From contig CAWDSG010000002.1 in assembly GCA_963804975.1 (NCBI GenBank), positions 341,015 through 405,014 of the forward strand: DNA of 64,000 nt, read 5' to 3'. The DNA comes from an uncultured bacterium (GTDB lineage Bacteria > Patescibacteriota > Minisyncoccia > Phycocordibacterales > GWA1-40-21). Positions 1-64,000 of the stretch are shown piece by piece. The position numbers and the translations under genes were made by a program. A model generated the notes under the pieces. It did no database searches and was not told where the DNA came from. It was given only the letters and a program-made list of their open reading frames with translations. How positions within the stretch are numbered: position 1 is the first letter of the stretch; every line of letters begins with the position of its first letter.

Positions 1-1362
1 GTCGGATTTTTTCCAATCTTTATTTTTTCTCGCCGAATTTCTTTCTTCCACTAATTTTTGTAATTTAATATCTTTACTCATATCACTTAAAACAGGTTCT
101 AATATTTCAACTTCCTTTTTAATATTAAGTCCTAAAACTTTATCAAAATCATAAGCTGTAGCTAATTTATCTGAATTTGAAATATTTGACTTTAACATCT
201 CAAACAAAACAGCCAAGGCTTGAGAAACATTAAAATCATCAGCTATTTTTTCGGAAAAAGATTTTTTAAAATCTGCGTTTACTTTTCCAATTTTATTTCC
301 AAAGGAAGAAATATGATTTAATAAATTCTTATATCCAACCGAAGCAGCGGAAAGCGCGTCCCATGTAAAATTCTGTCTTGAACGATAGTGTGCTTGCATA
401 AAGAAAAATCTCAAAGCTATAGGATTGAAACCTTTTTCTTCAATATCTTTCAAGCTGACACTTAATCCTTCCGATTTTGACATTTTACCATCATTCACAA
501 CAAGCCATTCGTTGTGCACCCAATAATCTGCAAGTGGAGCACTATTCACAGCTTCGCTCTGAGCAATTTCGTTTGTGTGATGAACGGGAACATGTTCAAT
601 TCCTCCCATGTGAATATCAATCGTCTTTCCTAAAAGTTTTCTTATCATTGCCGAACATTCTATATGCCAGCCGGGGAAACCTTCTCCATTCTCAACAAGT
701 GGAGATTTAAATGGCGATTTCCAATATTGCAGTGCATTCTTGTGTGTGCCAGCTTTGAAAAACCAAACGGCAAAATCCACAGGATGTTTTTTCTGCGGAT
801 CTTCTATCTCAGCATTACCAGCGCCAGAAATATTTTTATCGAGGTTTTGTCCGGATAATCTCGTGTAATCTTTTGCTTTTGAAACATCAAAATACACCGC
901 CAAATCCGTAGAGTAGGCAAATCCTTTATCAAGCAGAGTTTTAACAAAAAAGATTATTTCATCAATATATTCCGTAGCTTTTGGCTTGAAATTTGGAGGA
1001 AGAGTATTCAGTTCAGCAACATCTTTTTCAAAAATTTTTATATATTTTTCAGAAATTTCTTTTGGAGAGAGATTTTCTCGTTTTGATGCCATTTCCATTT
1101 TGTCCTTCCCGGAATCCTGATCTGAAATAAGATGCCCAACATCCGTATAATTTCTTACAAATTTAACTTTATAACCGAAATATTTAAAAGTCCTGTCAAT
1201 AAAATCTGCCATTACCATAGCTCTCATATTACCAATATGCTGAGTCCAATAAACTGTTGGCCCACATTGGTAAAATAAAACCTTGCCTTTTTTTATCGGC
1301 TTAAATAAATCTTTTTTCCTCGTGAGAGTATTGTAAAGATAAATAGGGGAGTCGGATTTCAT
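1..1362 (-). CDS. cysS: cysteinyl-tRNA synthetase (C-terminus runs off window start)
   Basis: Reverse-strand translation contains HIGN (HIGH-type) motif near N-terminus, 'GWHIECSAM' zinc-site motif and 'KMSKS'; start ATG at 1360-1362 overlaps stop of upstream gene (ATGA). Confidence 0.85.
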   Translation of the reverse strand, partial: MKSDSPIYLYNTLTRKKDLFKPIKKGKVLFYQCGPTVYWTQHIGNMRAMVMADFIDRTFKYFGYKVKFVRNYTDVGHLISDQDSGKDKMEMASKRENLSPKEISEKYIKIFEKDVAELNTLPPNFKPKATEYIDEIIFFVKTLLDKGFAYSTDLAVYFDVSKAKDYTRLSGQNLDKNISGAGNAEIEDPQKKHPVDFAVWFFKAGTHKNALQYWKSPFKSPLVENGEGFPGWHIECSAMIRKLLGKTIDIHMGGIEHVPVHHTNEIAQSEAVNSAPLADYWVHNEWLVVNDGKMSKSEGLSVSLKDIEEKGFNPIALRFFFMQAHYRSRQNFTWDALSAASVGYKNLLNHISSFGNKIGKVNADFKKSFSEKIADDFNVSQALAVLFEMLKSNISNSDKLATAYDFDKVLGLNIKKEVEILEPVLSDMSKDIKLQKLVEERNSARKNKDWKKSD

Positions 1363-1826
1363 TTTTTTATTTCAACTTTCTTTTCAAGCTTGCTCAGGAT
1401 ATCAATCATCATTTCGTTCTGGTTTTCCAAATGTATCAAAATCGTATCAATTTCTTTTTCCGCAATCTGATTCAGTTCAAAATCGGCCTGCGCGCGTACA
1501 TCGGAATGGTATCCTTGGAGATTCTGTCCAACCATGACAATGGGCATCAATATAAGCTGTATCATATTTGATATAAAAAGCCATAGGACAAAAGCGGGAA
1601 ACGGATCAAACCGCAACTCCACGGGAGCAAACATATTCCAACCGAGCCAAAGAATCGTCCATCCCATCAAAATATAAAAAAATCCCATCGTGCCGACTTT
1701 TTCGGTGATCCATGATGCAAGTTTTTGGGTTTTTGTCAGATGCTCTCTTTGCAGGATATACAAATTTCGCACCGACGGCCTTAATTTTCTCAATTCCTCC
1801 CTTGTGAGCGGTTTTTCTTTATTCAT
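1359..1826 (-). CDS. small membrane protein, DUF1003-like (two predicted TM helices, C-terminal coiled segment)
   Basis: 155-aa ORF; hydrophobic core 'FFYILMGWTILWLGWNMF...FVLWLFISNMIQLILMPIVMV' and overall architecture recalled as DUF1003; 4-nt overlap with cysS start. Confidence 0.55.
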   Translation of the reverse strand: MNKEKPLTREELRKLRPSVRNLYILQREHLTKTQKLASWITEKVGTMGFFYILMGWTILWLGWNMFAPVELRFDPFPAFVLWLFISNMIQLILMPIVMVGQNLQGYHSDVRAQADFELNQIAEKEIDTILIHLENQNEMMIDILSKLEKKVEIKK

Positions 1827-1850
1827 GCAAATAATTTTACCACACCGTAT

Positions 1851-3152
1851 TTGATAAATCTAGCGCTGAATTATTGGACAAATAAAGCATATTTTGAGAT
1901 AATGGGCAGAATGAAAAATGGAAAATTAATCGGATATAAAATACTCATTCTTTCGGCGGTGATTACGCTTATAATATTCGGATTTGGCGTATATGTCGGT
2001 AAAATTTGGTCCCATCCGAATACGAACGAGATTATCAATATTGATAACAGCAGCTCTTTATCTGTTTCCTCGTCGACTATAGATATGGCTCCTTTTTGGA
2101 ATGTCTGGAAAACTCTTGATGAAAAATTCGTTTACACGCATAAAAACGCAAAAGTAATTACCAATCAGGATAAAATATGGGGCGCAATAGAAGGCCTTAC
2201 CGCGGCATACGGAGACCCTTATACGGTTTTTATGCCTCCTACGGAAAGCAGCGAATTTCAGACAAATATAAGCGGAGATTTTGAAGGGGTCGGAATGGAA
2301 CTTGCGATCAAAGGCAGTAATATTGTCGTAGTAGCTCCGCTCAAAGGCACGCCTGCTTACAACGCCGGCATAAAAACCGGAGATATTCTTTTGTCCATTG
2401 ACGGCACATCAACAGCGGCTATGGATATAGATACTGCTGTAAATCTGATAAGGGGCAAGGCCGGCACGACCGTAAACCTTAAATTTGAAAGAGCGGGAAA
2501 TGCAAATCCGCTTGAATTCAAACTGACAAGGGCTGTTATAAATATTCCGACTATAGATACCGATACCAAAGGCGATGTGTTTATCATACGGCTTTATAAT
2601 TTCTACGCTCCGTCCGCAGATGATTTCAGAGGCGCTCTGAGAGATTTTGTGCAGTCCGGGAAATACAAATTAGTCCTTGATCTTCGAGGAAATCCAGGAG
2701 GATATTTGGATGCCGCAGTGGACATGGCGAGTTGGTTTCTTCCGCTTGGCGATGTCGTTGTCAGGGAAAATTTCGGCTCAAGCTCTCCGGAGCAGGTTTA
2801 CAGAAGCAAAGGATACAATGTTTTCAACAGCAATTTAAAAATGATAATCCTTGTGGATCAGGGTTCGGCATCGGCGGCGGAAATTCTCTCCGGAGCTCTA
2901 GAGGAACACGGCATAGCGAAACTTGTCGGCACGAGGACATTCGGAAAAGGTTCAGTGCAAGAGCTCATGCAGATTACTCCCGATACATCGCTCAAAATCA
3001 CTATTGCAAAATGGCTTACGCCAAACGGCTTGTCCATAACTGACAACGGTCTCACGCCGGATTATAATGTGCCGATGACAGATGCAGACATGCTTGCCGG
3101 AAAAGATCCGCAGATGGATAAAGCGATAGAAATATTAGATAATAATAAATAA
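1851..3152 (+). CDS. C-terminal processing peptidase (S41 family, PDZ-containing)
   Basis: N-terminal TM anchor, PDZ-like segment 'GIKTGDILLSIDG', S41 motifs 'DLRGNPGG' and 'ILVDQGSASAAEILSGAL'. True start may be internal Met (about 1902/1911). Confidence 0.85.
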   Translation: MINLALNYWTNKAYFEIMGRMKNGKLIGYKILILSAVITLIIFGFGVYVGKIWSHPNTNEIINIDNSSSLSVSSSTIDMAPFWNVWKTLDEKFVYTHKNAKVITNQDKIWGAIEGLTAAYGDPYTVFMPPTESSEFQTNISGDFEGVGMELAIKGSNIVVVAPLKGTPAYNAGIKTGDILLSIDGTSTAAMDIDTAVNLIRGKAGTTVNLKFERAGNANPLEFKLTRAVINIPTIDTDTKGDVFIIRLYNFYAPSADDFRGALRDFVQSGKYKLVLDLRGNPGGYLDAAVDMASWFLPLGDVVVRENFGSSSPEQVYRSKGYNVFNSNLKMIILVDQGSASAAEILSGALEEHGIAKLVGTRTFGKGSVQELMQITPDTSLKITIAKWLTPNGLSITDNGLTPDYNVPMTDADMLAGKDPQMDKAIEILDNNK

Positions 3153-3153
3153 T

Positions 3154-3600
3154 ATGAAAATAATTTTATTGAAAGACGTGAAGAAAATCGGCAAAAAATA
3201 TGAGATCAAGGATGTTGCCGACGGATACGCGCTAAATTCGCTCATACCGAGCGAAGTTGCCGTTCCCGCCACGCCAAGCTATATAAAATTCGTTGAAGCG
3301 AAGAAAAAGCAGGATGGAATTATAAAAGAAGAATTCAAAAAAGAGTTTGAATATGCGCTTTCAAAATTACCGAACGGCAAGCTTCACATAAGCGGAAAAG
3401 TAAGCGGTAAGGGCCACCTGTTCGCAGGAATTCAGAAAGACAGGATTATAGAGGAATTCAAAAAAGAAACCGGAGTGGTGCTTTCGGACGAGCATTTTGA
3501 ACTTGAAAAGCCAATCAAAGAAGTGGGGGAGCACACCATTGAAATAAAAATAGACGACCAAAAATACAAATTGGTTATATTTGTAAAAGCAGAGGAATAA
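3154..3600 (+). CDS. rplI: 50S ribosomal protein L9
   Basis: N-terminus 'MKIILLKDVKKIGKKYEIKDVADGYALNSLIP' matches bL9 consensus; 148 aa. Confidence 0.9.
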   Translation: MKIILLKDVKKIGKKYEIKDVADGYALNSLIPSEVAVPATPSYIKFVEAKKKQDGIIKEEFKKEFEYALSKLPNGKLHISGKVSGKGHLFAGIQKDRIIEEFKKETGVVLSDEHFELEKPIKEVGEHTIEIKIDDQKYKLVIFVKAEE

Positions 3601-3712
3601 AGGATCGCGAGGCGTTTCGTTTGAAAAGCACGGATATTTTCTTGCTAGAAAATTCCTCGAGCTCGCGCCGTCGCGCTCCCTAGGCTTTTCAAACGAAACG
3701 CCTCGCTTGCTA
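3601..3712 (+). repeat. long-hairpin intergenic element, copy A (family with copies at 9698, 59357, 17424, 52119)
   Basis: Perfect 23-bp inverted arms gcgaggcgtttcgtttgaaaagc (3607-3629) / gcttttcaaacgaaacgcctcgc (3684-3706) around a 54-nt loop carrying the family motifs ATTTTCTtGCTaGAAAAT and GCCGTCGCgCTCCcTAG; starts at the first base after the rplI stop codon. Confidence 0.8.
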
Positions 3713-3739
3713 ACAAAAAATTCCCCGAAGGGAATTTTT

Positions 3740-4012
3740 CTAAATAACATTCACAATACTTCTCCTTGTTATTGTTGAATCAAAATTATTTTTTCTTTTT
3801 GTCTTGAATTCCACTGTTCCGTCCGCAAGAGCAAAAAGCGTGTGGTCTGTGCCAACGCCAACAGATTTGCCGGCGAGTACGTCTCTGCCTTTTTGCCTCA
3901 CGATGATTTGTCCGGTTTTTACGGCTTCGCCGTTATTGATTTTCACCCCAAGATATCTTGAATTGGAATCTCTGCCGTTTTTACTTGAACCTGCTGCTTT
4001 TTTATGTGCCAT
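3740..4012 (-). CDS. rpmA: 50S ribosomal protein L27
   Basis: '[24 protein letters not shown]...' typical bL27 N-terminus; 90 aa. Confidence 0.9.
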
Positions 4013-4078
4013 AGTTGATTTTTATCTTTATAATTAATGCCTATGATTCTAACTAATCTCAAGAAAAAAGTCAATCTA

Positions 4079-4107
4079 TTGAAAGAAAAGCTAAAAACCT
4101 ATATAAT
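4079..4107 (+). promoter_or_regulatory. sigma70-like promoter for the large surface-protein gene
   Basis: TTGAAA (4079-4084), 17-nt spacer, TATAAT (4102-4107); about 25 nt upstream of ATG 4130. Confidence 0.5.
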
Positions 4108-4129
4108 CAACGTCATATAAATATAAAAA

Positions 4130-6853
4130 ATGTTAAGCTACCTTGAAAAAAGACAAAATATGATGAATAAAAATTACAAGATATTTGTTTTTCTATTATC
4201 GGTTGTTGGAGGCCTTCTGGCTTTCGGCCAATGTGTTTTTGCTTCTTCCGACGGATATGGATATTTTCGCCCTATAACGATAGATCACACAGAAGTTTCC
4301 ACAAATGATCAAGCATCTTTTCCTATTCTAGTTTGTTTCAACGGAAATTCTCCATGTGACCAATCTTTGCCGGAACTTAAAAATACATCAGATGGAGGGC
4401 ATGTCCAAAATTCAAACGGCTACGATATTATTTTTACTTCCGATATTGACGGCAACAATGTTCTTCCTTTTGAATTGGAAAATTATGTTCCGACTACGGG
4501 CGAAGCTGAGTTTTGGATAAATATACCTACATTGTCCCATTCAACTGACACGACTATTTACATGTTTTACGGAAAATCCGGTGTAAGTAGTTTCCAGGGA
4601 AATACAACGGGAACATGGAATAGCGATTACAAAGGAGTTTATCATCTTTCCACGCCGTCAGTTATTTATGTAAGGCCGACTAGGAGCAGCTATAATCCGA
4701 TAATCAGTCACGGAGGAACAGGATGGAAAGAGCGCCAAGTTCAGGAACCGGTTATTATTCCTGATCCGACTGATAATTCAAAACTTATAATGTTTTATGC
4801 TGCTATGGACGGTTCAAACGATACTGCTATTGGGTTTGCAACTTCAACTGTAGCAAATCCTGAAAGTTGGAATGAGTACAGTGGCAACCCAGTTATTCCG
4901 GGAGAAGGTGTCGGACGGCGAATAGATGCGGTTATAAATGTATCGGGTACGCTTTATCTTTATGCTACTGAAAACAGTGTTCAGGTTGTTTTATACACCT
5001 CTACTGATAACGGACTTACTTGGTCTAGAGATGCTTCAAGTCCCGTTTTAACTCCGGACGGCCAAGAATGTTCAGACGAAACTAATGTCAGTGAAGGTAG
5101 TGTTTACTGGGATGGCGGAAGCAATTGGACAATGATTTACTCTTATCGCACAAACGCAGCTTCTTTAGCGGGATTTCGATATGCAACATCTTCTGATGGA
5201 AAAACTTGGACGAAAGGCGGGTGCACAGACATTCTTTCTTTAGGGCCTGCCGGTACAAGTGATACGTCATATATGGAATGGCATCAGATTTTTAAAATAG
5301 GCTCCACTTACTATTTAAGCTATGAAGGTTATGGCTATAATTCTGAAGGAGTAGTTTGGTCAGCCAATCTTGCTTACAGCAAAAGCTTAACAAGCGGCTG
5401 GAAAAAAGCTGGAGCTAATCCGGTTTTTATACGATCATCAACTCCCGGAGCTTTTGATGAATACCATGTGGCAACGCCAGCTTTTTATAATATCGGCGGA
5501 GTGTGGTATTTATTTTATCAGGGAGGAAACGTCTACGACCCTTATGCCGCTTCAAATTGGGATTTGGGTATGGCTCGTTTGCCTGGAAGTCCGGCAGATG
5601 CCGCTATTGGCGAAGTTCATGATTCTACTTCCAATGCAAATGATTTAGTTGCAGTAAATTTAGCAACTTCTTCAGGAGAATTTGGCAGAGGATTTGTTTT
5701 TAACGGCACTTCAAGTTATGCAAGTTCTCCGATTCCCGGATCTACGGCAACAAGCAATTTTACTTTGCAATCATGGATAAAACCTAACGATTTGGATACG
5801 CCGTTTACGTTCGTACAAAATGGAGCTGATAACGGAATAGATGGAGGTTCCGGTTATGGAATCGGCCTTAATGGCAGTGCCGGAGGAGGGGGAAGGCTTA
5901 CAGCTCTTTTATCTGGAATAACTTGGCTTGATTCGGGTTCTGCATTTGTTTCCACAAGCAGTTGGCACAGCACGGCAATGGTAAGAGATGCAGGTGGCAC
6001 TATTGATTTTTATGCTGATGCGGTTCAGGCCCCTCTTACGTATTCTCAAACACCGAATGCAGCGAATACAAATTTTACAATCGGATCCCTTACAACCGGG
6101 CATGGTTTTTATAACGGATCGGTAGATGAGGTACGTATTTTAGACACTGCGCTTGGAGCAGATTGGATTGCAACTGAATACAATAACGAAAATTCTCCAT
6201 CGACTTTTTATACAGTAGGAGACGAAACCGCTTTAACGACGACTTCAAGAGGTCATCATAGGAATCTTGAGTATCTTTTGTATACAGCCGGATTCGGTGG
6301 CACGATTTCAGGAGAAAAAAGTCAGGTTGTAGTTTCTGGGGGAAGCGGTTCACTTGTCACGGCTGTTCCTGATCCTGGCTATAAATTTACAACCTGGAGC
6401 GATGGCCTAAAAACAGATTCAAGAACCGATGAAAACATATTAGCAAGTGTCAGCTTCACTGCGAATTTTGAACCTTTGTTAACTTCGTCAAATGAAAGTG
6501 AAGCTGAAACTGCTGTTTCTTCGGGAGCATCAAATACCGGCACAGGTGGCGGATTTTATGTTTCGACCTCCTCTGAAATGATAGGTTCGGGCTCCTCCAC
6601 CACTTCAAAGTTTATTTTTAATCGCGATCTTTATTTTACAAAAACAGAATCAGATGTTAAAGAGCTTCAAAAATATTTGAATAATAATGGTTTTATTCTT
6701 GCAAAAACCGGTCCTGGTTCTCCGGGGCAAGAAACTTCTTATTTCGGAATATTGACAAAAAACAGTTTAATTGGCTTCCAAAAAGCAAATAAAATTAAAC
6801 CGACAATCGGGTATTTCGGTCCCATTACAAGAAAGTTAATCAACAGTCGTTAA
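4130..6853 (+). CDS. large secreted/cell-surface multidomain protein (DUF2341-like N-domain, Asp-box beta-propeller, LamG/ConA-like lectin domain, InlB-B-like repeat, C-terminal peptidoglycan-binding domain)
   Basis: Signal peptide after Met at 4160 ('MMNKNYKIFVFLLSVVGGLLAFG'); 'GYGYFRPITIDHTEV...FPILVCF' DUF2341-type start; two Asp-box motifs 'STDNGLTWS' and 'SSDGKTWTK'; LamG-like 'NGSVDEVRILDTAL'; C-terminal PG_binding_1-like 'VKELQKYLNNNGF...GPGSPGQETSYFGILT'. Confidence 0.7.
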   Translation: MLSYLEKRQNMMNKNYKIFVFLLSVVGGLLAFGQCVFASSDGYGYFRPITIDHTEVSTNDQASFPILVCFNGNSPCDQSLPELKNTSDGGHVQNSNGYDIIFTSDIDGNNVLPFELENYVPTTGEAEFWINIPTLSHSTDTTIYMFYGKSGVSSFQGNTTGTWNSDYKGVYHLSTPSVIYVRPTRSSYNPIISHGGTGWKERQVQEPVIIPDPTDNSKLIMFYAAMDGSNDTAIGFATSTVANPESWNEYSGNPVIPGEGVGRRIDAVINVSGTLYLYATENSVQVVLYTSTDNGLTWSRDASSPVLTPDGQECSDETNVSEGSVYWDGGSNWTMIYSYRTNAASLAGFRYATSSDGKTWTKGGCTDILSLGPAGTSDTSYMEWHQIFKIGSTYYLSYEGYGYNSEGVVWSANLAYSKSLTSGWKKAGANPVFIRSSTPGAFDEYHVATPAFYNIGGVWYLFYQGGNVYDPYAASNWDLGMARLPGSPADAAIGEVHDSTSNANDLVAVNLATSSGEFGRGFVFNGTSSYASSPIPGSTATSNFTLQSWIKPNDLDTPFTFVQNGADNGIDGGSGYGIGLNGSAGGGGRLTALLSGITWLDSGSAFVSTSSWHSTAMVRDAGGTIDFYADAVQAPLTYSQTPNAANTNFTIGSLTTGHGFYNGSVDEVRILDTALGADWIATEYNNENSPSTFYTVGDETALTTTSRGHHRNLEYLLYTAGFGGTISGEKSQVVVSGGSGSLVTAVPDPGYKFTTWSDGLKTDSRTDENILASVSFTANFEPLLTSSNESEAETAVSSGASNTGTGGGFYVSTSSEMIGSGSSTTSKFIFNRDLYFTKTESDVKELQKYLNNNGFILAKTGPGSPGQETSYFGILTKNSLIGFQKANKIKPTIGYFGPITRKLINSR

Positions 6854-6880
6854 ATTTAATTTCAAAGAGTTTAAGTAAAT

Positions 6881-7321
6881 ATGGTTTTAAATTATTTTTT
6901 CCAGAAAATCAAGCCCTTTTGGAATGATATAAAAGGCGGGTTTTTAGGCGTTAAAAATAACCTAAAAATAAAGGAAGATTTGTTTATTGCCATACTTATT
7001 GTTCTTGTCGGTCTGGCTTCATTCGGTCTCGGCAAATTGTCGGTTTTGGAAGCAGAAAAAACACCTATTTCCATTATCAATAATCAAACCGTAGTTGATG
7101 AAAGTGTATCCGGAAATGTTTCAAATACAGCTTCAACAAATACAGCGACTTCCACAGGGCAGGGAATCGTATTTGGCTCAAAATCCGGCACAAAATATTA
7201 TTATCCATGGTGTTCCGGCGCAGCCAGAATAAAGCCGGAAAACAGAGTTTGGTTTAAAAGCATTGAAGACGCGAAATCCGCCGGCCTAACTCCTGCGGCA
7301 AATTGTTCGGGATTGAAATGA
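6881..7321 (+). CDS. membrane-anchored hypothetical protein with C-terminal two-Cys domain
   Basis: 146 aa; N-terminal TM 'LFIAILIVLVGLASFGLG'; S/T-rich linker; C-terminal 'YYYPWCSGAARIKPENRVWFKSIEDAKSAGLTPAANC' resembles a small secreted metal/nucleic-acid-binding-type module I cannot name with certainty. Confidence 0.5.
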   Translation: MVLNYFFQKIKPFWNDIKGGFLGVKNNLKIKEDLFIAILIVLVGLASFGLGKLSVLEAEKTPISIINNQTVVDESVSGNVSNTASTNTATSTGQGIVFGSKSGTKYYYPWCSGAARIKPENRVWFKSIEDAKSAGLTPAANCSGLK

Positions 7322-7390
7322 CGAATTTGACATATCTTTTAGTTTTGATAATCTCAAAATAGGAAGTTCGTTCAAAAAAGAGGTGTGTTT

Positions 7391-7615
7391 ATGATCAAAA
7401 AGAAACAGCTCAAAAGTAAAACTATACCATTCAGAGAAGCACATAAAATAATCGGGTGGATGGTCAGATATTGCTTAAAAATCAAAAAAAGATTACAAGA
7501 CTTAAATGATGCGGAAATAGTATTTATTATTTGCTGTGTTTTGAGCGGCCAGGAAAAATGGATATTGGATGATAGGCTAGTGTTTGGAAAATGGACAAAA
7601 AAACGCAAAAAGTAA
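7391..7615 (+). CDS. small hypothetical protein (74 aa, basic)
   Basis: RBS aaaaagagg 8 nt upstream of ATG 7391; followed by a clean rho-independent terminator. Confidence 0.4.
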   Translation: MIKKKQLKSKTIPFREAHKIIGWMVRYCLKIKKRLQDLNDAEIVFIICCVLSGQEKWILDDRLVFGKWTKKRKK

Positions 7616-7633
7616 GGTGATTTACCCGATACG

Positions 7634-7667
7634 AACGGAGAAAGATTTTTTCTCCGTTCATTTTTTT
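7634..7667 (+). terminator. rho-independent terminator
   Basis: aacggaga / tctccgtt stem with 9-nt loop, followed by T7 run. Confidence 0.7.
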
Positions 7668-7746
7668 AAATCTAAAACCAAGTTGACTTTTTTCCTTATA
7701 ATGGTAGATTTTGTATCAGAAGAATTCCAAAAAATGGAGGCAAGAA

Positions 7747-7938
7747 ATGTACTTAGAATTCAATTGCAGAAATGAGAGTTGTGATAATGGAGTTGAAATG
7801 CCTGGCACCTATTGTGAATCTTGTCGTTCACTACCTAAAAAGATAAAATTATTCGCGGTAGCGATTACACTGCTTTTTATAGTGATACCGTTTATTTTTG
7901 TGGTTTATAAAATTTTTTCGATTCCAATCGGTTTTTAA
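7747..7938 (+). CDS. small zinc-ribbon membrane protein (63 aa)
   Basis: RBS ggagg then ATG 7747; 'C-x4-C ... C-x2-C' (FNCRNESCDNGVEMPGTYCESC) followed by one TM helix 'LFAVAITLLFIVIPFIFVVYKIF'. Confidence 0.45.
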   Translation: MYLEFNCRNESCDNGVEMPGTYCESCRSLPKKIKLFAVAITLLFIVIPFIFVVYKIFSIPIGF

Positions 7939-7949
7939 GGGGAGAAATC

Positions 7950-8072
7950 ATGAAAAAACTAAGATTGTTCTTTGTTTTGTTTATTAAAATACTTTTTCCA
8001 AAAAAGCCGAACAAGAAACAAATTAAGGTTTTGAATGAAACAAATATCAACTCCGGTACTACTACCGGTTAA
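7950..8072 (+). CDS. tiny ORF (40 aa) with RBS and terminator
   Basis: ggggag RBS before ATG 7950; terminator immediately downstream (8072-8102). Confidence 0.3.
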   Translation: MKKLRLFFVLFIKILFPKKPNKKQIKVLNETNINSGTTTG

Positions 8073-8102
8073 AACACAGCAAGTAATACGCTGTGTTTTT
8101 TG
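8072..8102 (+). terminator. rho-independent terminator
   Basis: aaacacagc / gctgtgttt stem, T-run. Confidence 0.7.
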
Positions 8103-8169
8103 TTGCCAATCTTATTTTTTGTGCTAGGATAAAAATAGATTCTTATTGTTATTTTAAATGGGGGATTAC

Positions 8170-8376
8170 ATGATCAAACATTTATTTATTTCTGGGAAAG
8201 CAATAGAAACTTTGCGATTAACTCCGCGTGATTTAAAAAAAGCAATGCGATTAAGGAAAAATGAAATAGCACGAGAACGTTATCAAGAAAAACGTAAGAA
8301 ACGTTTAAGGAAAACTCGCGTTAATCTTGTAGCTATTCGTGGGCAGATGGACTGCCCAAGACATAATGATTTTTGA
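8170..8376 (+). CDS. small basic hypothetical protein (68 aa)
   Basis: ATG 8170 after gggggattac; Lys/Arg-rich 'RERYQEKRKKRLRKTR'; own terminator. Confidence 0.4.
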   Translation: MIKHLFISGKAIETLRLTPRDLKKAMRLRKNEIARERYQEKRKKRLRKTRVNLVAIRGQMDCPRHNDF

Positions 8377-8391
8377 TTCAGACGGATAAGA

Positions 8392-8421
8392 GCGCGGAAC
8401 CGTAGGTTCCGCGCCTTTTTA
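8392..8421 (+). terminator. rho-independent terminator
   Basis: gcgcggaacc / ggttccgcgc stem then cttttta. Confidence 0.75.
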
Positions 8422-8442
8422 TTTCTGTGTTAAAATAAACTT

Positions 8443-9039
8443 ATGATTATCGTAGACGTAGAGGCAAGCGGGGTGGATTTGAATAAAAGCTCAATCTTAT
8501 CAATTGGAGCGTTTGATTTTGATAATCCTAAAAATAAATTTTATGGCGAGTGCAGAATCTGGCAGGGCGCGCATCTGAATAAGGACTCAATGAAAGTAAA
8601 CGGCTTTACTGATGAAGAAGCGCAGGATCCTAAAAAGCAATCCGATGGGGAATTGGTTAAGACCTTTATTGAATGGGCGCTTACCTTCTGCAAGGAACAT
8701 ACTTTTGCCGGACAGAATCCTTCTTTTGACAGGGATTTCATACATTATGCGGCGACAAGGGCCCATCTTGACTGGCCATTTGCTTTCAGGACAATTGACC
8801 AGCATTCTCTTTGCTTTATGCATATGATTAAGAGGGGAATAACTCCGCCCATTCTCAAGAAAAGGACTGACCTTGATTCCGATAGGATTATGGAATATGT
8901 CGGAATCCCGACCGAACCTCATCCTCACAATGCCTTAAATGGGGCAAAAGTGGCCGGAGAAGCTATTTCAAGATTGCTTTATGATAAACCATTCCTTCCG
9001 GAATTCAAAAAATACCCTATCCCATGGCTTAAAAAGTAA
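8443..9039 (+). CDS. DEDD-family 3'-5' exonuclease (DnaQ/PolIII epsilon-like)
   Basis: 'MIIVDVEASGVD...' Exo I motif D-x-E, later 'FDRDFI' and 'HNALNGAKV' (Exo III YxxxD/H-type) consistent with DnaQ-like fold; 198 aa. Confidence 0.7.
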   Translation: MIIVDVEASGVDLNKSSILSIGAFDFDNPKNKFYGECRIWQGAHLNKDSMKVNGFTDEEAQDPKKQSDGELVKTFIEWALTFCKEHTFAGQNPSFDRDFIHYAATRAHLDWPFAFRTIDQHSLCFMHMIKRGITPPILKKRTDLDSDRIMEYVGIPTEPHPHNALNGAKVAGEAISRLLYDKPFLPEFKKYPIPWLKK

Positions 9040-9080
9040 AGGCCTAAATTTGGATTAAAAAGCATAATTAGGATTAGATA

Positions 9081-9110
9081 AAATACGGCTTATTAGAGCC
9101 GTATTTTATA
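9081..9110 (+). terminator. rho-independent terminator
   Basis: aaatacggc / gccgtattt stem then tttta. Confidence 0.6.
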
Positions 9111-9190
9111 TTATTTACTGCCCCAAGCTCTTGACTTTTTTAATCAAACGTGCTAGCATTATAAGGAATCCGTCTAAGACGGATTTTATT

Positions 9191-9697
9191 ATGATAGAAC
9201 TTATAACAACGTCGTTTTTCGTTTTCTCATCTATCTATGGAGGGCCGACAGGAGCTGTGGCAGATAATCAAGCTGCAACTTCTCCGGAACCTACGATAGC
9301 TAAAGAGGCGACAACGACCACAAACCTGCCTACCGGCCAGGCAGGAATACCGACAAACGAAGGAATCAAAGCTAAAGCGATAGCTTACTTCAAAAACACG
9401 CCGATACTTGCGGATATTGCCGGATGCGAATCAAGATTCAGGCAGTATGACAAGAACGGCAAAGTATTGATTGGCGAGGTCAATAAAGGCGATATCGGAG
9501 TCATGCAGATAAACAAATATTATCATGCAGACAAAGCGGAATCGCTCGGTTATGACCTCAATACTGCGGAAGGCAATATGGCATATGCCAAGTATCTCTA
9601 TGAGAAGGAAGGCACAAAGCCATGGAATTCGTCATCGGCTTGCTGGAAAGGAGGAGATACGCAATCTTCCTCGACAGATCAGGTCGCAATGAGATAA
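9191..9697 (+). CDS. secreted Rpf-like / lysozyme-like transglycosylase-domain protein
   Basis: 'IAGCESRFRQY...GDIGVMQINKYYH...KPWNSSSACW' resembles the resuscitation-promoting-factor transglycosylase-like domain (AxCES ... G.MQ ... W...C). Track ORF begins with TTG at 9131; ATG 9191 gives a signal-peptide-like N-terminus. Confidence 0.55.
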   Translation: MIELITTSFFVFSSIYGGPTGAVADNQAATSPEPTIAKEATTTTNLPTGQAGIPTNEGIKAKAIAYFKNTPILADIAGCESRFRQYDKNGKVLIGEVNKGDIGVMQINKYYHADKAESLGYDLNTAEGNMAYAKYLYEKEGTKPWNSSSACWKGGDTQSSSTDQVAMR

Positions 9698-9810
9698 AAG
9701 CTCGCTCGGATATTCAATTTTGAGATCCGCATAATTTTCTGCTGAAAATTTGCTCAGGACTTGTGCCGTCGCACTCCGTAGCTCTCAAAATTGAATGTCC
9801 TCGCTCGTGC
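9698..9810 (+). repeat. long-hairpin intergenic element, copy B
   Basis: Starts at base after stop (9695-9697); 20-bp arms ggatattcaattttgagatc (9708-9727) / gctctcaaaattgaatgtcc (9781-9800); loop has ATTTTCTGCTGAAAAT and GCCGTCGCaCTCCgTAG; flanked by ctcgctc direct repeats. Confidence 0.85.
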
Positions 9811-9895
9811 TAATGGTTAGGGAATAGCTGGCTTATAGTAGTTGTGTCGCACAATATATCTTTGCGACACGATATGCTAAGGAAGCCCTTCTAAC

Positions 9896-10516
9896 TCATT
9901 CTTTAAAATCAAATAGGTCTTCTTCGCTAAAACGAACTTTGGGTAATTTAGCATGAGTATCATCAGAACTTCTGTACCCTATTGGAAGAAGGACTTTCGG
10001 TTCCAGATTGTCTGGCAAGTTCAGAGCTTTTTTAACGGATGTAAAATCCACTGCTTCCATAGCACAAGAATCGACTTTAAGTTCGGCACAAGCCGCTATA
10101 GCAAAGCCAAGAGCTATATATGTCTGTTCGGTTGCCCATTCCGCTCCCATTTTTTCCGAGAATTCAACAGCGCCGTTTTCATAGTTATATTCGGGGTCGT
10201 TTGTAATATCAGCTCTGCCTGTTTTGGAAGCTATTTGAACGAAATCTTTGGCTCTTTTTCTTATATCTAAATCTGCACAGAACACCAATACATGCGAACA
10301 AGTTATTATTTGTTTTTGATCCCAAAAAGCTCGTGGATTTAAATCCTTTTTAAGTTGGTCATTTTCAATTACAGTAATGTGATATGGTTGAATGCCAAAC
10401 GAACTTGGAGATAGACGAATGGTTTCTAATATTTTTTTTAAAATATCTTCCGGCACTTTTCTGCCGTCAAATTCTTTTGTGGCATATCGCCAATTTAGAT
10501 TTTCAATAAATCCCAT
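9896..10516 (-). CDS. NAD(P)H nitroreductase family protein
   Basis: 206 aa; 'RYATKEFDGRKVPEDILKKILE...SPSSFGIQPYHITVI' classic nitroreductase N-terminus. Confidence 0.85.
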   Translation of the reverse strand: MGFIENLNWRYATKEFDGRKVPEDILKKILETIRLSPSSFGIQPYHITVIENDQLKKDLNPRAFWDQKQIITCSHVLVFCADLDIRKRAKDFVQIASKTGRADITNDPEYNYENGAVEFSEKMGAEWATEQTYIALGFAIAACAELKVDSCAMEAVDFTSVKKALNLPDNLEPKVLLPIGYRSSDDTHAKLPKVRFSEEDLFDFKE

Positions 10517-10544
10517 TTTATTTCCTCAATCTTGCTTTCTTGCT

Positions 10545-10814
10545 TTACGGTGTTGTGCTTGTTGCTGCCGTGTGAAGACCGGCTTGAATTCCATTCCAGA
10601 GGACGCCGACAATAAGCGTGTTCCAAATCCACATAACAGGGCCGGAAATCCATGACCAAATAGTAACTAATATGTTCCAAAGCCAAGAAAGGTTTGCCTG
10701 CACCGGCTGGGAATGTATGACGTTGTTTATATTAATGCCAAAATAACCCAAGACGATGAGTATCAAAATGATAATTATTACGTCCATTATCAATCCTCCT
10801 TTGTTATATTTCAT
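10545..10814 (-). CDS. small membrane protein, hypothetical
   Basis: 89 aa, two hydrophobic helices, Trp-rich. Confidence 0.4.
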   Translation of the reverse strand: MKYNKGGLIMDVIIIILILIVLGYFGININNVIHSQPVQANLSWLWNILVTIWSWISGPVMWIWNTLIVGVLWNGIQAGLHTAATSTTP

Positions 10815-10869
10815 ATAAAAATTTGCTTATAGATGAATAAATAACCTTTGTCAAATTATACCATAATTT

Positions 10870-12210
10870 TTATTGCAAATCATCTATTGCCGACTTTATC
10901 CTTTTAAGAGATTCAGTTTTACCAAGAGTATTCAACAGAATAAACGGATCGGGGGACTTTTCCCTTCCTGAAAGCGATACTCGGAGAGGCCATAAAACAT
11001 TGCCTCTCCCCTTCTTTTCGGCAAACGGCATCAAAGTTTCTTTCAGTTTTTCCGATATAAAATTTTTATCGGATATTTTTTCTAAAATTTTAGATATTGC
11101 AGAAAGATTTTCTTTGGCTTCAGTTTGAGTACTTTCTTTTTTCCAGACAATCATATTTTTATCTATCTTTGGCGCTTCAAAAAAGTACTGTATATCTCTA
11201 TCAGCAACCATTTTGTCTATATCGGACCAGACGCTTATCCTTTCTTTGATTATCGGCTCAATTTTCTCTATTATTTTCTTGTCTTGGCAATTTTTCGGCA
11301 ACCTATTCCCTATTTCCTCAATAATTTTTTGAGCGGGAAGTTTCCTCATATATTCCTTGTTGAACCACAAAAGTTTTTCTATATTGAAAACTGCACCGGC
11401 TTTCTGCACTTTCATAATATCAAATTTTTCTATAATTTCGTCCATAGGCATAATTTCTTCAGTCCCTCCTGGATTCCATCCGCAGAATGCGAGAAAATTT
11501 ACCATCGCTTCCGGCAAGAATCCCTGTTCCCTGTAATATTTCAGAGAAACCATTTCGCCTAATTGCCTTTTTGAAAGTTTTGATCTGTTGGTATTCAAAA
11601 TAAACGGCATATGGGCATATATCGGTCTTGGAGCGCCGATTGCTTCCTGTATGAGAATCTGCCTCGGAGTATTATAAATTCCATCCTCCCCTCTTATTAT
11701 GTGAGTCACTCTCATTTCAAAATCATCCACAACGACGGCAAAATGATATATCGGCTCGCTCAAACTTTTTGCAATGACAAAATCGCCGAGCTCTGCGGTA
11801 TCCACCGCCACTTCGCCTCGTATCATATCTTCAAATACGACTTTTTTGCCCGGATTTTTAAGGCGTATGACCTCGGTTCTCTGGCCTTCTTCCTTTATTT
11901 CCTCTTTTGAAACATAAGCTTTTCCTTCAGCAATGATTTTTTCCAGATATTTTTTGTAAGTGGCGGTATGTTCGGATTGCTTATAAATATTCTTAAAATC
12001 AATATCAATACCGAGCCATTTCAGGCCGTCTATGATATCGTCGGCATATTCTTTCTTTGAACGCTCTTTGTCGGTGTCTTCAAGCCGGAAAAGAAGCTCG
12101 CCTTTGTTTTTTTTGACGAAAAAATAATTAAAAAGCGCCGTTCGGGCATTGCCGATATGAAAAGGACCGGTCGGCGAAGGCGGAAATCTTGCTATAATTT
12201 TATTCTTCAT
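10870..12210 (-). CDS. gltX: glutamyl-tRNA synthetase
   Basis: 'RFPPSPTGPFHIGNARTALFNYFF' (HIGH region) and 'KLSKR' (KMSKS) class-I GluRS motifs. Confidence 0.9.
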   Translation of the reverse strand: MKNKIIARFPPSPTGPFHIGNARTALFNYFFVKKNKGELLFRLEDTDKERSKKEYADDIIDGLKWLGIDIDFKNIYKQSEHTATYKKYLEKIIAEGKAYVSKEEIKEEGQRTEVIRLKNPGKKVVFEDMIRGEVAVDTAELGDFVIAKSLSEPIYHFAVVVDDFEMRVTHIIRGEDGIYNTPRQILIQEAIGAPRPIYAHMPFILNTNRSKLSKRQLGEMVSLKYYREQGFLPEAMVNFLAFCGWNPGGTEEIMPMDEIIEKFDIMKVQKAGAVFNIEKLLWFNKEYMRKLPAQKIIEEIGNRLPKNCQDKKIIEKIEPIIKERISVWSDIDKMVADRDIQYFFEAPKIDKNMIVWKKESTQTEAKENLSAISKILEKISDKNFISEKLKETLMPFAEKKGRGNVLWPLRVSLSGREKSPDPFILLNTLGKTESLKRIKSAIDDLQ

Positions 12211-13330
12211 GCTTTAAACCAAGATTAAGTATCTCTTTTGCGATCAGATGCGCGGCGTCTGTTTTGATGAAGCTTTTTGCGCCATCGGACATTTTTTTCG
12301 CGAGAGCTTTATCATCCATAATCCTTTTTATTTCCGCCAGAAGAATATTCGGCGATAAGTTCCCTTCTTCAATGACTGTGGCTCCGCCGAACTCGGCATA
12401 ATAATAGGCGTTTTGCCTCTGATGGTCGCCGTTTGAATTGGTAATCGGAATTATAATGCTCGGGATTCCCCAAGTGGCTATTTCAAAAATTGTTGAACCA
12501 GCCCGCGATACGATAAGATTTGCGGCGCCTGCGGCCATTGTCATATTGAGATTGTCCAGATAATCAAACGGCCTGTACCGGTCTTTGTGCGCATTGTCGG
12601 CAAGGATGACGCTTGCGGCGCCGAGCGTTTCTCCCATATTCGCCTTCCCTATCTGATGGATTACATAATACTGTGCCACAAGGTCAGGGAGAATATTCAG
12701 TATTTTTTCATTGATGATTTGAGCGCCAAGCGAGCCGCCGAGCACCAATATCGCCGGAATATTTTCTTTAAGATTGAGGAACTGCCTTGCGCTTTCCCGC
12801 GTCTCTGCCATCACGATATTTTTTCTGACCGGATTTCCGGTAACGGCGACTTTTGACGCGTTGAAAAATTTTGCCGCCGAAGGATATGATACGGCGATTC
12901 TTTTTGCGAATTTTCCGGCCCAAAGATTCGTCCTTCCCGGCGAAGAATCGGACTCATGTATGATAATAGGTATTCTGAAAAATCTAGCCGCTACAAGCAC
13001 GGGAAAACTCGTATACGCTCCTTTGCTGAAAACAACATCCGGAAATACATGGAATACTTTTATTGCCGCCGAAAAAATACCGGCTATTGCTTTGAAAATG
13101 TCAAAAAAATTGAGAACGGAAAAATATCTTCGCAACTTACCAGCGGGAATCTTTATGAATTGTACGTTGTTTTCAACGAGCATTTCCGCGTCGTGCGGAG
13201 AATCGGACATATAAAAAAGCTCCACCGGAAGCAATTTTTCCTCTTTGACTATTTTATTTATTTCTTCCGCGACGGCTATAAGCGGATAAAAATGCCCGCC
13301 TGATCCGCCGCCTGTCAATAAAATCTTCAT
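12200..13330 (-). CDS. murG: UDP-GlcNAc:undecaprenyl-PP-MurNAc-pentapeptide GlcNAc transferase
   Basis: 'MKILLTGGGSGGHFYPLIAVAEE' N-terminal G-loop typical of MurG; 376 aa; overlaps gltX by 11 nt. Confidence 0.9.
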   Translation of the reverse strand: MKILLTGGGSGGHFYPLIAVAEEINKIVKEEKLLPVELFYMSDSPHDAEMLVENNVQFIKIPAGKLRRYFSVLNFFDIFKAIAGIFSAAIKVFHVFPDVVFSKGAYTSFPVLVAARFFRIPIIIHESDSSPGRTNLWAGKFAKRIAVSYPSAAKFFNASKVAVTGNPVRKNIVMAETRESARQFLNLKENIPAILVLGGSLGAQIINEKILNILPDLVAQYYVIHQIGKANMGETLGAASVILADNAHKDRYRPFDYLDNLNMTMAAGAANLIVSRAGSTIFEIATWGIPSIIIPITNSNGDHQRQNAYYYAEFGGATVIEEGNLSPNILLAEIKRIMDDKALAKKMSDGAKSFIKTDAAHLIAKEILNLGLKHEE

Positions 13331-13338
13331 CTTATATT

Positions 13339-14436
13339 TTAATTAGCAAATTTTGAAATATTCAGAACAATTCCCAATTCCGCAAGCATTATAAACATTG
13401 ATGTTCCTCCTTGGCTGAAAAATGCAAGCGGAATGCCGGAAAAAGGCACGATGCCAAGCACTGAGCCGATGTTTGTAAAAGATTGGATCGCTATGATTAT
13501 AACAATTCCAACCACTAAAAGTCCACTGAAATTATCGGGCGCTTTAATGGCGATGCGCAAACCCTTGAATATGAAAAAAAGCAGAAATCCGATGACGCAG
13601 ATGCAGCCGACAAAACCAAGCTCTTCGGCCAGAACGGCAAAAATAGAATCGGTTATGGATTCCGGGAGAAAATTGTATTTCTGGATGCTTTGTCCCAGGC
13701 CTCTTCCGAAAAATTGCCCAGAACCAATCGCAATCAGGGATTGTTGGACCTGATATCCCGACGTCAGGGAATTTTCCGCCGGATGTATGAATGTTTCGAT
13801 CCTTGACATTACATAAGGCCGTGAAAACGCGATTGCCGCAAGACAGACGGCGCCGATGATTAAAATCAAAAAAATATGCTTGAATTTGCCGCCGGCAGCC
13901 AGAAACATGGCGATTCCCGTAAGGCAGATGATGATAAAGGAATCCGTGTCAGGCTCCAGCAAAAGCGGCACAGCAATAATTCCAAGTATGACTATAAGCG
14001 GTATCAGGCCGAATTTGATATCTGTAACTTTATCTTTAACGGAAGAAAGCCAGGCCGCGAAGTATACGACAAAGCCGATATTCAACAGAGCGACCGGCTC
14101 CAAAGAGAGCCCGGCAAAAACGATCCATCGGCGGGCGCCGTTTATTTTTGCTCCGACATGAGGAATAAAGACCGCAATCGTTATGAGAAGCGAGGCAAGA
14201 AAAATAAACAAAGCGTATTTTTTGAAAAATTTATAATTTATTTTTGAAAAGACGAAGCAAGCCAAAAGACCGAGTATGATTCCGAAAAATGCCTGCTTGA
14301 AAGCGATGGAACTGAACTCTGCGCTGTTCTCGGCCAAAAGCCCCATTGAAGCGGACATAAAAATCACAAAACCGAAAACAACAAGCGCTATGATTGAAAA
14401 CAGGAATGTTTTGTCTACCTCAAAAATCTTGGACAT
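13339..14436 (-). CDS. ftsW: SEDS-family peptidoglycan glycosyltransferase (FtsW/RodA)
   Basis: 365 aa, about 10 TM helices, placed between mraY and murG. Confidence 0.8.
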   Translation of the reverse strand: MSKIFEVDKTFLFSIIALVVFGFVIFMSASMGLLAENSAEFSSIAFKQAFFGIILGLLACFVFSKINYKFFKKYALFIFLASLLITIAVFIPHVGAKINGARRWIVFAGLSLEPVALLNIGFVVYFAAWLSSVKDKVTDIKFGLIPLIVILGIIAVPLLLEPDTDSFIIICLTGIAMFLAAGGKFKHIFLILIIGAVCLAAIAFSRPYVMSRIETFIHPAENSLTSGYQVQQSLIAIGSGQFFGRGLGQSIQKYNFLPESITDSIFAVLAEELGFVGCICVIGFLLFFIFKGLRIAIKAPDNFSGLLVVGIVIIIAIQSFTNIGSVLGIVPFSGIPLAFFSQGGTSMFIMLAELGIVLNISKFAN

Positions 14437-14488
14437 TCTGGTTGAAAAATTTTAATTTGCGATTTTTTTAATCCGTTTTTGTGCCAGC

Positions 14489-15547
14489 TTAACTCACTAA
14501 AACCAAAATAGTTCCGAGAATAACCGACATGACCGCAATAATCCAGTATCTCATCACTATTTTTTCTCTTGACCACCCGATAGCTTCAAGATGGTGATGA
14601 AGCGGCGCAACCTTGAATACTTTTTTATTGAAAAATTTGTACGAAACAATCTGAATGATATCGGAAAGCGAAGTGGCGACCAAAGGAAAAGCGATAATCG
14701 GCAGTACAAGAACGGAATTCGTTATAAACGCAATGACGGAAATCAAGACGGTAAGCCCAAGCATGCCGGTTTCTCCCATATAAAACCGAGCCGGCGGGAC
14801 ATTGAACCAAAGAAACGCCAAAATTCCTCCAGAGGTCGCTGCGCACAAAGCAGAGATATCTATCTGATGATTGGCGAAAGAAATAATGGCGTATGCGGTG
14901 AAAATTGAAGCCAGAATTCCGCCCGAAAGCCCGTCAATTCCGTCAACAACACTTGTGGAAAAAACCGCAAGCATAATGATGACGAAAAAAGGTATGAACA
15001 GCAGACCGATCGTCGCGTCTCCGAAAAACGGTACGTGGATATAATTTACGCCAAGCTTGTAATAAAACCAAAGGCTGATAAAAAAGCCTATAGCGATGAC
15101 CGTAACAATTTTTATTTTTCTGTAAATCAATTTATCTTCCGCGTACGATCCTTTTCCGATTATCTGCAGTATGTCGTCAATAAGCCCTATAATCGCTCCG
15201 GCAATGAATGCGGCAAGCGGAACCAGCGTCTGGTTTCTGCTCAAAAAATTCAATTTGGAAGTCATATCGTTCGGAAAAATTATAGACAGGAGATAAATCA
15301 ATCCGATGGAAAGAAGCACCGATATCCAGATAATAATTCCGCCAATCCTTGGAGTCGAAAGCTCGCCTTTGGTATTATGGATTTTTGCGAAATTGTCGTT
15401 TGTATCCGATAAAGTCCTCGGATTTTTTTTCCACATCTTATGCCTGTAAAAAAAATCGGTGAAAAAAGGCGTAATGAAAATAGCCAAAAAAAATGTCAAA
15501 GCGGACGGTATAACGACTTTTAATACATCTATCATCATTTTATTCAA
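14489..15547 (-). CDS. mraY: phospho-N-acetylmuramoyl-pentapeptide transferase
   Basis: 'VDGIDGLSGG' MraY signature; 352 aa polytopic. Confidence 0.9.
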   Translation of the reverse strand: MNKMMIDVLKVVIPSALTFFLAIFITPFFTDFFYRHKMWKKNPRTLSDTNDNFAKIHNTKGELSTPRIGGIIIWISVLLSIGLIYLLSIIFPNDMTSKLNFLSRNQTLVPLAAFIAGAIIGLIDDILQIIGKGSYAEDKLIYRKIKIVTVIAIGFFISLWFYYKLGVNYIHVPFFGDATIGLLFIPFFVIIMLAVFSTSVVDGIDGLSGGILASIFTAYAIISFANHQIDISALCAATSGGILAFLWFNVPPARFYMGETGMLGLTVLISVIAFITNSVLVLPIIAFPLVATSLSDIIQIVSYKFFNKKVFKVAPLHHHLEAIGWSREKIVMRYWIIAVMSVILGTILVLVS

Positions 15548-17379
15548 GATTTAACGATAAAAATATTGTACCATAACGCGAGCATCAATAAAGTGTAGAT
15601 TTTTCTTGAATTGTCCGTTTTCTTGCCGGTATGGTCCGAAATCATTTTTCGGATATAATCGGTGTTAAAGTGTTTTTTTATATATTCGTTGCCGAGGATT
15701 TTTTCAAAAATATTTTTTCTGTCCTCGGTAAGCCAGTTTCTTATCGGTATGGGAAAACCGAGTTTTTTTCTGACACGCGTTTTTTCAGGAATGATATTTT
15801 TAAACGATTCCCGCAGCAGATATTTTGTGATTCCTCCTTTCCATTTCAATCTGTCCGGCAGTATCTGTGCGAGCTTATACACTTCCATATCCAAAAACGG
15901 CACACGGAGTTCAAGGGAATGAGCCATTGTCATTTTGTCCGCTTTGGCCAAAATGTCGCCGACAAGCCAAGTATTTATGTCTATATACTGCATTTTTGAC
16001 GAATCGGAAAGGTTTTTTATATTCTGGTACAGAGGTTTTAAGGAAATTGCCGTGTAATTGCCCCCTTTCCATAAATTTGCCAGTTCATTTTTTTTGAAAA
16101 TTGACGCGTTTCCGATGTACCAATCCTCGATATTTTCATACGCCCTGTGCAAAAAATTTTTTCCCCAAAAATAAAAAGGCAGGCGGATAAAAAATCCGAT
16201 CAAATTTTTGGGCAGCCATGATATTTTTTTGTAGGCGAACGGAGCGAGATAAATGTTGTATCCGCCGAAAAGCTCGTCGGCGCCTTCGCCCGAAAGGACG
16301 ACGGTAACATGTTTTCTCGCTTCTCTGGCCACAAAATAAAGCCCGATAGCCGAAGGGTCCGCGACCGGCTCGTCAAAATGCCATGCCGCCTTTTCCAAAT
16401 GCGAGAAATATTCATCCGGTCCGACAGTGATTTCCGTATGGTCGGTTCCCAAAAAATCCGATGTCTGCATTGATTCCCTGCCTTCGGTCAGCGTATCAAA
16501 TCCCACCGTAAACGTTTTTACTTTTTTGCCTTTTTTTGTGCGGTTCAAAATTTTCTGCATCAAAGTGGCAATGATGCTTGAATCGATTCCACCCGATAAA
16601 AACGATCCGACGGGGACATCGGCAATCATATGATGCTCCACGGAATCCTCAATGGTTTTTAATGTTTTATTTTTAAGGTTTCCATTCAAATCGCTGTTTT
16701 GCCGGAATTCAAAAGACCAATATCTTTTTATCTCATATTTTCCGGAATCGACGGAAATTTTCATAAAATGGCCGGGCGAGAGCTTGAAAATATTTTTTAA
16801 AAAAGTTTCTTCCAGAGGATTGTATTGAAAGGACAGGTAGTTATATACGGCGTTGTCATTAACTTCCCTTTTAAAAGCGGGAATAGACAAGAAACTTTTT
16901 ATTTCCGATGAAAAAGCTAAAACGGAATTTTCCTGTTTTAAATAATATAATGGCTTGATGCCGAAGAAATCTCTGGCTATGAAAATAGTTTTTGCGTTCC
17001 TGTCATAAATTGAAAATGCGAACATTCCCCTTAATTTTACCAGCATTTTATCGCCGTATTTTTCGTAGAGATGCAAAATCACTTCCGTGTCGGAATTCGT
17101 TTTCCAGACAAAATCTTTTTCAATCTCTTTTCTCAGTTCTTTGTAATTGTAAATCTCGCCGTTAAAAAAAATAATTTTTGATCCGTCATCGGATAAAATA
17201 GGCTGTTTTCCCGTAGAAAGATCTATTATAGATAATCTTCTCATGCCCAATCCCACGAAATTATCAGCAAAATAACCATCCTGGTCAGGACCTCGATGGA
17301 CAAGAGCATCAACCATTTTTCTGTTTATGCCGGCCTTGTCCGGTATATTCGCGCCGATAATTCCGCAGATTCCGCACAT
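15544..17379 (-). CDS. asnB: asparagine synthetase (glutamine-hydrolysing) family amidotransferase
   Basis: 'MCGICGIIG' N-terminal nucleophile Cys2, 'SGGIDSS' PP-loop; 611 aa; 4-nt overlap with mraY start. Confidence 0.85.
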   Translation of the reverse strand: MCGICGIIGANIPDKAGINRKMVDALVHRGPDQDGYFADNFVGLGMRRLSIIDLSTGKQPILSDDGSKIIFFNGEIYNYKELRKEIEKDFVWKTNSDTEVILHLYEKYGDKMLVKLRGMFAFSIYDRNAKTIFIARDFFGIKPLYYLKQENSVLAFSSEIKSFLSIPAFKREVNDNAVYNYLSFQYNPLEETFLKNIFKLSPGHFMKISVDSGKYEIKRYWSFEFRQNSDLNGNLKNKTLKTIEDSVEHHMIADVPVGSFLSGGIDSSIIATLMQKILNRTKKGKKVKTFTVGFDTLTEGRESMQTSDFLGTDHTEITVGPDEYFSHLEKAAWHFDEPVADPSAIGLYFVAREARKHVTVVLSGEGADELFGGYNIYLAPFAYKKISWLPKNLIGFFIRLPFYFWGKNFLHRAYENIEDWYIGNASIFKKNELANLWKGGNYTAISLKPLYQNIKNLSDSSKMQYIDINTWLVGDILAKADKMTMAHSLELRVPFLDMEVYKLAQILPDRLKWKGGITKYLLRESFKNIIPEKTRVRKKLGFPIPIRNWLTEDRKNIFEKILGNEYIKKHFNTDYIRKMISDHTGKKTDNSRKIYTLLMLALWYNIFIVKS

Positions 17380-17423
17380 ATTTCATAATTTAACATATTT
17401 TTACACAAAAGTCCTCTATTTTT

Positions 17424-17533
17424 AACAAGCAAAGGAAGTAATTTTAAATGCCTTGGGAGGAGCGACGGCGACGTACAGAGAAAATTTTCAGCAGAAAATT
17501 TTCGTGCATTTAAAATTACTTCCTTTGCGAGTC
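17424..17533 (-). repeat. long-hairpin intergenic element, copy D (minus orientation)
   Basis: Perfect 23-bp arms gcaaaggaagtaattttaaatgc (17429-17451) / gcatttaaaattacttcctttgc (17506-17528); loop (read on minus strand) ATTTTCTGCTGAAAAT ... GCCGTCGCtCCTCC; lies 3' of the minus-strand DacA-like gene, before asnB. Confidence 0.8.
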
Positions 17534-17572
17534 TTATTCTTTTTGACTTTTTATTTCTTGCGAGACAATTAT

Positions 17573-18496
17573 TCATTCGGAAAGTTTCTCAAGTGCAACA
17601 TGCACGAGCTGTTCCATATCCGAAAACCTGCCTTTTTCGGTCGAACCGAGCAGAGAGATGATCACCGGATGCATGGGGCCGGCGTCAAATGCGATGACAA
17701 GGTTTCCTCCGGCAAGATCGGTATAGCCGGTTTTTGAAGCAATCAGCCCGGGAATCTTGTTTACAAGCATATCGGTATTTATGGCGATATGCTTTATGCC
17801 GTTTTCCGAAACAAAAGATGCCGATTCCTCGGTTGTTTTAGATACAAGAGAAGGATAATTTTCCAATATTTTCTGCAAAAGCACGGCGATATCGCATGCG
17901 GAACTGTAAGCGCCGCCCATATCCGTATTTACATCAAGCCCGGTTTCATTGAAAAAAATTGTGTTTGCAAGTTCAAGCGTTTTGGCTTTTTTATTCATCA
18001 AATCTATTGTACTTGAACTCCGTTCTCCTTCATATTCGTTAAGCGTGCGAGAAAGAGCATGAATGCCGTCATTTGAAGAGCTCATTAAACTGAAATCAAG
18101 AAGATCCACAGCACTCCATTTTTCGCCGGAAAGAAGCCCGGTATCGCCTTCCTCGGCTATATCTTCTTTGCTGATTACAATCGTGCTTGTGGCGGGCAAG
18201 TTTTCGGTAATGATGAGCCCGGACATAAGCTTTGTTATGGAGGCAATCGGCAATTGTTCATGCTCATTTTTTGCAAAAAGAGCTTTTTTTCCGTTTACAT
18301 CGTATACATAAAACGATTTTGCCTGAATGCTCGCGAGCTCGGGCGAATAATCGTAAGTTTCATTCGCTGTTTGTTTGTTTTTTTCGGAAGTGTTCGTAAA
18401 TATTCTGACGCCTAAAATGACAATAATTATGGCAAGGATAAAAAAGAGCGAAAATAAAATAATTTCATTTCTATTTAAAATTTTTTCCTCATCCAT
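17573..18496 (-). CDS. D-alanyl-D-alanine carboxypeptidase (S11, PBP5-like)
   Basis: 'SITKLMS' SxxK active-site motif, N-terminal TM anchor; 307 aa. Confidence 0.8.
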   Translation of the reverse strand: MDEEKILNRNEIILFSLFFILAIIIVILGVRIFTNTSEKNKQTANETYDYSPELASIQAKSFYVYDVNGKKALFAKNEHEQLPIASITKLMSGLIITENLPATSTIVISKEDIAEEGDTGLLSGEKWSAVDLLDFSLMSSSNDGIHALSRTLNEYEGERSSSTIDLMNKKAKTLELANTIFFNETGLDVNTDMGGAYSSACDIAVLLQKILENYPSLVSKTTEESASFVSENGIKHIAINTDMLVNKIPGLIASKTGYTDLAGGNLVIAFDAGPMHPVIISLLGSTEKGRFSDMEQLVHVALEKLSE

Positions 18497-18504
18497 ATTT
18501 GTAT

Positions 18505-19086
18505 TTATGCGGCAACATTTTCTTCCTCGGAGACCCGATTCGTTTCTTCCGCTTTTGCAGAATTCTTGTAATTTTCAATCTCGGCTCTGGCCTCCTTGAA
18601 TTCCGGCATATCCTCTATTTTTGTAAGCCCGAGAAAGCTGATCAGCTCAAAAGTCGGCTTATACAGAAAACTTCTCTGGTCTTTAGGATTCGGTATTTTT
18701 TCCACAAGCCCGCGGATCATCAAGCTCCTCAATATGAAATTTGATTGCACTCCCCTTATATAATCTATTTCTGCGCGTGATATCGGTCCCTGATAAATTA
18801 TTATTGAAAGCGTTTCAAGTCCGGCTCTTCCCAAGTCCTTTACCAATTCTTCTTTTGTAAGTTTTTCTATCAGCTCTGAAGCGTCTTTTGAAGTGCCAAG
18901 AGCCACTTCATCTTCTTTTTTTATCATGACAATTCCCCTTCCGGAAAGATTGGTCTCAAGATTTTTAAGCGAAGCGGAAATTTCCTCCTCGGTTTTATTG
19001 AAAATTTGCGAAAGTTTTTTTATTGAAACCGGCTCTCCAAACCAGAAAAGCACCGCTTCTATTTGTTTTTCCAATTCGTTTTGCAT
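18505..19086 (-). CDS. scpB: segregation and condensation protein B
   Basis: 'VQSNFILRSLMIRGLVEKI' winged-helix ScpB pattern; 193 aa, directly downstream of scpA. Confidence 0.8.
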   Translation of the reverse strand: MQNELEKQIEAVLFWFGEPVSIKKLSQIFNKTEEEISASLKNLETNLSGRGIVMIKKEDEVALGTSKDASELIEKLTKEELVKDLGRAGLETLSIIIYQGPISRAEIDYIRGVQSNFILRSLMIRGLVEKIPNPKDQRSFLYKPTFELISFLGLTKIEDMPEFKEARAEIENYKNSAKAEETNRVSEEENVAA

Positions 19087-19097
19087 TGTTTTTAAAA

Positions 19098-19826
19098 TTA
19101 ATAACTCGGAACCTCAACATGCTTTGTTTCCATGTGGATATCCTCAAATTTGCCTTTCTGATTGACCTCAATTATACCCCGCTTCACGAGCTCGAGCATA
19201 GCCAAAAAACTTATAATAATATTGATTTTATCAGCTTTTCCCATTCCCGAAAAATCTTTGAAGCTCATTTTCAAGGATGATTTTACCCGTTCCGTAAGTT
19301 TTGTAATCATCTCTTCCAAACTTATGACTTTATCAATTTTCACTTTCGGCCTTACATCAAATTTTGGCAGATTTTTTATCACTGCAAAAATGGCTTTAGC
19401 TATATTTTCCTTTGTCATTTTTGCGTCCGGAGAAAATACCGGTTCAAATTTTCTGGCGTTCGGGAAAAAGAGAATATTTTTTCCGAAAGTGTTTTTAATA
19501 TGGATGCTTAATTCTTTGAGTTTTTTATAGATTTTCAGCTTCAATTCCAAATCATAAATATCAGCTTTTTCTTCCTCGGTAAGATCCAAATTAGGCAGAA
19601 GAGATTTTGATTTGATCAAAAGAAGTGTGGATGCGACAACAAGAAATTCCGAGGTATCTTTGATTGAATATACTTCCCTATTTTGCAGATATGAAATGAA
19701 GTCGTCAGTCACTTTTGCGAGCGATACGTCATTTATCAAAAGCTTTCTCTTTTCTATAAGAGAAAGAAGCAGGTCCATCGGTCCCTCAAAAACTTCCGTT
19801 TTGATTTTGAATTGATTATCGGTCAT
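19098..19826 (-). CDS. scpA: segregation and condensation protein A
   Basis: 'FEGPMDLLLSLIEKRKLLINDVSLAKVTDDF' ScpA N-terminus; 242 aa. Confidence 0.85.
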   Translation of the reverse strand: MTDNQFKIKTEVFEGPMDLLLSLIEKRKLLINDVSLAKVTDDFISYLQNREVYSIKDTSEFLVVASTLLLIKSKSLLPNLDLTEEEKADIYDLELKLKIYKKLKELSIHIKNTFGKNILFFPNARKFEPVFSPDAKMTKENIAKAIFAVIKNLPKFDVRPKVKIDKVISLEEMITKLTERVKSSLKMSFKDFSGMGKADKINIIISFLAMLELVKRGIIEVNQKGKFEDIHMETKHVEVPSY

Positions 19827-20209
19827 TAATTCAATATTTTTTTTAATACTTTTTTCAGTTCATCTTCCGTAGCGGATTTTGCTTTTTCAGGATTCAATTC
19901 GTAAGGATTGTTTATCGGTATCAAATGAATGTGAACATGCGATACGCCGAAGCCTTCCACGACCATGCCGATTCTTTTTGGATTCAGTTTTTCTTTCAAA
20001 AGCTTTGCAATTTTTTTCGCTGCAATCATAAGCTCGCAATATTCATCATCCGGCAGATCAAAAATATAATCAGAATGTTTTTTGGGCACGAGCAGAGTAT
20101 GCCCCGGTTCTACCGGCCTGATATCAAGAAACGCAAGATATTTATCATTTTCCCAAACTTTCAGCCTAGATCCTTCTTTGATTATTTTGCAAAAAATGCA
20201 ATTTTCCAT
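19826..20209 (-). CDS. HIT-family nucleotide hydrolase
   Basis: 'HVHIHLIP' histidine triad; 127 aa. Confidence 0.85.
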   Translation of the reverse strand: MENCIFCKIIKEGSRLKVWENDKYLAFLDIRPVEPGHTLLVPKKHSDYIFDLPDDEYCELMIAAKKIAKLLKEKLNPKRIGMVVEGFGVSHVHIHLIPINNPYELNPEKAKSATEDELKKVLKKILN

Positions 20210-20210
20210 T

Positions 20211-21623
20211 TTATTTCTTCTTTTTAATTTCTATTCTCAAATCTCTTAGTTGTTCGGCAGATACTTCCGATGGCGCATCCATCATCAAATCCTTCCCTTC
20301 TCCTGTTTTTGGAAATGCGATAACTTCGCGGATATTCAGCTCATTTTCCAAAATCATCATCAATCTATCAAGTCCCCAAGCGATTCCACCATGCGGAGGA
20401 GTGCCAGATTCAAAAGCCCGGAGCATATGGCCAAAATTTCTTTCAATTCTTTCGTTCTCATATCCCATTATCTGAAAAACTCTTTTTAATGCCTCCGATT
20501 TGTGATTTCTGATGCTTCCACCGCCAATTTCATTTCCGTTTAAAGTAATGTCGTATTGCGCTGCAACAATTTTTTCTATATTTGTTTTGTTCATCAGATC
20601 ATTAAAACATTCCGGTTTTGTTCCGGAAAAAGGATTGTGCGTAAAGGTCCATTTTCTATCATCCCCTTTTTCAAACATTGGAAAATCTACAATCCAAGCA
20701 AAAGCCAACAAATTTGGATCACTTTTATCTTTTCTTAGATCAGGTTTGTCGGTACCGTATCTTTTCATGGATTCTTTATAAGAAATTATCGGAAAAGGAA
20801 TCTCCTGGATTTTTTTGTGAGGATAAAGTTTTTGAATGGATTCAATAAGGGCTTTTTCGTTCACACTCATCACATCTTCTTCTGTGGCAAAACTCATTTC
20901 CAAATCCATCTGTGTGAATTCGGGTTGTCTGTCGCCTCTTGAATCCTCGTCTCTGAAACATCTTGCGAACTGGAAATATTTTTCAAAACCCGCGGACATC
21001 AGAAGCTGTTTATACTGCTGGGGGGATTGCGGAAGAGCAAAAAACTTTCCCGTTTCAAGCCGTGACGGCACAATGAAATCTCTTGAACCTTCCGGTGTGG
21101 AAGCTGTCAGATCCGGAGTTTCTATTTCCGTAAAACCTTCTTTTTCAAAAATATTTCTCAAACACTGTATAAGTTTGAACCTGTTGCGAATATTTTTCTG
21201 CATCCTCGGTCTTCTAAGGTCCATATATCTGTATTTGAGGCGTGCATCTTCGCCGATATCTCTGCCGTCGCCTCGAACATCTATCGGAGGAACGCCTGCT
21301 TCATTTAAAACTGTCATGGAAAGCATTTCAACTTCTACCGTGCCATTCGCTTCATCTTTGTTTATCATTTTTTCCGGCCTAGCATTTACTTTTCCCGTAA
21401 CTTCCACTACCCATTCCGGTCTCACTGTATTTGCAAGTTCGTGAGCTTCTTTATGATTCGGCAAAGCTACCATCTGAACTTTTCCTGACATGTCTCGCAA
21501 GTCAATAAAAATAAGCTTGCCGTGGTCGCGTCTGACATCCACCCAGCCGGCAATTTTCACTTCTTCTCCGACTTTCTTATTCAATTCCCCGATATATGTT
21601 CTTTTCATGGTATTTTTATTCAT
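20211..21623 (-). CDS. aspS: aspartyl-tRNA synthetase (short form without the bacterial GAD insertion)
   Basis: 'CFRDEDSRGDRQPEFTQMD' motif 2 and 'GGGSIR' motif 3; N-terminal OB fold 'WVDVRRDHGKLIFIDLRD'; 470 aa. Confidence 0.8.
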   Translation of the reverse strand: MNKNTMKRTYIGELNKKVGEEVKIAGWVDVRRDHGKLIFIDLRDMSGKVQMVALPNHKEAHELANTVRPEWVVEVTGKVNARPEKMINKDEANGTVEVEMLSMTVLNEAGVPPIDVRGDGRDIGEDARLKYRYMDLRRPRMQKNIRNRFKLIQCLRNIFEKEGFTEIETPDLTASTPEGSRDFIVPSRLETGKFFALPQSPQQYKQLLMSAGFEKYFQFARCFRDEDSRGDRQPEFTQMDLEMSFATEEDVMSVNEKALIESIQKLYPHKKIQEIPFPIISYKESMKRYGTDKPDLRKDKSDPNLLAFAWIVDFPMFEKGDDRKWTFTHNPFSGTKPECFNDLMNKTNIEKIVAAQYDITLNGNEIGGGSIRNHKSEALKRVFQIMGYENERIERNFGHMLRAFESGTPPHGGIAWGLDRLMMILENELNIREVIAFPKTGEGKDLMMDAPSEVSAEQLRDLRIEIKKKK

Positions 21624-22608
21624 TTTTAAAATAATCCAAAAACATTTTTTCCTTCACTTTTTTCAAAGTTTCTTTTGCTACTTTCTTAGCTTTTTTTGTA
21701 CCTTCTAAAAGTATCTCCTGAACTATTCTTGGATTATCTTCATAATATTTTCTCCTCTCTCTTATGGGCTCTAATTTCTCTATTATACTTTCTGCTAATA
21801 TCGGTTTTAGTTCAGAATATTTTATTGTGTCAGTATCATATTCTTTTTTGAGTTTTTCAACCAATTTTTTGTCATCGGAAAACTGTTCAAAAAGTGACAA
21901 TAGATTCTGCCCACCTACCTTTCCTGTAAGCGCTCCTTTTATTTTTTCTCTGATGCTTTCCGGAGAATCAGTGAAAGTTATTGAATTGTCAGCGCTCTTT
22001 CCCATTTTTTTTCCATCCATACCCAAAACTCTAGGAAAATCTCCAACTTTTGCTTCAGGTAATTTAAAAGTTTCTCCATAAATTCTGTTGAATTTTCTAA
22101 CTATCTCACGCGTTTGTTCGATCATTGGCAGTTGATCCTCGCCAACTGGTACCAAATCTGCCTGGAACGAAAGAATGTCCGCTGCTTGGCTAATCGGATA
22201 TCCTAAAAAACCCATAGTTACATCATCCTTAAACAATTCTTTTTTCTGCTGGATTTCCTCTTTTACCGTAGGATTTCTTTTTAAACGATCAATAGTCACT
22301 AAATTAGAAAAGAAAATTGTTAATTCTGCTATTTCTGAAATTTCTGATTGAATAAATATTACTGACTTCTTTGGATCAATTCCCACAGCCAAATTATCCA
22401 TCGCCACTTCATAAACATTTTTTCTGACTTTTTGAGGATTGTTAAAATTATCGGTCAGAGCCTGAACATCAGCAATCATTACATATGTCTGATATTCATC
22501 CTGAAGAAGCACTCTATTTTTAAGCGCGCCCAATAAATGACCTATATGAAGTTGCCCTGTCGGTCTATCACCCGTAAGAATTGTTTTTTTGCCGGATTCT
22601 TTACTCAT
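21616..22608 (-). CDS. trpS: tryptophanyl-tRNA synthetase
   Basis: 'TGDRPTGQLHIGHLLGAL' HIGH region, 'KKMGKS' KMSKS variant; 330 aa (TrpRS size). Confidence 0.8.
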   Translation of the reverse strand: MSKESGKKTILTGDRPTGQLHIGHLLGALKNRVLLQDEYQTYVMIADVQALTDNFNNPQKVRKNVYEVAMDNLAVGIDPKKSVIFIQSEISEIAELTIFFSNLVTIDRLKRNPTVKEEIQQKKELFKDDVTMGFLGYPISQAADILSFQADLVPVGEDQLPMIEQTREIVRKFNRIYGETFKLPEAKVGDFPRVLGMDGKKMGKSADNSITFTDSPESIREKIKGALTGKVGGQNLLSLFEQFSDDKKLVEKLKKEYDTDTIKYSELKPILAESIIEKLEPIRERRKYYEDNPRIVQEILLEGTKKAKKVAKETLKKVKEKMFLDYFKNE

Positions 22609-22640
22609 AAGGTAATAATATCACAAAATTTTTGAGTTTT

Positions 22641-24428
22641 CTATTGTTCTTCATCGCTAATAAACCCACTTACCTGCAAATCCCAAAGTTTTTTATAAAG
22701 CCCACTTTTCTTGTTGACCAGTTCATCGTGGCTCCCTTCTTCAATAATCTTGCCATCCTGTATCGCGATAATACGGTCCATTTTCTTGATAGTGGAAAGC
22801 CGGTGCGCAATGACAATCGTAGTGCATCCGCGCATAAGATTATCAAGGGCGTCCTGAATCAAAAATTCCGAATGGGAATCCAAGCTTGAAGTCGCTTCGT
22901 CGAGAATTAGTATCGGCGCTTTCTTTAAAATCGCTCTGGCAATCGCAACACGCTGGCGTTCGCCGCCGGAAAGCTTTATTCCCCGCTCGCCGACAAAAGT
23001 ATTGTATTTCAAAGGCAGAGTATCAATGAACTCATCGCAATGAGCAAGGCGTGCAGCTCTGATTACTTCTTCGTCCGTTGCATCCCGTCTTCCATAACGT
23101 ATATTATCCAAAAGCGTGCGATGAAAAAGAATCGGATCTTGAGGCACAAAGCCGATATTTTCACGAAGACTGTCTTGTGTAACGGTATGAATATCCTGTC
23201 CGTCAATCAGAATAAATCCTCTTACCACATCATAGAGCCGCATAATAAGCCTGACAAAAGTGGTTTTGCCCGCTCCGGATGGCCCTATAATTGCAATTTT
23301 TTCTCCCGGTTTAATCGTGATATTTATATCGCTTAAAACTTCCCGTGTCTCGTTGAAATTGAAACTTACGTTTTTAAACACAATCTCTCCTTTATTTACG
23401 GCAAGTTTTTTTGCACCGGGAACATCCTGTATTTCGTACGGCGTCAGAAGAATATCAACCATCTCTTTTGAATCCGCAACGCTTTCGGATATTCGGCGGA
23501 CAACGCTGCTAAGGCCCCATAATTGCTGGGCAAGGCCAATGACATATGTTTGGACTAAAACGAAAACACCGATTGTCGCCAAACCTTTCTCCCAATATTT
23601 TATTGTGTAATAGAAAACGAAAAATTCGACAAGGGTAATAAGAAGCGACTGTGTTCCATCCACGATTTCGCTCAAAAGCCAGGAAAATCTCATTTTGCGC
23701 GCCTGGTCATCGGAAACATTTTTAAACCCTTTCGATTCGTAGCTATGTCCTGTAAAAAAGGAAATAGCATTATTGTTTGTTATCGTATCTGCAAGATATC
23801 CTGTAGTTTTGGAATCGGCCTCGGCGACTGCAAGATCATATTTAAGTTTCCATCGCGAAAAGAAAAAATTAAATATAATAAATAAGATCACCCAGCCAAG
23901 GATGACAAAAGAAATAAGCGGAGCAATAAACCATGTGATGGCAATGGAACCGACAATAGTGATTGCAACGGGCATAATGTTGAACGCGATGACGTCACAT
24001 AACACTTCAAAAGAACGGCTGAAACGATTGACTCTTTGGACAAGTCCGCCTGTAAAATTATTGGCGAAAAAACTGTAAGAATGCAGGGACATATAATTGA
24101 ACGCATGCTGTTTAAGCCAGGATATTACTTTTGATTGCATTCCGTTATACCAATACATGCCAATTCGCCAAAAAATCCAATTGGTAAGATGAAAAGCTAC
24201 GACAATGATAATGATTACAATCAATTGATGAACTACAAGAGAATGGTTGGTACCGGCAATACCCAATACATCAAAAAATTTTTTATAAAAAATCGGTACA
24301 AAAAGAGACACGGTCTGGGAAATAAAAAAGAACGCAAAAGCGCCGTAAAACATTACTTTGTTCGGTTTTATTCCCTTCCAGAATTCCTTGATTATCTGGC
24401 TGATTTTTATGTTTTGCGATTTTTTCAT
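22641..24428 (-). CDS. ABC exporter, fused permease/ATPase (MsbA-like)
   Basis: 6-TM N-domain then 'GPSGAGKTT' Walker A, 'LSGGERQRVAIARA' signature, 'ILILDEATS' Walker B; 595 aa. Confidence 0.85.
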   Translation of the reverse strand: MKKSQNIKISQIIKEFWKGIKPNKVMFYGAFAFFFISQTVSLFVPIFYKKFFDVLGIAGTNHSLVVHQLIVIIIIVVAFHLTNWIFWRIGMYWYNGMQSKVISWLKQHAFNYMSLHSYSFFANNFTGGLVQRVNRFSRSFEVLCDVIAFNIMPVAITIVGSIAITWFIAPLISFVILGWVILFIIFNFFFSRWKLKYDLAVAEADSKTTGYLADTITNNNAISFFTGHSYESKGFKNVSDDQARKMRFSWLLSEIVDGTQSLLITLVEFFVFYYTIKYWEKGLATIGVFVLVQTYVIGLAQQLWGLSSVVRRISESVADSKEMVDILLTPYEIQDVPGAKKLAVNKGEIVFKNVSFNFNETREVLSDINITIKPGEKIAIIGPSGAGKTTFVRLIMRLYDVVRGFILIDGQDIHTVTQDSLRENIGFVPQDPILFHRTLLDNIRYGRRDATDEEVIRAARLAHCDEFIDTLPLKYNTFVGERGIKLSGGERQRVAIARAILKKAPILILDEATSSLDSHSEFLIQDALDNLMRGCTTIVIAHRLSTIKKMDRIIAIQDGKIIEEGSHDELVNKKSGLYKKLWDLQVSGFISDEEQ

Positions 24429-24514
24429 AATAAGCGCCGATTATATAATAAAAATAGCCGGATGAGAAGAGAACAGCCCGGCCAATTTTATTTGATTGAA
24501 ATTTATTTGATCAA

Positions 24515-25195
24515 TTATGTTTTTAATTTTGCAACTTCGGAAAAACTGCATTCGCACGGAGCTTTGTGGCATACATGGCATCCGTTGTAATACATTTTTT
24601 CCAACTCCTTCGCAACGTCTATTTTTGCCGAATTTGCCACTCCAAACATGCAGGAAACAAAATCTGCCAGTTCAAGTTTAATCTCATCAAATTGTTTTTG
24701 CTGATGCTGGCCTAGATAATTATGAATAGCTTCGCTTACCTCGCCCATTTCTTCCGCCAGATGCACTCCTGCATCTGCAAGCGTTCTTGTATCGGGAGGA
24801 TATATCTCGCTGAACATTTTCTGAAAACCGGAAAGTGTTTTTGGCCTGAGATTATTGTTTATTTTCACTTTTAATCTTTCTACAGGTTTTATTTTCTTGC
24901 AAATACATGGCTTGTTTCCGCAATATGAGCAAAGATACGGGAAACGTTTCCATACTTCTTCTTCAATATCAATATGAAGGCGTTCTATCATAGAAAACGA
25001 AAAAGCTATAAGCAGATTCAGTTTTAATTTTTCAATGTCGCCTTTTCTGATTCCTTTCAGGGCGCGCATCACAAACCGTTGTTGCTGCGTAAGCAGATCG
25101 TGTATTGAATAGTTGCGGTCATCAGGCAAGGAATAAACATCATTAACAAATTTCTGAAAACCCTTTATTGAATCTTTGTCTTGAAATTTAATCAT
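24515..25195 (-). CDS. tandem MazG-like (NTP pyrophosphohydrolase-fold) protein with two Cys-knuckle motifs
   Basis: 'LAEEMGEVSEAI ... ELADFV' MazG-type EExxE...D signature in second half; both halves end in C-x2-C-x4-C-x-C ('CSYCGNKPCIC', 'CHVCHKAPCEC'). Confidence 0.55.
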   Translation of the reverse strand: MIKFQDKDSIKGFQKFVNDVYSLPDDRNYSIHDLLTQQQRFVMRALKGIRKGDIEKLKLNLLIAFSFSMIERLHIDIEEEVWKRFPYLCSYCGNKPCICKKIKPVERLKVKINNNLRPKTLSGFQKMFSEIYPPDTRTLADAGVHLAEEMGEVSEAIHNYLGQHQQKQFDEIKLELADFVSCMFGVANSAKIDVAKELEKMYYNGCHVCHKAPCECSFSEVAKLKT

Positions 25196-25233
25196 ATTAT
25201 TGATTGTAATTATACGGACAAAAAAGTCAATTT

Positions 25234-26121
25234 TTAGAGTCCTTCTCTTTTCAAACTTTCAACATCCTCTCTCGCTTTTCTTGAAAGCCGGGTCGGAATT
25301 TTAATGTTAAGTTTGATGAGTAAATCACCTCTTTTTGAACCGCCGATGGGCACTCCTTTGCCCTTTATACGCAATATTTGGCCGAATTCAGCGCCTTCCG
25401 GAACCTTTAGCTCTATATCTCCATCAAGCGTTTTAAGAGTGTATTTAGCCCCAAGCAGAGCGTCGGAAAGTTTTATGTTCAATTCTGTTACTAGGTCTTT
25501 ACCTTCCTTTTTAAACAAAGGATCTTTTTTAACATGAATCTTAATATAAAGATCTCCGGGCGTGCCGTCTTTTATCGTTTCTCCGGCATTTGGAAGCCGC
25601 AGAGTTTGTCCGTTATCAATGCCGGCCGGAATAGTTACAGTAAATTTTTCTTCTTTCATCGTTCCGCTTGAATTTTTAGTCAATCGTATTTGTTTTTCTG
25701 CGCCGAATACGGATTCATAAAATGAAATTTCCAAATCTACCGAAATATCCCTTCCTTTTCTCTGTCTTCTTCCGAAACCTCCGCCGAAGAAATCTCCGAA
25801 AATATCTCCAAGGTCAAAATCAAAATTTTGTCCGCCTTGGTTGAATCCGGAAAAATCAAAACCAAAATCCTGCGCATTGAATCCGCCTGCTCCGCCATAG
25901 CCAGCCCCTGTCGGGCCCGCGCTTCCAAATTGGTCGTATTGCGCCCTTTTTTGGTCATCGGAAAGCACGCTGTAAGCTTCACTTACTTCTTTGAATTTTT
26001 CGGCGTTGCCTCCTTTGTCTGGATGATGTTCGTGTGCCAGCTTTCTGAAAGCTTTTTTAATATCATCTTTCGTGGCATTTTTTTCCACACCGAGCGATTT
26101 GTAATAATCTTTGTTTGACAT
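25234..26121 (-). CDS. dnaJ: J-domain chaperone (DnaJ class lacking the Zn-finger)
   Basis: 'DYYKSLGV...[15 protein letters not shown]' J-domain with HPD, G/F-rich linker, no CxxCxGxG repeats; 295 aa. Confidence 0.8.
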
Positions 26122-26199
26122 TTATTTGATATTTGACTTTTATTCTACAATGATGTACCATACACTCGAAATTAAAATTCTTTGAGTGGAGGAAACAAA

Positions 26200-26376
26200 A
26201 TGCCTGAAATAATCGTTCATCTTATTATTGGACTAGCTGTAGGAACTTTTTGTGGGGTTACTATCAACGAGATTCCTGGTAGTTCACCTGCCTTATCGGT
26301 AGGTATTGGAATGTTGGCATGTATAATAATAACCTGTTTTTTATTAACTCTTATGTATATAAGAAAAAGAACTTGA
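26200..26376 (+). CDS. small membrane protein (58 aa)
   Basis: GGAGG RBS then ATG 26200; two hydrophobic helices; possible TTGACT/TACCAT promoter at 26136-26164. Confidence 0.4.
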   Translation: MPEIIVHLIIGLAVGTFCGVTINEIPGSSPALSVGIGMLACIIITCFLLTLMYIRKRT

Positions 26377-26395
26377 ATAAACAACCCTTGCGGGT

Positions 26396-26444
26396 GGCCT
26401 GCGATTCGCGCGTTTTTAGCGCGAATTGCAGGCCTTTTTGTTTT
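26396..26444. terminator. bidirectional rho-independent terminator (small ORF / dnaK convergent)
   Basis: ggcctgcgattcgcgc / gcgcgaattgcaggcc 16-bp stem, A-run upstream and T-run downstream. Confidence 0.75.
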
Positions 26445-26462
26445 CCAATTTTAATGAACTTT

Positions 26463-28349
26463 TTACTTTTTCTCCTTGTATTCCGCATCCTTGATGTTGT
26501 CATCTTTTTTATCCTCTGTTCCTGCAGTTTGTCCTGGCGCTTCTTTGCTTGCTTTTGAAACTGCTTCGCCGATTTTTTGCATTTCGGTTGAGAGCGCTTC
26601 TGTTGCAGTTTTTATTGCGGTCAAATCAGTTCCCTCTTTTGCTTTTTTAAGGTCGGCAATTTTATCTTCCACGCCTTTTACGATTTCCGGCGTAACTTTT
26701 GCGCCGTAATCCTTGATAGCTTTTTCCGCAGTATAAATCATCTGCTCGGCAAGATTTTTTGTTTCAACCTCCTCTTTTTTCTTTTTATCTTCCTCCGCGT
26801 GAAGTTCGGCTTCTTTTTGCATTTTTTCCACCTCTTCTTTTTTAAGGCCGGAGCTTGCTTCTATTTTTATGGACTGTTCTTTGCCTGTAGATTTATCTTT
26901 CGCTTTGACGTTCAAGATTCCGTTTGCATCAATATCAAAGCTGACTTCAATCTGCGGCATACCTCTTGGCGCCGGTGCTATGCCGTCCAGAATGAATCTG
27001 CCCAAGCTTTTGTTGTCTTTTGCCATCGGTCTTTCACCTTGAACGATATGGATTTCCACGGAAGTCTGGTTGTCCGCTGCAGTTGAAAATACCTGGCTTC
27101 TTGAAGTTGGAATGGTTGTGTTCTTTTCTATCAAGTGCGTTGCGACGCCTCCCATCGTTTCAATTCCCATTGAAAGCGGAGTAACATCAAGCAAAAGCAC
27201 ATCTTTCACATCGCCTCTCAAAATTCCGCCTTGAACCGCGGCTCCCATAGCCACAACTTCATCGGGATTTACGGAAAGGTTCGGTTCTTTTCCAAAAAGC
27301 GCTTTTACCGCAGAAACAATGGCAGGCATTCTTGTTTGTCCGCCGACCATTATGACTTCGTTTATTTCCTCTTTTTTAAATGGAGAAGCCGAAAGGGCTC
27401 TTTTTGAAATTTCCATAGATCTGTCTACGAATTCTTTTGTCAGATTTTCAAGAGTTGCGCGGGATAATTTTACAAGCAAATGTTTCGGGCCCGAAGCGTC
27501 GCTTGTGACAAACGGAATATTAATTTCCGTTTCAAGCACGGTTGAAAGCTCTATTTTTGCTTTCTCGGCCGCTTCATCAATTCTTTGCAAAGAAAGCGGA
27601 TCTTTTCTCAAATCAATTCCGTTTTCTTTCATAAATTGGTCTGCGAGCCAATCCACGATTTTTTTGTCTATATCTCGTCCGCCAAGATGCGAGTCGCCGT
27701 CTGTTGAGCGGACTTCCACCACGTTATCGCCAATCTCAAGTATTGAGATATCAAAAGTTCCTCCGCCGAAATCGTACACGGCAATCTTTTCATTCTTGTT
27801 TTTGTTGAGCCCGTAAGCAAGTGCCGCAGCTGTCGGCTCGTTTATAATTCTTAGGACATTTAATCCTGCGATTTGTCCGGCATCTTTTGTTGCCTGTCTT
27901 TGCGAATCGTTGAAGTACGCTGGCACTGTAATGACCGCGTCTGTAATTTTCTCGCCGAGCCGCGCTTCAGCATCGTTCTTTAATTTCTGCAATATCATAG
28001 CAGAAACTTCTTCCGGTCTGTAGTTTTTTCCTGCCATTGCAACTTCCACTCCGCCGTTTGAAGATTTCAAGACATCAAAAGAAACCGACGCTTTATCTTT
28101 CTGCACTCCGGCATCATCGTATTGATGGCCCATAAATCTTTTGATTTGGAAAACCGTATTTTTAGGATTGGTTACCGCTTGCCTTCTTGCAAGAAGACCA
28201 ACCAATCTTTCGCCGGTTTTTGTCGTTGCGACAATTGACGGCGTGGTTCTTGCGCCCTCGGCATTCTCAATGATTTTTGGAGAATTTCCTTCCATCACTG
28301 CCATCGCCGAAAATGTCGTTCCCAGATCTATTCCTATAATTTTTGACAT
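26463..28349 (-). CDS. dnaK: molecular chaperone DnaK (Hsp70)
   Basis: '[14 protein letters not shown]' ... 'DLGGGTFD' ... '[10 protein letters not shown]' Hsp70 signatures; 628 aa. Confidence 0.95.
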
Positions 28350-28504
28350 AATTTTTTTAGTTAATTTAGAATTTTCGGAGGTGAAACCTTGAGAATTCGT
28401 ATTTAAGGTTTCTCCTCGGAAAATTCATTTGTAATTCCAAATGACCCAATTACTTGGGCCTAGCACATGACGAAAATTTTGCGAAGCAAAATTTTCGTCC
28501 AGTA

Positions 28505-28804
28505 TTAAAAATTTGGAGCTCTCGTTGATTGAGATGTAATAAAAGATAAATCTTTCAGGACTGTTGAAACATAAGAAAAAAACGGGCTGACTAGCGGCTT
28601 GATTGTCTGCCTTTCAAAATAAACAGGCAATGCCAAGTTTTCTTCTTTTCTGACCGCAGCTTGGCCGAGTATTTTTCCGTATACTGCCCTTGCTATCGTC
28701 TTACCGTTGATTTCTTGCAATTCAAAGACAACCAAGGCAAAGGAGCCGTTTGGCAAACGTACTGTTTTTCTTAGGTATTTTGGCTGTTTTTGGATGGATA
28801 ACAT
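28505..28804 (-). CDS. hypothetical protein between grpE and dnaK
   Basis: 99 aa, no recognisable motif; operon position where hrcA is often found but far too short. Confidence 0.35.
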   Translation of the reverse strand: MLSIQKQPKYLRKTVRLPNGSFALVVFELQEINGKTIARAVYGKILGQAAVRKEENLALPVYFERQTIKPLVSPFFSYVSTVLKDLSFITSQSTRAPNF

Positions 28805-28817
28805 ATTTGAAATTTAA

Positions 28818-29417
28818 TTATACCATTTTTTGATACTCCGCAACAGAAACTTGGGCTGGAATTATTACTCTGCCATTCAGCATATATCCTTTTTTCTTTA
28901 CCGAAATTATTTTGCCGTCTTGTTTTTCGTCATTGGTTTTTTCATGTACTTCGGCAACATGGAATTTCGGATCAAATTTTTCTTCAAGAGGATTTATTAT
29001 TTTTAGGCCGTTTTCATCAAGAATTTTCAGAAATTGCGAATGGATATATTCTATGCCGACTCGCCAGTTTTTATCCGCTTTTTCCCATGCTTCTTTATTT
29101 GCAAAAGCCATTTCAAACGAGTCAAGCACGGAAATCAATTCCGAAATGAGATTTTCGTTGCTGTATTTTATGACCTCCAGTTTTTCATTCTCAACTCTCT
29201 TTTTGTAGTTTACAAAATCAGCTCTTTCTCTCTGCCAGCCGTTCATATATTCCTGCTTTTCTTTTTCGCAAGCTTTCAGTTTTTCTCTAAGTTTTTTCAC
29301 GAGATCCTCCGGTATCTCATTTTCAGCTACAACATCGTCAGAAATGGTTTTTTTCACCTTTTCTTCCTCGTATATTATATCTTTATCATCATTATTTTTA
29401 GTCATATTCTTAGCCAT
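28818..29417 (-). CDS. grpE: nucleotide exchange factor GrpE
   Basis: Acidic N-terminus, long coiled coil, C-terminal 'ISVKKKGYMLNGRVIIPAQV' GrpE-like beta domain; 199 aa upstream of dnaK. Confidence 0.8.
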   Translation of the reverse strand: MAKNMTKNNDDKDIIYEEEKVKKTISDDVVAENEIPEDLVKKLREKLKACEKEKQEYMNGWQRERADFVNYKKRVENEKLEVIKYSNENLISELISVLDSFEMAFANKEAWEKADKNWRVGIEYIHSQFLKILDENGLKIINPLEEKFDPKFHVAEVHEKTNDEKQDGKIISVKKKGYMLNGRVIIPAQVSVAEYQKMV

Positions 29418-29515
29418 TTTATCATATTTTATTTAAAAAGCAAGTTTTGAACTTGACGTTTATATAAAAATATGATACTCTTTTATTTGAAAGAACTTTT
29501 TATTAATAGGAGGTT

Positions 29516-29710
29516 GTGAGGATGTCAAAAAATCACAAATGTACCGAAGAAGAACTTCGGCGAGAGCTTAGTTTAACGGGCAATATTTCCGAAGTATTTC
29601 GAATCTATTCCGAGGCCACGGATCTCGGGTATGAGTCACTAGCCGAGGAAATTATCGCAAAAGCTCAGAGTTTTTTACCGGAAGATTTAGGTTTGGTTAA
29701 AAAACCCTGA
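29516..29710 (+). CDS. small hypothetical protein (64 aa)
   Basis: RBS 'taggagg' upstream of ATG 29522/29516; own terminator. Confidence 0.35.
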   Translation: MRMSKNHKCTEEELRRELSLTGNISEVFRIYSEATDLGYESLAEEIIAKAQSFLPEDLGLVKKP

Positions 29711-29730
29711 ATAAAAATCCCCAGTTCCAT

Positions 29731-29776
29731 AAAATCCGCTTTCTTTGTAAAAAGAAAGCGGATTTTTATTTTTTTA
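29731..29776. terminator. bidirectional rho-independent terminator
   Basis: atccgctttcttt / aaagaaagcggat 13-bp stem, loop gtaa, flanked by A-run and T-run. Confidence 0.8.
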
Positions 29777-29783
29777 ACTTTTC

Positions 29784-31007
29784 TTATTCATACCTCAGAG
29801 CGTCAATCGGATTCAGGTTTGATGCCCGAGCCGCAGGATAATATCCGAATACAATGCCGATAAATGCCGAAACGCAGAACGACAACAAAACCGGCCAAAT
29901 AGTAACTTGCGATTGCAATAATCCCGTGAGCGACAAGACGACAGAAATAATAATTCCCAGAATCACTCCGATGATGCCGCCAAAAACCGTCAGCACTATC
30001 GATTCAATCAAAAATTGCAGGCGAATATCGTGTTTTTTCGCGCCAATAGCTTTTCTCAAGCCAATTTCTTTCGTTCGCTCGGTCACGGTAGTGAGCATCA
30101 TATTCATAATGCCGATGCCTCCGACCACAAGCGAAATGCCGGCGATCGCGGCGAAAAGATATGTGAGCGTGGTGGTGATGGATGATGCGGTGGATAAAAT
30201 ATCCGCTTCGTTGAGCGTGCTGAAATCGGCCTTTGCCGGATCCGAGATATTATGCCTTGAAAGCAGAATTGATGTTGCCTGATTTTGCACATCGGTAACC
30301 AAAGCGGAACTTTGCGCTTCTATGCTTATTTCGCTGACATATTTGTTTCCGGTCAGATATTGTTGAGCCACGCTGATCGGAATATAAACAGCATCATCCG
30401 AATTGCTGAATCCGGAGCCGCCTTTCGCTTTTGTCACGCCGATAACGGTAAAAATATCTCCACTGATTCGTATGGTCTGCCCTACCGCTTCGGCGCCAAT
30501 GCCAAAAAGATCATCCCTGGTAGTTGGCCCAAGTACCGCGACTCTGGCCAAATTTGTCACTTGGTCTTGCGTAAAAAACATTCCGTCATCAACGCTGAAA
30601 TTGCGCACTTCAAGATAATCAGGAATCGTACCGATAATGGATGTGTTTGTATTAGTGCCTGCGGCTACCACTTGCTTTCTGGCGGTAACATCTGGGGCAA
30701 CGGCTTTTGCGCTTATCACTTCCTGCGCAAGGGCGGTTGAATCATCTAAAGTAAGCGTATTTGCGCTTCCTCTTCCCGCACTGACTGTGCTTCCGGGAGT
30801 CCTTTGGGCGCCGGGAGATACGACGACAAGGTTTGAACCGATTGACTGAATGCTTTTTTGGATGGAATTTGATGCGCCAGTGCCGATTGCCAGCATGGAA
30901 ATAACCGATGCGATGCCGATGACAATGCCAAGCATCGTCAAGCTTGTCCTGACTTTATTGGATAGAAGAGCTGATGATGTTTCGTGCATTAAATCTGATA
31001 TCGTCAT
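29784..31007 (-). CDS. ABC transporter permease, MacB/FtsX family
   Basis: N-terminal TM, large periplasmic domain, C-terminal 3-TM FtsX domain; 407 aa. Confidence 0.85.
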   Translation of the reverse strand: MTISDLMHETSSALLSNKVRTSLTMLGIVIGIASVISMLAIGTGASNSIQKSIQSIGSNLVVVSPGAQRTPGSTVSAGRGSANTLTLDDSTALAQEVISAKAVAPDVTARKQVVAAGTNTNTSIIGTIPDYLEVRNFSVDDGMFFTQDQVTNLARVAVLGPTTRDDLFGIGAEAVGQTIRISGDIFTVIGVTKAKGGSGFSNSDDAVYIPISVAQQYLTGNKYVSEISIEAQSSALVTDVQNQATSILLSRHNISDPAKADFSTLNEADILSTASSITTTLTYLFAAIAGISLVVGGIGIMNMMLTTVTERTKEIGLRKAIGAKKHDIRLQFLIESIVLTVFGGIIGVILGIIISVVLSLTGLLQSQVTIWPVLLSFCVSAFIGIVFGYYPAARASNLNPIDALRYE

Positions 31008-31025
31008 TGTGGTGATAAATTAAAA

Positions 31026-31736
31026 TTACGGATTTATTTTTACAATTCTTTTTGAGTGGCCTTTATCATCGCTTACGATAAGTCCGTCCCGGATATGAAT
31101 AATCCTATCCGCATGTTCCGCAACATCCCGTTCGTGAGTAATCAGAATAATGGTATGTCCTTCTTTTTTGTTCAGTTCCTGAAATGTTCCGAGTACGATT
31201 TCTCCCGTCTGTGTATCAAGATTTCCGGTCGGCTCATCCGCCATAATCAAAGACGGATCGTTAACGAGCGCCCGTGCAATTGCAACACGCTGAATTTCCC
31301 CTCCCGAAAGCTGATTTGAAAGATGACTCCACCTGCCTTCTTCAAGCCCTGCGGAAAGCAAAGCTTTTTTTGCAAGTTTTTCCCGTTCAATCGGTAATAT
31401 ATTAAGATACACGAGTGGCAATACGACATTTCTTAAAACCGTCGCCCGGCGCAAAAGATTGAAGGCCTGAAAAACAAAGCCGATTTTTTTCCCTCGTATA
31501 TCGGCAAGCTCATCTTCGGAAAGTTTTGAAACATCCTGGCCGTCAAGAAAATATGTTCCTGATGTAGGAGTATCAAGCGCGCCAAGAATGTGCATTAGGG
31601 TTGATTTTCCGGAGCCAGATGGCCCCATAATCGCTACGAATTCCCCGTCTTCAATTTTAAACGATACTCCTCTGACGGCTTTAGTTTCCGAATCGCCGTT
31701 TATGTATGTTTTTTTTATATCCTTGACTTCAATCAT
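31026..31736 (-). CDS. ABC transporter ATP-binding protein (MacB/LolD-type)
   Basis: 'GPSGSGKST' Walker A, 'LSGGEIQRVAIARAL', 'IMADEPTGNLD'; 236 aa. Confidence 0.9.
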   Translation of the reverse strand: MIEVKDIKKTYINGDSETKAVRGVSFKIEDGEFVAIMGPSGSGKSTLMHILGALDTPTSGTYFLDGQDVSKLSEDELADIRGKKIGFVFQAFNLLRRATVLRNVVLPLVYLNILPIEREKLAKKALLSAGLEEGRWSHLSNQLSGGEIQRVAIARALVNDPSLIMADEPTGNLDTQTGEIVLGTFQELNKKEGHTIILITHERDVAEHADRIIHIRDGLIVSDDKGHSKRIVKINP

Positions 31737-31740
31737 TTGT

Positions 31741-31830
31741 ATTATGCGAAAATTATGCGAATGTTGCGAATATCAACGAAAATTAATTTGAATTTATTCG
31801 TAGCCATTCGTTTTATTCGCATAATTTTCG
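31741..31830. promoter_or_regulatory. iterated TTATGCGAA motif cluster (3 direct + 1 inverted copy) inside efflux operon
   Basis: aTTATGCGAAaaTTATGCGAAtgTTGCGAAtat at 31741-31772 and inverted ttattcgcataa at 31813-31824. Confidence 0.35.
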
Positions 31831-31834
31831 TATA

Positions 31835-33793
31835 TTATCTTCCTCCTGTGAATGTTCCCACGGCGCCGCCTCCGAATTCTCCGACTCTGATAGCGCCGCC
31901 GGCTCCGCCAATTGTTCTTGTTGTCGCTTGCGTTGCGGCAGTTTTTACCGATGAGGCGCTGCCCGTGATTGTTCTTGTAACAACCATTTCTCCTTCCGTA
32001 AGGCCTGAAAGAATCTCAGTTTCGGTATCATTTGATATGCCGATTGTCACTTCAACTTTTACGACATTCGGCTGCGCAGCATTTGAAAGCGATTGCGCCT
32101 GGCTTTGCACGGAACTGCTGCCATATCTGAATTGCTTTGTCGTTGAACCGTTTGCAAATGTAGATGATGCGAAAGTGGACGAAGCAAAAGTTGAGGAAGC
32201 GAAATTCCTGTTTCTTGTTGAAGAACCAAAACTGCCATTGAAATTACCCATAAAACTTGAAGACGCAATTTTCGCCACAAGAACATATTTTTTCCCGCCG
32301 GAAGTTGTAATTGCCGAACTTGAAATCATAAGCACATTCTGATGATCAATGATATTTATATTCGCTATGGCGGTCATTCCTGTTTTTATAGAATCATTCT
32401 GTTCATCAAGTGCAATCTGAACGCCGTAGCTGACAACGCCTTGGCTTACTGTTCCGAGAGGGTCCACATATCTTACATGCCCGGCGATAGTGATATTTGG
32501 CAATGCGTCAAAAGTAATCTGTACCGGATTATTTGCCGCCACTTTTGCCGCATCAACTTCGTTTAAAGTCAGATTAACGACTCGTTGCGTTGTGATAAGC
32601 GTGCCAAGCGAATCCGATGACGAAACTTGCTGGCCAAGCTGTGCGGTAAGGCCGCCAATTTGTCCGTCAAACGGCGCAGTGATTATCCTGCTCTGATAAT
32701 TCTGCTCCGCGTTTGCAAGATTTGCATTTGCGTTATCAAGAGCTGATTTTGAAACGGTAACATCATCAGGATTTGGCGGGGCGATTTTCAAAGCTAAAAA
32801 TTGCTGGTCGTTTGCGAGATTTGTCACGGCGTTATTATAAGATTGGAGCAGAGATATAAGCGAACTGATTGCCGAATCGGCGCCTGATCTTGCGCTTGAA
32901 GCTCCCGATTTATCTGAATTTAATGTAGCTTGCGCAGTTGAACCTTGCGCTACGCTGTACGAACTGAATAAGGAAGTCATATTGTCAAAATAAGTCCTTA
33001 TTTGGTTTAAATATGAAATTGAATCATTGAGGAGAGTAACAAGTTCAGTAGAACTTATTGTCGAACTCGTTGCATTATTTATCTCTTCGTCCCACGCAAT
33101 AAGATTTGATCCGACAGAAACTCTGCCGGCTGCAACGCTGTTAACCAATTGCTGATTTAAAAAATCTATTCCGTTTATCATTAAGCTTGGATTTACGCCG
33201 GTTATATTCTGAAAAAACGGATCTGTGCTGATATAAACGGAATTTGATACCGATGAATATGCGTTTCGTATGCCAAGCAATATATTTTGCTGGTCGTTTG
33301 CAAGCCCAGTTTCGTCGGATTGAATCGTATTTTTGATTGACTGCAAATCCGATGCGGTTGGACCACCGACAAGTTTGTCATAACTTGCCTGAGCGCTTTC
33401 CACGCTTGCTTTTGCCTGATTGAGCGATTGGAGAGCATTTTTTCCGTCAAGTACAGCTATCACCTGCCCTGCTTTTACAAAATCGCCATTTTGAACTTTC
33501 ACTGAAACAATCTGACCAAGCGTTTGTGTCTGCCCCACTGTCTGCGGCTTTATACTTACTTCTCCGAGGGTGGCCACTTGCCCTGATCCACTGACAGAGA
33601 CCGCCAAATCCCCTCTTTGCACTTTGCCGAAAACATATTGAGTGACACTTGCTGATCCGCCTTTTGCAAACAGCACATAGACAAGCGATACGAAGATAAT
33701 TACCGAAACGATTGTAAGCGGTTTGTGCGCTGAGGCAAACGGTTTGATTTTTATTGTCCAGGCAACTTTAATTTTTGATAGAGCTGTTTTCAT
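31835..33793 (-). CDS. HlyD/MacA-type periplasmic adaptor with long low-complexity C-terminal extension
   Basis: N-terminal TM, biotin-lipoyl-like hairpins ('VQRGDLAVSVSGSGQV', 'KVQNGDFVKAGQVIAVLDG'), long coiled coil, then 'FASSTFASSTFASSTF' and G-rich tail; 652 aa. Confidence 0.75.
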   Translation of the reverse strand: MKTALSKIKVAWTIKIKPFASAHKPLTIVSVIIFVSLVYVLFAKGGSASVTQYVFGKVQRGDLAVSVSGSGQVATLGEVSIKPQTVGQTQTLGQIVSVKVQNGDFVKAGQVIAVLDGKNALQSLNQAKASVESAQASYDKLVGGPTASDLQSIKNTIQSDETGLANDQQNILLGIRNAYSSVSNSVYISTDPFFQNITGVNPSLMINGIDFLNQQLVNSVAAGRVSVGSNLIAWDEEINNATSSTISSTELVTLLNDSISYLNQIRTYFDNMTSLFSSYSVAQGSTAQATLNSDKSGASSARSGADSAISSLISLLQSYNNAVTNLANDQQFLALKIAPPNPDDVTVSKSALDNANANLANAEQNYQSRIITAPFDGQIGGLTAQLGQQVSSSDSLGTLITTQRVVNLTLNEVDAAKVAANNPVQITFDALPNITIAGHVRYVDPLGTVSQGVVSYGVQIALDEQNDSIKTGMTAIANINIIDHQNVLMISSSAITTSGGKKYVLVAKIASSSFMGNFNGSFGSSTRNRNFASSTFASSTFASSTFANGSTTKQFRYGSSSVQSQAQSLSNAAQPNVVKVEVTIGISNDTETEILSGLTEGEMVVTRTITGSASSVKTAATQATTRTIGGAGGAIRVGEFGGGAVGTFTGGR

Positions 33794-33821
33794 TAGTTGA
33801 GCAATTATTATTAATAAATAT

Positions 33822-34301
33822 TTAATTTTGATTTGCCGGCGGCGGAGGCGGAAGCACTCTTATCAATCTTGCAAGAAGCACCGGATCGGTCGATGACGAA
33901 GGCGAACCGAATGCAACAACAAAATCGTCAGTTTTTAGATCATCAGTTTTTTCATCTCCATTTGCGTCTTTGATTTGCGTTGAACTTGAAATTTCAATTG
34001 TTTTTTCAATGCCTGAGCGGTCTTCAATGGTGATAAGCGGCAGTTTCAGTTCAACAATCTGCCCGACTGCGCCATGTGCACTTTCAAAATCTCCTTTTTG
34101 AATTCCCATTATTTTACTGTTTGGACCGCCATTTATTTCATGAAAGTAATTTTCACCAACCTTGTTGTAAAAAGAGGCCTTTTCAAATCCTACGGACATA
34201 CCGGCCTGAAAAACAAAAAGTAAAACCAAAAGCCCTATTATAATATAGATGATTATTTTGAATTTTCGTGTTCCAAAAATATTTTTTATTTCCTCAACCA
34301 T
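33822..34301 (-). CDS. membrane-anchored hypothetical protein
   Basis: 159 aa, single TM, C-terminal PPPPP. Confidence 0.45.
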   Translation of the reverse strand: MVEEIKNIFGTRKFKIIIYIIIGLLVLLFVFQAGMSVGFEKASFYNKVGENYFHEINGGPNSKIMGIQKGDFESAHGAVGQIVELKLPLITIEDRSGIEKTIEISSSTQIKDANGDEKTDDLKTDDFVVAFGSPSSSTDPVLLARLIRVLPPPPPANQN

Positions 34302-34312
34302 AGTTTTATTGA

Positions 34313-34726
34313 TTAATTGTTAAATGAATAAGACAATTCTTTTTTGCTGTTTGTCGCATATCGGATGGATATGAAAATAACCAGCATGGAAACAAGCGTA
34401 ATTGTGATGGCAAAGAATGGCAGCGAATCAACGAGCGAAAGCGCAAATTCGCCAAAATTGCCGAGTACAAGCTTGCTGTCTGAAAAGATAAGCGATAAAT
34501 AAGCGGAAAAACCGGATAGCTCCAATGCGTTAAACAAGTTGACCGCAAAACCAATAAATGAAATTATTGAAACGGAAAAGACGGAAAAACCGATTATTTT
34601 CCTATTCTTATTTTTTCTTTCGATTGCGGTTTCAATGCTTTTCAAAATTTTATTTTTCAAATCCGCCGGCGGATTGATGTCATCAAGCGCCAGATACACA
34701 TTCGTATTTATGTAATTTTTTTTCAT
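34313..34726 (-). CDS. polytopic membrane protein, possible anti-sigma factor
   Basis: 137 aa, immediately downstream of ECF sigma gene; cytoplasmic N-terminus then 3-4 TM. Confidence 0.4.
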   Translation of the reverse strand: MKKNYINTNVYLALDDINPPADLKNKILKSIETAIERKNKNRKIIGFSVFSVSIISFIGFAVNLFNALELSGFSAYLSLIFSDSKLVLGNFGEFALSLVDSLPFFAITITLVSMLVIFISIRYATNSKKELSYSFNN

Positions 34727-34759
34727 ATCGTTTATTGCTGATTTATACGATTTTAAGGG

Positions 34760-35377
34760 CTATTTCGGTGCATTTGCAAGTTTTTTCCTCAATATCAGAA
34801 GGGCTCTGCGATGCTGGCTTTTAACGGTGTTTACCGATTTTTTCAGTATTTTCCCGATTTCTTCAAAATCCAGACCTTCACGATATCGGAGCAATAAAAC
34901 CTCCCGGTATTGGACGGTCAACTCATTAAGCAGCCGTTCAATTATCGCTTTTTGCTCGCCTATTTCAAAAATCTCATGCGCGGTTTTTTCAATACCAACA
35001 AGATTGTCCTCAAAAAAATTATCGCCTTCTTCATTTTCAAATTGCGAAAATGAAATATTTTTCTTTTTCCGCATCCAGTCAATAGTTGTGTTCCTGACTA
35101 TCGTATAAAGCCATGTCTTGAATTTTTGCCCTTGCTTGAAATTTTTCATATTTTTCCACAACTTGACGAAGCTTTCCTGGGAAATTTCCTCGGCATCATT
35201 TTTATTTCCGCAAAGCCGATAGCTGAAATTATAAACCGGTTTGAGATAGCGATTCACAAGTTCTACAAAAGCCGGACTATTCCCTTTCATATAATCAAGA
35301 ATAAGTTCTTCGTCTTTTTTTAATTTGTAATCGTTTTGCACAGACATTATTATATATGAATTATTATATTTAAACAC
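34760..35377 (-). CDS. ECF-type sigma-70 family factor
   Basis: Region 2 'VNRYLKPVYNFSYRL ... TWLYTIVRNTTIDWMRKKK', region 4 'YREVLLLRYREGLDFEEIGKILKKSVNTVKSQ'; likely start at Met 35347. Confidence 0.8.
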   Translation of the reverse strand: MFKYNNSYIIMSVQNDYKLKKDEELILDYMKGNSPAFVELVNRYLKPVYNFSYRLCGNKNDAEEISQESFVKLWKNMKNFKQGQKFKTWLYTIVRNTTIDWMRKKKNISFSQFENEEGDNFFEDNLVGIEKTAHEIFEIGEQKAIIERLLNELTVQYREVLLLRYREGLDFEEIGKILKKSVNTVKSQHRRALLILRKKLANAPK

Positions 35378-35398
35378 TTTTTGCTATAATGTTTAGAT

Positions 35399-36748
35399 AT
35401 GAAACCTGTTTTGCGAATCATAGGCAGTATAATCTTACTTTTTATTTTTGTTGTATTTTTTGCTCATGCTCAACTGCTTACTCCCGAGGAAAGAGCCCAG
35501 CTTGAAGCCGAGCTTGCGCAGGTGCAGGCGCAGGAAGCACAAGCGCAAAAAGATCTTGCCACGGCCCAGTCAAAATCATCTTCCCTGCAAAACGACATCA
35601 ATCTCTTGAATGCGAAAATCAAAGCCGAACAATTGGATATTCAGGCAAAAAATCTTCTCATCAAGACGCTTGGCAGCAATATTACCGATAAGCAGAACGA
35701 AATCAACAGCTTGAACAGCCAGATTGAATCAAATAAAAATGCCGTAGAAGATATGTTCAGGCAGCTTGATAAAACGGATTCAATCACTCTTATTGAAATT
35801 CTCCTTTCAAATGAGACCATATCCGGTTTTGTGGAAGATTCGCAAAATATAGAAACTTTGCAGCAAAATCTGGATGAATTATCTTTGGAATTGCAGAATG
35901 AAGAAGCTTCAACAACTGCGGCAAAAAAAGTGCTTGTAACAAAGCAAAATGCAGCAATCGATGCGCGTTATGCAATTCAACAAGAGCAAAAAACAGTTCA
36001 GGCGAATCAGACCCAGCAAAAGCAGCTTCTTTCAATCAGCAAAAATAATGAGAAAGCTTACACGGCTCTTGTAACCGCGGCAAAAAAACAAGCCGATGCA
36101 ATAAACGCAAAACTTTTCTCTCTTGCCGGCGGTTCAAATCCAATTCAATTTGGCCAAGCGTATCGGTACGCTCTTACCGCTCAGAGAAAAACAGGAATTG
36201 ATCCTGCATTTCTTCTTGCGATTTTTACCCAAGAATCAAATCTTGGAACGAATCAAGGCACATGTTATCTGACCAATGCGGTGACTGGCGCGGGGGTGAA
36301 CGTAAAATCCGGCAAAACGTATACGAATGTCATGAGTCCGGCGCGCGACGTGCCTCCTTTTCTTACAATTACGAATAATTTAAACGTTGACCCGTATCAT
36401 ACGATTGTTTCTTGTCCGCAATCTTTCGGCTGGGGCGGAGCAATGGGACCGGCACAATTTATCGCTTCGACATGGATGGGTTTGACGAGCCGAATCGCTT
36501 CAGCGCTTGGATTTAGCGGCATGGCGAATCCGTGGAGTCCGGAAGATGCATTTATGGCATCTGCAATCTATTTGTCCGATCTTGGCGCATCAGGCGGCGG
36601 ATATACGGCAGAAATCAATGCCGCATGCAGATATTATTCCGGAAAATCATGCTCTGCATCCGGACTTGCCGCAAGCTACGGCTCAAGCGTCATGGCTCTT
36701 GCCGCAACAATCCAGCAGACAGAAATAAACAAACTCCAGGGATATTAA
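35399..36748 (+). CDS. secreted coiled-coil protein with C-terminal Rpf/lysozyme-like transglycosylase domain (PcsB-like architecture)
   Basis: Signal peptide, about 230-aa coiled coil, then 'FTQESNLG...GAMGPAQFIASTWMGL...PWSPEDAFMASAIYL'. Confidence 0.6.
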   Translation: MKPVLRIIGSIILLFIFVVFFAHAQLLTPEERAQLEAELAQVQAQEAQAQKDLATAQSKSSSLQNDINLLNAKIKAEQLDIQAKNLLIKTLGSNITDKQNEINSLNSQIESNKNAVEDMFRQLDKTDSITLIEILLSNETISGFVEDSQNIETLQQNLDELSLELQNEEASTTAAKKVLVTKQNAAIDARYAIQQEQKTVQANQTQQKQLLSISKNNEKAYTALVTAAKKQADAINAKLFSLAGGSNPIQFGQAYRYALTAQRKTGIDPAFLLAIFTQESNLGTNQGTCYLTNAVTGAGVNVKSGKTYTNVMSPARDVPPFLTITNNLNVDPYHTIVSCPQSFGWGGAMGPAQFIASTWMGLTSRIASALGFSGMANPWSPEDAFMASAIYLSDLGASGGGYTAEINAACRYYSGKSCSASGLAASYGSSVMALAATIQQTEINKLQGY

Positions 36749-36769
36749 AAGTCTTACAAATTATTTTTT

Positions 36770-38131
36770 TTATTGATTAATTATTATTCTTTTTGATGGA
36801 GTAGAACTGGCGACACACAATTGGGCTTTGCCCGATTTAAAATCTTTAAACACAGTCATTTCACCTGGCGAAGCAAATACATTATTTGTTTTCATTATGA
36901 AAGAATCTTGGCTTTTTCCTTTCTCCAGTATAGTAGCAAACTTTATTGGAGAATTTGTCGCCGGATAAAATTCTAGAAGTTCTTTGCCAAATTGAGCAAC
37001 TACAGAATCTTCCCATCGATTTCGATAAATACCTTCGTATTTTGAATATACTGGCAACTTACCTTCATGTTTTGTTAGATTATCCAATCCGTTGTAAATC
37101 ATTTCAAAAACCCCTCTGCCGATACCAGATCCTTCGCTAGATTGGGAATTTGTAAGAACGATGACGCCCAAATCTAATGCTGGATCAAGAAATATTCGTG
37201 TTATAAATCCAAAGTATCCGCCACCGTGTCCAATGATCTTTCTTTTGGTAATGCGAATTATATCAAATCCAAGCCCGTATTCGTCATTCCCTTCTGTTTT
37301 TTCATGGCCTTTCATTATTTCTTTTTTTGATTCACGATTTATCAATGATTTTTTTGATTCTAATGACAAAGCGGAAAGATGTTTAGCAAGGTCGCTGACA
37401 TTCGAAAGAAAACCAGTGGCCGGAGCATATGCATTTGTCTTATAATGTTCAAAAACTTCTTCATCTTTATCTGGCATCTCTCTTCCATAACCGGTAGCGA
37501 CATTTTTTAACGATTTCGAATAATCGACAGTCGTTGAGTTCATTTGGAGGGGTTTTAGAATATTTTTTTCAATATAATCTTTGTATGTAAGACCGCTTAT
37601 TTTTTTAATTATCAGACCGAGTAGTGAGAAACCGTAATTCGTATATTTGAATCTTGTTCCATTTTCAAATGTAAGAGAAGATATGCCAAAAGATTTTTTC
37701 AGATCTGTCGGAAAATCACCCGTTTCCCAATGCGGCGTATCGCCATCACGGAAAAGCCCTGCTGTATGGGAAAGGATTTGCCGAATCGTTATATTTTTTG
37801 AATTTATATTTTTGCTTTTCGCCCTGAACCACGGAATGTAATCAGCGACTTTATCATCTAGACAAAGTTTTCCTTTCTCAACTAATTGTATTATCGCAAC
37901 TGATGTAAATGTTTTTGAAATTGAAGCAATGTGATACAACGTCTTTTCATTTACAGGTATTTTCTTTTCAAGATCGGTATAACCAAAACCTCGCGCGTAT
38001 ACTAAATTTCCTTTATACATAATTCCGATTGATAATCCGGGAGTTTTGTCGTATCTGATTTTAATTGGCAACCAAATATCTATAAGATGTGTCGTATTTT
38101 TAATTATTTGTGAAAGTTGTTCTTTTTTCAT
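36770..38131 (-). CDS. beta-lactamase-family serine hydrolase (class C/DD-peptidase-like)
   Basis: 'IASISKTFTSVAI' SxxK, 'YTNYG' YxN, 'IGHGGG' KTG-like; 453 aa. Confidence 0.8.
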   Translation of the reverse strand: MKKEQLSQIIKNTTHLIDIWLPIKIRYDKTPGLSIGIMYKGNLVYARGFGYTDLEKKIPVNEKTLYHIASISKTFTSVAIIQLVEKGKLCLDDKVADYIPWFRAKSKNINSKNITIRQILSHTAGLFRDGDTPHWETGDFPTDLKKSFGISSLTFENGTRFKYTNYGFSLLGLIIKKISGLTYKDYIEKNILKPLQMNSTTVDYSKSLKNVATGYGREMPDKDEEVFEHYKTNAYAPATGFLSNVSDLAKHLSALSLESKKSLINRESKKEIMKGHEKTEGNDEYGLGFDIIRITKRKIIGHGGGYFGFITRIFLDPALDLGVIVLTNSQSSEGSGIGRGVFEMIYNGLDNLTKHEGKLPVYSKYEGIYRNRWEDSVVAQFGKELLEFYPATNSPIKFATILEKGKSQDSFIMKTNNVFASPGEMTVFKDFKSGKAQLCVASSTPSKRIIINQ

Positions 38132-38151
38132 GGATTGATTATAACATTTTT

Positions 38152-38658
38152 TTATTCCGTTTTAAATGAATCCATCTTCTCCTGAATATTCTTTTGGAAA
38201 TATCCTTTGTATCGCTTCTGAAGAGCCGGCAGTTTCCAGTCGGAACCTTTAATTCTTCCTCGGCACAATTTTGTTCTGCATTTGCATTCCATATCGTAAT
38301 TTCCGCTGTCAGTCATAACGTCATCATATGTAACTTCCTCGTCCTTTTCTATATCTCTCATTGCGTGGGGCCAGTTATCTTTAATGCCTACGTTTGGATC
38401 GCATGAATGATTCATTAGAAAACCAGCCGAAGGATTATTAATATCCAACGGACATTCTTCCTCGTTATCATTTATTTCATAACAAAGCTGTTTCCAAAGA
38501 ATAAAATTCGGCTTCTTTTTGATTTCTTCTTTGGTCAAAATCTGAACATCTTCTGTCCTATCAATCAGTTCGCCTTTCAGTATTTTTTCTTTAGCAAAAA
38601 GACCTTTTCCTTTCTCGGGAGTATTTCTGACTTCAATTTTTGGGTTTATATAGTTCAC
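38152..38658 (-). CDS. SET-domain protein (putative protein lysine methyltransferase)
   Basis: 'GKGLFAKEKILKGELI', 'FLMNHSCDPNV' (NHSC-PN SET signature), 'EEVTYDD', post-SET Cys cluster 'CKCRTKLCRG'; 168 aa. Confidence 0.8.
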   Translation of the reverse strand: MNYINPKIEVRNTPEKGKGLFAKEKILKGELIDRTEDVQILTKEEIKKKPNFILWKQLCYEINDNEEECPLDINNPSAGFLMNHSCDPNVGIKDNWPHAMRDIEKDEEVTYDDVMTDSGNYDMECKCRTKLCRGRIKGSDWKLPALQKRYKGYFQKNIQEKMDSFKTE

Positions 38659-38659
38659 T

Positions 38660-39388
38660 TTAACGCTTATTATATCTATAAATATTTACTTTCTGCGAAG
38701 ATGAAGCTGTGTTGAAAACCTGTCTCTCTGTATTTGTTGCATGCATTCCAAACGGCTGTATTTGATGCGCTTTTAAAACCGTCTGCTCAAGAAGATTAAC
38801 CTCCCTCTGTTCCCCGTCGGTTTTGTTGGAACCGATTTTTTGAAGAATGCCGGCATGCTTGTTTATGGATTGATTGAAAAAGTTATTGATATTGTTTCTA
38901 GTCGGCGTTGTTGTGGCCATAAATCTCATATTATTATCAAAAGCATTTACATTCCTGCTGAAATTCTGCTCGATTTGCTGCCTGTATTTTGGTGTTAATT
39001 TATTTTTATTCGCAAGCGTTTCCGCTTCGTTCAATCTGCGCACGGCTTTTTCCGCGTTCCATGAAGCTTTTTCTACCGGAGTAATAGCTAAAGCATCGCG
39101 CATCGGCTCGGTGACATTTACTTTTATGGGATAAAGCAGATCGCCGGGTACAGTGCCTTCGGCTGCGTATGTAAGAGTTCCTCCGGCTATGACAAAAATC
39201 AGCAAAGAAGCGAGAGCGTACGCAAATGATTTATGAATGCTGAAAAAATTCCAAACATTTACCTTTGGCATATACGGAGAAAGAACAGGAGTTTTCATTA
39301 CTCGTTCAAAAATAATATTTTTCTCATCTTTTGTGAGATTAATATTTCTGATTTCTTGTATTGCTTTATTTATTCTGTCTTTATCCAT
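38660..39388 (-). CDS. anti-sigma-like membrane protein (DUF5667-like)
   Basis: Cytoplasmic N-terminus, one TM, extracytoplasmic 'PGDLLYPIKVN' then helical repeats; sits directly downstream of ECF sigma gene. Confidence 0.5.
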   Translation of the reverse strand: MDKDRINKAIQEIRNINLTKDEKNIIFERVMKTPVLSPYMPKVNVWNFFSIHKSFAYALASLLIFVIAGGTLTYAAEGTVPGDLLYPIKVNVTEPMRDALAITPVEKASWNAEKAVRRLNEAETLANKNKLTPKYRQQIEQNFSRNVNAFDNNMRFMATTTPTRNNINNFFNQSINKHAGILQKIGSNKTDGEQREVNLLEQTVLKAHQIQPFGMHATNTERQVFNTASSSQKVNIYRYNKR

Positions 39389-39399
39389 ATATTTATTTT

Positions 39400-39921
39400 T
39401 TATTTCATTTCGTGAAATTTTTCCCGTAATTTTTCAAGGCCTCTCGCAATGCGGACCGAAACGATGCTTGCCGTAATACCTAAAACGGAAGCGATTTCCT
39501 GAGGCAAGAGGTCTTCGGCAAACCGCAGATACAGAACATCTTTATATATCGGTTCAAACGTCTCTATTTCTTCAAGTATCATCTTTGTTTCTGCAGAAGA
39601 TACAATATTTAAATGAGCCTGTTCGTCGGCTGGTTCAAAAATACTCCCCGCATCCTCTTTGTCTATAAGCGCATCCAACGATTCGGATTTTTTCTTGCGA
39701 TACCAGTCAACGATCCTGTTGTGCGCGAGCGTAAACAAATAAGCTCTTTCTTTTCTGATTTTTTCGCCTGAATTCTGTGCTTTCCAAAGTTCGGTAAAAA
39801 TATCCTGCACAATATCAATTGCTTTTTCTCGGTCGGAAACCCGCAAGAAACAATATCGAAAAAGCGAATCTGCCTCTTTTTCGTATATTTCCGTAAATTT
39901 TTGTTTTATATGTACTTCCAT
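39400..39921 (-). CDS. ECF-type sigma-70 family factor
   Basis: 'DIVQDIFTELW ... AYLFTLAHNRIVDWYRKKK' region 2 and 'YKDVLYLRFAEDLLPQEIASVLGITASIVSVRIARG' region 4; 173 aa. Confidence 0.8.
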   Translation of the reverse strand: MEVHIKQKFTEIYEKEADSLFRYCFLRVSDREKAIDIVQDIFTELWKAQNSGEKIRKERAYLFTLAHNRIVDWYRKKKSESLDALIDKEDAGSIFEPADEQAHLNIVSSAETKMILEEIETFEPIYKDVLYLRFAEDLLPQEIASVLGITASIVSVRIARGLEKLREKFHEMK

Positions 39922-40095
39922 AGATTATGACGTATAAACAGGCCTGTTCTTTCAAGAATAATGAATTAAAAATAATAATACAATAAATAATTCGCTATGT
40001 CCATGAAAGAGTTGTATAATTGAGACGTCTTTATTTATGTAGATAGAGTATGTCAAAACGCCGTCTACTATTAACAATCTTAATTTATAAATATT

Positions 40096-41022
40096 ATGAA
40101 AACAAAAAAATTACTCAATTCATTTGTTGTTCTCTCGGTTCTTTTTGGCTTGGTTATGGCAAACACAGCGCTTGCGAACGATAATGGCCAGAATAATTCC
40201 CAGAATAAACCTGAAAAAGTGAATAATAACGGAGGTTTTTTGGGCGGACTTTGGAACGGCTTCTTAAATCGCACAAAAGCCAGCGGTAATAGCAATGCCG
40301 AAAGAGCAAATATTATTTCAGGCATGGTTTCTTCTGTGAGTGGCAACACGATAACAGTTTCTGTTGTGGAAAGGAAACTTCTTAATGTCCCGGCAAATAG
40401 ATATTTCGGTACGAGTACGAGACAGGAATATGGTTCAAGTACAAAACCGATGTTCGGTACGAGTACGAGGCCGGAATTTAATAAAAATATGAAGCCGGAA
40501 ATTTCAACAAGCACTGTTTTGTACTCGGTAGATGCGACAAACGCAAAAATTTACGAAGGCAGAGCGACGACAACGGTTTCAAATATAGCTGTCGGAGATG
40601 TGATTTGGGTTCAAGGCAAAGTGACAGATCAGAATGTGGCAGCCAAAGTGATATTAGTTATGGCAAAAAATCCTATTCCTAAAAAAGGAAATGAAGGGAA
40701 AAATAATCAATTTATCGGAGATGGCCAGCCGATAGTGGCAGGAACGATTTCTTCAATAAGCGCTTCCTCACTGACAATTACAAACAGCGGAAATAATACC
40801 TATACAGTTGACATAACGAGTGCAAAAATATTCGAAGGAAATAAAACCGCTTCATCATCGGATTTGGCAGTCGGCGATGCGGTAGTCGTCCAAGGCACTG
40901 TGAATGGGACTTCAATTACTGCTTCAAGCGTCATTGGCCAGAATGCAAAAGCGGAAAAAGGAGAATCAATGGGATTTTTCGGATCCATCGGCTCATTCTT
41001 CTCCAGATTATTTAAGTTTTAA
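40096..41022 (+). CDS. secreted repeat protein (DUF5666-like beta-rich repeats)
   Basis: Signal peptide 'MKTKKLLNSFVVLSVLFGLVMANTALA'; three repeats of 'G.V.S.SGNTITV ... VGD.V.VQG.V'; internal tandem 'FGTSTR(Q/P)E'; divergent from ECF sigma gene. Confidence 0.55.
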   Translation: MKTKKLLNSFVVLSVLFGLVMANTALANDNGQNNSQNKPEKVNNNGGFLGGLWNGFLNRTKASGNSNAERANIISGMVSSVSGNTITVSVVERKLLNVPANRYFGTSTRQEYGSSTKPMFGTSTRPEFNKNMKPEISTSTVLYSVDATNAKIYEGRATTTVSNIAVGDVIWVQGKVTDQNVAAKVILVMAKNPIPKKGNEGKNNQFIGDGQPIVAGTISSISASSLTITNSGNNTYTVDITSAKIFEGNKTASSSDLAVGDAVVVQGTVNGTSITASSVIGQNAKAEKGESMGFFGSIGSFFSRLFKF

Positions 41023-41037
41023 TCCCGATTGAAAGCT

Positions 41038-41075
41038 GTTGACAAAAACCCCGAGGTTAAACCTCGGGGTTTTTC
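41038..41075. terminator. GC-rich palindromic unit acting as bidirectional terminator (copy P1)
   Basis: gttgacaaaaaCCCCGAGGttaaaCCTCGGGGttttt; convergent genes on both sides. Confidence 0.8.
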
Positions 41076-41121
41076 AAAAGCAAAGATTGAACGGTTATAT
41101 TTATGTATTTTTTCATATTAT

Positions 41122-42288
41122 TTAATTATTTTTTATGGTGAATCCGAAAATAATAAGACCTATTATGACAACGATGCTTCCGGCAATAAGCGCTGTGTTA
41201 TCGCTGTACTGTTGCCAGACAAATCCTCCGATAATGCCGGAGAAAAGCGCTCCGAAACCGACAACGGCGTTCAGATATCCGTATGCTTCGCCTTTATATT
41301 CTTCTCCCACAAGCTTTGATACTTGCGCTCTTTGTGTTCCGTCCGTAAGCGCCGCATTGGTGCCAAGCAATAAAAATCCCACGACAAGCACAGCCAAAGA
41401 ATGGGAAAAAATCAGCACTATATATCCTAATATGAGCATAAGATAGCCGGTAAAAATAACTTTACTGTTCCCTATTTTATCAGCAATCTTTCCGGCAGGC
41501 GTGGAAAAAATCGCATAAGAAATATTATAAATCATATAGAAAAGCGGAATGGAGGCGATTAAAAATCCGAGATCTTTCGTCTTGAAAAGAAGTATGGCGA
41601 CAGGAAGCGAGCCAAGCGACAGGATAAAAATCGCGAGCAGATAAATTTTGAAGGAAAGCGGAAATTTATATCCGGCTTTTGCGATTGTTTTTCTGCTTTC
41701 AGCCAATGTCTTCACTTCGCTGACGAGCGCCAAGCTGAAAACAGCGAGAATTCCGATGACAAATGCCGTCATAAAAACCGTATTGAAAGCATTCGGATTT
41801 TTCAAAAGTATTAAATATGCTACAAGCGGTCCGAAAATCGCGCCGAGAGTATCCATAGCCCGATGATAGCCGAATGATTTGCTCATTTCCTCCGGCGCCG
41901 CCGAAATGGAAATAAGCGCGTCTCGCGGAGCATCACGCAGTCCTTTGCCGATTCTGTCGGTCAGGCGCAGACCGATAACGCCTCCTACGCTACTGACCAA
42001 TAAATAAAATGGTCTTGTCAGAACAGATAAGCTGTAGCCGATGACGGCAAAAATTTTCTTTTTGTGTATTTTGTCCGACAGGCGTCCGGAATATATCTTC
42101 ATAAAATCCGATGCGGCTTCAGCCAACCCTTCCACAAGCCCCAGAGATTCAGCTCCGGATTTGAGAACTGAAATAAAAAATGCCGGCAATACGGAAAGGA
42201 TCATTTCTGATGAGAAATCGTTGAAAAAACTCGTAAGTCCGAGAAAAAAAACATTTTTCTGCAATCCGAAAATTTTATCTTTTTTCAT
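41122..42288 (-). CDS. MFS transporter
   Basis: 388 aa, 12 predicted TM, 'GRLSDKIHKKKIFAVIG' MFS loop 2-3 motif. Confidence 0.8.
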   Translation of the reverse strand: MKKDKIFGLQKNVFFLGLTSFFNDFSSEMILSVLPAFFISVLKSGAESLGLVEGLAEAASDFMKIYSGRLSDKIHKKKIFAVIGYSLSVLTRPFYLLVSSVGGVIGLRLTDRIGKGLRDAPRDALISISAAPEEMSKSFGYHRAMDTLGAIFGPLVAYLILLKNPNAFNTVFMTAFVIGILAVFSLALVSEVKTLAESRKTIAKAGYKFPLSFKIYLLAIFILSLGSLPVAILLFKTKDLGFLIASIPLFYMIYNISYAIFSTPAGKIADKIGNSKVIFTGYLMLILGYIVLIFSHSLAVLVVGFLLLGTNAALTDGTQRAQVSKLVGEEYKGEAYGYLNAVVGFGALFSGIIGGFVWQQYSDNTALIAGSIVVIIGLIIFGFTIKNN

Positions 42289-42333
42289 CCTATTTAGAGA
42301 CAGATTACAATCGTTGCTGTTTTCTTATTAAGA

Positions 42334-42879
42334 TTATTTAGTAAAATTAAAAGTATTCATAATTTCTGAAATTTTTGTCGCATCTGGACTATTACTATAA
42401 TCCGTAAAAGAAAAGTCATAACCGTCATGTATAGTAATTATTGAATCACCACGAAAAACTGCTTTCCCAATATTATAAAAATCTTTTTGAGTAACGGGAA
42501 AATTACTTCCAACGGCTATGTTTTTTAAGTTGGCAAATAATTCATCATTATTTTTTACTGTAGTTGTCGATACATCCAGAATTCTTACATTATTAAGTTC
42601 TCTAATATAATACTCGCTAACAAAAAATCCTGCTCTAGGACTAGAAACTTTTAACACATCAATATGCATATTTTGCGGATATTGGAATGAAAAACCATAC
42701 TGATTATTTGTGTAGGTTTGCCAATTTGAAGTACTTGATGCAACGTTATTATTTACACCAACAGGAACAACTGTCGATGCTTTTTTACTTGAATAAATAT
42801 AAATGCCACTACCAACCACTAAAATTGCAATAACTGCTAATAAAAGAGGAACAATAAAACCTTTTTGTGAGTTTTTCAT
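42334..42879 (-). CDS. membrane-anchored hypothetical protein
   Basis: 181 aa, N-terminal TM. Confidence 0.45.
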   Translation of the reverse strand: MKNSQKGFIVPLLLAVIAILVVGSGIYIYSSKKASTVVPVGVNNNVASSTSNWQTYTNNQYGFSFQYPQNMHIDVLKVSSPRAGFFVSEYYIRELNNVRILDVSTTTVKNNDELFANLKNIAVGSNFPVTQKDFYNIGKAVFRGDSIITIHDGYDFSFTDYSNSPDATKISEIMNTFNFTK

Positions 42880-42987
42880 AGATAAATAATATCACAATAA
42901 AATTGAAAAATCATTGGCATGTAATATTATATGATGTGGATAATAAAAAAAACAGGATTGCTCATAACAATCCTGTTAATTCTTTCC

Positions 42988-43596
42988 TTAAAATACTGTT
43001 GCGTATATCGTCCATGTTTGCTCTAGGGGACCCAAACCCTGTTTCCCCCAACTGTGAATTGCTAGTATTTCTGCGATAATATCACAACTGAGAAAAATGT
43101 CTTTTGCAACTGGGCTTACCTTATCGTTTAATAACAAAGCAATGCCATATACCGCTCCAGCACTAAGAGGACCGCAAATAAACCCGAGATCTTTTTCCAT
43201 CAAAAATTTAGATATGGGATTCATTTCGTCCCAATTGCCATCAATGGGCTTGCCAAAACCATATATAGTTTTTTTCTGATAGACCAACTGAGTACGTCCA
43301 TCACCCAAATATTCACTGCTAATAAGTATCGTTTGATATCCAATTGGCTGATTGGCTAAGGTGTATGCATAAACATCCAATTGATTCATTACAACCGACT
43401 CGGCAAGTAAAGCCAATGATATGTTACTAATGCCTTTTCTATCATCTTTACTAATTCTTGGTTGCTGAGTGAAACAATTTGGAAGATTCAAGCGGCCCTC
43501 ATATTCGCTGATTGGGCTAGCAAAAGCAAACGAATTTTCGCTTACGAAAATAATCGAAATGACAGCAAACAACAAAACTGTAACAATGAACTTCAT
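42988..43596 (-). CDS. secreted hypothetical protein
   Basis: 202 aa with signal peptide. Confidence 0.45.
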   Translation of the reverse strand: MKFIVTVLLFAVISIIFVSENSFAFASPISEYEGRLNLPNCFTQQPRISKDDRKGISNISLALLAESVVMNQLDVYAYTLANQPIGYQTILISSEYLGDGRTQLVYQKKTIYGFGKPIDGNWDEMNPISKFLMEKDLGFICGPLSAGAVYGIALLLNDKVSPVAKDIFLSCDIIAEILAIHSWGKQGLGPLEQTWTIYATVF

Positions 43597-43702
43597 GTGT
43601 GCACCCGCCTTTCTTTTCTTAGTGATGCAATATGTTAATCCTGAAAACTAATTTCATAATATCATGTTTAATAATTAAAGTCAATAGCTTTATAAATATA
43701 AT

Positions 43703-44302
43703 TTACATCCCAAGCATCGCCTCAAATTTTGAATATACTTCCTTCACAAGCTCGCCTGATTTCGGATTATTCCAATCATGCATCCATTCAGAAACTAAAG
43801 AAAGAAGTGTTATCGGCACAACGCCGACCTGAAGCATTCTTTTTATTCCGAATTCATGGGCCGCTTTTGAAGCGTCTCCTGCGGCATCCATAAGTCCGTA
43901 AACTTCATAACCTTCTTTTATGGCATGCATCGCGGTATATGCAAAGCACATGCTTGTCCACAAGCCGGAAATCACCACTTTCTTTTTTCCTGATGCTTTC
44001 AATGCTTTGCGTATCGGCTCTTCTTCAAGCGCGTCAAAGCTCGGCATCTTGCGGTCAAAAATTTCTTGCCCCGGAAAAATATCCGTGATATCTTTCAGGA
44101 AATTTCCGTTGTATTTCGGACTGATGACCGAGAGCAATACGGGCACATTGAGAATCTTCGCCGCTTTCGCCGCTCCGATAGCGGCATTCCTGATAATCGT
44201 CCTGTCTCCGGAGCTGACTCCTTTGAACATTGCCGGCTGATAATCCACAAGGAGAAGAACGCTGTTTTCCGCGCTCAAAAGTTCTAGTTTTTTGTTTTCC
44301 AT
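43703..44302 (-). CDS. isochorismatase-family cysteine hydrolase
   Basis: 'VLLLVDYQ' ... 'VVISGLWTSMCF' (catalytic Cys) pattern; 199 aa. Confidence 0.8.
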   Translation of the reverse strand: MENKKLELLSAENSVLLLVDYQPAMFKGVSSGDRTIIRNAAIGAAKAAKILNVPVLLSVISPKYNGNFLKDITDIFPGQEIFDRKMPSFDALEEEPIRKALKASGKKKVVISGLWTSMCFAYTAMHAIKEGYEVYGLMDAAGDASKAAHEFGIKRMLQVGVVPITLLSLVSEWMHDWNNPKSGELVKEVYSKFEAMLGM

Positions 44303-44360
44303 ATTATTTTAGTTAAATTGATAAAACAAAACTGCCTAAATTATATCAAATATCTTATTC

Positions 44361-44849
44361 CTATTTTACATCAAAAGGCAAAATGGAAACCAAGACATTA
44401 TCTATATAAATTCTATTTTCATATTTCCCTGCCGAAACAGAAGGGCCGTTTCCGCATCCGCCGAAACCGCCCGGCTTAAGTTCCATGGGGAAAACTGCTT
44501 TTGGCTGAGGATACTCTTTTGTAGCGGGATTATAAATTGCGGTAGAAAAACTGCCGCTAGGAATATCTTTTTTAACATCCAGCGAGATGCAGAATTGGTC
44601 TTTGGAAAAATCAAAAACGGTTGTTTCTTGAGGCGCTTGCCTGACTCCTATAGGCGCTTTTCCCAAAGTGATCGGACCGGAAAAATATTCATTGAACTTC
44701 GCCTGATTTATTTGTTCCGATGTTTCTGAAGAATTTGTCGACGGGACATTATTTGCTGTTTCGTTTTGATTTTTAGGATGAAAAATTATCAAACCAGCAA
44801 TAATTACAAGGAGTATTATTATAATAATCAGCAAAGCTTTATTTTTCAT
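44361..44849 (-). CDS. membrane-anchored hypothetical protein
   Basis: 162 aa, N-terminal TM. Confidence 0.45.
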   Translation of the reverse strand: MKNKALLIIIIILLVIIAGLIIFHPKNQNETANNVPSTNSSETSEQINQAKFNEYFSGPITLGKAPIGVRQAPQETTVFDFSKDQFCISLDVKKDIPSGSFSTAIYNPATKEYPQPKAVFPMELKPGGFGGCGNGPSVSAGKYENRIYIDNVLVSILPFDVK

Positions 44850-45161
44850 ATTAATTTAAATTAAGTTTATAATTGACCTTCGCTTATTATATCACAGTGT
44901 ATATTAAAATAATATATGAAACTGCAATTATTTTTGCCGGCACAAAAGAACACAGTTTAGAATAAGCAGAAATATAAGGCCAATTAAGGAAACCGCTTGC
45001 ACACTATTGATGCTGGCAAATCCTTCATCAAGACCGTTATATAAAATCCAAAATATGAAAATTACATTCCCGATTAATGCAATAGGTTTGAATAATTTCA
45101 TAATGTTATTATATCAAAATTGCGAGATGACTGTCTGAAATGGTAAAAAACAATAAATTGG

Positions 45162-45644
45162 TCAGACTTCTTCCACCTCATGCAAATCTTTACCGATAAT
45201 CTTTGCTGAATAATTAGGATCTGACGGCTTGTCAAAGATAAACTTTCCTTTAAATTTCTTTCCTTTCAAAAGAAGCGGTAACCAGTATGCATCGTCAGAC
45301 CACATTTCGGAAAACGGTATTTTGTTCACATCAAACCATTGTGGTTTCATTTCCTCTGTTTCTTGTGGTTCACCACGAAATTTTTTAACAATAAAAATAT
45401 GTGTTTCAAGAATTTTTTGATCAAGTAAATATTCAAAATCAAGAATTCCAACTCTGGTAATCTCCAAAGCTTCAATCCCTGCCTCTTCTTTCAATTCTCT
45501 AATCGCTGCCATTTCAACTGTTTCTTGCTCTTGTAACTTACCGCCGAATCCATTCCATCTTCCCGCTCCGAAACCGCGCTTTTTCATACCTAAAAGTATT
45601 TTAGGGTGTTGATGTATAATGCACAGCGTCTGTTGTTTTTTCAT
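45162..45644 (-). CDS. NUDIX hydrolase (MutT-like)
   Basis: Nudix box 'GGKLQEQETVEMAAIRELKEEAGI'; 160 aa. Confidence 0.85.
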   Translation of the reverse strand: MKKQQTLCIIHQHPKILLGMKKRGFGAGRWNGFGGKLQEQETVEMAAIRELKEEAGIEALEITRVGILDFEYLLDQKILETHIFIVKKFRGEPQETEEMKPQWFDVNKIPFSEMWSDDAYWLPLLLKGKKFKGKFIFDKPSDPNYSAKIIGKDLHEVEEV

Positions 45645-45682
45645 ATTAGATTAGAAAGTATAACAAAACTAAATTTAATTTG

Positions 45683-45753
45683 CTGCGGGGCTTGGAATCG
45701 AACCAAGATACCAGCCTCCAAAGGGCCGTGTCCTACCGTTAGACGATCCCGCA
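45683..45753 (-). tRNA. tRNA-Gln (anticodon UUG)
   Basis: Reverse complement UGCGGGAUC GUCU-AACGGUA-GGAC A CGGCC-CUUUGGA-GGCUG GUAU CUUGG-UUCGAUU-CCAAG CCCCGCA G folds as cloverleaf; U1-A72 and G73 typical of tRNA-Gln; one A-C mismatch at 7-66; CCA not encoded. Confidence 0.8.
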
Positions 45754-45912
45754 ATAATGAAACAAGTTAAAGGATACTTGAAAATCAAGGTTTTTTCAAG
45801 CTGTTTTTGCATTTGTCTTATATTGGGTAATGGATTATAATATAGGCATTAATAGTTTTAATAAATAATCAGGCCTAAAACATTTTGATTACAGAATGTT
45901 CGGCTAAAAAAT

Positions 45913-46167
45913 ATGGCAAATAAAAATTCTGCGTTTATGAAGCCTTTGAATGTAAGTGCTGACCTTGCCAAGGTAGTCGGCGCCGGCCCGATGCCGAGAT
46001 CCGAAGTCGTAAAAAAGCTTTGGGTTTATATCAAAGGAAAGAATCTTCAGGATCCGAAGAATAAGAGAAATATAAACGCCGATGCAAATTTGAAAGCGGT
46101 TTTTGGAGGCAAGGCGGTGGTCAATATGTTTGAAATGACCAAGCTCGTCTCAAAGCACTTATCATAA
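45913..46167 (+). CDS. SWIB/MDM2-domain protein
   Basis: 'MPRSEVVKKLWVYIKGKNLQDPKNKRNINADANLKAVFGGKAVVNMFEMTKLVSKHL' matches the SWIB/MDM2 pattern closely; 84 aa. Confidence 0.8.
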   Translation: MANKNSAFMKPLNVSADLAKVVGAGPMPRSEVVKKLWVYIKGKNLQDPKNKRNINADANLKAVFGGKAVVNMFEMTKLVSKHLS

Positions 46168-46190
46168 ATCTGATAATAATGAATTGAAAA

Positions 46191-46226
46191 AGAGGATTTT
46201 CGCTCTGCGAAAATCCTCTTTTTAAT
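46191..46226. terminator. bidirectional rho-independent terminator (SWIB gene / dnaX)
   Basis: Perfect 13-bp stem agaggattttcgc / gcgaaaatcctct, 3-nt loop, T-run. Confidence 0.85.
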
Positions 46227-46238
46227 ATTTCTTAAAAT

Positions 46239-47276
46239 CTATTTTCCTGAATCTATCAATCTGTTCAGTACCAGTTCAAGCGGCAGCTCCGGAATATAGG
46301 CCTTTGTTTCCATGTCATAGTATGACAAAAGCGTAAGTAAGGTATCGGAATTAATCTTTGAGGGTTTTTTATCGGCAAGGTTTTTTAAAAATACAAAATC
46401 GGTATCGGTCATTTCTTCTGCAAGCTTGTCAGCTGAACTTTTCAAATTTCTCAAAAGCAAAACTGCGCGCATTTTATGCAGGATCAGTTTGAAGTATAAA
46501 AGCATATCAATGTTCAGTTCCGTTGCCTGCCCGATTGCTTTCAATCCGATTTCAAGATTATTTTCATCTATCGCTCTTATGAAATCATTCACTAGTTCGG
46601 CCCTCGGCGCGCCTGCGACAAGCTCAACTTCAGGAAGCGTGATTTTATTGTCTTTTGACGCGCTCATAACTTTTTGCAGAATGCTCTGTGCGTCGCGGAA
46701 AGAACCATCGCCGAGAAGTGCAACAAGCTCGCATGACGCGCTGTCTATGCTGAATTTCTCTTTTTTTGCGATTGCCACCACAGTATCTTTGAGCATTTTT
46801 TGTGTCGGTTTCCTGAATGAAAATGTCTGGCATCTTGAAATAATCGTCTCGGGAATCTTGCTCGGTTCTGTCGTGGCAAAAATAAAAATGACATATTTGG
46901 GCGGTTCCTCGATTGTTTTCAAAAGCGCGTTCCAGGCCTGTTTTGAAAGCATATGAGCTTCATCCAATATATAAACCTTGTATTTTGACTCATATGGAAG
47001 AGTGCTGACAGATTCGTTCAGGGCGCGGATATCATCTACGCCGGTATTTGAAGCTGCGTCAATTTCAACAATATCGATTGCGGAGGTGCCGATTTCTTTT
47101 GCAAAAATCCTGGCAACGCTTGTTTTGCCTGTGCCTCGACTTCCAGAAAAAATATAAGCGTGGGCAATATTGCCGAGTTTGATACTGGATTGCAGAACCT
47201 TCACGATATGATCCTGCCCAAAAATCTCATTGAAATTTTTAGGGCGATATTTTCTGTATAAAGCTGTTTCCGACAT
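46239..47276 (-). CDS. dnaX: DNA polymerase III gamma/tau subunit (short form)
   Basis: 'YRPKNFNEIFGQDHIVKVL...HAYIFSGSRGTGKTSVARIFAKEI' AAA+ clamp-loader motifs; 345 aa. Confidence 0.8.
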   Translation of the reverse strand: MSETALYRKYRPKNFNEIFGQDHIVKVLQSSIKLGNIAHAYIFSGSRGTGKTSVARIFAKEIGTSAIDIVEIDAASNTGVDDIRALNESVSTLPYESKYKVYILDEAHMLSKQAWNALLKTIEEPPKYVIFIFATTEPSKIPETIISRCQTFSFRKPTQKMLKDTVVAIAKKEKFSIDSASCELVALLGDGSFRDAQSILQKVMSASKDNKITLPEVELVAGAPRAELVNDFIRAIDENNLEIGLKAIGQATELNIDMLLYFKLILHKMRAVLLLRNLKSSADKLAEEMTDTDFVFLKNLADKKPSKINSDTLLTLLSYYDMETKAYIPELPLELVLNRLIDSGK

Positions 47277-47340
47277 ATTGGCTAGATTATATCATTTTAT
47301 TAAAATTACGGAATCCAAAACTAATTTTTAGACAAAAAGA

Positions 47341-47390
47341 AAACCGACCCACCTCTCTCTCGTTAGAGTTTGAAGGGTCGGCTTTTATTA
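47341..47390 (-). terminator. hairpin with U-tract (minus orientation) about 65 nt upstream of dnaX
   Basis: accgaccc / gggtcggc stem, loop with inner ctct/agag pairing, minus strand continues uuuucuuuuug. Confidence 0.45.
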
Positions 47391-47394
47391 ATGT

Positions 47395-47760
47395 TACACT
47401 AGGTCATAATGGAAACCTCCGGTTCCGTGCGAAATGAAACAGGTATTTACTGCACAGACCAATTAAGGTCTGTTGGCAAACCCGATCAATTGATTATTTA
47501 ATCGATTTTGATCTGTTCGCCGGGCCCCGGATTAGGCGATGGGGATGTCGGTCGCGCTGCTGGTCGTTTTCTTCCCAATAAAAATGGACTTCACGTCGAG
47601 ACTTCCTTCAAAGAACTGGGTCGCACGGCTTCTTCTCCTTTTGATTGGATCCAGCACATCTGTTCCAGATCCTCTCATTGAAATTGGTCCTGCAATAAAA
47701 GGATATCACCATTTACATTTTTTGTCAAATGTTTTGTAATGTTTTTCTGTGGATTACTCA
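47395..47760 (-). ncRNA. candidate structured ncRNA in GC-rich island (class unresolved)
   Basis: GC about 60 percent over 47515-47600 versus about 35-40 percent elsewhere; no convincing ORF; terminated by hairpin at 47341-47390. Confidence 0.25.
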
Positions 47761-47771
47761 GAAATACGGCT

Positions 47772-48746
47772 TTATTTAAGGTTTTTTAGGAATGCATTAA
47801 TTATTTTAATAGCTTCATCTTTATTATCCGCTGACATCAGTTTTATCCTCAACTCTTTAGCACCGTCAAACCCACCGACATAGGCCTTGAAATGTTTTTT
47901 CATAACAGCAAAGTTCTTATGTTTGCCCAAAAGCTTGTCAAAAAGCTTGGTATGTTCTACAAGCGCTTCCAGTTTTTCTTTTATTGTAGGTTCAGTTGTT
48001 TTTTTATCATTAAAAAACCAAGGGTTGCCAAAAACTCCCCTGCCGACCATTATTCCATCAAACCCAGTTTCAATTGCTTTCTCTCTTCCCTCTTCCAAGC
48101 TTTTAATATCTCCATTTGCAATCAATACGACATTTTTATCAATTACTCGCACAGTTTTCACAATATCTTTCGCAAGTTCCCAGTGTGCCGGAACATCCGA
48201 TATTTCTTTTTTTGTCCGCAGATGAATTATCAGAGTCGAAATATTTTCTTTCAATATTTCCGGAAGCCAAGTTTTATATTCAAGCGAATTGTAGCCAAGG
48301 CGGGTTTTCACCGATATTGGCAAATGCGGAGCGCCCTCCTTAGCAGCACGGATAATTTCTCTTGCGAGCTTCGGAGTTCTGATCAAGCTCGCGCCTGCGC
48401 CTTGGCTGACGACAGATTTATCCGGGCATCCCATATTTATATCAATGCCGTCAAAACCAAGACCTCCGAGATATTGGCACGCCTTTTTCATATTTTCCGG
48501 ATTAGCGCCAAAAACTTGAACAACGATCGGATGTTCGTTATGCGAATATTCCAAGATATGCGAAAGATTTTTCCTTGCCAATTTATTGCACAGGCCATCC
48601 GCAGCAATGAATTCCGTCCAAAAAACATCCGGCTTTCCGAATCTGACAAGCATTTTGCGGAAAGCGCAGTCTGTTACATCTGACATCGGCGCAAGACAAA
48701 AGAAAGGTTTTTTAGATTTTGAAATTATTTGCCAGAAATTCGACAT
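47772..48746 (-). CDS. dus: tRNA-dihydrouridine synthase
   Basis: 'FCLAPMSDVTDCAFRKM' N-terminus, 'MGCP' catalytic Cys; 324 aa. Confidence 0.85.
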   Translation of the reverse strand: MSNFWQIISKSKKPFFCLAPMSDVTDCAFRKMLVRFGKPDVFWTEFIAADGLCNKLARKNLSHILEYSHNEHPIVVQVFGANPENMKKACQYLGGLGFDGIDINMGCPDKSVVSQGAGASLIRTPKLAREIIRAAKEGAPHLPISVKTRLGYNSLEYKTWLPEILKENISTLIIHLRTKKEISDVPAHWELAKDIVKTVRVIDKNVVLIANGDIKSLEEGREKAIETGFDGIMVGRGVFGNPWFFNDKKTTEPTIKEKLEALVEHTKLFDKLLGKHKNFAVMKKHFKAYVGGFDGAKELRIKLMSADNKDEAIKIINAFLKNLK

Positions 48747-48805
48747 ATGTGATGCAAAGATAGCATTACTTTACGTGGAGGTCAAAAAAATGCTAATCTT
48801 TATAT

Positions 48806-49369
48806 ATGGCGCCGACAAAGATTAAAAAAAATCAAATAGTGCAGAAAAACAGTCCTGTTTTGAGGGAGATTTCTTTGCCTGTACCGCAAGATAAAATCGG
48901 AAGTCCGGAAATAAAGGCGATTATTTCGGATATGAAAAAATCTATTGAATCTCAAGCTGATGCAGTTGCCATATCGGCAGTGCAGATCGGCAAACCGGTA
49001 AGGATTTTTGTTATTTCAAAGAAGGTTTTTGGAATCGCAAGCGGTGATGTGACCAAAGCGTCCGCAAAAGATGACCTGGTTTTTATAAATCCCAAAATCA
49101 TCAAAACATCAAAAAACAAAAAATCTTTGGAGGAAGGATGCCTTTCCGTCAGATATTTTTATGGAAATGTCCTGCGCGCAGAAAAAGCTACGGTACAGGC
49201 GTTTGATGAGCATGGCAGAAAATTTACCAGGGGTTTTTCCGGCCTTTTCGCGCAGATAGTCCAGCATGAAACGGACCACTTAGACGGGAAGCTTTTTATA
49301 GATAAGGCCAAAAATATTCAGGAAATTTCTCATGAGGAATACGAGAAAAGTTTGGCAATCCATGAATGA
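48806..49369 (+). CDS. def: peptide deformylase
   Basis: 'EEGCLSV' motif 2 and 'QHETDHLDG' motif 3; 187 aa. Confidence 0.9.
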   Translation: MAPTKIKKNQIVQKNSPVLREISLPVPQDKIGSPEIKAIISDMKKSIESQADAVAISAVQIGKPVRIFVISKKVFGIASGDVTKASAKDDLVFINPKIIKTSKNKKSLEEGCLSVRYFYGNVLRAEKATVQAFDEHGRKFTRGFSGLFAQIVQHETDHLDGKLFIDKAKNIQEISHEEYEKSLAIHE

Positions 49370-49440
49370 TTGACAAATGCTTTTTTATCCTGTAATTTTA
49401 ATAATAGAAAAGATCATCTAAAAATTGGAGGCGGATAAAA

Positions 49441-49806
49441 ATGAAAAAGGAAGAAACAAAAAGCATCAAATACGTTTTTTGTGGTTATTCAAAAACGGGT
49501 CGTGAGCTTATTGAAACGGCAATAAAAAAAGTTGCCGAAACGGAAAATTTACTGGTTTTGTTTGACGAAGATCCGTATTACAAAATAGGCAGATCGCCCC
49601 GCGTAATAGTAAAAACAAAAAATGATGATGATTTTGTTTGGGCGATTTATATACTAAGATTGGTGGTGAAAGATAAGTTAAAGGAAAATATTACCGCCAT
49701 CAAGATTTCCAGGGATCCGAAAAAGGAAAGAAGTCAAATTGTTTATATCACACCCAACAGCATTCCGAAAAAGCCCCAGGTTCCTCAAAAAGCGCCTGCA
49801 ATCTAG
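49441..49806 (+). CDS. hypothetical protein, paralog 1 of a small two-gene insert in the def-fmt operon
   Basis: 121 aa; GGAGG RBS; shares pattern with next ORF. Confidence 0.5.
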   Translation: MKKEETKSIKYVFCGYSKTGRELIETAIKKVAETENLLVLFDEDPYYKIGRSPRVIVKTKNDDDFVWAIYILRLVVKDKLKENITAIKISRDPKKERSQIVYITPNSIPKKPQVPQKAPAI

Positions 49807-49887
49807 GCGCTTTTTTAATTGACAAATCTTAAAAATTTTATAGCATAGGAAGTAGAGGTATTTAAATAAATTCCAGGGAGGTTTGAA

Positions 49888-50202
49888 ATGTTTAATATTG
49901 AATTCATTGGGTTTAACAAAAAAGAACGGGAAATTATTGCGAGGTGGATCTCGAGTATTAAAGGAGAAGTAAGAGCACACCATATTAATCCCAATCCGAG
50001 ATATTTTGGAAATCAAATATCTTTTCACCGAGGACTATCAATCGAAAAAAGAGAAGGGGAAGTCAATTCTTTTGTTCGGGTTACTTATCTAAACAAAAAC
50101 GATTTGATCTATGTAAAGTTTCTTCTCAAGGAAGTTAAAAGGAGAGCGGCAATAGCACTCAATCCTGAATATTACAAACTTGATATGGGAACGAACCATT
50201 AA
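49888..50202 (+). CDS. hypothetical protein, paralog 2
   Basis: 104 aa; GGGAGG RBS; distant similarity to previous ORF. Confidence 0.5.
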   Translation: MFNIEFIGFNKKEREIIARWISSIKGEVRAHHINPNPRYFGNQISFHRGLSIEKREGEVNSFVRVTYLNKNDLIYVKFLLKEVKRRAAIALNPEYYKLDMGTNH

Positions 50203-50231
50203 TTTTTTCGGATAAGCAAGTTGAAAAATAA

Positions 50232-50264
50232 GCGCCTGACCTGCGGGTCGGGTGCTTTTCTTTT
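50232..50264 (+). terminator. rho-independent terminator (imperfect stem)
   Basis: gcgcctgacc / ggtcgggtgc then ttttctttt. Confidence 0.5.
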
Positions 50265-50294
50265 GGAAGATTATCTCGTAATATTAGAGTTATT

Positions 50295-51227
50295 ATGTTT
50301 AATAAAAATATAAAAACGGCTTTCTTTGGCAATTCGGAATTTTCTCTGATTGTACTTCTCGAGCTTAAAAAACTCGGTTTTTTGCCTGATATTGTAGTTA
50401 CCACTCCCGACAAGCCGGTTGGCAGAAAAATGATTCTTACGCCGACACAGACGAAGGTTTGGGCGCAGGACAATTCAATAGAATATATTGAACCGGTAAA
50501 ACTGAAAGATGAAAGTTTTCTAGAAAAGATGAAAGAATACAATCTTTTTATCGTTGCTTCCTACGGGAAAATAATCCCGAAAGCACTTATTGATATTCCT
50601 AAATATAAAGCGCTTAATATTCATCCTTCGCTTCTGCCGAAATATCGCGGTCCATCGCCCTTGCAGGAGCAGATTTTAAATAATGAGAAAAATGTCGGTG
50701 TTTCAATAATGCTTATAGACGAACAAATGGATCACGGGGCGATTTTGGCACAAAAAAAAGTGGACCTACCTGACCGGCAGGCAGGAATCCCTTCTTGGCC
50801 CGTTGGTTTTAATGAATTGTCTGAAATTCTAGGAAAAGAAGGTGCTAAGTTGTTGATGAAAATTTTACCGGAATGGATAAAAGGCAAGATCAAGCCGAAG
50901 GAACAAAATCACAGCGAAGCGACTTTTACAAAAAAAGTTGAAAAGCAGGACGGACTAATAATCTGTCCCGATGTCTCACATCAGGAAAATGTTGATAAAA
51001 ACCCCGAGGTTAAACCTCGGGGAAACGAAACATATAAAGATTATTTGAAATATTTGGCCTATGAAGATTGGCCGGGAACATATTTTGAAGCTACGCACAA
51101 TGGTAAAAAATTGAAAGTTATCGTTAAAAAAGCTGTTTGGAAAGATGATGAACTTGAAATTCTCCGCGTTGTTCCGGAAGGTAAAAAAGAGATGGATTAT
51201 AAGGACTTTTTGCGAGGCTTAAGATAA
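50295..51227 (+). CDS. fmt: methionyl-tRNA formyltransferase
   Basis: 'HPSLLPKYRGPSPLQ' SLLP motif; 310 aa. Contains an in-frame copy of the CCCCGAGG palindromic unit at 50991-51022. Confidence 0.9.
   Translation: MFNKNIKTAFFGNSEFSLIVLLELKKLGFLPDIVVTTPDKPVGRKMILTPTQTKVWAQDNSIEYIEPVKLKDESFLEKMKEYNLFIVASYGKIIPKALIDIPKYKALNIHPSLLPKYRGPSPLQEQILNNEKNVGVSIMLIDEQMDHGAILAQKKVDLPDRQAGIPSWPVGFNELSEILGKEGAKLLMKILPEWIKGKIKPKEQNHSEATFTKKVEKQDGLIICPDVSHQENVDKNPEVKPRGNETYKDYLKYLAYEDWPGTYFEATHNGKKLKVIVKKAVWKDDELEILRVVPEGKKEMDYKDFLRGLR
50991..51022. repeat. GC-rich palindromic unit, copy P2, embedded in-frame in fmt
   Basis: gttgataaaaaCCCCGAGGttaaaCCTCGGGG identical over 31/32 nt to P1; no T-run. Confidence 0.8.
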
Positions 51228-51242
51228 AAATGTCATTTTTGC

Positions 51243-51271
51243 TTGACAAAAGATAGCTAATATGCTATCAT
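51243..51271 (+). promoter_or_regulatory. sigma70-like promoter with no protein-coding gene downstream
   Basis: TTGACA (51243-51248), 17-nt spacer, TATCAT (51266-51271). Confidence 0.4.
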
Positions 51272-51446
51272 TGCATTGAATTTGAAATTGACAGTTTGTA
51301 CCCAGGGGGATTCACTGGTTCTCCAAACGGAGATAGGTGTTAATCCTCCTGGGTGTGGTGGGTTGATTGTCGGCGAACAACCAACTCATTTAAGATGACC
51401 GGCCTGTTGGGCTTTTATTACAAATACCACAGTGAACCGGTTTTTT

Positions 51447-51815
51447 TTATTTCCACATTTTTATGAAAGATTTGATTTTTGCTCCACTTCTTTTCAATAA
51501 GCTTGTTTTTTTATCCTTGAAGGATTTCAATTCCTCCGCCATTTCTTCGGTAGCAATATCGATGGAAGAATATAAGTCAGCTTCCTCAGCAGAAGCACGA
51601 AAAGCTTTTCCTCCGATGTGAATCATGAATTCTGTGCGAAATAAATCGCCTGTTTTGTGATGATTGGTGGTCTTCCCTATTTCCGCATAACACATAACCG
51701 TATCTTTAATGATTTCAGGATTTATAAATTTGTCCAAATGGCTGATTCTCTTTTCCAGATAATCTTTGATTGCGGGAGTCAAAACGAAATCGGTTGCTTT
51801 TATATTATGTTTCAT
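51447..51815 (-). CDS. hpf: ribosome hibernation promoting factor / RaiA family
   Basis: 'MKHNIKATDFVLTPAIKDYLEKRISHLDKF' S30AE-family N-terminus; 122 aa. Confidence 0.8.
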   Translation of the reverse strand: MKHNIKATDFVLTPAIKDYLEKRISHLDKFINPEIIKDTVMCYAEIGKTTNHHKTGDLFRTEFMIHIGGKAFRASAEEADLYSSIDIATEEMAEELKSFKDKKTSLLKRSGAKIKSFIKMWK

Positions 51816-51824
51816 AATGTACGG

Positions 51825-52043
51825 TTATTTTTCTAAACTAATAATCTTGCTTGATGAATGATATCCTTTTATAATTATGATTTTATTATAACCTTTAAAA
51901 TTCTTTCGCACCAGTTCCAATATTCTTTTATTCGCAAGATTTTTCTCGGCCGGTTCTATAACAAATATATGAAAACTATCATCAGATTTCTTGATGATTT
52001 TTTCCTTTTTTGCATCAGTAAAAACTTTGATTTTGATAAGCAT
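51825..52043 (-). CDS. DUF167 (YggU-like) small protein
   Basis: 'KIKVFTDAKKEKII ... EPAEKNLANKRILELVRKNF' matches YggU/UPF0235 pattern; 72 aa. Confidence 0.55.
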   Translation of the reverse strand: MLIKIKVFTDAKKEKIIKKSDDSFHIFVIEPAEKNLANKRILELVRKNFKGYNKIIIIKGYHSSSKIISLEK

Positions 52044-52118
52044 ATGTTAATTGTATCTTATCATTTAAAAATAAAATCAATCTATTCACTTTTTAATTTT
52101 AATCTGCTATTATGCTCG

Positions 52119-52247
52119 TATCCTGGAGTAGTTGAAATGCGAATACATGGAGCATTTCAAAGACGGAGCACGTCGGTGCGAGTCGGGGTCGCAAGATTTT
52201 CAGCAGAAAATACTTGTGACCAACGATTCCGCGAGCTACTCTGGATA
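52119..52247 (-). repeat. degenerate long-hairpin element, copy E
   Basis: Minus-strand loop motif ATTTTCTGCTGAAAAT present exactly; outer arms tatcctggagtag / ctactctggata pair imperfectly; CGTCGG core diverged. Confidence 0.45.
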
Positions 52248-52255
52248 TAAAATAA

Positions 52256-52327
52256 TCCGGAGTAGCTCAGCGGTAGAGCGATCGCCTGTTAAGCGATTGG
52301 TCGCAGGTTCGATCCCTGCCTCCGGAG
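52256..52327 (+). tRNA. tRNA-Asn (anticodon GUU)
   Basis: UCCGGAG UA GCUC-AGCGGUA-GAGC G AUCGC-CUGUUAA-GCGAU UGGUC GCAGG-UUCGAUC-CCUGC CUCCGGA G; perfect 7-bp acceptor stem, U33, A37; CCA not encoded. Confidence 0.85.
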
Positions 52328-52401
52328 CAAAAGCTAGTACTTGACAAATAGGATATAATTATTATCATATTTACAGAGGTACAAAATCTTAAAAAGGGGG
52401 T

Positions 52402-52725
52402 TTGAAAATGAAACAATTTTCATTAATAGTGATGCTGTTTGTTATGATGATTGCGACTTACTCTGTAGCGGATGCCAACACGAGTGGAGTCGAACACATA
52501 CGTCTCTTTTCTAAAACCGCAGGAGGGACACAAAAATCAGTTGCAATGGCAACGGAAAAACTGAACAATGAAATTGATCAGTGGCTTAATAACAATCCGA
52601 CTTTAAAAATAATCGGGGTTGAATTCGAAAATACAAGCACTGGGAATCTACCTAACGGTGGACTTGGTAACAACACAGTATTTGTAACTATCACCGTCGT
52701 TGTACATTGCATATCAAAAAAATAA
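52402..52725 (+). CDS. small secreted hypothetical protein
   Basis: 107 aa with signal peptide; RBS aaaggggg. Confidence 0.45.
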   Translation: MKMKQFSLIVMLFVMMIATYSVADANTSGVEHIRLFSKTAGGTQKSVAMATEKLNNEIDQWLNNNPTLKIIGVEFENTSTGNLPNGGLGNNTVFVTITVVVHCISKK

Positions 52726-52747
52726 CGAATACATCCGTTGGTACATA

Positions 52748-52779
52748 ATATCCAGTCTAAAACGACTGGATATTTTTTT
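52748..52779 (+). terminator. rho-independent terminator
   Basis: atatccagtc / gactggatat 10-bp stem then T7. Confidence 0.8.
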
Positions 52780-52825
52780 GTCCCAAACAGGTTCTGACTT
52801 CCTCCGGCCAGTGAAGCCGCCTTAG

Positions 52826-52851
52826 CCACCTTTTAATTGAGGTGGTTTTTT
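52826..52851 (+). terminator. second tandem rho-independent terminator
   Basis: ccacc / ggtgg stem with 10-nt loop then T6. Confidence 0.5.
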
Positions 52852-53150
52852 GGTTGATTAAAATTTTTGGAAGTGATAAACTGATATAATAATTAAATAA
52901 ATATAAAAATATGTAGTAAGAGGAAATTTTATTGGTGCGGCGATTGTTGCAATAATCTACACGGTTTATATTTTAATGAATCCCCTTCCAACAAAATGGC
53001 AAACGGCGTTAGTATTGGTGATTCTTAACGCTTTAACTATCGTGCTTTTGTCTTTTGCATTCAAAATGTAAAAGAGAAATAATAATTTGACTTATAATTT
53101 TATCGTGGTAATTTTATATTGAAAGAACCTTGTAAAGAAAGGAACTCAAA

Positions 53151-53495
53151 ATGCGTAAAGACAGAGCGAGAGCAGAGCGAAATATAAAAAATTTAATAAA
53201 AAAAGTAGTTGGCAGCTTAGCCGGTAAAAGGAAGTTGCCGAGACAACCTATTATTAATGTCAGGCAGGAACTTGCAGATGGAATAAGTATTACGATTGAT
53301 TCGCAAAAAAATAGCGGTAAGCATCCAGGCATAACTTATAGTGTGATTATTGAAAACGAAATTCCTGGACGCAAATCACTATTAATCTCAAAATTTACTG
53401 AGTCCGAAATTTTAAGAGCCTTTCTGCTGGGGCTTTGGTCATTAGGAGTTGTGAATAATTGCAATGATATTTCATCTATTGAAATTCCTTCCTGA
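53151..53495 (+). CDS. hypothetical protein
   Basis: 114 aa; basic N-terminus; terminator downstream. Confidence 0.4.
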   Translation: MRKDRARAERNIKNLIKKVVGSLAGKRKLPRQPIINVRQELADGISITIDSQKNSGKHPGITYSVIIENEIPGRKSLLISKFTESEILRAFLLGLWSLGVVNNCNDISSIEIPS

Positions 53496-53520
53496 ACAAA
53501 AGAATAATTTTATAAAAATT

Positions 53521-53550
53521 AACCCCGGTGTTTAGTCGCCGGGGTTTTTA
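53521..53550 (+). terminator. rho-independent terminator
   Basis: aaccccgg / ccggggtt stem then ttttta. Confidence 0.7.
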
Positions 53551-53713
53551 TTCAAATATTCGCTAAAAAAGCTTTATTTTATCCGCACGGATGCGTTATT
53601 TGTTATCAACAGGATTTTTGAATGCCTGTTTGACTATTTTTAAAAAGGATATAAAATTAACAAAGATATAGTCGATTATCATTATAATTATTAATTATAA
53701 AAAATATAAATAA

Positions 53714-53860
53714 TATGAAAGGTACGCTTATAACACTCGGAATCATTTTGCTAGTAATCGGATTGATTGGTCTTATTTCAAACACTTCAGTCGGTTTGAT
53801 GTGGGTACTTTTGATCCTCGGCGTAATCGGAGTAATCTGGGGCGCTTCAGTCAAAGGTAA
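53714..53860 (+). CDS. small membrane peptide (48 aa)
   Basis: ATG 53714; two Gly-zipper-like hydrophobic segments then basic tail 'GRNRSNLGRFSQR'; hand-translated. Confidence 0.3.
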   Translation, partial: YERYAYNTRNHFASNRIDWSYFKHFSRFDVGTFDPRRNRSNLGRFSQR

Positions 53861-53899
53861 GGCAACAATGTAAAAAAATTTAAATAACAAACAAAAAAT

Positions 53900-53927
53900 C
53901 ACCCGTGATGCGGGTGGTTTTTGTTTT
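53900..53927 (+). terminator. rho-independent terminator
   Basis: cacccg / cgggtg stem then gtttttgtttt. Confidence 0.6.
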
Positions 53928-54057
53928 ATATAATTCGGCAAAAACCGAAGATTATTCTTTTAACACTTGACAAATATATTTAATAGATATATACTTTTTT
54001 CAGTTTTTTGAACTGTTTTCCCGTTGATTTCCCTGCTTATTTTGCTAACATACATCT

Positions 54058-55110
54058 ATGTCGTTAGAATCAAATCCAATAGAAAAAAAGGTTCACGAAC
54101 AAAAAGAAGAGATTATCGAAAATCTTTTCCTATTTTTAAAGGAAAAAAGAGAAAGAGAAGAGCAGAAAATTGAAAAAGATCTTCCCGAAGCCATGAAAAA
54201 CCTTCCGAAAGATCTTCGTAATGTTGTTGAGAAAAATTTCCAGCGATTCAAATCATACAATCTTACCGCCAAACAGCTTCTTTCTGAATTAAAACACGAT
54301 ATAGAAACGATGAAAACCGCCTATGAAGACAAGCGATTTGGTATACCGAACGGAAGCTACTTGATGTATGAAATAAAGCATATTATTGACGATCTGGTCG
54401 CGGAATTCACTGATAAAAAAATAGATTTCACAAAAATCAAAGGACTCGGCATTATCAGCCTTGATGTAAACGGGCTTAAAACGATAAATGATGTGATCAG
54501 CCACGAAGCGGGCAGCGAATATTTGAGAAGAATTGCTAATGTTTTGAAAAAAGGCGCTACGACAAAAGAGCTTGAAGCGGACGGTATCAGCGTATTTGTT
54601 TCTTCAAATGGCGGGGATGAATTTTCAATCATACTCAGCGACAATGTAAATCTTATGGACGTTTCCGGCGGGTCCACATTTATTAATAAAGCGCTGAAAA
54701 AATACCAGGAAGAAGTGTCTATGATAGAAGTGAGCGATCTTATCAACTTTAATCGCCCGGAAATATTCGCGAAGTTCAAAGATCTTTCAATTCCGGATAA
54801 ATTCAAATTTATCGCAAGTGTTTCGGGCGGTACTGCGTGCATTGAAGAGATATTGGTTAATAACGGGTTTGTTCCAAATGCAACTGTTGGGTATTCCGAC
54901 AATCTAAACTTTATAATCAGCGGCCTTTTTGAACTTTCGGACAGGCGAAGCAAGCAAGATAAAGACAAATTCAAGGAAGAACTTGAAAACAGCAGCGATA
55001 AACACAAGAAATTCTTGGCGGTATTGCTGAAACGAAATTTGGAAACGGCTATGATTGAAGAAGAAAACAAGAAACTCAAACTTTTAATAGAAAAATTTAA
55101 GCAAAAATAA
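54058..55110 (+). CDS. GGDEF-domain protein (putative diguanylate cyclase) with helical N-terminal domain
   Basis: 'GIISLDVNGLKTINDVISHEAGSEYLRRIANVL' and intact 'SNGGDEFSIIL' GG(D/E)EF motif; 350 aa. Confidence 0.65.
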   Translation: MSLESNPIEKKVHEQKEEIIENLFLFLKEKREREEQKIEKDLPEAMKNLPKDLRNVVEKNFQRFKSYNLTAKQLLSELKHDIETMKTAYEDKRFGIPNGSYLMYEIKHIIDDLVAEFTDKKIDFTKIKGLGIISLDVNGLKTINDVISHEAGSEYLRRIANVLKKGATTKELEADGISVFVSSNGGDEFSIILSDNVNLMDVSGGSTFINKALKKYQEEVSMIEVSDLINFNRPEIFAKFKDLSIPDKFKFIASVSGGTACIEEILVNNGFVPNATVGYSDNLNFIISGLFELSDRRSKQDKDKFKEELENSSDKHKKFLAVLLKRNLETAMIEEENKKLKLLIEKFKQK

Positions 55111-55123
55111 TAAATATATTTAT

Positions 55124-55255
55124 ATGGCAAAAAGAGGCACAACACTTAGTTCAAAAAAGGGCAGATCAAAGCATTCCCACAAAACGCAGAGGCGGCTTGC
55201 TGCAAAGCGGCTTATGATTGAGAAGAAAACCGCCCGGAAAAAGTCCAAATGGTAA
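55124..55255 (+). CDS. very basic 43-aa peptide (possible ribosomal or nucleic-acid-binding protein)
   Basis: 'MAKRGTTLSSKKGRSKHSHKTQRRLAAKRLMIEKKTARKKSKW'; not in supplied ORF track (below 60 aa), hand-translated. Confidence 0.3.
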   Translation: MAKRGTTLSSKKGRSKHSHKTQRRLAAKRLMIEKKTARKKSKW

Positions 55256-55346
55256 TTTTATAATTACTCATTGACAATTAAGCGCATCTATACTATCATT
55301 TAACATAGAATTTGAACGCTACAAAATAATAAGAAAAGAGGGACGA

Positions 55347-55586
55347 ATGAACCTTTTAGAAGAAATAAAAATAGCAAAAGAAAAGGTTGATCGGAGGCCA
55401 GAAAATCCTAACGATAAAACAAAAGGGAAACGAGGTTCTGACATTCGAGCAGAAATGAGCGATAAGGCTCGAGTTGCATGGGATAAAACAAAACTTGCTG
55501 AAGGACTTCTAATTTCATCTCTTGAATGGATAGAAACTTATGCTAAAACGGAAGATGTCTATCTTACCAACATACTCGTTAGTTGA
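55347..55586 (+). CDS. hypothetical protein (79 aa)
   Basis: RBS aagagggacgaatg. Confidence 0.35.
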   Translation: MNLLEEIKIAKEKVDRRPENPNDKTKGKRGSDIRAEMSDKARVAWDKTKLAEGLLISSLEWIETYAKTEDVYLTNILVS

Positions 55587-55640
55587 TCCTGTTTATTAAA
55601 AAAGGCCTGCTACATTCAATTATGGCAAGGTCTTTTTTTA

Positions 55641-56219
55641 TTGCTAAAACAATTCCCTACCGATATTGTTTCTGATATCATATCTTTTATGCCTAAGCAC
55701 AAAATTCTTCAAAAGAAATTTTTTGACAGGTCGGTTTTGAAAGTGGCGCTTGAACTTTTGGGAAAATATCTGGTGCGGCGAAATTCTCGCGGCAAAACAG
55801 TGGAATATATGATTACCGAAGTTGAAGCTTATGACAGCGAAAAGGATTTGGCATGCCATGCGTCAAAAGGAAGAACCGAAAGAAACGAAACGATGTACGG
55901 ACCGGCTAGATATTGGTATGTTTATCTTTGCTACGGAATGTATTATATGCTTAATATTGTTACAGGTAAAAAGAATTATCCATCGGCGATATTGATCCGC
56001 GAACTGTCGAAAATGAAAGGTCCGGGAATAATTACTCGGGAACTTAGCATTAAAAAAGAGTTAAACGGAAAAATTGCATCGCCGAAATCCGGCCTTTGGA
56101 TTGAAGACCGCGGAATAAGAATTTCAAAAAAAGATATTGTCCAAACGCAGAGAATCGGCGTAGAGTATGCCGGAAAATGGGCCAAAAAACCATATCGTTT
56201 CGTTTTAAAAAATAGTTGA
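55641..56219 (+). CDS. mpg: DNA-3-methyladenine glycosylase (Mpg/AAG family)
   Basis: 'YMITEVEAYDSEKDLACHASKGRTERNETMYGPARYWYVYLCYGMYYMLNIVT' matches Mpg core; 192 aa. Confidence 0.85.
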   Translation: MLKQFPTDIVSDIISFMPKHKILQKKFFDRSVLKVALELLGKYLVRRNSRGKTVEYMITEVEAYDSEKDLACHASKGRTERNETMYGPARYWYVYLCYGMYYMLNIVTGKKNYPSAILIRELSKMKGPGIITRELSIKKELNGKIASPKSGLWIEDRGIRISKKDIVQTQRIGVEYAGKWAKKPYRFVLKNS

Positions 56220-56255
56220 TAAAAACCCCGAGGTTTAACCTCGGGGGATTTTTAT
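56215..56255. terminator. GC-rich palindromic unit acting as terminator (copy P3)
   Basis: gttgataaaaaCCCCGAGGtttaaCCTCGGGGgattttta; mpg stop TGA lies inside the conserved GTTGAT flank. Confidence 0.8.
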
Positions 56256-56286
56256 ACTTTACAATCATACTTAATATTTATATTAT

Positions 56287-56937
56287 TTGAATATGGCAAA
56301 TAAAACATTCCGTGAAAAACTGATTATAGTGCTCAAATGCTTATGGATGCTGATTAAGCCGATTCCCGCAATAATTGCCGTATGCGCGATATGGTATTTC
56401 GTGTTTTATAAAAATAGCCTTCATGTGAGCGAAAATGTTGAAATTATTATGATTTGGATTTCTATATTCGGCATTCTCTACGGCCTTTTTGAAGCTGTTG
56501 TACTGACCACGGTTTGGAATGAATACAAAACAATGAGAACGGCTGTCAAAAGATATGATTTTGACACTTTTGCGGATTTGCGTGACGAGGAAATATCCCC
56601 GCTGGTGCATACGCTCACGTTTGTGCTTTCCGGGGTTATACTTTTGGCACTTATGTGCCTGAAATACGTCAGTTTGCAAAGCGGAATGCTTTTTATCGCG
56701 AGCACAACCTATCTTTTCACCCTTATTTTCCTTGTTATATACGAAATAGACGATCCCTGCACCGGCCTTTGGTATATAAGAAGTATTCCTAAAGAATGGC
56801 TTCAGATTGATGTCAAAAAATTTCGTATGGAAGAACGATATAAAAAAGCTCATCCGCTTTTTTTGGAAAAACATAAAGACAAGATTGAGAAAAAAATTAA
56901 TAATTTCTTGGCAAATAATCCCGAACAGAAAAAATAG
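56287..56937 (+). CDS. polytopic membrane protein, hypothetical
   Basis: 216 aa, 4 TM. Confidence 0.5.
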   Translation: MNMANKTFREKLIIVLKCLWMLIKPIPAIIAVCAIWYFVFYKNSLHVSENVEIIMIWISIFGILYGLFEAVVLTTVWNEYKTMRTAVKRYDFDTFADLRDEEISPLVHTLTFVLSGVILLALMCLKYVSLQSGMLFIASTTYLFTLIFLVIYEIDDPCTGLWYIRSIPKEWLQIDVKKFRMEERYKKAHPLFLEKHKDKIEKKINNFLANNPEQKK

Positions 56938-56939
56938 AT

Positions 56940-58241
56940 ATGAGAAATGATATCGTATACGAAGGAGCCGACGAGCTTACTTATGAAATAAGGGAAATCG
57001 TGGAAATTGCCCAAAAAATAGAAAAAACCGGCATTAAGATTTTTTGGGAAAATATCGGCGATCCCGTGGCGAAAGGTGAAAAAATACCTGAGTGGATTAA
57101 GAATATTATTGCCGACACAGTGAAAAATGACGACGATAGTTTTGCATATTCTCCGACTCGCGGACTTCTTGAAACGCGGGAATATATCGCAAAAGAAAGG
57201 AATCTTGAAGGCGGAATCCAAATAAAACCTGATGATATATTATTTTTCAATGGGCTTGGCGACGCTATTTCAAAAGTTTATACTTATCTTAATTCGCACG
57301 CCCGAGTTATCGGCCCAAATCCCGCTTATCCGACCCATTCTTCCGCCGAAGCGGCGCATGCCGACGCTCCGCATATCACATATAAGCTTGATCCGAAAAA
57401 CAATTGGTATCCGGATCTTGCCGATATGAGAGAAAAAATAATTTCCAATAAGCATATTTCCGGAATTTTAATCATCAATCCGGATAATCCGACAGGGATG
57501 GTTTATCCCGAGGAAATTATGAAAAAAATCGTAGATATGGCGCGCGAATTCAAACTCTTCATCATTTCCGATGAGATTTATTCAAACCTTTTTTATGAAG
57601 GTGTAAAACATAAAAAACTGGCGCAGGTATTGGGCGATGTGCCGGGACTTGCCATGCGCGGAATATCAAAAGAATTTCCTTGGCCGGGAGGACGCTGTGG
57701 CTGGATAGAATTCTACAATTGCGATAAAGACAAAGATTTTGCCAGATACGCCAAAACACTTCTTGACGCAAAGATGCTTGAGGTTTGCTCTACCACCCTG
57801 CCACAAAAAGTTCTGCCGAAAGTTATGGGCGATCCGCGGTATTATCCATACTTGGCGGAGCGCAATAAAACATACAAAAGAAAAGCTGAAATCACCTATG
57901 AAATTTTATCAAAAATTCCGGAAATTATCGTGAATAAGCCCAGCGGAGCTTTTTATATGACGGTTATTTTCAAAAACGGCGTATTGAACCCAAAACAAAC
58001 CTTAAAACCGGCAAATAAGGAAGCCGGGAAAATCGTGGAAAAAATTTCAGAAACCGATAAGCTGGACAAAAGATTCGCTTATCAGCTTCTCTCTTCGCGC
58101 GGAATCTGCGTTGTCCCCCTTTCTTCCGGTTTCAATTCCGATCTGTACGGCTTTCGTATTACTCTGCTTGAACCGGACGAAATAAAATTCAAAAAAACTA
58201 TTGAAACGATAGCGGATGCAATAAATGAATATATAAAATGA
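56940..58241 (+). CDS. PLP-dependent aminotransferase, class I/II
   Basis: 'ISKEFPWPGGRCGWIEF' (SK...G.R.G PLP-lysine region); 433 aa. Confidence 0.85.
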   Translation: MRNDIVYEGADELTYEIREIVEIAQKIEKTGIKIFWENIGDPVAKGEKIPEWIKNIIADTVKNDDDSFAYSPTRGLLETREYIAKERNLEGGIQIKPDDILFFNGLGDAISKVYTYLNSHARVIGPNPAYPTHSSAEAAHADAPHITYKLDPKNNWYPDLADMREKIISNKHISGILIINPDNPTGMVYPEEIMKKIVDMAREFKLFIISDEIYSNLFYEGVKHKKLAQVLGDVPGLAMRGISKEFPWPGGRCGWIEFYNCDKDKDFARYAKTLLDAKMLEVCSTTLPQKVLPKVMGDPRYYPYLAERNKTYKRKAEITYEILSKIPEIIVNKPSGAFYMTVIFKNGVLNPKQTLKPANKEAGKIVEKISETDKLDKRFAYQLLSSRGICVVPLSSGFNSDLYGFRITLLEPDEIKFKKTIETIADAINEYIK

Positions 58242-59356
58242 AAAAGAAGAAAACTTTTTTAAAAAATCCTTATGTATGGCTCTCGGCAAGCTTGCTTTAT
58301 TTGGCTGCAATCATAATTTGCGGATTTTTTAATGTTAAAACTTCTCCCGCCCAGACAGTTTCAAATATCGTAAAAGATATTTTTATTGCTCCAAAATATC
58401 CGCCGCTTAATATCGCCGATTACGATCTGCGCCTCGACAAGCTTGCGCATCTTTTGCCGAGAGACGCAACAAACACTCTGTCGCTTATCTCCACTTCAAC
58501 AGCGACTTCCACCGTCAATATCGCAACATCAACGCGTCTTTGGCCTGTACAAGCCCCGTATCCTCTGGATGGGGCAATTTTTCCTTTCAAACGCATCATC
58601 GCCTATTACGGAAATTATTATTCAAAAAATATGGGCGTACTTGGGCAATATCCGGCAGATGAAATGCTTTCCATGCTCCAAGCGGAAGTGAATAAATGGA
58701 ATCTTGCCGATCCCGGCACGCCTGCCTCACCTGCATTGCAATATATTGCGGTTACAGCCCAAGGGTATAAAGGCAATGACGGCAAATATCGCTCTAGAAT
58801 GCCGTCTGACCAGATAGATAAAACTATATCGCTTGCATCAGAGATAAACGGTATTGTCATTCTTGATGTGCAGATCGGGCAAAGCACGCTGGAAAACGAA
58901 ATTCCTCCTCTTCTAAAATATTTAAAGATGCCGCAAGTAAATCTCGCCATTGATCCGGAATTTGCGATGAAAGCAAGCCAAGTGCCTGGAGCCGAGTATG
59001 TCGGCACAATTGATGCAGTGGATATCAATTATGTGATAAATTTTCTCGCGAAGCTTGTAAAAGAATACGATCTTCCGCCGAAAATTCTGATAATCCACCG
59101 ATACAGGGAAAATATGGTTACCAATTATAAAGAAATTGAAAAGATACCCGAAGTGCAGGTTGTAATGAATATGGACGGCTGGGGCGATATCGGCGGCAAA
59201 ATGGCAATTTATCAGGAATATATAACGGATCAGCCGGTGCAGTTTGCCGGCATCAAGCTTTTTTATCACAATGACACTCTGGCGAGCAGCACTATGATGA
59301 CGCCGGATGAAATTTTGAAACTGACTCCTGAACCGATTTATATCCAGTATCAATAA
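58238..59356 (+). CDS. membrane-anchored extracytoplasmic hypothetical protein
   Basis: 372 aa, N-terminal TM; no family recognised; 4-nt overlap with aminotransferase. Confidence 0.5.
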   Translation: MKKKKTFLKNPYVWLSASLLYLAAIIICGFFNVKTSPAQTVSNIVKDIFIAPKYPPLNIADYDLRLDKLAHLLPRDATNTLSLISTSTATSTVNIATSTRLWPVQAPYPLDGAIFPFKRIIAYYGNYYSKNMGVLGQYPADEMLSMLQAEVNKWNLADPGTPASPALQYIAVTAQGYKGNDGKYRSRMPSDQIDKTISLASEINGIVILDVQIGQSTLENEIPPLLKYLKMPQVNLAIDPEFAMKASQVPGAEYVGTIDAVDINYVINFLAKLVKEYDLPPKILIIHRYRENMVTNYKEIEKIPEVQVVMNMDGWGDIGGKMAIYQEYITDQPVQFAGIKLFYHNDTLASSTMMTPDEILKLTPEPIYIQYQ

Positions 59357-59469
59357 AAGCTCACTCGGACATTTAATTTTGAGATCCGCATAATTTTCTG
59401 CTGAAAATTTGCTCAGGACTCATGCCGACGCATTCCGTAGCTCTCAAAATTAAATGTCCTCGCTCGCTG
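59357..59469 (+). repeat. long-hairpin intergenic element, copy C
   Basis: Starts at base after stop; arms ggacatttaattttgagatc (59367-59386) / gctctcaaaattaaatgtcc (59440-59459) perfectly complementary; about 90 percent identical to copy B with compensatory stem changes; fills the intergenic gap. Confidence 0.85.
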
Positions 59470-59471
59470 TC

Positions 59472-60056
59472 TTATTTTATTTTTCTGAATCGGGTTTTGT
59501 AAATCAGATATGCAAGAAAAATAATAATAGCGATTATTGCAAAAATCCAAAGATCGGCAAGGAATTTCGGCCAGTACTTTCCCACCAGATATCCGGCGAG
59601 CACAAAAAAGACCACATCGGTTATATTTCCCAAAACATCGAATAAAAGGAATTTCCAGAAAGGAATGCGGATAAGTCCTGAGATGAAATTTACCGATGGG
59701 CCGAACGGCCCGACAATCTTGCAGAAAAATATAGTTCCATAGGCATAGTTTTCCAGATATTTCTTGACTTTAAAGAAAGCGTCATCTTTTTTTATACGCA
59801 GAAATTTAAAAATTGTATCGCCGTGCCTATGAGTAAGAAAATAGCCCAACATATCTGCAGAAATATTTGTGAAAAGCGAAATAAAAATTACTTTAAAAAC
59901 ATTAAAATAACCAAGACTGGCAAAAGCCCCAACCATCAGTATGATTTCATTCAGCGGAAGAGGCACAATGAAAGAACCTGAAAATACAATGATAAACAAG
60001 GCGATATACTTGTAAGCGATGAGATATGACGTGAATGACGATACCAAAAAAATCAT
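59472..60056 (-). CDS. DedA/VTT-family membrane protein
   Basis: 'GPFGPSVNFISGLIRIPFWKFLLFDVLGNITDVVFFVLAGYLVG'; 194 aa. Confidence 0.8.
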   Translation of the reverse strand: MIFLVSSFTSYLIAYKYIALFIIVFSGSFIVPLPLNEIILMVGAFASLGYFNVFKVIFISLFTNISADMLGYFLTHRHGDTIFKFLRIKKDDAFFKVKKYLENYAYGTIFFCKIVGPFGPSVNFISGLIRIPFWKFLLFDVLGNITDVVFFVLAGYLVGKYWPKFLADLWIFAIIAIIIFLAYLIYKTRFRKIK

Positions 60057-60101
60057 TTTTTGTTTAAAAACTAATTATAGCATAATAATTCATAAAATAT
60101 T

Positions 60102-60704
60102 TTAAAAATTTGCTTTAAGCCCGATTTTCTTTCTTTGCATTGTTTTGTAAATAATATAAATTATAAATATCACAAAAACAACGGCGCTCGCAAGCCACGT
60201 GTCGTCAATGAACAATTGCCAGTAATTGCCGAGAATATAGCCGGCAAGGACGAAAAATACGTCACCGACGGCATTTCCGAGGATATCTGCAAAAAGGAAT
60301 TTATGGAACGGAACGCCGATAAGCCCGGAGAGAAAATTGACATACGGAGCAAAAGGGCCGGCGATTTTTGTCAGAAAAATGGTTCCGAAAGCGTAATTTC
60401 TCAGATGTTTTTCAATATCAAAAATTTTTTTGTCCCATTTTGGAATAAGCTTATCAATGACAATGTTTCCATATCTGTATGTGAGAAAAAAACCGAAACA
60501 GTCGGCAAGAACAGTTCCGATAATTGTGATTAAAATAACGATATAAACATTCATATATCCTTGGCTGGCAAAAGCTCCGCAAGCGACAAGAACGGTATTT
60601 TCCGGTATTGGCAGAATAAAAGCCGAAGAAAAGGCAATGAGAAAAAGCCCCCAATATTTATACAACAGAATAAAAGATAGGAATGAGGAAAGAAACAAAG
60701 TCAT
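60102..60704 (-). CDS. DedA/VTT-family membrane protein (tandem paralog)
   Basis: 'GPFAPYVNFLSGLIGVPFHKFLFADILGNAVGDVFFVLAGYILG'; 200 aa. Confidence 0.8.
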   Translation of the reverse strand: MTLFLSSFLSFILLYKYWGLFLIAFSSAFILPIPENTVLVACGAFASQGYMNVYIVILITIIGTVLADCFGFFLTYRYGNIVIDKLIPKWDKKIFDIEKHLRNYAFGTIFLTKIAGPFAPYVNFLSGLIGVPFHKFLFADILGNAVGDVFFVLAGYILGNYWQLFIDDTWLASAVVFVIFIIYIIYKTMQRKKIGLKANF

Positions 60705-60705
60705 T

Positions 60706-61098
60706 TTATTTTATTGGCGAAAGAAAATAATCGGCGACTGTTTTTTTCATTTCTGCCAGAAACTGGATTTCATCAAGCTTATGATTCTTTGCATACCTTG
60801 AAATCGGAATTAGCGGATAGCTTGAATCGGAAATAACTAAAGTGTTTTTTAAATAATCCGAGGGCAGTGCAAAAATCCTGTTGATGTAGTCAAATGTCAT
60901 CCACGAAGCGATCAAATCAGTATTTTTGCCGATCAATTTGCCGTGAAATTCCGCCATTTTTTGCGTTATGGCTTCCCTATAGCTTGCGATTAATTGAAAT
61001 CTTTGAACGCGCGAATATTGCCTTATGCAATAAGCCGCCGAGAAAATAATTATAATGGAAAGGATTATGACAAGTGGTTTTGAGATTTCTTTTTTCAT
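60706..61098 (-). CDS. membrane-anchored hypothetical protein
   Basis: 130 aa, N-terminal TM. Confidence 0.45.
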   Translation of the reverse strand: MKKEISKPLVIILSIIIIFSAAYCIRQYSRVQRFQLIASYREAITQKMAEFHGKLIGKNTDLIASWMTFDYINRIFALPSDYLKNTLVISDSSYPLIPISRYAKNHKLDEIQFLAEMKKTVADYFLSPIK

Positions 61099-61260
61099 GG
61101 ATATATTTTAACACATTTTTTCAATACAAAAAAGTGTAGCTTTTTGAAGCGATATTTTATATAATAAAAATATAACAAATGTTGATTTGTGAGATTAAAA
61201 ACTCCTGTCAGGTGTTTTTTAATTGAGACGTTTAATAATTATTAATAATTTTGGATAAAT

Positions 61261-63915
61261 ATGGCAAAAAACAAGAAGTACGTTTATGCGTTTGAGGAAG
61301 GCAATAAGGATATGAGAGAGATTCTTGGCGGGAAAGGTGCCAATCTTGCCGAAATGAAAAGTTTGGGAATAAATGTGCCTCCGGGTTTTACCATTACGAC
61401 AGAAGCATGCCGTCTGTATTATGAAGTCGGCAAGAAAATAAATTCTGAAGTAAAAAAACAAACGGATATTGGACTAGCTCTCCTTGAAAAGAAAATGAAA
61501 AAGAAACTCGGAGATGCGAGCGATCCCCTTCTTGTTTCCGTGCGCTCTGGCGCTGCCGCTTCAATGCCTGGAATGATGGATACTATTTTGAATCTCGGAC
61601 TCAACGACAAATCTGTCCTAGGTTTGGCAAAAATAACGAATAATCCGAGATTCGCCTGGGATTCTTACCGACGTCTGATGCAAATGTTCGGCTCTGTGGT
61701 CATGGAAATGGAGCATTCCGATTTTGAGCATATTTTGGAATCAGCCAAAGATACGAAAGGCGTAAAATACGATACCGATTTGACCGCAGAAGATTTAAAA
61801 AATTTGGTTGAAAAATACAAGGCAAAAATAAAAGAGGTCAAAGGAAAGGAATTCCCGCAGAATCCGATTGAACAGATGTATATGGCTATCAATGCCGTTT
61901 TCAATTCCTGGAACAATTACCGCGCTATCAGATATCGCGAAATAAACAATATCAAAGGGCTTATTGGCACTGCAGTCAATATCCAGTCAATGGTCTTCGG
62001 CAATCTGGGAAATGATTCCGGCACCGGCGTATGCTTTACCAGAAATCCTTCAACCGGCGAGGCAAAATTCTACGGCGAATATCTGATGAACGCTCAAGGC
62101 GAGGATGTCGTCGCCGGCATCAGGACTCCGCTTGCTGTTTCAGCCCTGGAAAAGCAAGACCCGAAGATTTACAAAGAACTCGTCAGTACCTGCAACAAAG
62201 TTGAAAAACATTACAAAGATATGCAGGATATGGAATTTACCATTGAACGAGGCAAGCTTTATATTCTTCAAGCAAGAAGCGGAAAAAGAACTGCCGCAGC
62301 TTCAGTAAAAATTGCAGTTGACCTGGTTAAAGAAAAACTTATAACTCTTGAGACCGCGATTTTGAGGATTGATCCTAACCAATTAAACCAGCTTTTGCAC
62401 AAACAACTCGATCCCGTCGCCGTAGCCGAAGCCGAATCAATCGCCCAGGGTTTGCCTGCATCGCCGGGAGCTGCTGTTGGAGAAATTGTTTTCACCGCAT
62501 CCGAAGCTTTTGAAAAAGCAAAATCAGGACTTGATGTCATTCTTGTCAGGACGGAAACATCGCCGGAAGATATTGATGGAATGCATTCCGCGAAAGGAAT
62601 TTTGACTGCGCGGGGCGGAATGACATCTCATGCGGCAGTCGTTGCACGAGGAATGGGCACCTGCTGCGTCGCCGGTTGTTCGGATTTGGATATAAACGAA
62701 AAAAATAAAACTCTGACAATTAAAAGCAAAGGTATCACTCTCAAAGAAGGAGATTTTATTTCGCTTGACGGTTCTACCGGAAAAGTTTACGGCAAAAAAC
62801 TCGGCACGCAGGATCCAGCGCTTACCGGTAATTTTGCCACGCTTATGTTGTGGTCTGATAAATTCAGAAAAATAGGCGTTGAAACAAATGCCGATACGCC
62901 ACATGATGCGGAAGTTGCGAGAAAATTCGGCGCGGAAGGCATCGGTCTTTGCAGGACCGAACATATGTTTTTTGAAGGCGCTAGAATAAAAGCTATACGA
63001 GAAATGATTCTTGCCAAAGACCTTGAAGCGAGAAAAAAGGCATTGGCAAAGCTTTATCCGTACCAAAAAGGCGATTTTGCGGGCCTATTTACCGCAATGA
63101 GCGGCTTTTCCGTGACTATCCGCCTCTTGGATGCACCACTTCATGAATTCCTGCCTAAAGAGCAGAAAGATATTGAAGAATTGGCAAAAGAAATGAATGT
63201 CGGCGTAAATACTTTGGAAGCAAAAATTGCCGATTTGCACGAATTCAACCCGATGCTTGGACATCGCGGCTGCCGTTTGGCCATCACCTATCCGGAAATT
63301 TACGATATGCAGGCGGAAGCAATTATTGATGCCGCAATTGAAGTGAAAAAAACCGGAAAAGTTGTGAAGCCGGAAATAATGATTCCTATTGTCGCCACCA
63401 CGAAAGAATTCACTATTTTGAAAGATAGGATTGTAAATATTGTTGAAAATAAAATAAAACTTTCAGGAACAAAAATTGATTACAAGATAGGCACCATGAT
63501 AGAAGTCCCAAGAGCTGCTTTGATTGCCGACAAACTTGTAGAAGCCGGCGCGCAATTTTTCTCATTCGGCACGAATGATTTGACACAAATGGGCGCCGGG
63601 CTTTCAAGAGATGATGCAGGCAAATTCCTGAAAGAATATGTTGCAAAAGATATTTTCGCCTATGACCCGTTTGAAGTGCTTGACCAGGAAGGCATCGGCG
63701 AACTTATCAGAATTGCAGTCAAAAAAGGCAGGTCAATAGATAAAAAATTGAAAATCGGCATCTGCGGAGAGCACGGCGGAGAACCAAAAACTGTGGAATT
63801 CTGCCATCGCGAAGGTCTCACTTATGTTTCCTGCTCGCCTTTCAGAGTGCCGATTGCGCGCCTTGCCGGAGCACAGGCAGTTGTGAGAGAAAAGATTGGA
63901 AAGAAAAAGAAATAA
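61261..63915 (+). CDS. ppdK: pyruvate, phosphate dikinase
   Basis: 'GGKGANLAEM', phospho-His region 'GGMTSHAAVVARGMG', C-terminal 'CGEHGG'; 884 aa. Confidence 0.95.
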   Translation: MAKNKKYVYAFEEGNKDMREILGGKGANLAEMKSLGINVPPGFTITTEACRLYYEVGKKINSEVKKQTDIGLALLEKKMKKKLGDASDPLLVSVRSGAAASMPGMMDTILNLGLNDKSVLGLAKITNNPRFAWDSYRRLMQMFGSVVMEMEHSDFEHILESAKDTKGVKYDTDLTAEDLKNLVEKYKAKIKEVKGKEFPQNPIEQMYMAINAVFNSWNNYRAIRYREINNIKGLIGTAVNIQSMVFGNLGNDSGTGVCFTRNPSTGEAKFYGEYLMNAQGEDVVAGIRTPLAVSALEKQDPKIYKELVSTCNKVEKHYKDMQDMEFTIERGKLYILQARSGKRTAAASVKIAVDLVKEKLITLETAILRIDPNQLNQLLHKQLDPVAVAEAESIAQGLPASPGAAVGEIVFTASEAFEKAKSGLDVILVRTETSPEDIDGMHSAKGILTARGGMTSHAAVVARGMGTCCVAGCSDLDINEKNKTLTIKSKGITLKEGDFISLDGSTGKVYGKKLGTQDPALTGNFATLMLWSDKFRKIGVETNADTPHDAEVARKFGAEGIGLCRTEHMFFEGARIKAIREMILAKDLEARKKALAKLYPYQKGDFAGLFTAMSGFSVTIRLLDAPLHEFLPKEQKDIEELAKEMNVGVNTLEAKIADLHEFNPMLGHRGCRLAITYPEIYDMQAEAIIDAAIEVKKTGKVVKPEIMIPIVATTKEFTILKDRIVNIVENKIKLSGTKIDYKIGTMIEVPRAALIADKLVEAGAQFFSFGTNDLTQMGAGLSRDDAGKFLKEYVAKDIFAYDPFEVLDQEGIGELIRIAVKKGRSIDKKLKIGICGEHGGEPKTVEFCHREGLTYVSCSPFRVPIARLAGAQAVVREKIGKKKK

Positions 63916-63920
63916 AAGAA

Positions 63921-63950
63921 AAAACCCGTATGTCACTTGCGGGTTTTTAA
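63921..63950 (+). terminator. rho-independent terminator
   Basis: aaaacccg / cgggtttt stem with 11-nt loop then T-run. Confidence 0.75.
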
Positions 63951-64000
63951 TAGATTGATCTAACTAATCTTTATCAACCAACACACAGTATGGTTTTAAA

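Follow-up and report, generated by a model that had tools for sequence, protein, structure and literature searches.

A probably mobile palindromic element with a covarying three-way-junction core in Patescibacteria

Introduction

The palindromic repeats of Rickettsia, RPE-1 to RPE-10 (Ogata et al. 2000, 2002), are outlined in PMC10969869 as palindromes of ~100-150 bp that carry no gene of their own, occur many times per small genome, and sit both between genes and in frame within unrelated housekeeping genes, to which they add a conserved peptide while sparing the protein; the mechanism of their spread is obscure. Such in-frame repeats are presented as a peculiarity of Rickettsia, at least in the title of Ogata 2002 as cited there. 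MITEs such as Correia/NEMIS of Neisseria, ERIC, RUP and BOX (PMC10969869) are also small (below ~500 bp), non-coding, multi-copy and hairpin-forming; they are present or absent at orthologous sites, lie often at gene ends and sometimes in in-frame fusions, and are defined by the conserved terminal inverted repeats of a parent insertion sequence (IS) together with target-site duplications. REP/BIME sequences are dispersed single-strand hairpin palindromes of 20-40 nt, extragenic and often between convergent genes, with strand polarity, a conserved stem, a 5' tetranucleotide and, normally, a RAYT (TnpA-REP) gene. Integron attC sites, located 3' of genes, recombine as a folded single strand whose structure is conserved while its stem sequence and apical structure vary. 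Finally, template switching at inverted repeats is a published mutational mechanism, which (PMC8604942, PMC13100816, PMC8794818) produces perfect-pairing homogenisation, multi-nucleotide arm extension and spacer inversion.

Here we analyse five hairpins in a 64-kb stretch of an uncultured patescibacterial genome (the window), together with related loci from other genomes. A preliminary description had grouped these hairpins as a dispersed family with a conserved structured core, which proves genuine. We propose that they are probably copies of a non-autonomous palindromic insertion element, RPE/MITE-like and built around a three-way-junction core, that is widespread in Patescibacteria (CPR). 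The element is apparently unreported from CPR bacteria; the literature searched holds no description of such elements in CPR/Patescibacteria, which does not prove them undescribed.

Results

A covariance model of 68 positions, built from 81 non-redundant cores from other genomes plus the window copies and run with filters off, returned exactly the five copies described before, at the same coordinates, and no others in the 64 kb. Their scores were 74.3, 72.7, 65.0, 57.5 and 51.3 bits (E 1e-10 to 2.5e-16), the next best match reaching 19 bits. Each unit of ~110-135 nt comprises short flanks, two complementary arms of 11-39 bp and a conserved core of ~55 nt. On one strand, this core forms a three-way junction bearing two small hairpins. 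The hp1 loop reads C-UGYU-G, and the hp2 loop, C-CGWC-G, stands above a UC/UCC internal loop. The mini-hairpin ATTTTC-TGCT-GAAAAT and the motif GCCGWCGC noted previously are both present, with the correction that GCCGWCGC is itself a covarying 4-bp hairpin (stem variants GCGC/GCGC, GTGC/GCAC, ATGC/GCAT and GCAC/GTGC). In the window copies, outer stems of 18-23 bp enclose loops of 54-57 nt and the RNA folds beat their shuffles (z -4.8 to -8.1, 0/200 shuffles equal), the best fold being that of the reverse complement of the strand originally considered.

Four window copies belong to class A. The copy at 3601-3714 (+ strand, 65 bits) has a fully paired 23/23-bp stem and consists of the flank AGGATC (3601-3606), left arm (3607-3629), core (3630-3683, with hp1 at 3632-3656 and hp2 at 3665-3676), right arm (3684-3706) and the flank TTGCTAAC (3707-3714). 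It is adjoined by an ordinary bidirectional terminator hairpin outside the element (3715-3739, AAAAAATTCCCC-GAA-GGGAATTTTT), which a terminator scan called on the minus strand at 3734-3722. The copy at 9693-9815 (+, 74.3 bits) comprises the flank AAGCTCGCTC (9698-9707), left arm (9708-9725), core (9726-9782), right arm (9783-9800) and the flank TCGCTCG (9801-9807), with TAA at 9695-9697 and 9811-9813 around it. Over its full length it is homologous to the copy at 59352-59474 (+, 72.7 bits; left arm 59367-59384, core 59385-59441, right arm 59442-59459, flank TCGCTCG 59460-59466). The two represent one ~122-nt unit, arms included, and copy 59357, which has the same arms, arose recently by duplication of copy 9698. 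The pair reported to differ between them in a compensatory way, C-G versus T-A, is real, and copy 9698 also has one U.G wobble. As stated originally, copies 3601, 9698 and 59357 start on the base after a stop codon, in each case TAA. The fourth copy (17422-17533, - strand, 57.5 bits) occupies the spacer between an S11 peptidase gene and asnB, with its left arm at 17528-17506, core at 17505-17452, right arm at 17451-17429, and flanks GACTC and TTGT-TAA. Internal complementarity is kept in all copies, as had been claimed, but the stems are not all unrelated: copies 3601 and 17424 agree at 12/23 positions, and all 11 differences are compensated.

The fifth copy (52119-52247, - strand, 51.3 bits; core 52150-52220), formerly regarded as degenerate, is rather a member of a distinct, tRNA-linked subclass, class B, and has a local variable hairpin 3' of its core. 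The first bases of tRNA-Asn recur on either side of it, as a direct copy at 52121-52131 and an inverted copy at 52229-52245; the tRNA-Asn(GTT) gene that is its neighbour and the source of its arm sequences lies at 52256-52328 (+).

Across the family, 88.8 % of cells in the core are paired and 13 of 17 pairs have changed on both sides, giving a covariation score of 0.339 against 0.099 for shuffles (0/500) and at most 0.097 for slid controls. Both inner hairpins covary strongly, an indication that the element takes a single-stranded DNA or an RNA form; the hp1 apex, too, covaries in divergent copies, and the two hairpins are never separated by a gene (three solo sites among 131). The stem ends are defined, with C at position -1 in 47 % and T at +1 in 67 %. 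The left flank is CGCTC and the right flank TCGCT in 10-11 of 73 copies against 3.7 expected (~3x background); the CTCGCTC repeats seen beside window copies are a stem-base motif in a subset of copies across several genomes and not a random duplication. One strand folds better in 69/73 copies and, among class-B copies, the tRNA neighbours are co-oriented with this strand in 27 of 28 cases. This polarity is visible only in the arms and in whole-element folding; neither the core (A.C 30 versus G.U 22) nor the class-B P1 helix (mismatch A.C in 18 copies, G.T in 16) gave a signal.

Originally the family could not be assigned to a known class, and Rfam 15 agrees: only tRNAs reach the gathering threshold in the window and six class-B loci, and no family matches the element. 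A permissive scan of copy 17424 gave spurious miRNA-type matches far below threshold, and a glmS-ribozyme idea for this copy was dropped, the downstream gene being asnB and not glmS. A ribozyme, riboswitch or tRNA-like core was rejected for want of Rfam support; by inspection, placing the hp1 loop in anticodon-loop register breaks the stem.

An exact-pattern scan retrieved at least 118 stretches, nearly all from Parcubacteria-lineage and Saccharibacteria MAGs. The covariance model supports 116 + 20 matches in these loci, and the fetched loci hold at least 130 copies. The cores are nearly identical across phylum-level lineages at 35-56 % GC, and the element has multiplied in particular genomes, the window carrying five copies per 64 kb. 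Copies lie between convergent genes (often right after a TAA stop), within arrays of tRNA genes and, in frame, at loop positions of essential proteins; they occur in either orientation, distributed 30 / 19 / 18 / 11 relative to flanking genes across ~130 copies. Two viral pattern matches are not recognised by the covariance model and are therefore put down to chance, and annotated phage and plasmid records gave no blastn match to the element.

Sister lineages were compared at orthologous sites, as the preliminary description had proposed, and the outcome favours an insertion element. At the L9/L27 site, the element is found in the window (copy 3601) and in L202, an 89 % relative whose contig is interrupted within the copy; in four others (L211, L212, L213 and L209; 85, 83, 83 and 81 %) the site is empty. 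The hyp188 and dacA sites are empty in relatives; there, the site of copy 9698 carries a plain terminator, and that of copy 17424 lacks both asnB and the element. The GltX-syntenic relatives yielded one match in 915 kb and the 81-89 % relatives none in 79 kb, compared with five in the 64-kb window. The Logan contig L001 ends at both flanking copies. At orthologous sites arms and core are present or absent together, and the element stands where relatives have a terminator hairpin. We also considered that the core landed in a pre-existing host hairpin (a terminator or tRNA T-arm), and rejected this for class A: element-free orthologues lack the arms as well, copies 9698 and 59357 have common arms, conserved flanks lie outside the arms, and the arms match their own ±1 kb flanks no better than other loci.

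The plain terminators at orthologous sites are themselves perfect hairpins of 19-26 bp whose stems are unrelated between close relatives. Pairing is indeed kept through sequence change in the element, but unrelated, complementary arms lose force as proof of selection on RNA, since the ordinary terminators of the lineage do likewise. Between orthologous copies the arm zones are 34-70 % identical, around a random baseline of ~45 %. Copy 3601 and its L202 orthologue differ in the left flank by an adjacent TC->GA change; in copy 3601 the two flanks have thereby become exactly complementary, and a stem of 18 bp has grown to 23 bp. In Pol I, KsgA and UvrD, copies at one and the same site carry the core in opposite orientations. 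From these sequence comparisons, template switching during replication fits the homogenisation of arms, the one arm extension and the flipped cores; it is a mutational process, not an element family, and leaves the conserved core and the arrival at new sites unexplained.

The element hairpin is no canonical intrinsic terminator. A terminator scan of positions 3000-18500 called none of the three copies there, owing to the missing T-run; a GC-rich hairpin with a short loop and T-run is expected, and the loops are of the length given above. The original placement as a 3'-UTR or terminator element of the upstream gene is therefore not upheld, gene orientation being mixed and no terminator being called.

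Nor are the copies purely intergenic, as first supposed: about a quarter lie in frame in housekeeping genes of nine families (UvrD, RecG, Pol I, DnaE, PheT, MetK, Fmt, KsgA and a PrmC-like methyltransferase). For seven of the host families, a Pfam check gave matches to either side of the insert; the assignment of RecG, DnaE and several second copies rests on alignments or visual inspection. Some host orthologues lack the element, helicase genes occurring with and without the insert, and the inserted length equals arms plus core. In-gene copies are stop-free and open, nearly always in the same frame, and have the peptide ...DGDGQRKFSAENFRG... in common, as expected if they are translated; a protein database word index returned no candidate for the 41-aa insert peptide. 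Under strict scoring (lenient gap penalties put all identities near 75 %), the core was clearly better conserved than the surrounding essential gene in five of eight orthologous in-frame pairs (up to 97 % versus 72-76 %), and similarly conserved in the other three. At the second UvrD site, the in-gene copy of L042 and L101 is seemingly decaying.

Discussion

The element shares with the RPEs every trait set out in the Introduction, the obscure mechanism of spread included, and our sequence data place palindromes of RPE size, apparently encoding a conserved peptide, in frame in nine unrelated gene families. It differs in belonging to another superphylum, in conserving a covarying three-way-junction core while its arms differ between copies, in spanning phylum-level lineages rather than one genus, and in having one subclass tied to tRNA arrays. 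Likened to the RPEs by description, it is taken here as an analogue with patescibacterial hosts rather than as a member. It resembles MITEs in its small size, multi-copy non-coding nature, hairpin formation and placement, and in its presence/absence polymorphism, seen here at the L9/L27, hyp188 and dacA sites and in helicase genes; unlike them, it has variable inverted arms, no parent IS that we could find, and a duplication that is at best TAA in a subset. Single-strand hairpins, convergent-gene placement and strand polarity recall REP/BIME, but at 110-135 nt, with a branched core and intragenic copies, the element departs from REPs, and no HUH-type gene was found in ~1 Mb of loci.

We regard the element as probably selfish or semi-selfish repetitive DNA of the MITE or Rickettsia-palindromic-element type, and as probably mobile. 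An enzyme encoded elsewhere would move it in trans by recognising the folded core; in keeping with this, no transposase, recombinase or reverse transcriptase lies near the copies or in the window (Xer-type neighbours are considered below). DNA-polymerase template switching between the inverted-repeat arms would copy one arm from the other, which would keep the arms perfectly paired while they diverge, and could also lengthen arms and flip the core in place. At gene ends, the hairpin may incidentally replace the long terminator hairpins usual there. Several observations weigh against an insertion element. Neither an autonomous parent element nor a mobilising enzyme was found. Abutting direct repeats are at chance level and give no clear target-site duplication, although TAA stands on both sides of 24 % of non-ORF copies versus 6 % background, at correlated distances from the stem. 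Conservation is lowest in the arms, which in a MITE are usually the ends bound by the transposase. Moreover, a core better conserved than its host gene is unexpected for a decaying selfish insertion; near-identical cores across phylum-level lineages suggest a function at the level of the host, or else transfer or gene conversion at very high frequency; and a single better-folding strand, co-oriented with tRNAs, would fit a transcribed RNA.

One rival reading is a domesticated or host-beneficial site, at which a conserved CPR protein would bind the folded core as ssDNA or RNA, for instance in recombination, DNA uptake, chromosome organisation or RNA handling; selection would retain the core wherever it landed, and gene conversion and horizontal transfer would account for most of the spread. 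The five pairs in which the core outconserves flanking essential coding sequence, the near identity of Saccharibacteria and Parcubacteria cores, the covarying hairpins with invariant loop nucleotides, the defined stem ends, and the CGCTC/TCGCT loop of the stem base, identical 5'->3' on the two strands, all speak for such a site. We nevertheless think it unlikely: the element is nearly missing from close relatives with the same gene order and so is not essential, its positions at gene ends, in tRNA spacers and in protein loops are functionally disparate, some in-gene copies seem to decay, and no candidate partner protein was identified. Were the long stem instead selected as RNA for stability or termination, in a structured ncRNA or a cis-acting 3'-UTR/terminator of the adjacent gene, one would expect the strong folding z-scores, the covariation, the strand preference, the location of three of the four class-A window copies directly after a stop codon between convergent genes, and the substitution for relatives' terminators at the same sites. 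Mixed gene orientation makes this quite improbable, as does the better-folding strand, which runs antisense to the upstream gene at three of the window copies and, at 17424, to the genes on either side. The T-tail and terminator call are lacking, copy 3601 has its own terminator alongside, arm covariation is not specific to the element, no Rfam family matches, and many copies sit in essential coding sequences, where an RNA duplex of 20-30 bp would be a liability.

Folded single strands are also the substrate of tyrosine recombinases at attC and CTX-phage attP, and a miniature integrative element of this kind could cross over at the tRNA T-loop in class B or at CTCGCTCG-like sequences in class A. 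Class-B copies in L059 and L115 are indeed flanked by 17-19-nt direct repeats of the tRNA 3' end that end in the T-loop, CTCGCTCG direct repeats surround copies 9698, 59357 and that of L037, an unpaired loop lies at the hairpin base, and a Xer-type recombinase gene stands beside copies in four loci. These Xer neighbours, however, represent one conserved orthologous placement among related genomes; most copies lack flanking direct repeats, and the window's class-B copy carries inverted and direct copies of a tRNA 5' end rather than a 3'-end duplication. The attC boxes (R'' RYYYAAC, R' GTTRRRY) occur in 0/73 copies in either orientation, no integrase gene lies in the window, cassette arrays are absent, and the element conserves its apex where attC varies it, so that we hold an integrative origin to be very unlikely. 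CPR genomes are known for insertions in their rRNA genes. With highly structured elements within essential genes, this might suggest an intron-like intervening sequence, excised from the RNA or bypassed so that the protein is unaffected. We give this scarcely any credence: all identified in-gene copies are stop-free with an open frame, 110 nt is too small for a group I or II intron, no ribozyme family matches, and the majority of copies are intergenic.

As an insertion element, this family has consequences for how CPR genomes are read. It breaks short-read assemblies, can create spurious ORFs, and can inflate the apparent novelty of protein sequences. In a lineage whose ordinary terminators also have perfect, fast-diverging stems, covariation of arms alone is weak evidence of RNA function. 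The conserved, covarying core captured in the 68-position model offers a handle for a partner-enzyme search by phylogenetic profiling. It is unlikely, but conceivable, that the core functions as a nucleic-acid module throughout CPR bacteria, with a conserved putative protein reading the three-way junction on one strand (ssDNA or RNA); purifying selection on the core would then often exceed that on the host's essential genes while the arms are continually rewritten. If so, the module would constitute a new class of structured genomic signal, or a guide-less recombination substrate, confined to a superphylum that accounts for a large part of bacterial diversity. As a second and much broader case of in-frame palindromic repeats, in small-genome, host-dependent CPR bacteria, the element would suggest that such repeats recur in reduced genomes, and it would offer hundreds of natural insertions from which to learn how proteins tolerate such inserts.

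Architecture and fold of the window copies

Direct reading of the sequence bears out the architecture given in the preliminary description for all five stretches, which start at 3601, 9698 and 59357 on the plus strand and at 17424 and 52119 on the minus strand. When folded as RNA against dinucleotide shuffles, the stretches gave z-scores of -7.0, -4.8, -5.6, -8.1 and -5.4, and no shuffle equalled them. The outer stems of the four clear copies (23, 18, 18 and 23 bp) enclose 54-57 nt, and the inner fold is a three-way junction carrying two small hairpins, hp1 and hp2. hp1 reads ...AAUUUUC-UGCU-GAAAAUU..., and the GCCGTCGC motif, although present as described, is no mere motif but is itself hp2, whose stem carries paired substitutions across the five copies (GCGC/GCGC, GTGC/GCAC, ATGC/GCAT, GCAC/GTGC). 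Stem sequences had been called unrelated between copies; the 3601 and 17424 arms have 12 of 23 positions in common, and their divergence is fully compensated, each stem being paired at 23/23 positions. The 52119 copy, previously considered degenerate, is an ordinary member of a second class (class B). The original finding is genuine, and better than was realised.

A structured family in CPR genomes

An exact pattern joining both motifs matched at least 118 stretches in a one-genome-per-species collection. The hosts among the matches listed are almost all MAGs of Parcubacteria lineages (Adler-, Nomura-, Kaiser-, Yonath-, Taylor- and Zambryskibacteria, Paceibacterota, Minisyncoccia) and Saccharibacteria, with a G+C content of about 35 to 56%, as judged by MAG names. 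Among loci labelled otherwise, L049 and L060 have no covariance-model match and are chance pattern matches, L007 was grouped with them at a model score of 30 bits, and L014 and L035 hold genuine copies in bins labelled, as given in their records, outside these lineages. An explicit structure scored on an alignment of 81 distinct cores (A2) is paired in 88.8% of cells, with both sides changing in 13 of 17 pairs; its covariation score is 0.339 versus 0.099 ± 0.008 for shuffles (0/500 as high), and at most 0.097 when partners are slid by 1-3 columns. Run with filters off, the covariance model (R1) recovers exactly the five copies from the window at 51-74 bits, the next best hit scoring 19 bits. 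In the motif-selected loci it detects 12 more copies without the exact search motif, in which the hp1 apex covaries (TTTCC-TGCT-GGAAA, TTCGCC-TGCT-GGCGAA, AAAATC-TGTT-GATTTT). Because the hairpins covary, the hp1 apex included, what is conserved is the fold and its loop nucleotides rather than a double-stranded palindrome. These alignments point to a core that would act in single-stranded form, as RNA or DNA. Two copies are composite: at ~7404 (minus orientation) of L083, a second divergent core (hp1 apex ATCGC-TGCT-GCGAT) is nested in the hp2 of another copy, and in the site-1 copy of L013 (6634-6691) hp2 is interrupted by an additional perfect hairpin.

Class A, to which the four clear window copies belong, has a long enclosing stem of 11-39 bp (mean 22, 73 copies). 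Class B runs in the order GGTCAC-hp1-GCGACC, hp2, then a local variable hairpin, and is located in tRNA arrays, with a tRNA at most 150 nt away in 19/27 copies; 27 of 28 neighbouring tRNAs lie on the strand opposite the search motif. The window class-B copy lies between two repeats of the opening bases of the adjacent tRNA-Asn, one direct (TCCTGGAGTAG, 52121-52131) and one inverted (CCGCGAGCTACTCTGGA, 52229-52245, 17/18 matching); those in loci L059 and L115 have direct repeats of 17-19 nt, each repeating a tRNA 3' end, on both sides.

Presence and absence at orthologous sites

In many relatives, the genes L9 and L27 lie next to each other in convergent orientation. Their spacer holds the element and a small separate terminator in the window; in the 85, 83, 83 and 81% relatives its entire 50-58 nt is one perfect hairpin terminator, and more distant relatives look the same. 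In the 89% relative, L202, the contig stops 33 nt past the L9 stop (TAA-AAACTCGCTCGG-CAAATCATTTTGCAAAAG-TCC), a sequence comprising the flank motif, left arm and first core bases of an element. The comparison of orthologous sites proposed in the preliminary description thus finds this site occupied in the window and L202 and empty in the 85-81% relatives. The hyp188 3' end, compared by anchoring on a conserved downstream motif, and the region downstream of dacA have plain terminators or nothing in relatives. Copy density is five per 64 kb in the window, one in 915 kb around the GltX gene in 80 relatives (50-79% identity, conserved gene order), and zero in 79 kb from relatives whose L9 is 81-89% identical. 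The 9698 and 59357 copies are homologous over ~122 nt including the arms, where homology stops, and the pair is a recent duplication. Short-read contigs of this organism and its relatives (L202, L203, L204 and L001) stop either at element copies or GC-rich hairpins or no more than a few tens of bases from them.

Two genes abutting copies, asnB (15544-17379, beside 17424) and a nitroreductase gene (9896-10516, beside 9698), are missing from most relatives' gene order, which is otherwise conserved (dacA...gltX...hyp188-L27-L9); they appear to be lineage-specific acquisitions. Between the 9698 copy and the nitroreductase stop lies a second conserved non-coding motif (9826-9872; TAGGGAATAG...GTGTCGCACAATATATCTTTGCGACAC) with a hairpin, GTGTCGCA-N12-TGCGACAC. 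It recurs at the orthologous place in L122, L128, L137, L140 and L142, beside a different neighbouring gene, and could be an operator, promoter or small RNA. The cumulative GC skew has its minimum near 48 kb (about 47000-49000), where gene orientation flips from the minus strand (about 10-48.7 kb) to the plus strand (from 48.8 kb). The site is a possible replication origin or terminus; the window ORFs checked included no identifiable dnaA.

Copies within genes

Clustering of ORFs near copies revealed no recurrent transposase and placed the motif within long ORFs, and a frame-by-frame check gave 33 open spans containing it. Pfam identified seven hosts (Pol I, PheT, a PrmC/HemK-like methyltransferase, MetK, Fmt, KsgA/RsmA and UvrD), all with a protein match on either side of the insert, which in Pol I occupies the linker joining the 5'-nuclease domain to the polymerase domain; the assignment of RecG and DnaE as hosts, and of second copies in several families, relied on alignments or visual inspection. 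Protein alignments show orthologues with and without the insert, and insert positions that vary within one gene. Insert length equals arms plus core, so the arms belong to the insertion, ruling out a pre-existing host hairpin. One reading frame is used almost throughout (...DGDGQRKFSAENFRG...), hp1 encodes K-F-S-A-E-N-F whichever its orientation, and flank alignments confirm that in Pol I, KsgA and UvrD one and the same site holds a core that is reversed from genome to genome. Rickettsia palindromic elements are reported to behave likewise (summarised in PMC10969869).

In the window, a methylpurine-DNA glycosylase (55641-56219) has its Pfam match split into two stretches, and an Fmt-like protein (50295-51227) matches part only of its N-terminal domain profile. 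Old decayed insertions could be hidden there; the covariance model found no copy in either gene.

Arms, ends and polarity

At orthologous in-frame sites, compared with strict scoring, identity between copies is 60-97% for the core (62 nt), 48-77% for host coding flanks and 34-70% for arm zones, against a shuffle baseline of about 45%. The arms of 73 stems nevertheless form 1518 Watson-Crick and 79 wobble-type pairs, with 28 mismatches. This pairing despite divergence had been ascribed to selection on structure. The pairing is indeed kept, but the inference is weakened: in close relatives, the ordinary terminators found at the same position are perfect hairpins of 19-26 bp whose stem sequences are unrelated, making paired-but-variable stems a general property of palindromes in this lineage. 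The intergenic terminators of the lineage are unusually long perfect hairpins, often between A- and T-runs: those at 7633-7659, 8392-8414 and 9078-9109 have called stems of 10-14 bp, and those of relatives (L122, L151, L156, L211, L212, L209) reach 26 bp and are unrelated at the same site between close relatives.

The arms may instead be rewritten by DNA-polymerase template switching between inverted repeats, a process that homogenises and expands arms and inverts the spacer (as outlined in PMC8604942 and PMC13100816) and can create and maintain perfect RNA hairpins (as outlined in PMC8794818). Template switching would fit the inversion of the core at identical sites, the arm divergence between 3601 and 17424 with every change compensated, and an adjacent TC->GA change in the 3601 left flank relative to its L202 orthologue, which made that flank the exact complement of the right flank and extended the stem from 18 to 23 bp.

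The stem ends are defined, with C at position -1 in 47%, T at +1 in 67% and a purine-pyrimidine outermost pair in about 80%. CGCTC on the left with TCGCT on the right occurs in 10-11 of 73 copies versus 3.7 expected; abutting direct repeats around copies do not exceed chance. TAA stands on both sides of 24% of non-ORF copies against a background of 6%, and its distances from the stem on the two sides are correlated. Three window copies do start directly after a stop codon, as first described, and because an orthologue lacking the element has the hyp188 stop codon at the same place, the TAA that precedes the element belongs to the host. A TAA or TA target is a tentative explanation for these three placements.

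Arm mismatches are polarised, with 59 A.C versus 20 G.T in the orientation of the preliminary description, and the reverse-complement strand folds more stably in 69/73 copies (mean -5.3 kcal/mol, p = 6e-12); core pairs have no such A.C/G.T-type bias. Neighbouring tRNAs have the orientation of the better-folding strand in 27/28 class-B cases; this strand is the sense strand in 13 versus 4 in-gene copies (clear hosts, our own tally) and, among intergenic copies in tandem contexts, in 30 versus 19. In the window it is the minus strand for 3601, 9698 and 59357 and the plus strand for 17424 and 52119. This polarity could arise if a transcribed or single-stranded form is under selection, or from transcription-linked mutation bias.

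Nature of the element

The copies lack a T-run and none of the three in the scanned region (3000-18500) is called as a terminator; the element is not an intrinsic terminator. The element matches no Rfam family: scans of the window and class-B loci gave no match for it, those of the window returning two tRNAs only, and a permissive scan of one copy yielded nothing credible. Nor is it an attC site, the attC signature being found in 0/73 copies. Annotated phages and plasmids had no match, viral contigs do not carry the element, and the window encodes housekeeping proteins only. The sole recombinase association seen is a Xer-type tyrosine recombinase gene, element, exonuclease III gene arrangement (xer/xth) with the same short spacer in L065, L086 and L119, probably one inherited placement in three related genomes. 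A 3'-UTR RNA element had also been considered; the patchy presence and in-gene copies are better explained by insertion. We therefore favour, as the somewhat more probable reading, a CPR-wide, non-autonomous palindromic insertion element resembling RPEs or MITEs. We found no description of such elements in the CPR literature, of which our coverage is incomplete, so novelty is provisional.

Conservation of the core usually exceeds that of the surrounding essential genes, the core is nearly identical across phylum-level lineages, and no mobilising factor was found; together these keep a more interesting reading alive. Short-read contigs break at copies, making the element a practical cause of assembly fragmentation in CPR genomes.

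What the first reader, a model, noticed from the sequence alone, without database searches (positions are those of the whole stretch)
17424..17533. Minus-oriented copy of the hairpin family sits inside the cell-wall operon between the DacA-like gene and asnB
Copy D lies between two co-directional genes, the DD-carboxypeptidase gene upstream and the asnB-mraY-ftsW-murG-gltX string downstream. It therefore cannot simply be a bidirectional terminator. It may act as an attenuator or processing/stability site, or it may insulate asnB-mraY from dac transcription. It is the only clear copy not abutting a stop codon, with a gap of about 35 nt.
Basis: partly seen in the sequence, partly recalled or inferred. 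Interest (0 to 1): 0.55.

Follow-up and report, generated by a model that had tools for sequence, protein, structure and literature searches.

The report
Palindromic repeat inserted in cell-wall operon
The hairpin between the DD-carboxypeptidase gene and asnB is a lineage-specific copy of a previously undescribed palindromic repeat that is spread through the whole phylum Patescibacteria and even sits in frame inside housekeeping genes, so it looks like tolerated selfish DNA and not a built-in switch of this operon.

Summary
Window 17429-17528 is a perfect 23-bp inverted repeat around a 54-nt core. It lies between the co-directional dacA-like gene and asnB, 44 nt after the dacA stop codon. It is one of exactly four copies in the window.

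The regulatory reading is not backed by comparison. The two closest relatives with the same gene order (ScpA-ScpB-DacA-AsnB-MraY-FtsW-MurG) have 21- and 39-nt dacA-asnB spacers and no element.

The family occurs in at least 119 loci, almost all Patescibacteria. It has a variable, near-perfect outer stem and a conserved three-way-junction core with strong covariation. Its orientation to neighbouring genes is nearly random, and it has no Rfam match.

It also lies in frame, in both orientations, inside PheT, UvrD, RecG, RsmA, TsaD, PepN and a phosphoglucomutase. In PheT relatives it is found intact, decayed or absent. This is the behaviour of Rickettsia palindromic elements.

The strand that folds best (G·U and tandem G·A) is the reverse complement of the operon mRNA at copy D. 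On the mRNA, D still forms a -44 kcal/mol hairpin with no U-tract. It is therefore not an intrinsic terminator, and it may be an RNase III site. How the element moves, and whether it has an RNA function, is unknown.

The parts
17429..17451 (.). Copy D, outer stem P1, left arm (GCAAAGGAAGTAATTTTAAATGC)
   Evidence: 23/23 complementary to 17506-17528. No shuffle of the window matched.
17452..17505 (+). Copy D, conserved 54-nt core read on the better-folding (plus) strand. P3 is at 17454-17477 and includes a tandem G·A. P2 is GAAAATTTTC-AGCA-GAAAATTTTC at 17480-17503.
   Evidence: Covariance-model hit at 17439-17518(+), 54.0 bits. Helices covary in 114 family members.
17506..17528 (.). Copy D, outer stem P1, right arm
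17407..17551 (.). Full palindromic unit of D, including the outer helix AAAAGTC/GACTTTT (17545-17551 with 17407-17413). This is roughly the material absent from the empty sites in relatives.
   Evidence: Folds. Empty spacers of 21 and 39 nt in L202 and L201.
17534..17536 (-). TAA that abuts D as in copies A-C. It is in frame with dacA but lies 12 codons after the real TGA stop.
   Evidence: Sequence. Orthologue L121 ends at the same TGA.
17573..18496 (-). dacA-like gene (Peptidase_S11), upstream of D
15544..17379 (-). asnB, downstream of D. It is followed by mraY, ftsW, murG and gltX.
3604..3712 (-). Copy A. Its better-folding strand is minus. It lies between convergent rplI and rpmA.
   Evidence: 97.8 bits
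9694..9807 (-). Copy B, between an unnamed ORF and a nitroreductase gene. It is 93% identical to C, stem included.
59353..59466 (-). Copy C, between an unnamed ORF and a VTT-domain gene
52122..52245 (+). Class 2 relative. It shares P2 and P3 and has an extra hairpin. It lies directly upstream of tRNA-Asn and is co-oriented with it.

Best explanation
Copy D is a lineage-specific insertion of a Patescibacteria-wide palindromic repeat. The repeat behaves like the Rickettsia palindromic elements (RPE): a small, non-coding, probably selfish unit that spreads to new sites, including in-frame positions in essential genes. It then persists or decays.

**Structure of the unit.**
- A variable, almost perfectly paired outer stem of 8-40 bp.
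- A conserved ~54-nt three-way junction made of two hairpins, with purine-rich tandem G·A internal loops.

**Shown.**
- Family membership of D.
- Covariation in all helices.
- Strand-specific folding.
- Empty orthologous sites in relatives.
- Copying of a unit with its stem between unrelated loci.
- In-frame copies in housekeeping genes, and their decay.

**Inferred.**
- Because only one strand shows G·U and G·A pairing, the unit propagates or acts through a single-stranded intermediate of that strand, either ssDNA or RNA. At D that strand is the plus strand, antisense to the operon.
- D has no dedicated role in the dacA-asnB operon. It landed in a spacer that is normally 21-39 nt long and is tolerated there.
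- On the mRNA it still forms a 23-bp perfect hairpin (-44 kcal/mol) with no U-tract, so transcription reads through to asnB-mraY-ftsW-murG. At most the duplex offers an RNase III-type cleavage or 3'-end-stabilising site, as described for Correia elements.

The enzyme that moves the element is not identified.
For: **Family.**
- A pattern scan found at least 119 loci, almost all Patescibacteria. Viral contigs gave none. Rfam 15 has no match.

**Structure.**
- 93.4% of cells are paired and all 29 pairs show changes on both sides.
- The covariation score is 0.584, against 0.153 in shuffles (0 of 500 reach it) and 0.04-0.10 in slid controls.

**Strand.**
- In outer stems, A·C outnumbers G·U 54 to 11 on the strand that is mRNA-sense at D.
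- The reverse complement is more stable in 84 of 89 class 1 copies, by 6.9 kcal/mol on average.
- In paired columns read on the better-folding strand (plus at D), G·U is 89 against A·C 34, and G·A is 103 against C·U 22.

**Empty sites.**
- L201 (asnB 70% identical) has a 39-nt dacA-asnB spacer. L202 (73%) has a 21-nt spacer. Both have the same gene order.
- L121 joins dacA directly to mraY.
- The model with filters off finds nothing in any of the three.

**Mobility.**
- B and C are 93% identical over 114 nt, stem included, at unrelated loci.
- The same stem type occurs in L057 and L083, where the flanking genes are not homologous.

**Inside genes.**
- Copies lie in frame inside phosphoglucomutase, TsaD, RsmA, PheT and UvrD (Pfam-checked) and inside RecG and PepN.
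- In PheT relatives the same linker carries the element in three different frames or orientations, as decayed remnants, or not at all.

**Context.**
- Orientation to neighbouring genes is mixed. With the arrow giving a neighbour's direction relative to the mRNA-sense strand of D, the counts are >E> 28, <E< 18, >E< 15 and <E> 10.
- There is no terminator-like site at D and no promoter-like site between D and asnB.
- RPE and Correia behaviour is taken from PMC10969869.
Against: - The 54-nt core is nearly identical across very distant lineages. Copy A differs by one base from a Saccharibacteria copy. That is unusual for purely selfish DNA.
- No transposase, integrase or reverse transcriptase appeared among about 40 window ORFs scanned.
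- There are no conserved terminal repeats and no consistent target-site duplication.
- Orthologous in-gene copies keep P3 paired through compensatory changes. This could reflect selection at the site.
- The class 2 relative is co-oriented with tRNA genes in all 13 loci where one is near. That points to a genuine RNA.
- No transcript data exist for either strand.
Confidence: 0.6

Rival explanations
1. D is a cis-acting element of the operon mRNA. The hairpin would attenuate read-through, direct endonucleolytic processing, or stabilise the dacA 3' end. This would uncouple dacA from asnB-mraY expression.
For: - D is transcribed only if the operon is read through, and no promoter-like site lies between D and asnB.
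- It forms a perfect 23-bp duplex of -44 kcal/mol on the mRNA strand.
- RNase III cleaves Correia elements in transcripts (PMC10969869).
- In the window all four copies follow a gene end on the mRNA-sense strand.
Against: - The element is absent from the same junction in L201 and L202, and from L121.
- No U-tract follows it on the mRNA strand.
- On the mRNA strand P3 has only 2 pairs, and the family's G·U and G·A pairs become A·C and C·U.
- Family-wide orientation is nearly random, and copies lie inside ORFs.
Confidence: 0.15
2. The element is a functional structured RNA made from its better-folding strand (plus at D). It would be a protein-binding three-way junction or a cis-antisense RNA. 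The tRNA-linked class 2 form would be the stand-alone gene, and D would be an antisense-oriented copy.
For: - Strand-specific G·U and tandem G·A pairing, and strong covariation.
- The core is conserved across the phylum.
- Class 2 is co-oriented with tRNA genes in 13 of 13 loci. It sometimes lies between two tRNAs with about 35-nt spacers.
- A T-rich tract follows D on the plus strand.
Against: - The duplicated unit (B and C) carries no promoter. No consistent promoter or U-tract appears across 88 copies.
- Class 1 orientation to neighbouring genes is random.
- Copies in both orientations lie inside coding sequences and decay there.
- Relatives lack D.
Confidence: 0.15
3. The hairpin is a transcription terminator. 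It would be bidirectional, or it would act on the plus strand to stop antisense transcription from entering dacA.
For: - A, B and C lie between convergent genes.
- On the better-folding strand (minus at B and C, plus at D), B and C end in UUUUAU and D is followed by a U-rich tract.
- In L090 each of two convergent genes has its own copy.
Against: - The terminator scan found none at D.
- Family-wide, a T-run follows only 10 of 88 copies, the same as the control side.
- The genome uses ordinary short G+C hairpin terminators, one of them right next to copy A.
- Copies on this strand lie inside RecG, TsaD, UvrD and PepN without splitting them.
Confidence: 0.07

Closest known systems
Rickettsia palindromic elements (RPE)
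   Same: - Short palindromic, non-coding repeats in a reduced genome, dispersed in many copies.
- Often inserted in frame into unrelated housekeeping genes and then translated.
- No associated transposase.
- Persist at orthologous sites.
(PMC10969869.)
   Different: - A different phylum, and sequence similarity was not tested.
- Here the centre is conserved and the arms vary, the reverse of a repeat defined by its ends.
- The core is a covarying three-way junction with strand-specific G·U and G·A pairing.
- It is conserved across a whole phylum and not just one genus.
- A variant is linked to tRNA operons.
Correia / NEMIS elements of Neisseria (MITEs)
   Same: - About 100-150 bp intergenic inverted-repeat elements.
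- They are co-transcribed with neighbouring genes, and their paired arms are cut by RNase III (PMC10969869).
- This is the best precedent for what D could do to the mRNA.
   Different: - Correia elements have conserved 26-bp terminal repeats, a TA duplication and an IHF site.
- Here the arms are not conserved between copies and no consistent duplication was found.
REP / REPIN elements with RAYT transposases
   Same: - Hairpin-forming intergenic repeats.
- They act as single strands in a strand-specific way and persist for long periods.
   Different: - REPs are 20-40 nt with a conserved GTAG and a cognate RAYT gene.
- Neither was seen here.
- REPs are not known for in-frame insertion into genes.
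Intrinsic (rho-independent) terminators
   Same: A stable hairpin at gene ends, often between convergent genes.
   Different: - D has a 23-bp A+U-rich stem, a 54-nt structured loop and no U-tract on the mRNA strand.
- The genome has ordinary terminators of its own.

Membership tests
RPE-like palindromic repeat | Many dispersed copies of one short non-coding palindromic unit | tested here: met
   4 copies in 64 kb. 114 model hits in 0.76 Mb of related loci, up to 3 per 8 kb.
RPE-like palindromic repeat | In-frame insertion into unrelated protein-coding genes with the reading frame kept open | tested here: met
   Met for the family, not for D itself. Host genes are PGM, TsaD, RsmA, PheT, UvrD, RecG and PepN. 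PheT relatives confirm it. Five of the six frames of the core are stop-free.
RPE-like palindromic repeat | Presence/absence at orthologous sites | tested here: met
   The dacA-asnB spacers in L201 and L202 are empty. The PheT linker carries the element intact, decayed or not at all.
RPE-like palindromic repeat | Sequence homology to the ten Rickettsia RPE families | not tested
   No RPE sequences were at hand. The claim is 'works like', not 'member of'.
MITE (miniature inverted-repeat transposable element) | Terminal inverted repeats conserved among copies | tested here: not met
   Arms differ between A, B/C and D. Only 7 arm pairs among about 90 copies are alike.
MITE (miniature inverted-repeat transposable element) | Target-site duplication | tested here: not met
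   TTA flanks occur in only 16-17 of 89 copies, all in one subfamily. B and C have no duplication at their boundaries.
MITE (miniature inverted-repeat transposable element) | Cognate transposase in the genome | tested here: inconclusive
   None among about 40 window ORFs. The rest of the genome was not seen.
Intrinsic terminator | G+C-rich stem, short loop, U-tract directly downstream on the transcribed strand | tested here: not met
   The scan found none. The stem is followed by UUGUUAAAAAUAGAGG on the mRNA strand.
Any Rfam 15 family (ribozymes, riboswitches, sRNAs) | Score at or above the family's gathering threshold | tested here: not met
   Only two tRNAs in the window pass. The best hits at D are miRNA hairpin models far below threshold.
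Integron attC site | R''/R' core sites (RYYYAAC / GTTRRRY), a cassette array, and an integrase nearby | tested here: not met
   No core sites by eye in the four copies. The neighbours are housekeeping genes, not cassettes. No integrase was found among the ORFs scanned.

The most novel reading that the evidence does not exclude
The core could be a phylum-wide functional RNA: a three-way junction with tandem G·A motifs that binds a conserved Patescibacteria factor. Its stand-alone form (class 2) would be co-transcribed with tRNAs. The dispersed class 1 copies, D included, would be derivatives copied through an RNA or single-strand intermediate. That would make this a bacterial counterpart of SINEs, which derive from small structured RNAs.
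Probability: 0.2. Interest if true: 0.85.

Novelty: new variant of a known kind. Interest (0 to 1): 0.55.

Why it matters
**For this operon.**
- The hairpin should not be annotated as a regulator.
- The conserved state is a tight dacA-asnB junction.

**More broadly.**
- Patescibacteria have some of the smallest and most streamlined bacterial genomes. Even so, they carry a conserved, structured palindromic repeat at about one copy per 15 kb in this window.
- The repeat remodels essential proteins such as PheT, UvrD, RecG, TsaD and RsmA.
- It breaks assemblies. An independent contig ends inside D.
- It could mislead gene callers and RNA-motif searches.

**Open questions it raises.**
- Its strand-specific fold and its tRNA-linked relative point to an unknown single-strand mobility mechanism, or to an unknown RNA-protein system, in a phylum with very few known mobile elements.
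- It is a second, independent case of the RPE phenomenon. That makes the question of how such repeats spread without a transposase open to comparison.

Tried and rejected
- **UGA recoding or read-through of dacA to the TAA that abuts D.** Rejected. Orthologue L121 ends at the same TGA, and long ORFs in the window are intact under table 11.
- **Known RNA families.** Rfam found nothing at gathering or E-value thresholds. By eye the junction strands do not fit hammerhead or twister cores.
- **Phage origin.** No pattern hits in viral contigs.
- **TAA/TTA target-site duplication as an explanation for stop-codon abutment.** This holds only for one subfamily.
- **An own promoter or a U-tract on the better-folding strand (plus at D).** No positional signal in 88 copies.
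- **An orientation rule from replication.** GC skew in the window simply follows gene direction, and 8-kb loci are too short to test it.
- **An RNA intron removed from host genes.** Unlikely. In-gene copies in both orientations keep the frame open and decay as coding sequence.
- **Literature.** Five full-text searches and three papers gave no description of this element in Patescibacteria. Two 2026 preprints on intergenic features listed were not read. One find call failed on an invalid search term. The other preprint was not held.
- **RNAalifold on a plain MAFFT alignment.** It recovered only the two inner hairpins. The full structure needed a hand-made seed and a covariance model.

Full report
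**1. What is at the coordinates**

The plus strand at 17429-17451 (GCAAAGGAAGTAATTTTAAATGC) is perfectly complementary to 17506-17528, with 54 nt between the arms. No dinucleotide-preserving shuffle of the window produced a match. As RNA the region folds at -44.4 kcal/mol on the minus strand (z = -10.0) and at -46.2 on the plus strand (z = -7.5). An outer helix AAAAGTC/GACTTTT extends the palindromic unit to 17407-17551.

The neighbouring genes are all on the minus strand:
- Peptidase_S11 (dacA-like), 17573-18496.
- asnB, 15544-17379.
- MraY, FtsW, MurG and GltX downstream, and ScpB and ScpA upstream.

The dacA TGA lies 44 nt from the stem base. A TAA at 17536-17534 abuts the element as in the other copies and is in frame with dacA. 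An orthologue with 64% identity ends at the same ...LSE-TGA, so this is not recoding.

**2. The family in the window**

Three further copies share the architecture of about 23 bp of stem around a core of about 54 nt:
- A, 3604-3712.
- B, 9694-9807.
- C, 59353-59466.

All three are in the orientation opposite to D. A covariance model built only from copies in other genomes, run with filters off, finds exactly these four and nothing else above noise. B and C are 93% identical over 114 nt, stem included, although they follow unrelated genes.

**3. The family elsewhere**

- A degenerate core pattern hit at least 119 stretches in the species-representative genome collection. Nearly all are Patescibacteria: Paceibacterota, Saccharibacteria, and Nomura-, Adler-, Kaiser-, Taylor- and Moraniibacteria.
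- The same pattern hit nothing in 2.9 million viral contigs.
- Rfam 15 has no matching family.
- Literature searches found no description.
- The window itself is Patescibacteria. Its AsnB is identical to a protein on a 606-kb NCBI contig, and the nearest named homologues are from Zambryskibacteria, Minisyncoccia and Paceibacterota.

Two classes exist. Class 1, which includes D, has the core enclosed by a variable stem of 8-40 bp that is often perfect. Class 2 has an extra hairpin. The window has one class 2 copy at about 52122-52245(+), just upstream of tRNA-Asn.

**4. Structure**

On 114 model-aligned copies:
- 93.4% of cells form standard pairs.
- All 29 pairs show changes on both sides.
- The covariation score is 0.584, against 0.153 in shuffles (0 of 500 reach it) and 0.04-0.10 when partners are slid.

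The alignment was fitted to the model, so these numbers lean towards the structure. The outer stems are unrelated in sequence between copies, however, and covariation is also visible by eye in the raw MAFFT alignments.

The core is a three-way junction with three helices:
- P1, the outer stem.
- P3, an inner GCGC-GACG-GCGC hairpin plus a 2-3 bp outer part. The two parts are separated by a purine-rich loop.
- P2, about 10 bp of A/U pairs closed by an AGCA loop.

**5. Which strand folds**

The evidence points to one strand:
- On the strand that is mRNA-sense at D, non-Watson-Crick positions in 68 outer stems are A·C 54 times and G·U 11 times.
- Across all paired columns read on the other strand, G·U is 89 against A·C 34 (p = 7e-7). 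G·A is 103 against C·U 22 (p = 1e-13).
- That other strand is more stable in 84 of 89 class 1 copies (mean 6.9 kcal/mol) and in 26 of 26 class 2 copies.
- On it, the flanking CTCG/CTCG boxes and the P3 internal loop become tandem G·A motifs.

At D the favoured strand is the plus strand, antisense to the operon. On the mRNA strand, D's P3 keeps only two pairs.

Class 2 copies are co-oriented with tRNA genes in all 13 loci where a tRNA lies within 400 nt. In some loci they sit between two tRNAs with about 35-nt spacers.

**6. Relation to genes**

In the counts below, an arrow gives a neighbouring gene's direction relative to the strand that is mRNA-sense at D.
- Class 1 copies take every context: >E> 28, <E< 18, >E< 15 and <E> 10.
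- A sharp peak of stop codons lies 36-37 nt before the core on one strand. It belongs to a subfamily whose flank reads TAAAGGCTCGCTCGG. Family-wide there is no consistent TTA/TAA duplication.
- There is no positional promoter or U-tract signal.

**7. Copies inside genes**

Long ORFs read straight through the element in both orientations. The host genes are:
- a phosphoglucomutase, where the element lies between Pfam domains I and II;
- TsaD, RsmA, PheT and UvrD (Pfam-checked);
- RecG and PepN.

Five of the six frames of the core are free of stop codons.

Among 120 PheT relatives, the linker before FKPWSxYPFITRDIAV is found in several states:
- the element in one frame (GYFSAEKFLVLAPSRSQ);
- the element in a second frame (NFLLEISSV..RRR);
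- the element on the other strand (RNFSAEKYPC);
- decayed remnants;
- nothing, in proteins of 591-594 aa.

This is the behaviour reported for Rickettsia palindromic elements (PMC10969869).

**8. Is D a conserved part of the operon?**

No.
- The two closest available relatives have the same order HIT-ScpA-ScpB-DacA-AsnB-MraY-FtsW-MurG.
- Their dacA-asnB spacers are 39 nt (L201, AsnB 70% identical) and 21 nt (L202, 73%).
- A third relative (L121) joins dacA to mraY with a 48-nt spacer.
- The model with filters off finds no element in any of the three.
- The last ~20 nt before the asnB ATG align between the window and L202. This places about 145-170 nt of extra material, the palindromic unit, between dacA and that conserved stretch.
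- An independent assembly of the same organism breaks inside D's core.

**9. What D does**

- On the mRNA strand no U-tract follows the stem, the terminator scan is empty, and no promoter-like site lies between D and asnB.
- The essential genes downstream therefore most likely depend on read-through (inference).
- The only plausible by-product is that a perfect 23-bp duplex is a substrate for RNase III, or that it protects the dacA 3' end. Correia elements behave this way. This cannot be tested here.

**10. Open problems**

- The core is almost invariant across distant classes. Copy A differs by one base from a Saccharibacteria copy.
- Three subfamilies coexist in this one genome.
- Orthologous in-gene copies keep P3 paired through compensatory changes: GGGC/GCCC, GAGC/GCTC and GCGC/GCGC.
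- No mobility gene was seen among about 40 window ORFs.

Template-switch correction of quasi-palindromes could keep arms complementary without selection. It would not explain the G·U and G·A strand bias. A functional RNA, or a single-strand recognition step, therefore remains a live alternative.

**Verdict**

- D is best read as a lineage-specific copy of a new RPE-like palindromic repeat of Patescibacteria. It is not an operon regulator.
- The family, more than copy D itself, is the interesting object.

Noticed in passing
window 52122-52245 (+), next to tRNA-Asn 52256-52328: A class 2 relative of the element. It shares P2 and P3 and has an extra hairpin, GAAATGC-11 nt-GCATTTC. A TATTAT box lies just upstream and it is co-oriented with the tRNA. 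In 13 of 13 other loci with a nearby tRNA it is also co-oriented, and it sometimes lies between two tRNAs. It may be a genuine small RNA. It is not in Rfam.
   Followed up: partly
L038, L095, L118 and 120 PheT homologues (P0001-P0120): One linker of PheT is a hotspot. The element is translated there in three different frames or orientations. Other relatives have decayed remnants or nothing, so the same essential enzyme comes in many insertion states.
   Followed up: partly
L026 and L112 (UvrD-like helicases): The element lies at the same position after EADFVATKILE in two orthologues, but in opposite orientations and with unrelated arms. L026 seems to carry a second, partial copy near residue 110.
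   Followed up: no
L089 5990-6080, between rplI and rpmA: At the locus that holds copy A in the window, this genome has a different perfect 23-bp hairpin. The inner stem has the same TTTTGG/CCAAAA motif, but the 32-nt loop is unrelated. The hairpin is flanked by A6 and T6 like a bidirectional terminator. This may mean loop modules are swapped on a common stem type.
   Followed up: no
window 41044-41074, 50992-51022, 56221-56251: Three nearly identical copies of AAAAACCCCGAGGTT(A/T)AACCTCGGGGTTTTT. Each is a textbook bidirectional terminator. It is odd that independent terminators share the same sequence.
   Followed up: no
L001 1-92 (Logan assembly ERR10755942): An independent assembly of the same organism is identical in sequence, but its contig ends inside D's core. 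The palindromic repeat evidently breaks short-read assemblies.
   Followed up: yes
L008 882-1074, L062 1224-1462, L090 5130-5365: Pairs of elements lie back to back in opposite orientations. In L090 each of two convergent genes has its own copy just after its stop codon.
   Followed up: partly
window 31740-31837: A 41-nt imperfect inverted repeat (78% complementary) rich in TGCGAA/TTCGCA units, between two minus-strand genes. It is unrelated to the family studied.
   Followed up: no

Follow-up and report, generated by a model that had tools for sequence, protein, structure and literature searches.

An uncharacterised ECF sigma factor module with lineage-specific SET-domain and serine hydrolase genes

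Introduction

Group IV (ECF) sigma factors that are co-transcribed with a single-pass anti-sigma factor from an autoregulated promoter are represented by SigW-RsiW of Bacillus subtilis and RpoE-RseA of Escherichia coli. The consensus of the SigW-type promoter is TGAAAC-N16-CGTA. Genes for SET-domain proteins were reported from more than 500 bacterial genomes in a 2014 review (PMC3980110). For serine hydrolases of the Pab87 type, the described architecture comprises a PBP-like domain and a C-terminal lipocalin domain (PMC2651629).

This study analysed a locus in a 64-kb stretch of DNA (the window), part of a chromosome from a Parcubacteria/Paceibacterota bacterium with a small genome, in which an ECF sigma gene, a gene for an anti-sigma-like membrane protein, a SET gene and a serine hydrolase gene follow one another on the minus strand. 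The original prediction was that SET and hydrolase work as a system under the control of the sigma module. The results indicate that the locus is most likely an unremarkable, uncharacterised ECF module whose passenger genes are specific to the lineage.

Results

Gene content and the conserved core

The following protein-coding genes were analysed:

40096-41022, plus strand: secreted DUF5666 repeat protein, 308 aa, divergent from the sigma gene
39400-39921, minus strand: sigma factor of the ECF type, 173 aa, limited to regions 2 and 4
38660-39388, minus strand: anti-sigma-like membrane protein with a DUF5667 domain, from Pfam and hydropathy
38152-38658, minus strand: SET and post-SET protein, 168 aa, GTG start, Pfam SET 2.9e-11
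36770-38131, minus strand: S12/beta-lactamase-family serine hydrolase, 453 aa, PF00144 1.4e-61
35399-36748, plus strand: secreted coiled-coil and SLT_2 lytic transglycosylase, Pfam SLT_2 9.7e-10, convergent with the hydrolase gene

Coordinates and strands of the first five ORFs had been predicted exactly, and our analysis bore out the identities proposed for them (ECF sigma, DUF5667, SET with post-SET, PF00144 and secreted DUF5666). The sigma factor contains Sigma70_r2 (7.9e-11) and Sigma70_r4 (3.3e-08) domains and scored 70.9 bits against the NCBIfam model TIGR02937 sigma70-ECF (cut-off, 42.9); no NCBIfam equivalog scored above its cut-off. The DUF5667 domain of the adjacent membrane protein (35.1 bits; cut-off, 27) starts at the motif PGDLLYPIK at aa 78, and the lone hydrophobic segment of this protein starts at approximately aa 55 (hydropathy, KD15 2.33). 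The predicted topology thus places approximately 50 N-terminal residues in the cytoplasm and, past a single membrane span, the DUF5667 domain on the outer side. A zf-HC2 or RskA anti-sigma domain was not recognisable by Pfam in this N-terminus. The sigma gene lies directly 5' of the DUF5667 gene in all four related genomes described below and also in an unrelated pair at locus L095, and from this gene position we infer an anti-sigma role for the DUF5667 protein. Our literature search found no paper on an anti-sigma function of DUF5667 proteins. The divergently encoded protein carries a DUF5666 domain (35.8 bits; cut-off, 27) and a hydrophobic leader at its N-terminus by hydropathy.

Synteny was compared in four related Parcubacteria/Paceibacterota genomes, for which six loci (L088-L094) were fetched, some of them duplicating a genome. 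The order DUF5666-like gene (opposite strand), sigma gene and DUF5667 gene was present in all four, with orthologue identities of 55-71% for sigma, 52-64% for DUF5667 and 35-57% for DUF5666. The sigma/anti-sigma-like pair and its divergent secreted neighbour are therefore a genuine unit, as had been proposed. The slot 3' of the DUF5667 gene was filled differently, with Peptidase_M3, with LUD_dom, or with LUD_dom and a P-type ATPase with or without M3, and BacA and SLT_2 genes on the opposite strand come after these slot genes. None of LUD_dom, BacA, M3 and P-type ATPase is present in the 64-kb window. SET and hydrolase genes occupied the slot only in the window genome (0/4 relatives). Orthologues of the lytic transglycosylase, 67-83% identical, close the slot in L088, L092 and L094; this gene marks the conserved distal end of the variable slot. 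The conserved unit consists of sigma, DUF5667 and the divergent DUF5666 gene only; the SET and hydrolase genes are not conserved members of it.

Promoters and intergenic elements

A search upstream of position 39921 for the promoter motif of the sigma factor identified TGAAAG-N16-CGTC twice. These and the other candidate elements are as follows:

39929-39954, minus strand: ECF-type promoter of the sigma operon, TGAAAG-N16-CGTC, conserved in five genomes
40004-40029, plus strand: ECF-type promoter of the DUF5666 gene, TGAAAG-N16-CGTC, conserved in L090-L094
39975-40003, minus strand: housekeeping-type sigma-operon promoter, TGGACA-N17-TATTAT, -10 preceded by TG (promoter scan 10/12)
40039-40068, plus strand: inverted repeat (hairpin) GTAGAY ... 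GTCTAC in the DUF5666 5' UTR, conserved stem
38138-38166, minus strand: sigma-70-like extended -10 promoter, TTTAAA-N17-TATAAT preceded by TG (promoter scan 10/12 with TG)

The two ECF motifs are the only exact matches in the 64-kb window, and they are arranged back to back between the sigma and DUF5666 genes; the same scan found no such motif before the SET or hydrolase gene. On the sigma side, the TGAAAG and CGTC blocks are invariant in the window genome and in all four relatives, the spacer varies, and the motif occupies the same position before sigma throughout L088-L094. The DUF5666-side copy is exact in the window and three of the four relatives; L088 has one mismatch (CGAC). Because the ATG of sigma lies 8 nt past the CGTC block, the mRNA from this promoter is probably leaderless.

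The housekeeping-type promoter is likewise maintained, its blocks TCTTTCATGGACA and TATTGTATTAT being kept in all five genomes around a variable spacer. All five genomes also keep the 6-bp stem of the hairpin, which in L092 has changed in both of its arms; the hairpin had no match in Rfam.

Successive minus-strand genes are separated by 11 bp (sigma/DUF5667), 1 bp (DUF5667/SET) and 20 bp (SET/hydrolase), and no terminator-like site was found on this strand from 39400 to 36770. Co-transcription of the SET gene with the sigma operon is probable, since this gene starts 1 bp past the stop of the anti-sigma-like gene. The extended -10 promoter at 38138-38166 ends 6 nt before the ATG of the hydrolase. 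Predicted TGnTATAAT promoters of their own precede several hydrolase orthologues: TGTTATAAT lies just upstream in L097 and L098, and -10-like hexamers are present in L095 and L111.

The SET protein

The catalytic Tyr/Asn context of the SET protein was retained only in part in an alignment of 26 homologues. The cofactor motif NHSCDPN is kept at aa 83-89, whereas residue 113, the Tyr of ELxYDY in 26/26 homologues, is Asp (codon GAC, 38322-38320, minus strand), a one-base change from TAC. Residue 128 is R, compared with G in 23 of the 26. The protein departs from the consensus at 2 of 25 highly conserved columns (0-4 in other family members), and the remaining invariant residues are kept: N83, H84, C86 and N89 as well as the post-SET cysteines C125, C127 and C132. 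A single-assembly error looks unlikely, because the database gives NCBI, ENA and Logan as separate sources of this one protein sequence. The family profile matched the SET domain of MLL1 at 9e-27, and the AlphaFold2 model (pLDDT 94.6) matched MLL1, NSD, ASH1L and BurB in Foldseek. In the SET enzyme BurB, an active-site Tyr124Ala substitution almost abolished activity and Phe left more than 60%, a comparison in which the match of Tyr124 to residue 113 is assumed (PMC12542666). The loss of the catalytic Tyr suggests that methyltransferase activity of the window protein is probably weak or absent; alternatively, Asp113 might reflect altered chemistry instead of lost function.

The five close orthologues (49-68% identity) were all found in unrelated gene contexts. 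None of 80 wider SET loci had a hydrolase, DUF5667 or DUF5666 gene inside approximately 8 kb; one of them, L016, has an unrelated ECF sigma. At least 515 SET matches were obtained in a one-genome-per-species collection which, together with the genomes counted in the 2014 review, does not agree with the earlier description of a SET protein as unusual in bacteria.

The serine hydrolase

The motifs SxxK (S70/K73), YxN (Y163/N165) and HxG (H302/G304) of the hydrolase are invariant in its family. The enzyme had been described as periplasmic; however, hydropathy showed no N-terminal hydrophobic segment or signal peptide in it, and no such segment in 18 aligned homologues. Prediction places this Pab87-like S12 enzyme in the cytoplasm and gives it a lipocalin-like beta-barrel at the C-terminus (the Pab87/IS11 architecture). 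Its best sequence match in the PDB was 2QMI (Pab87; 2e-38), and Foldseek aligned its full length to 2qmi, 7spn, 6ksu and 9sn1; the model has pLDDT below 50 at residues 127-139 and 147-162. A D-stereospecific peptidase activity may be proposed by analogy. We identified 703 homologues at E<=1e-40, those named by source belonging to Patescibacteria lineages. In the 23 hydrolase loci inspected, the neighbours were mostly unrelated and most hydrolase genes stand alone.

Alternative explanations for the gene cluster

The grouping of the five genes as one envelope-stress ECF regulon, with the SET methyltransferase and the serine hydrolase as outputs of a dedicated system, draws on the short gaps along one strand (11, 1 and 20 bp), the lack of a terminator-like site between these genes and the autoregulated ECF promoter directly upstream. 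The combination nevertheless fails the conservation test, and control of SET and hydrolase by the module as a system is therefore unsupported: it occurs in 0/4 relatives that keep the sigma module and fill the slot otherwise, in 0/5 SET orthologue loci, in 0/80 wider SET loci and in none of the 23 hydrolase loci, apart from an unrelated sigma/DUF5667 pair 4 kb from the hydrolase in L095. Moreover, both proteins are predicted to be cytoplasmic rather than envelope proteins, neither gene is preceded by an ECF motif, the hydrolase has its own predicted promoter and the SET protein lacks the catalytic Tyr. Synteny thus largely refutes the single-regulon view, which we regard as highly improbable.

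Alternatively, the SET and hydrolase genes might make up a functional pair, unconnected with the ECF module, that entered the slot as one unit; for example, one product could methylate a protein or peptide in the cytoplasm and the other carry out a hydrolysis step. SET genes of another subtype adjoin the hydrolase in 2 of the 23 hydrolase loci, which hints at a functional link between the two as opposed to independent passengers. In L115 the hydrolase is followed by a SET gene after a 2-bp gap, and in L097 the co-directional order is SET, three small genes and hydrolase, with gaps of 3-34 bp. A rough Poisson estimate for two SET genes within 1.5 kb gave P of approximately 0.002-0.03, varying with the assumed SET density, although the calculation was made after the fact and takes gene placement to be random. 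The three SET genes are, however, different subtypes (the L097 protein is 35% identical to that of the window, and the L115 protein, a short NHSYEPN type, has no post-SET region), and the gene order is not the same across the three loci. No hydrolase was present in 85 SET-anchored loci, and SET was missing from 21/23 hydrolase loci. Recombinase and primase-like genes surround the L115 locus, which may simply be a place where accessory genes gather. Given also the missing catalytic Tyr, such a pairing seems decidedly improbable. Somewhat more credible, yet still unlikely, is that the SET gene is a recently inactivated remnant on its way to becoming a pseudogene, with an ORF merely not yet disrupted. 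The single-base change behind Asp113, the second departure at a near-invariant site (R128) and the non-ancestral position of the gene would fit such decay, but the ORF is intact and full length, the cofactor-motif and post-SET residues are all kept, the two departures are inside the family range, the structural model is confident and the sequence is listed from three sources.

Discussion

Our findings are most likely explained by a conserved unit for ECF signalling, accompanied by two passenger genes, SET and hydrolase, in a variable slot. In such a unit, the DUF5667 protein would hold the sigma factor inactive until an envelope signal arrives, and the freed sigma factor would steer RNA polymerase to the two back-to-back TGAAAG-N16-CGTC promoters. 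One of these would re-express the sigma/anti-sigma operon, probably as a leaderless mRNA, and the other would express the DUF5666 protein, with the conserved sigma-70-type promoter keeping the sigma operon expressed at a basal level. The hydrolase would use its own extended -10 promoter. In the window genome, the SET gene and perhaps the hydrolase gene may be read through from the sigma-operon promoters; because the gaps are small (1 and 20 bp) and no terminator was predicted, both could still be induced together with sigma here.

The module resembles SigW-RsiW and RpoE-RseA in that its sigma factor has regions 2 and 4 only, the membrane protein gene lies immediately 3' of it, and autoregulation together with a second, housekeeping promoter is predicted. 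Its TGAAAG ... CGTC motif with a 16-nt spacer resembles the SigW-type consensus. In contrast to those systems, the partner combines an N-terminus of approximately 50 aa, without a recognisable zf-HC2 or RskA domain, with an uncharacterised DUF5667 ectodomain, and the sole conserved target predicted beyond the operon itself is the secreted DUF5666 protein. Furthermore, the sigma factor matches no NCBIfam equivalog above its cut-off.

The SET protein shares with KMT2/MLL the SET fold, the NHSCxPN cofactor motif and the CxCx4C post-SET cluster (profile to MLL1, 9e-27), and it superimposes on BurB, a small bacterial SET enzyme that acts as a methionine S-methyltransferase (9l4v), with a Foldseek rmsd of 2.4 A. 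It differs in its single-domain build (168 aa), in a C-terminal helix specific to its family (DW..PELQxRYxGYF) and in having Asp at the position of the catalytic Tyr of ELxYDY.

The hydrolase is similar to Pab87, the CubicO peptidase of Pyrococcus abyssi, in its length of approximately 450 aa, the absence of a signal peptide, the SxxK, YxN and HxG motifs, and a PBP-like N-terminal domain followed by a C-terminal eight-stranded barrel; 2QMI is both its best sequence match and its best fold match (474 aligned columns). However, the identity is only 26%, and the predicted domain orientation departs from that of Pab87 (rmsd of 11.5 A over the full length). A lipocalin C-terminal domain akin to that of the hydrolase is also found in other S12 PBP-like enzymes, namely IS11 esterase and SurE cyclase.

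A conserved ECF sigma module

All five open reading frames of the original prediction were recovered with exact agreement of their coordinates, and the domain identities that it had assigned to the five proteins were confirmed using Pfam and NCBIfam.

Genes of the locus
39400-39921, minus strand: ECF-type sigma factor, 173 aa (Sigma70_r2 at aa 13-78 and Sigma70_r4 at aa 126-167; regions 2 and 4 only)
38660-39388, minus strand: DUF5667 protein; the DUF5667 domain begins with PGDLLYPIK at residue 78
38152-38658, minus strand: SET protein with NHSCDPN and a CxCx4C post-SET cluster
36770-38131, minus strand: PF00144 serine hydrolase (1.4e-61)
40096-41022, plus strand: DUF5666 protein with an N-terminal hydrophobic leader
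35399-36748, plus strand: secreted lytic transglycosylase with a long coiled coil at the N-terminus and an SLT_2 domain at the C-terminus; convergent with the hydrolase gene

The gaps between the four minus-strand genes, from sigma through DUF5667 and SET to the hydrolase, were 11, 1, and 20 bp; no terminator-like site was found on the minus strand between them, and no Shine-Dalgarno-like sequence was visible before any of the four. The window is part of a 606-kb contig, the genes in the surroundings are typical of a chromosome (DnaK, DnaJ, GrpE, DnaX, Dus, Def, and Fmt), and the nearest homologues of every protein were located in Paceibacterota/Parcubacteria metagenome bins. A defence system was rejected because none of the five proteins matched PADLOC.

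The sigma factor scored 70.9 bits against TIGR02937 (NCBIfam cut-off, 42.9), and no curated equivalog fitted it. The DUF5667 protein contains one hydrophobic segment, starting near residue 55, and no recognized anti-sigma domain was detected in it by Pfam. In all four related genomes (loci L088, L090, L092, and L094), a divergent DUF5666 homologue of approximately 300 aa was followed by the sigma gene and then by the gene for the single-pass DUF5667 protein, which was always located directly after the sigma gene. The identities to the window proteins were 35-57% for DUF5666, 55-71% for sigma, and 47-64% for DUF5667. The association of an ECF sigma factor, an anti-sigma-like membrane protein, and a divergent secreted gene, as originally proposed, is thus a unit conserved in four of four relatives. 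Low-complexity units (FGTSTR/GSSTKP) recurred between the beta domains of the DUF5666 protein.

Promoters of the module

We aligned the sigma/DUF5666 intergenic region across five genomes, namely the window and the four relatives; three elements were kept, with variable spacers.

Predicted promoters and inverted repeat of the intergenic region
39929-39954, minus strand: ECF-type promoter of the sigma operon, TGAAAG-N16-CGTC, invariant in the five genomes
40004-40029, plus strand: ECF-type promoter upstream of the DUF5666 gene, TGAAAG-N16-CGTC
40003-39975, minus strand: housekeeping-type promoter of the sigma operon, TGGACA-N17-TATTAT with an upstream TG
40039-40068, plus strand: inverted repeat with a 6-bp stem (GTAGAY ... 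GTCTAC) in the DUF5666 5' UTR, between the promoter and the start codon

The original prediction had called for a search for the promoter motif of this sigma factor, and TGAAAG-N16-CGTC was found before the sigma gene. Only two exact matches were present in the 64-kb window, both in this intergenic region, and the motif recurred at equivalent sites in the four related loci. We infer that this motif is used by the window sigma factor. The sigma mRNA is probably leaderless because the ATG lies only 8 nt past the CGTC of the ECF -10 element; both the sigma and the hydrolase genes appear to be leaderless. When one mismatch was allowed, the window contained 8 matches compared with 3.9 expected, and the sole match placed on a gene (50530-50555) was within fmt. 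The other five one-mismatch motifs were treated as chance because their count was close to expectation, and further regulon members in the window were not assigned from them.

The stem at 40039-40068 was kept in the five genomes, with both sides changed in L092, and the repeat may represent either a hairpin in the mRNA or a palindrome bound by a protein. A known RNA element was not supported, as the 33-43 kb interval yielded no Rfam match at E<=1.

SigW-RsiW is an example of the established logic of ECF systems. By analogy with this logic, the architecture and promoter conservation of the sigma/DUF5667/DUF5666 module make the following four-step mechanism probable. Through its short cytoplasmic N-terminus, the DUF5667 protein would keep the sigma factor at the membrane, and an extracytoplasmic signal sensed through DUF5667 would free it. 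The freed sigma factor would then drive both divergent TGAAAG-N16-CGTC promoters, thereby amplifying its own operon and producing the secreted DUF5666 protein, and basal expression of the sigma operon would be provided by the sigma-70-type promoter. The analysis supports an interpretation of DUF5667 proteins as anti-sigma-like sensors. A literature search yielded no paper on DUF5667, no relevant work linking DUF5667 or DUF5666 to ECF sigma factors, and none on SET proteins in Patescibacteria.

No paralogues of DUF5667, DUF5666, SET, or the hydrolase were found elsewhere in the window, and the sole related gene was a second ECF sigma gene. It belongs to a second ECF module (29784-35377, minus strand) beside an HlyD/ABC/MacB efflux set, and the whole looks like an ECF-controlled efflux operon.

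Genes of the second ECF module and the efflux set
34760-35377, minus strand: second ECF sigma factor, 28% identical to the first
34313-34726, minus strand: small membrane protein
33822-34301, minus strand: membrane-anchored protein
31835-33793, minus strand: HlyD-like protein, with a short low-complexity peptide repeat, SSTFASSTFASSTFA, near its C-terminal third
31026-31736, minus strand: ABC ATPase
29784-31007, minus strand: MacB/FtsX permease

A variable slot after the DUF5667 gene

In the four relatives, the position after the DUF5667 gene was filled by Peptidase_M3 (L088), LUD_dom alone (L094), LUD_dom and a P-type ATPase (L092), or LUD_dom, a P-type ATPase, and M3 (L090), followed in each locus by a small ORF and then by BacA on the opposite strand. 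An SLT_2 transglycosylase gene was located past BacA in L088, L092, and L094, and the L090 locus ended inside BacA. These transglycosylase orthologues were 67-83% identical to that of the window, syntenic, and usually paired with BacA. LUD_dom, BacA, M3, and this ATPase were all absent from the window. Because the fillers of the relatives differ and the window has none of them, we regard the stretch from DUF5667 to the transglycosylase as a variable slot, of which the SET and hydrolase genes are the filling in the window lineage.

The SET gene starts 1 bp after the DUF5667 stop codon and is therefore probably transcribed with the sigma operon in the window genome; TGAAAG-N16-CGTC was absent before both the SET and the hydrolase genes of the window. 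The hydrolase gene may be read through from the sigma operon, although it carries a putative promoter of its own, TTTAAA-N17-TGTTATAAT, which ends 6 nt before the ATG (region 38131-38146, minus strand). Two hydrolase orthologues (L097 and L098) carry TGTTATAAT, and two others (L095 and L111) carry -10-like hexamers. We treated the SET and hydrolase genes as passengers because both products are cytoplasmic and neither has a conserved tie to the module. Insertion of the two genes by a mobile element was unsupported: the flanking direct and inverted repeats were only AT-rich chance matches, and no compositional step was found across the region.

The hydrolase

The original prediction had placed the hydrolase in the periplasm, which is incorrect. 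No N-terminal hydrophobic segment was found in the window protein or in its 18 aligned homologues, which start directly with the mature fold. The maximum 15-residue hydropathy (KD15) reached 0.83 for the window protein and did not exceed 1.29 for the homologues, compared with 2.39 and 3.23 for the two secreted neighbours. The residues S70/K73 (SxxK), Y163/N165 (YxN), and H302/G304 (HxG) were invariant in 19 sequences, and all scores against the NCBIfam AmpC and AmpH profiles were far under the cut-offs.

The best solved relative was Pab87 of Pyrococcus abyssi (2QMI, 2e-38), a self-compartmentalizing D-stereospecific peptidase that cleaves terminal D-Ala off muropeptides (PMC2651629). In an AlphaFold2 model (pLDDT 83), a PBP-like S12 domain precedes an eight-stranded C-terminal barrel at aa 367-449. 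Foldseek aligned the full-length model with Pab87 (2qmi, 474 columns), IS11 esterase, SurE cyclase, and Lip3 DL-peptidase, and the full-length matches included 7spn and 6ksu. From sequence and the predicted model, the hydrolase is a member of the S12/PF00144 family with a Pab87-like two-domain architecture. The family comprised 703 members (E<=1e-40), almost all of them 445-465 aa in length, and those named by source belonged to Patescibacteria lineages.

The SET protein

The SET domain scored 44.1 bits against PF00856 (cut-off, 22.4), and the AlphaFold2 model (pLDDT 94.6) matched MLL1, NSD, and ASH1L in Foldseek with a probability of 1.00. Across 27 aligned family members, the window protein among them, N83, H84, C86, and N89 of the NHSCDPN motif (aa 83-89) were invariant, and the post-SET zinc-binding cluster was complete, with C86, C125, C127, and C132 invariant. 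However, the window protein reads EEVTYDD, with D113 (codon GAC, 38322-38320) at a position occupied by tyrosine in all 26 other homologues and aligned with the last tyrosine of EELTYDY in MLL1. We take the tyrosine ending ELxF/YDY to be the active-site tyrosine and the one two residues before the D113 position to be the Phe/Tyr switch, as in DIM-5, G9a, and SET7/9. The catalytic Tyr/Asn context, on which the original prediction had staked the grouping of the genes, is incomplete in the window protein: the tyrosine is lost, and the protein is otherwise intact.

A BurB-like, small-molecule SET protein was also considered; its fold is similar, but the family profile lies much nearer to MLL-type SET and post-SET domains. 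BurB is a small bacterial SET enzyme able to act on a small molecule, and replacing its active-site Tyr124 (BurB numbering; a putative counterpart of residue 113) with Ala almost abolishes activity, whereas Phe keeps more than 60% (PMC12542666). It binds methionine through main-chain atoms (PMC12542666); therefore, sequence cannot settle the small-molecule question.

The occurrence of a SET protein in a bacterium had been considered unusual; in fact, it is well documented. SET genes were reported in 83 of 390 bacterial genomes in 2007 and in more than 500 by 2014 (PMC3980110), and the wider family was found here in at least 515 species-representative genomes of many phyla. The five close SET orthologues (49-68% identity) were located in unrelated genomic places, namely after DnaX, divergent from KsgA (twice), after a pilin-like gene, and between FtsJ and an M50 peptidase. 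No hydrolase, DUF5667, or DUF5666 gene was found within approximately 8 kb of SET in any of the best 80 loci. Three of the five contexts placed the SET orthologue beside an rRNA methyltransferase gene (KsgA/RrnaAD twice and FtsJ once), and at L178 the M50 (RseP-like) peptidase gene begins within the SET gene.

SET orthologues with rRNA methyltransferase genes (locus coordinates)
L082: 5169-6516
L179: 4193-5513
L178: 4282-6592

Alternative readings of the SET and hydrolase genes

The original prediction read the five genes as a single system in which the sigma module controls SET and the hydrolase, and this is highly improbable. The comparison of gene neighbourhoods that it had itself proposed goes against it, as none of the four relatives with the sigma module, the five SET orthologue loci, the 80 wider SET loci, or the 23 hydrolase loci contained the set of sigma, DUF5667, SET, and hydrolase genes; its own comparison of catalytic residues goes against it in part. 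A decaying SET copy, a reading that overlaps with the main explanation, is unlikely but less so; the D113 substitution does not look like a single-assembly error because the protein sequence is listed under NCBI, ENA, and Logan.

Two further loci bear on whether SET and the hydrolase form a pair independent of the sigma factor, which we consider quite unlikely. At L115 (3540-5329), the hydrolase gene is followed at a distance of 2 bp by a short SET gene that belongs to another subtype, although the surroundings contain recombinase and primase-like genes. At L097 (3606-6353), a third SET subtype, 35% identical to that of the window, is separated from the downstream hydrolase by three genes, which encode in order a zinc-finger protein, a small membrane protein, and DUF1653. 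The genes from SET to the hydrolase all run in the same direction, 3-34 bp apart, and a convergent BacA gene follows. The 1.5-kb flanks of the hydrolase at the 23 loci, 48.9 kb in all, contained two SET genes, for which random placement gives an approximate P of 0.002-0.03; this estimate is, however, post hoc, and the hydrolase was present at none of the 85 SET-anchored loci. The neighbours at the 23 orthologous hydrolase loci were mostly unrelated, and a screen of viral contigs for hydrolase and SET pairs returned one weak hydrolase match only. It is very doubtful that SET-domain proteins and the cytoplasmic Pab87-like S12 hydrolase of Parcubacteria constitute a recurrent functional pair, assembled independently at least twice with different SET subtypes (the window and L097; L115). 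If true, such a pair would point to an unrecognized cytoplasmic pathway, such as methylation-coupled processing of a peptide or protein, and the Asp113 variant would be a regulatory non-catalytic partner or an enzyme of altered chemistry. If upheld in a larger survey, the weak association would offer a starting point for finding the substrates on which bacterial SET proteins act.

Discussion

Overall, the observation was confirmed and its original interpretation is partly supported. In practice, the analysis yields a cleaner annotation. It defines a conserved ECF module of candidate-phyla-radiation bacteria that comprises a sigma factor, a membrane partner (DUF5667), and a secreted target (DUF5666), and TGAAAG-N16-CGTC could be used to map its regulon in other Patescibacteria genomes. 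The analysis also dispels an appealing over-interpretation, in which a eukaryote-type methyltransferase would be under envelope-stress control, and flags the window SET copy for annotation as lacking a catalytic residue.

The module would work like a classical ECF sigma unit and qualifies as one, but its membrane partner differs in having no recognizable anti-sigma domain. The closest relatives of the SET family profile are KMT2/MLL-type SET proteins (9e-27), from which the window copy differs in lacking the catalytic tyrosine. The hydrolase shares the SxxK, YxN, and HxG active-site motifs of the AmpC/AmpH class; however, it differs from AmpC-type periplasmic enzymes in having no signal peptide, and it shares with Pab87 and CubicO-like S12 peptidases the predicted architecture of a PBP-like S12 domain and a lipocalin-like barrel.
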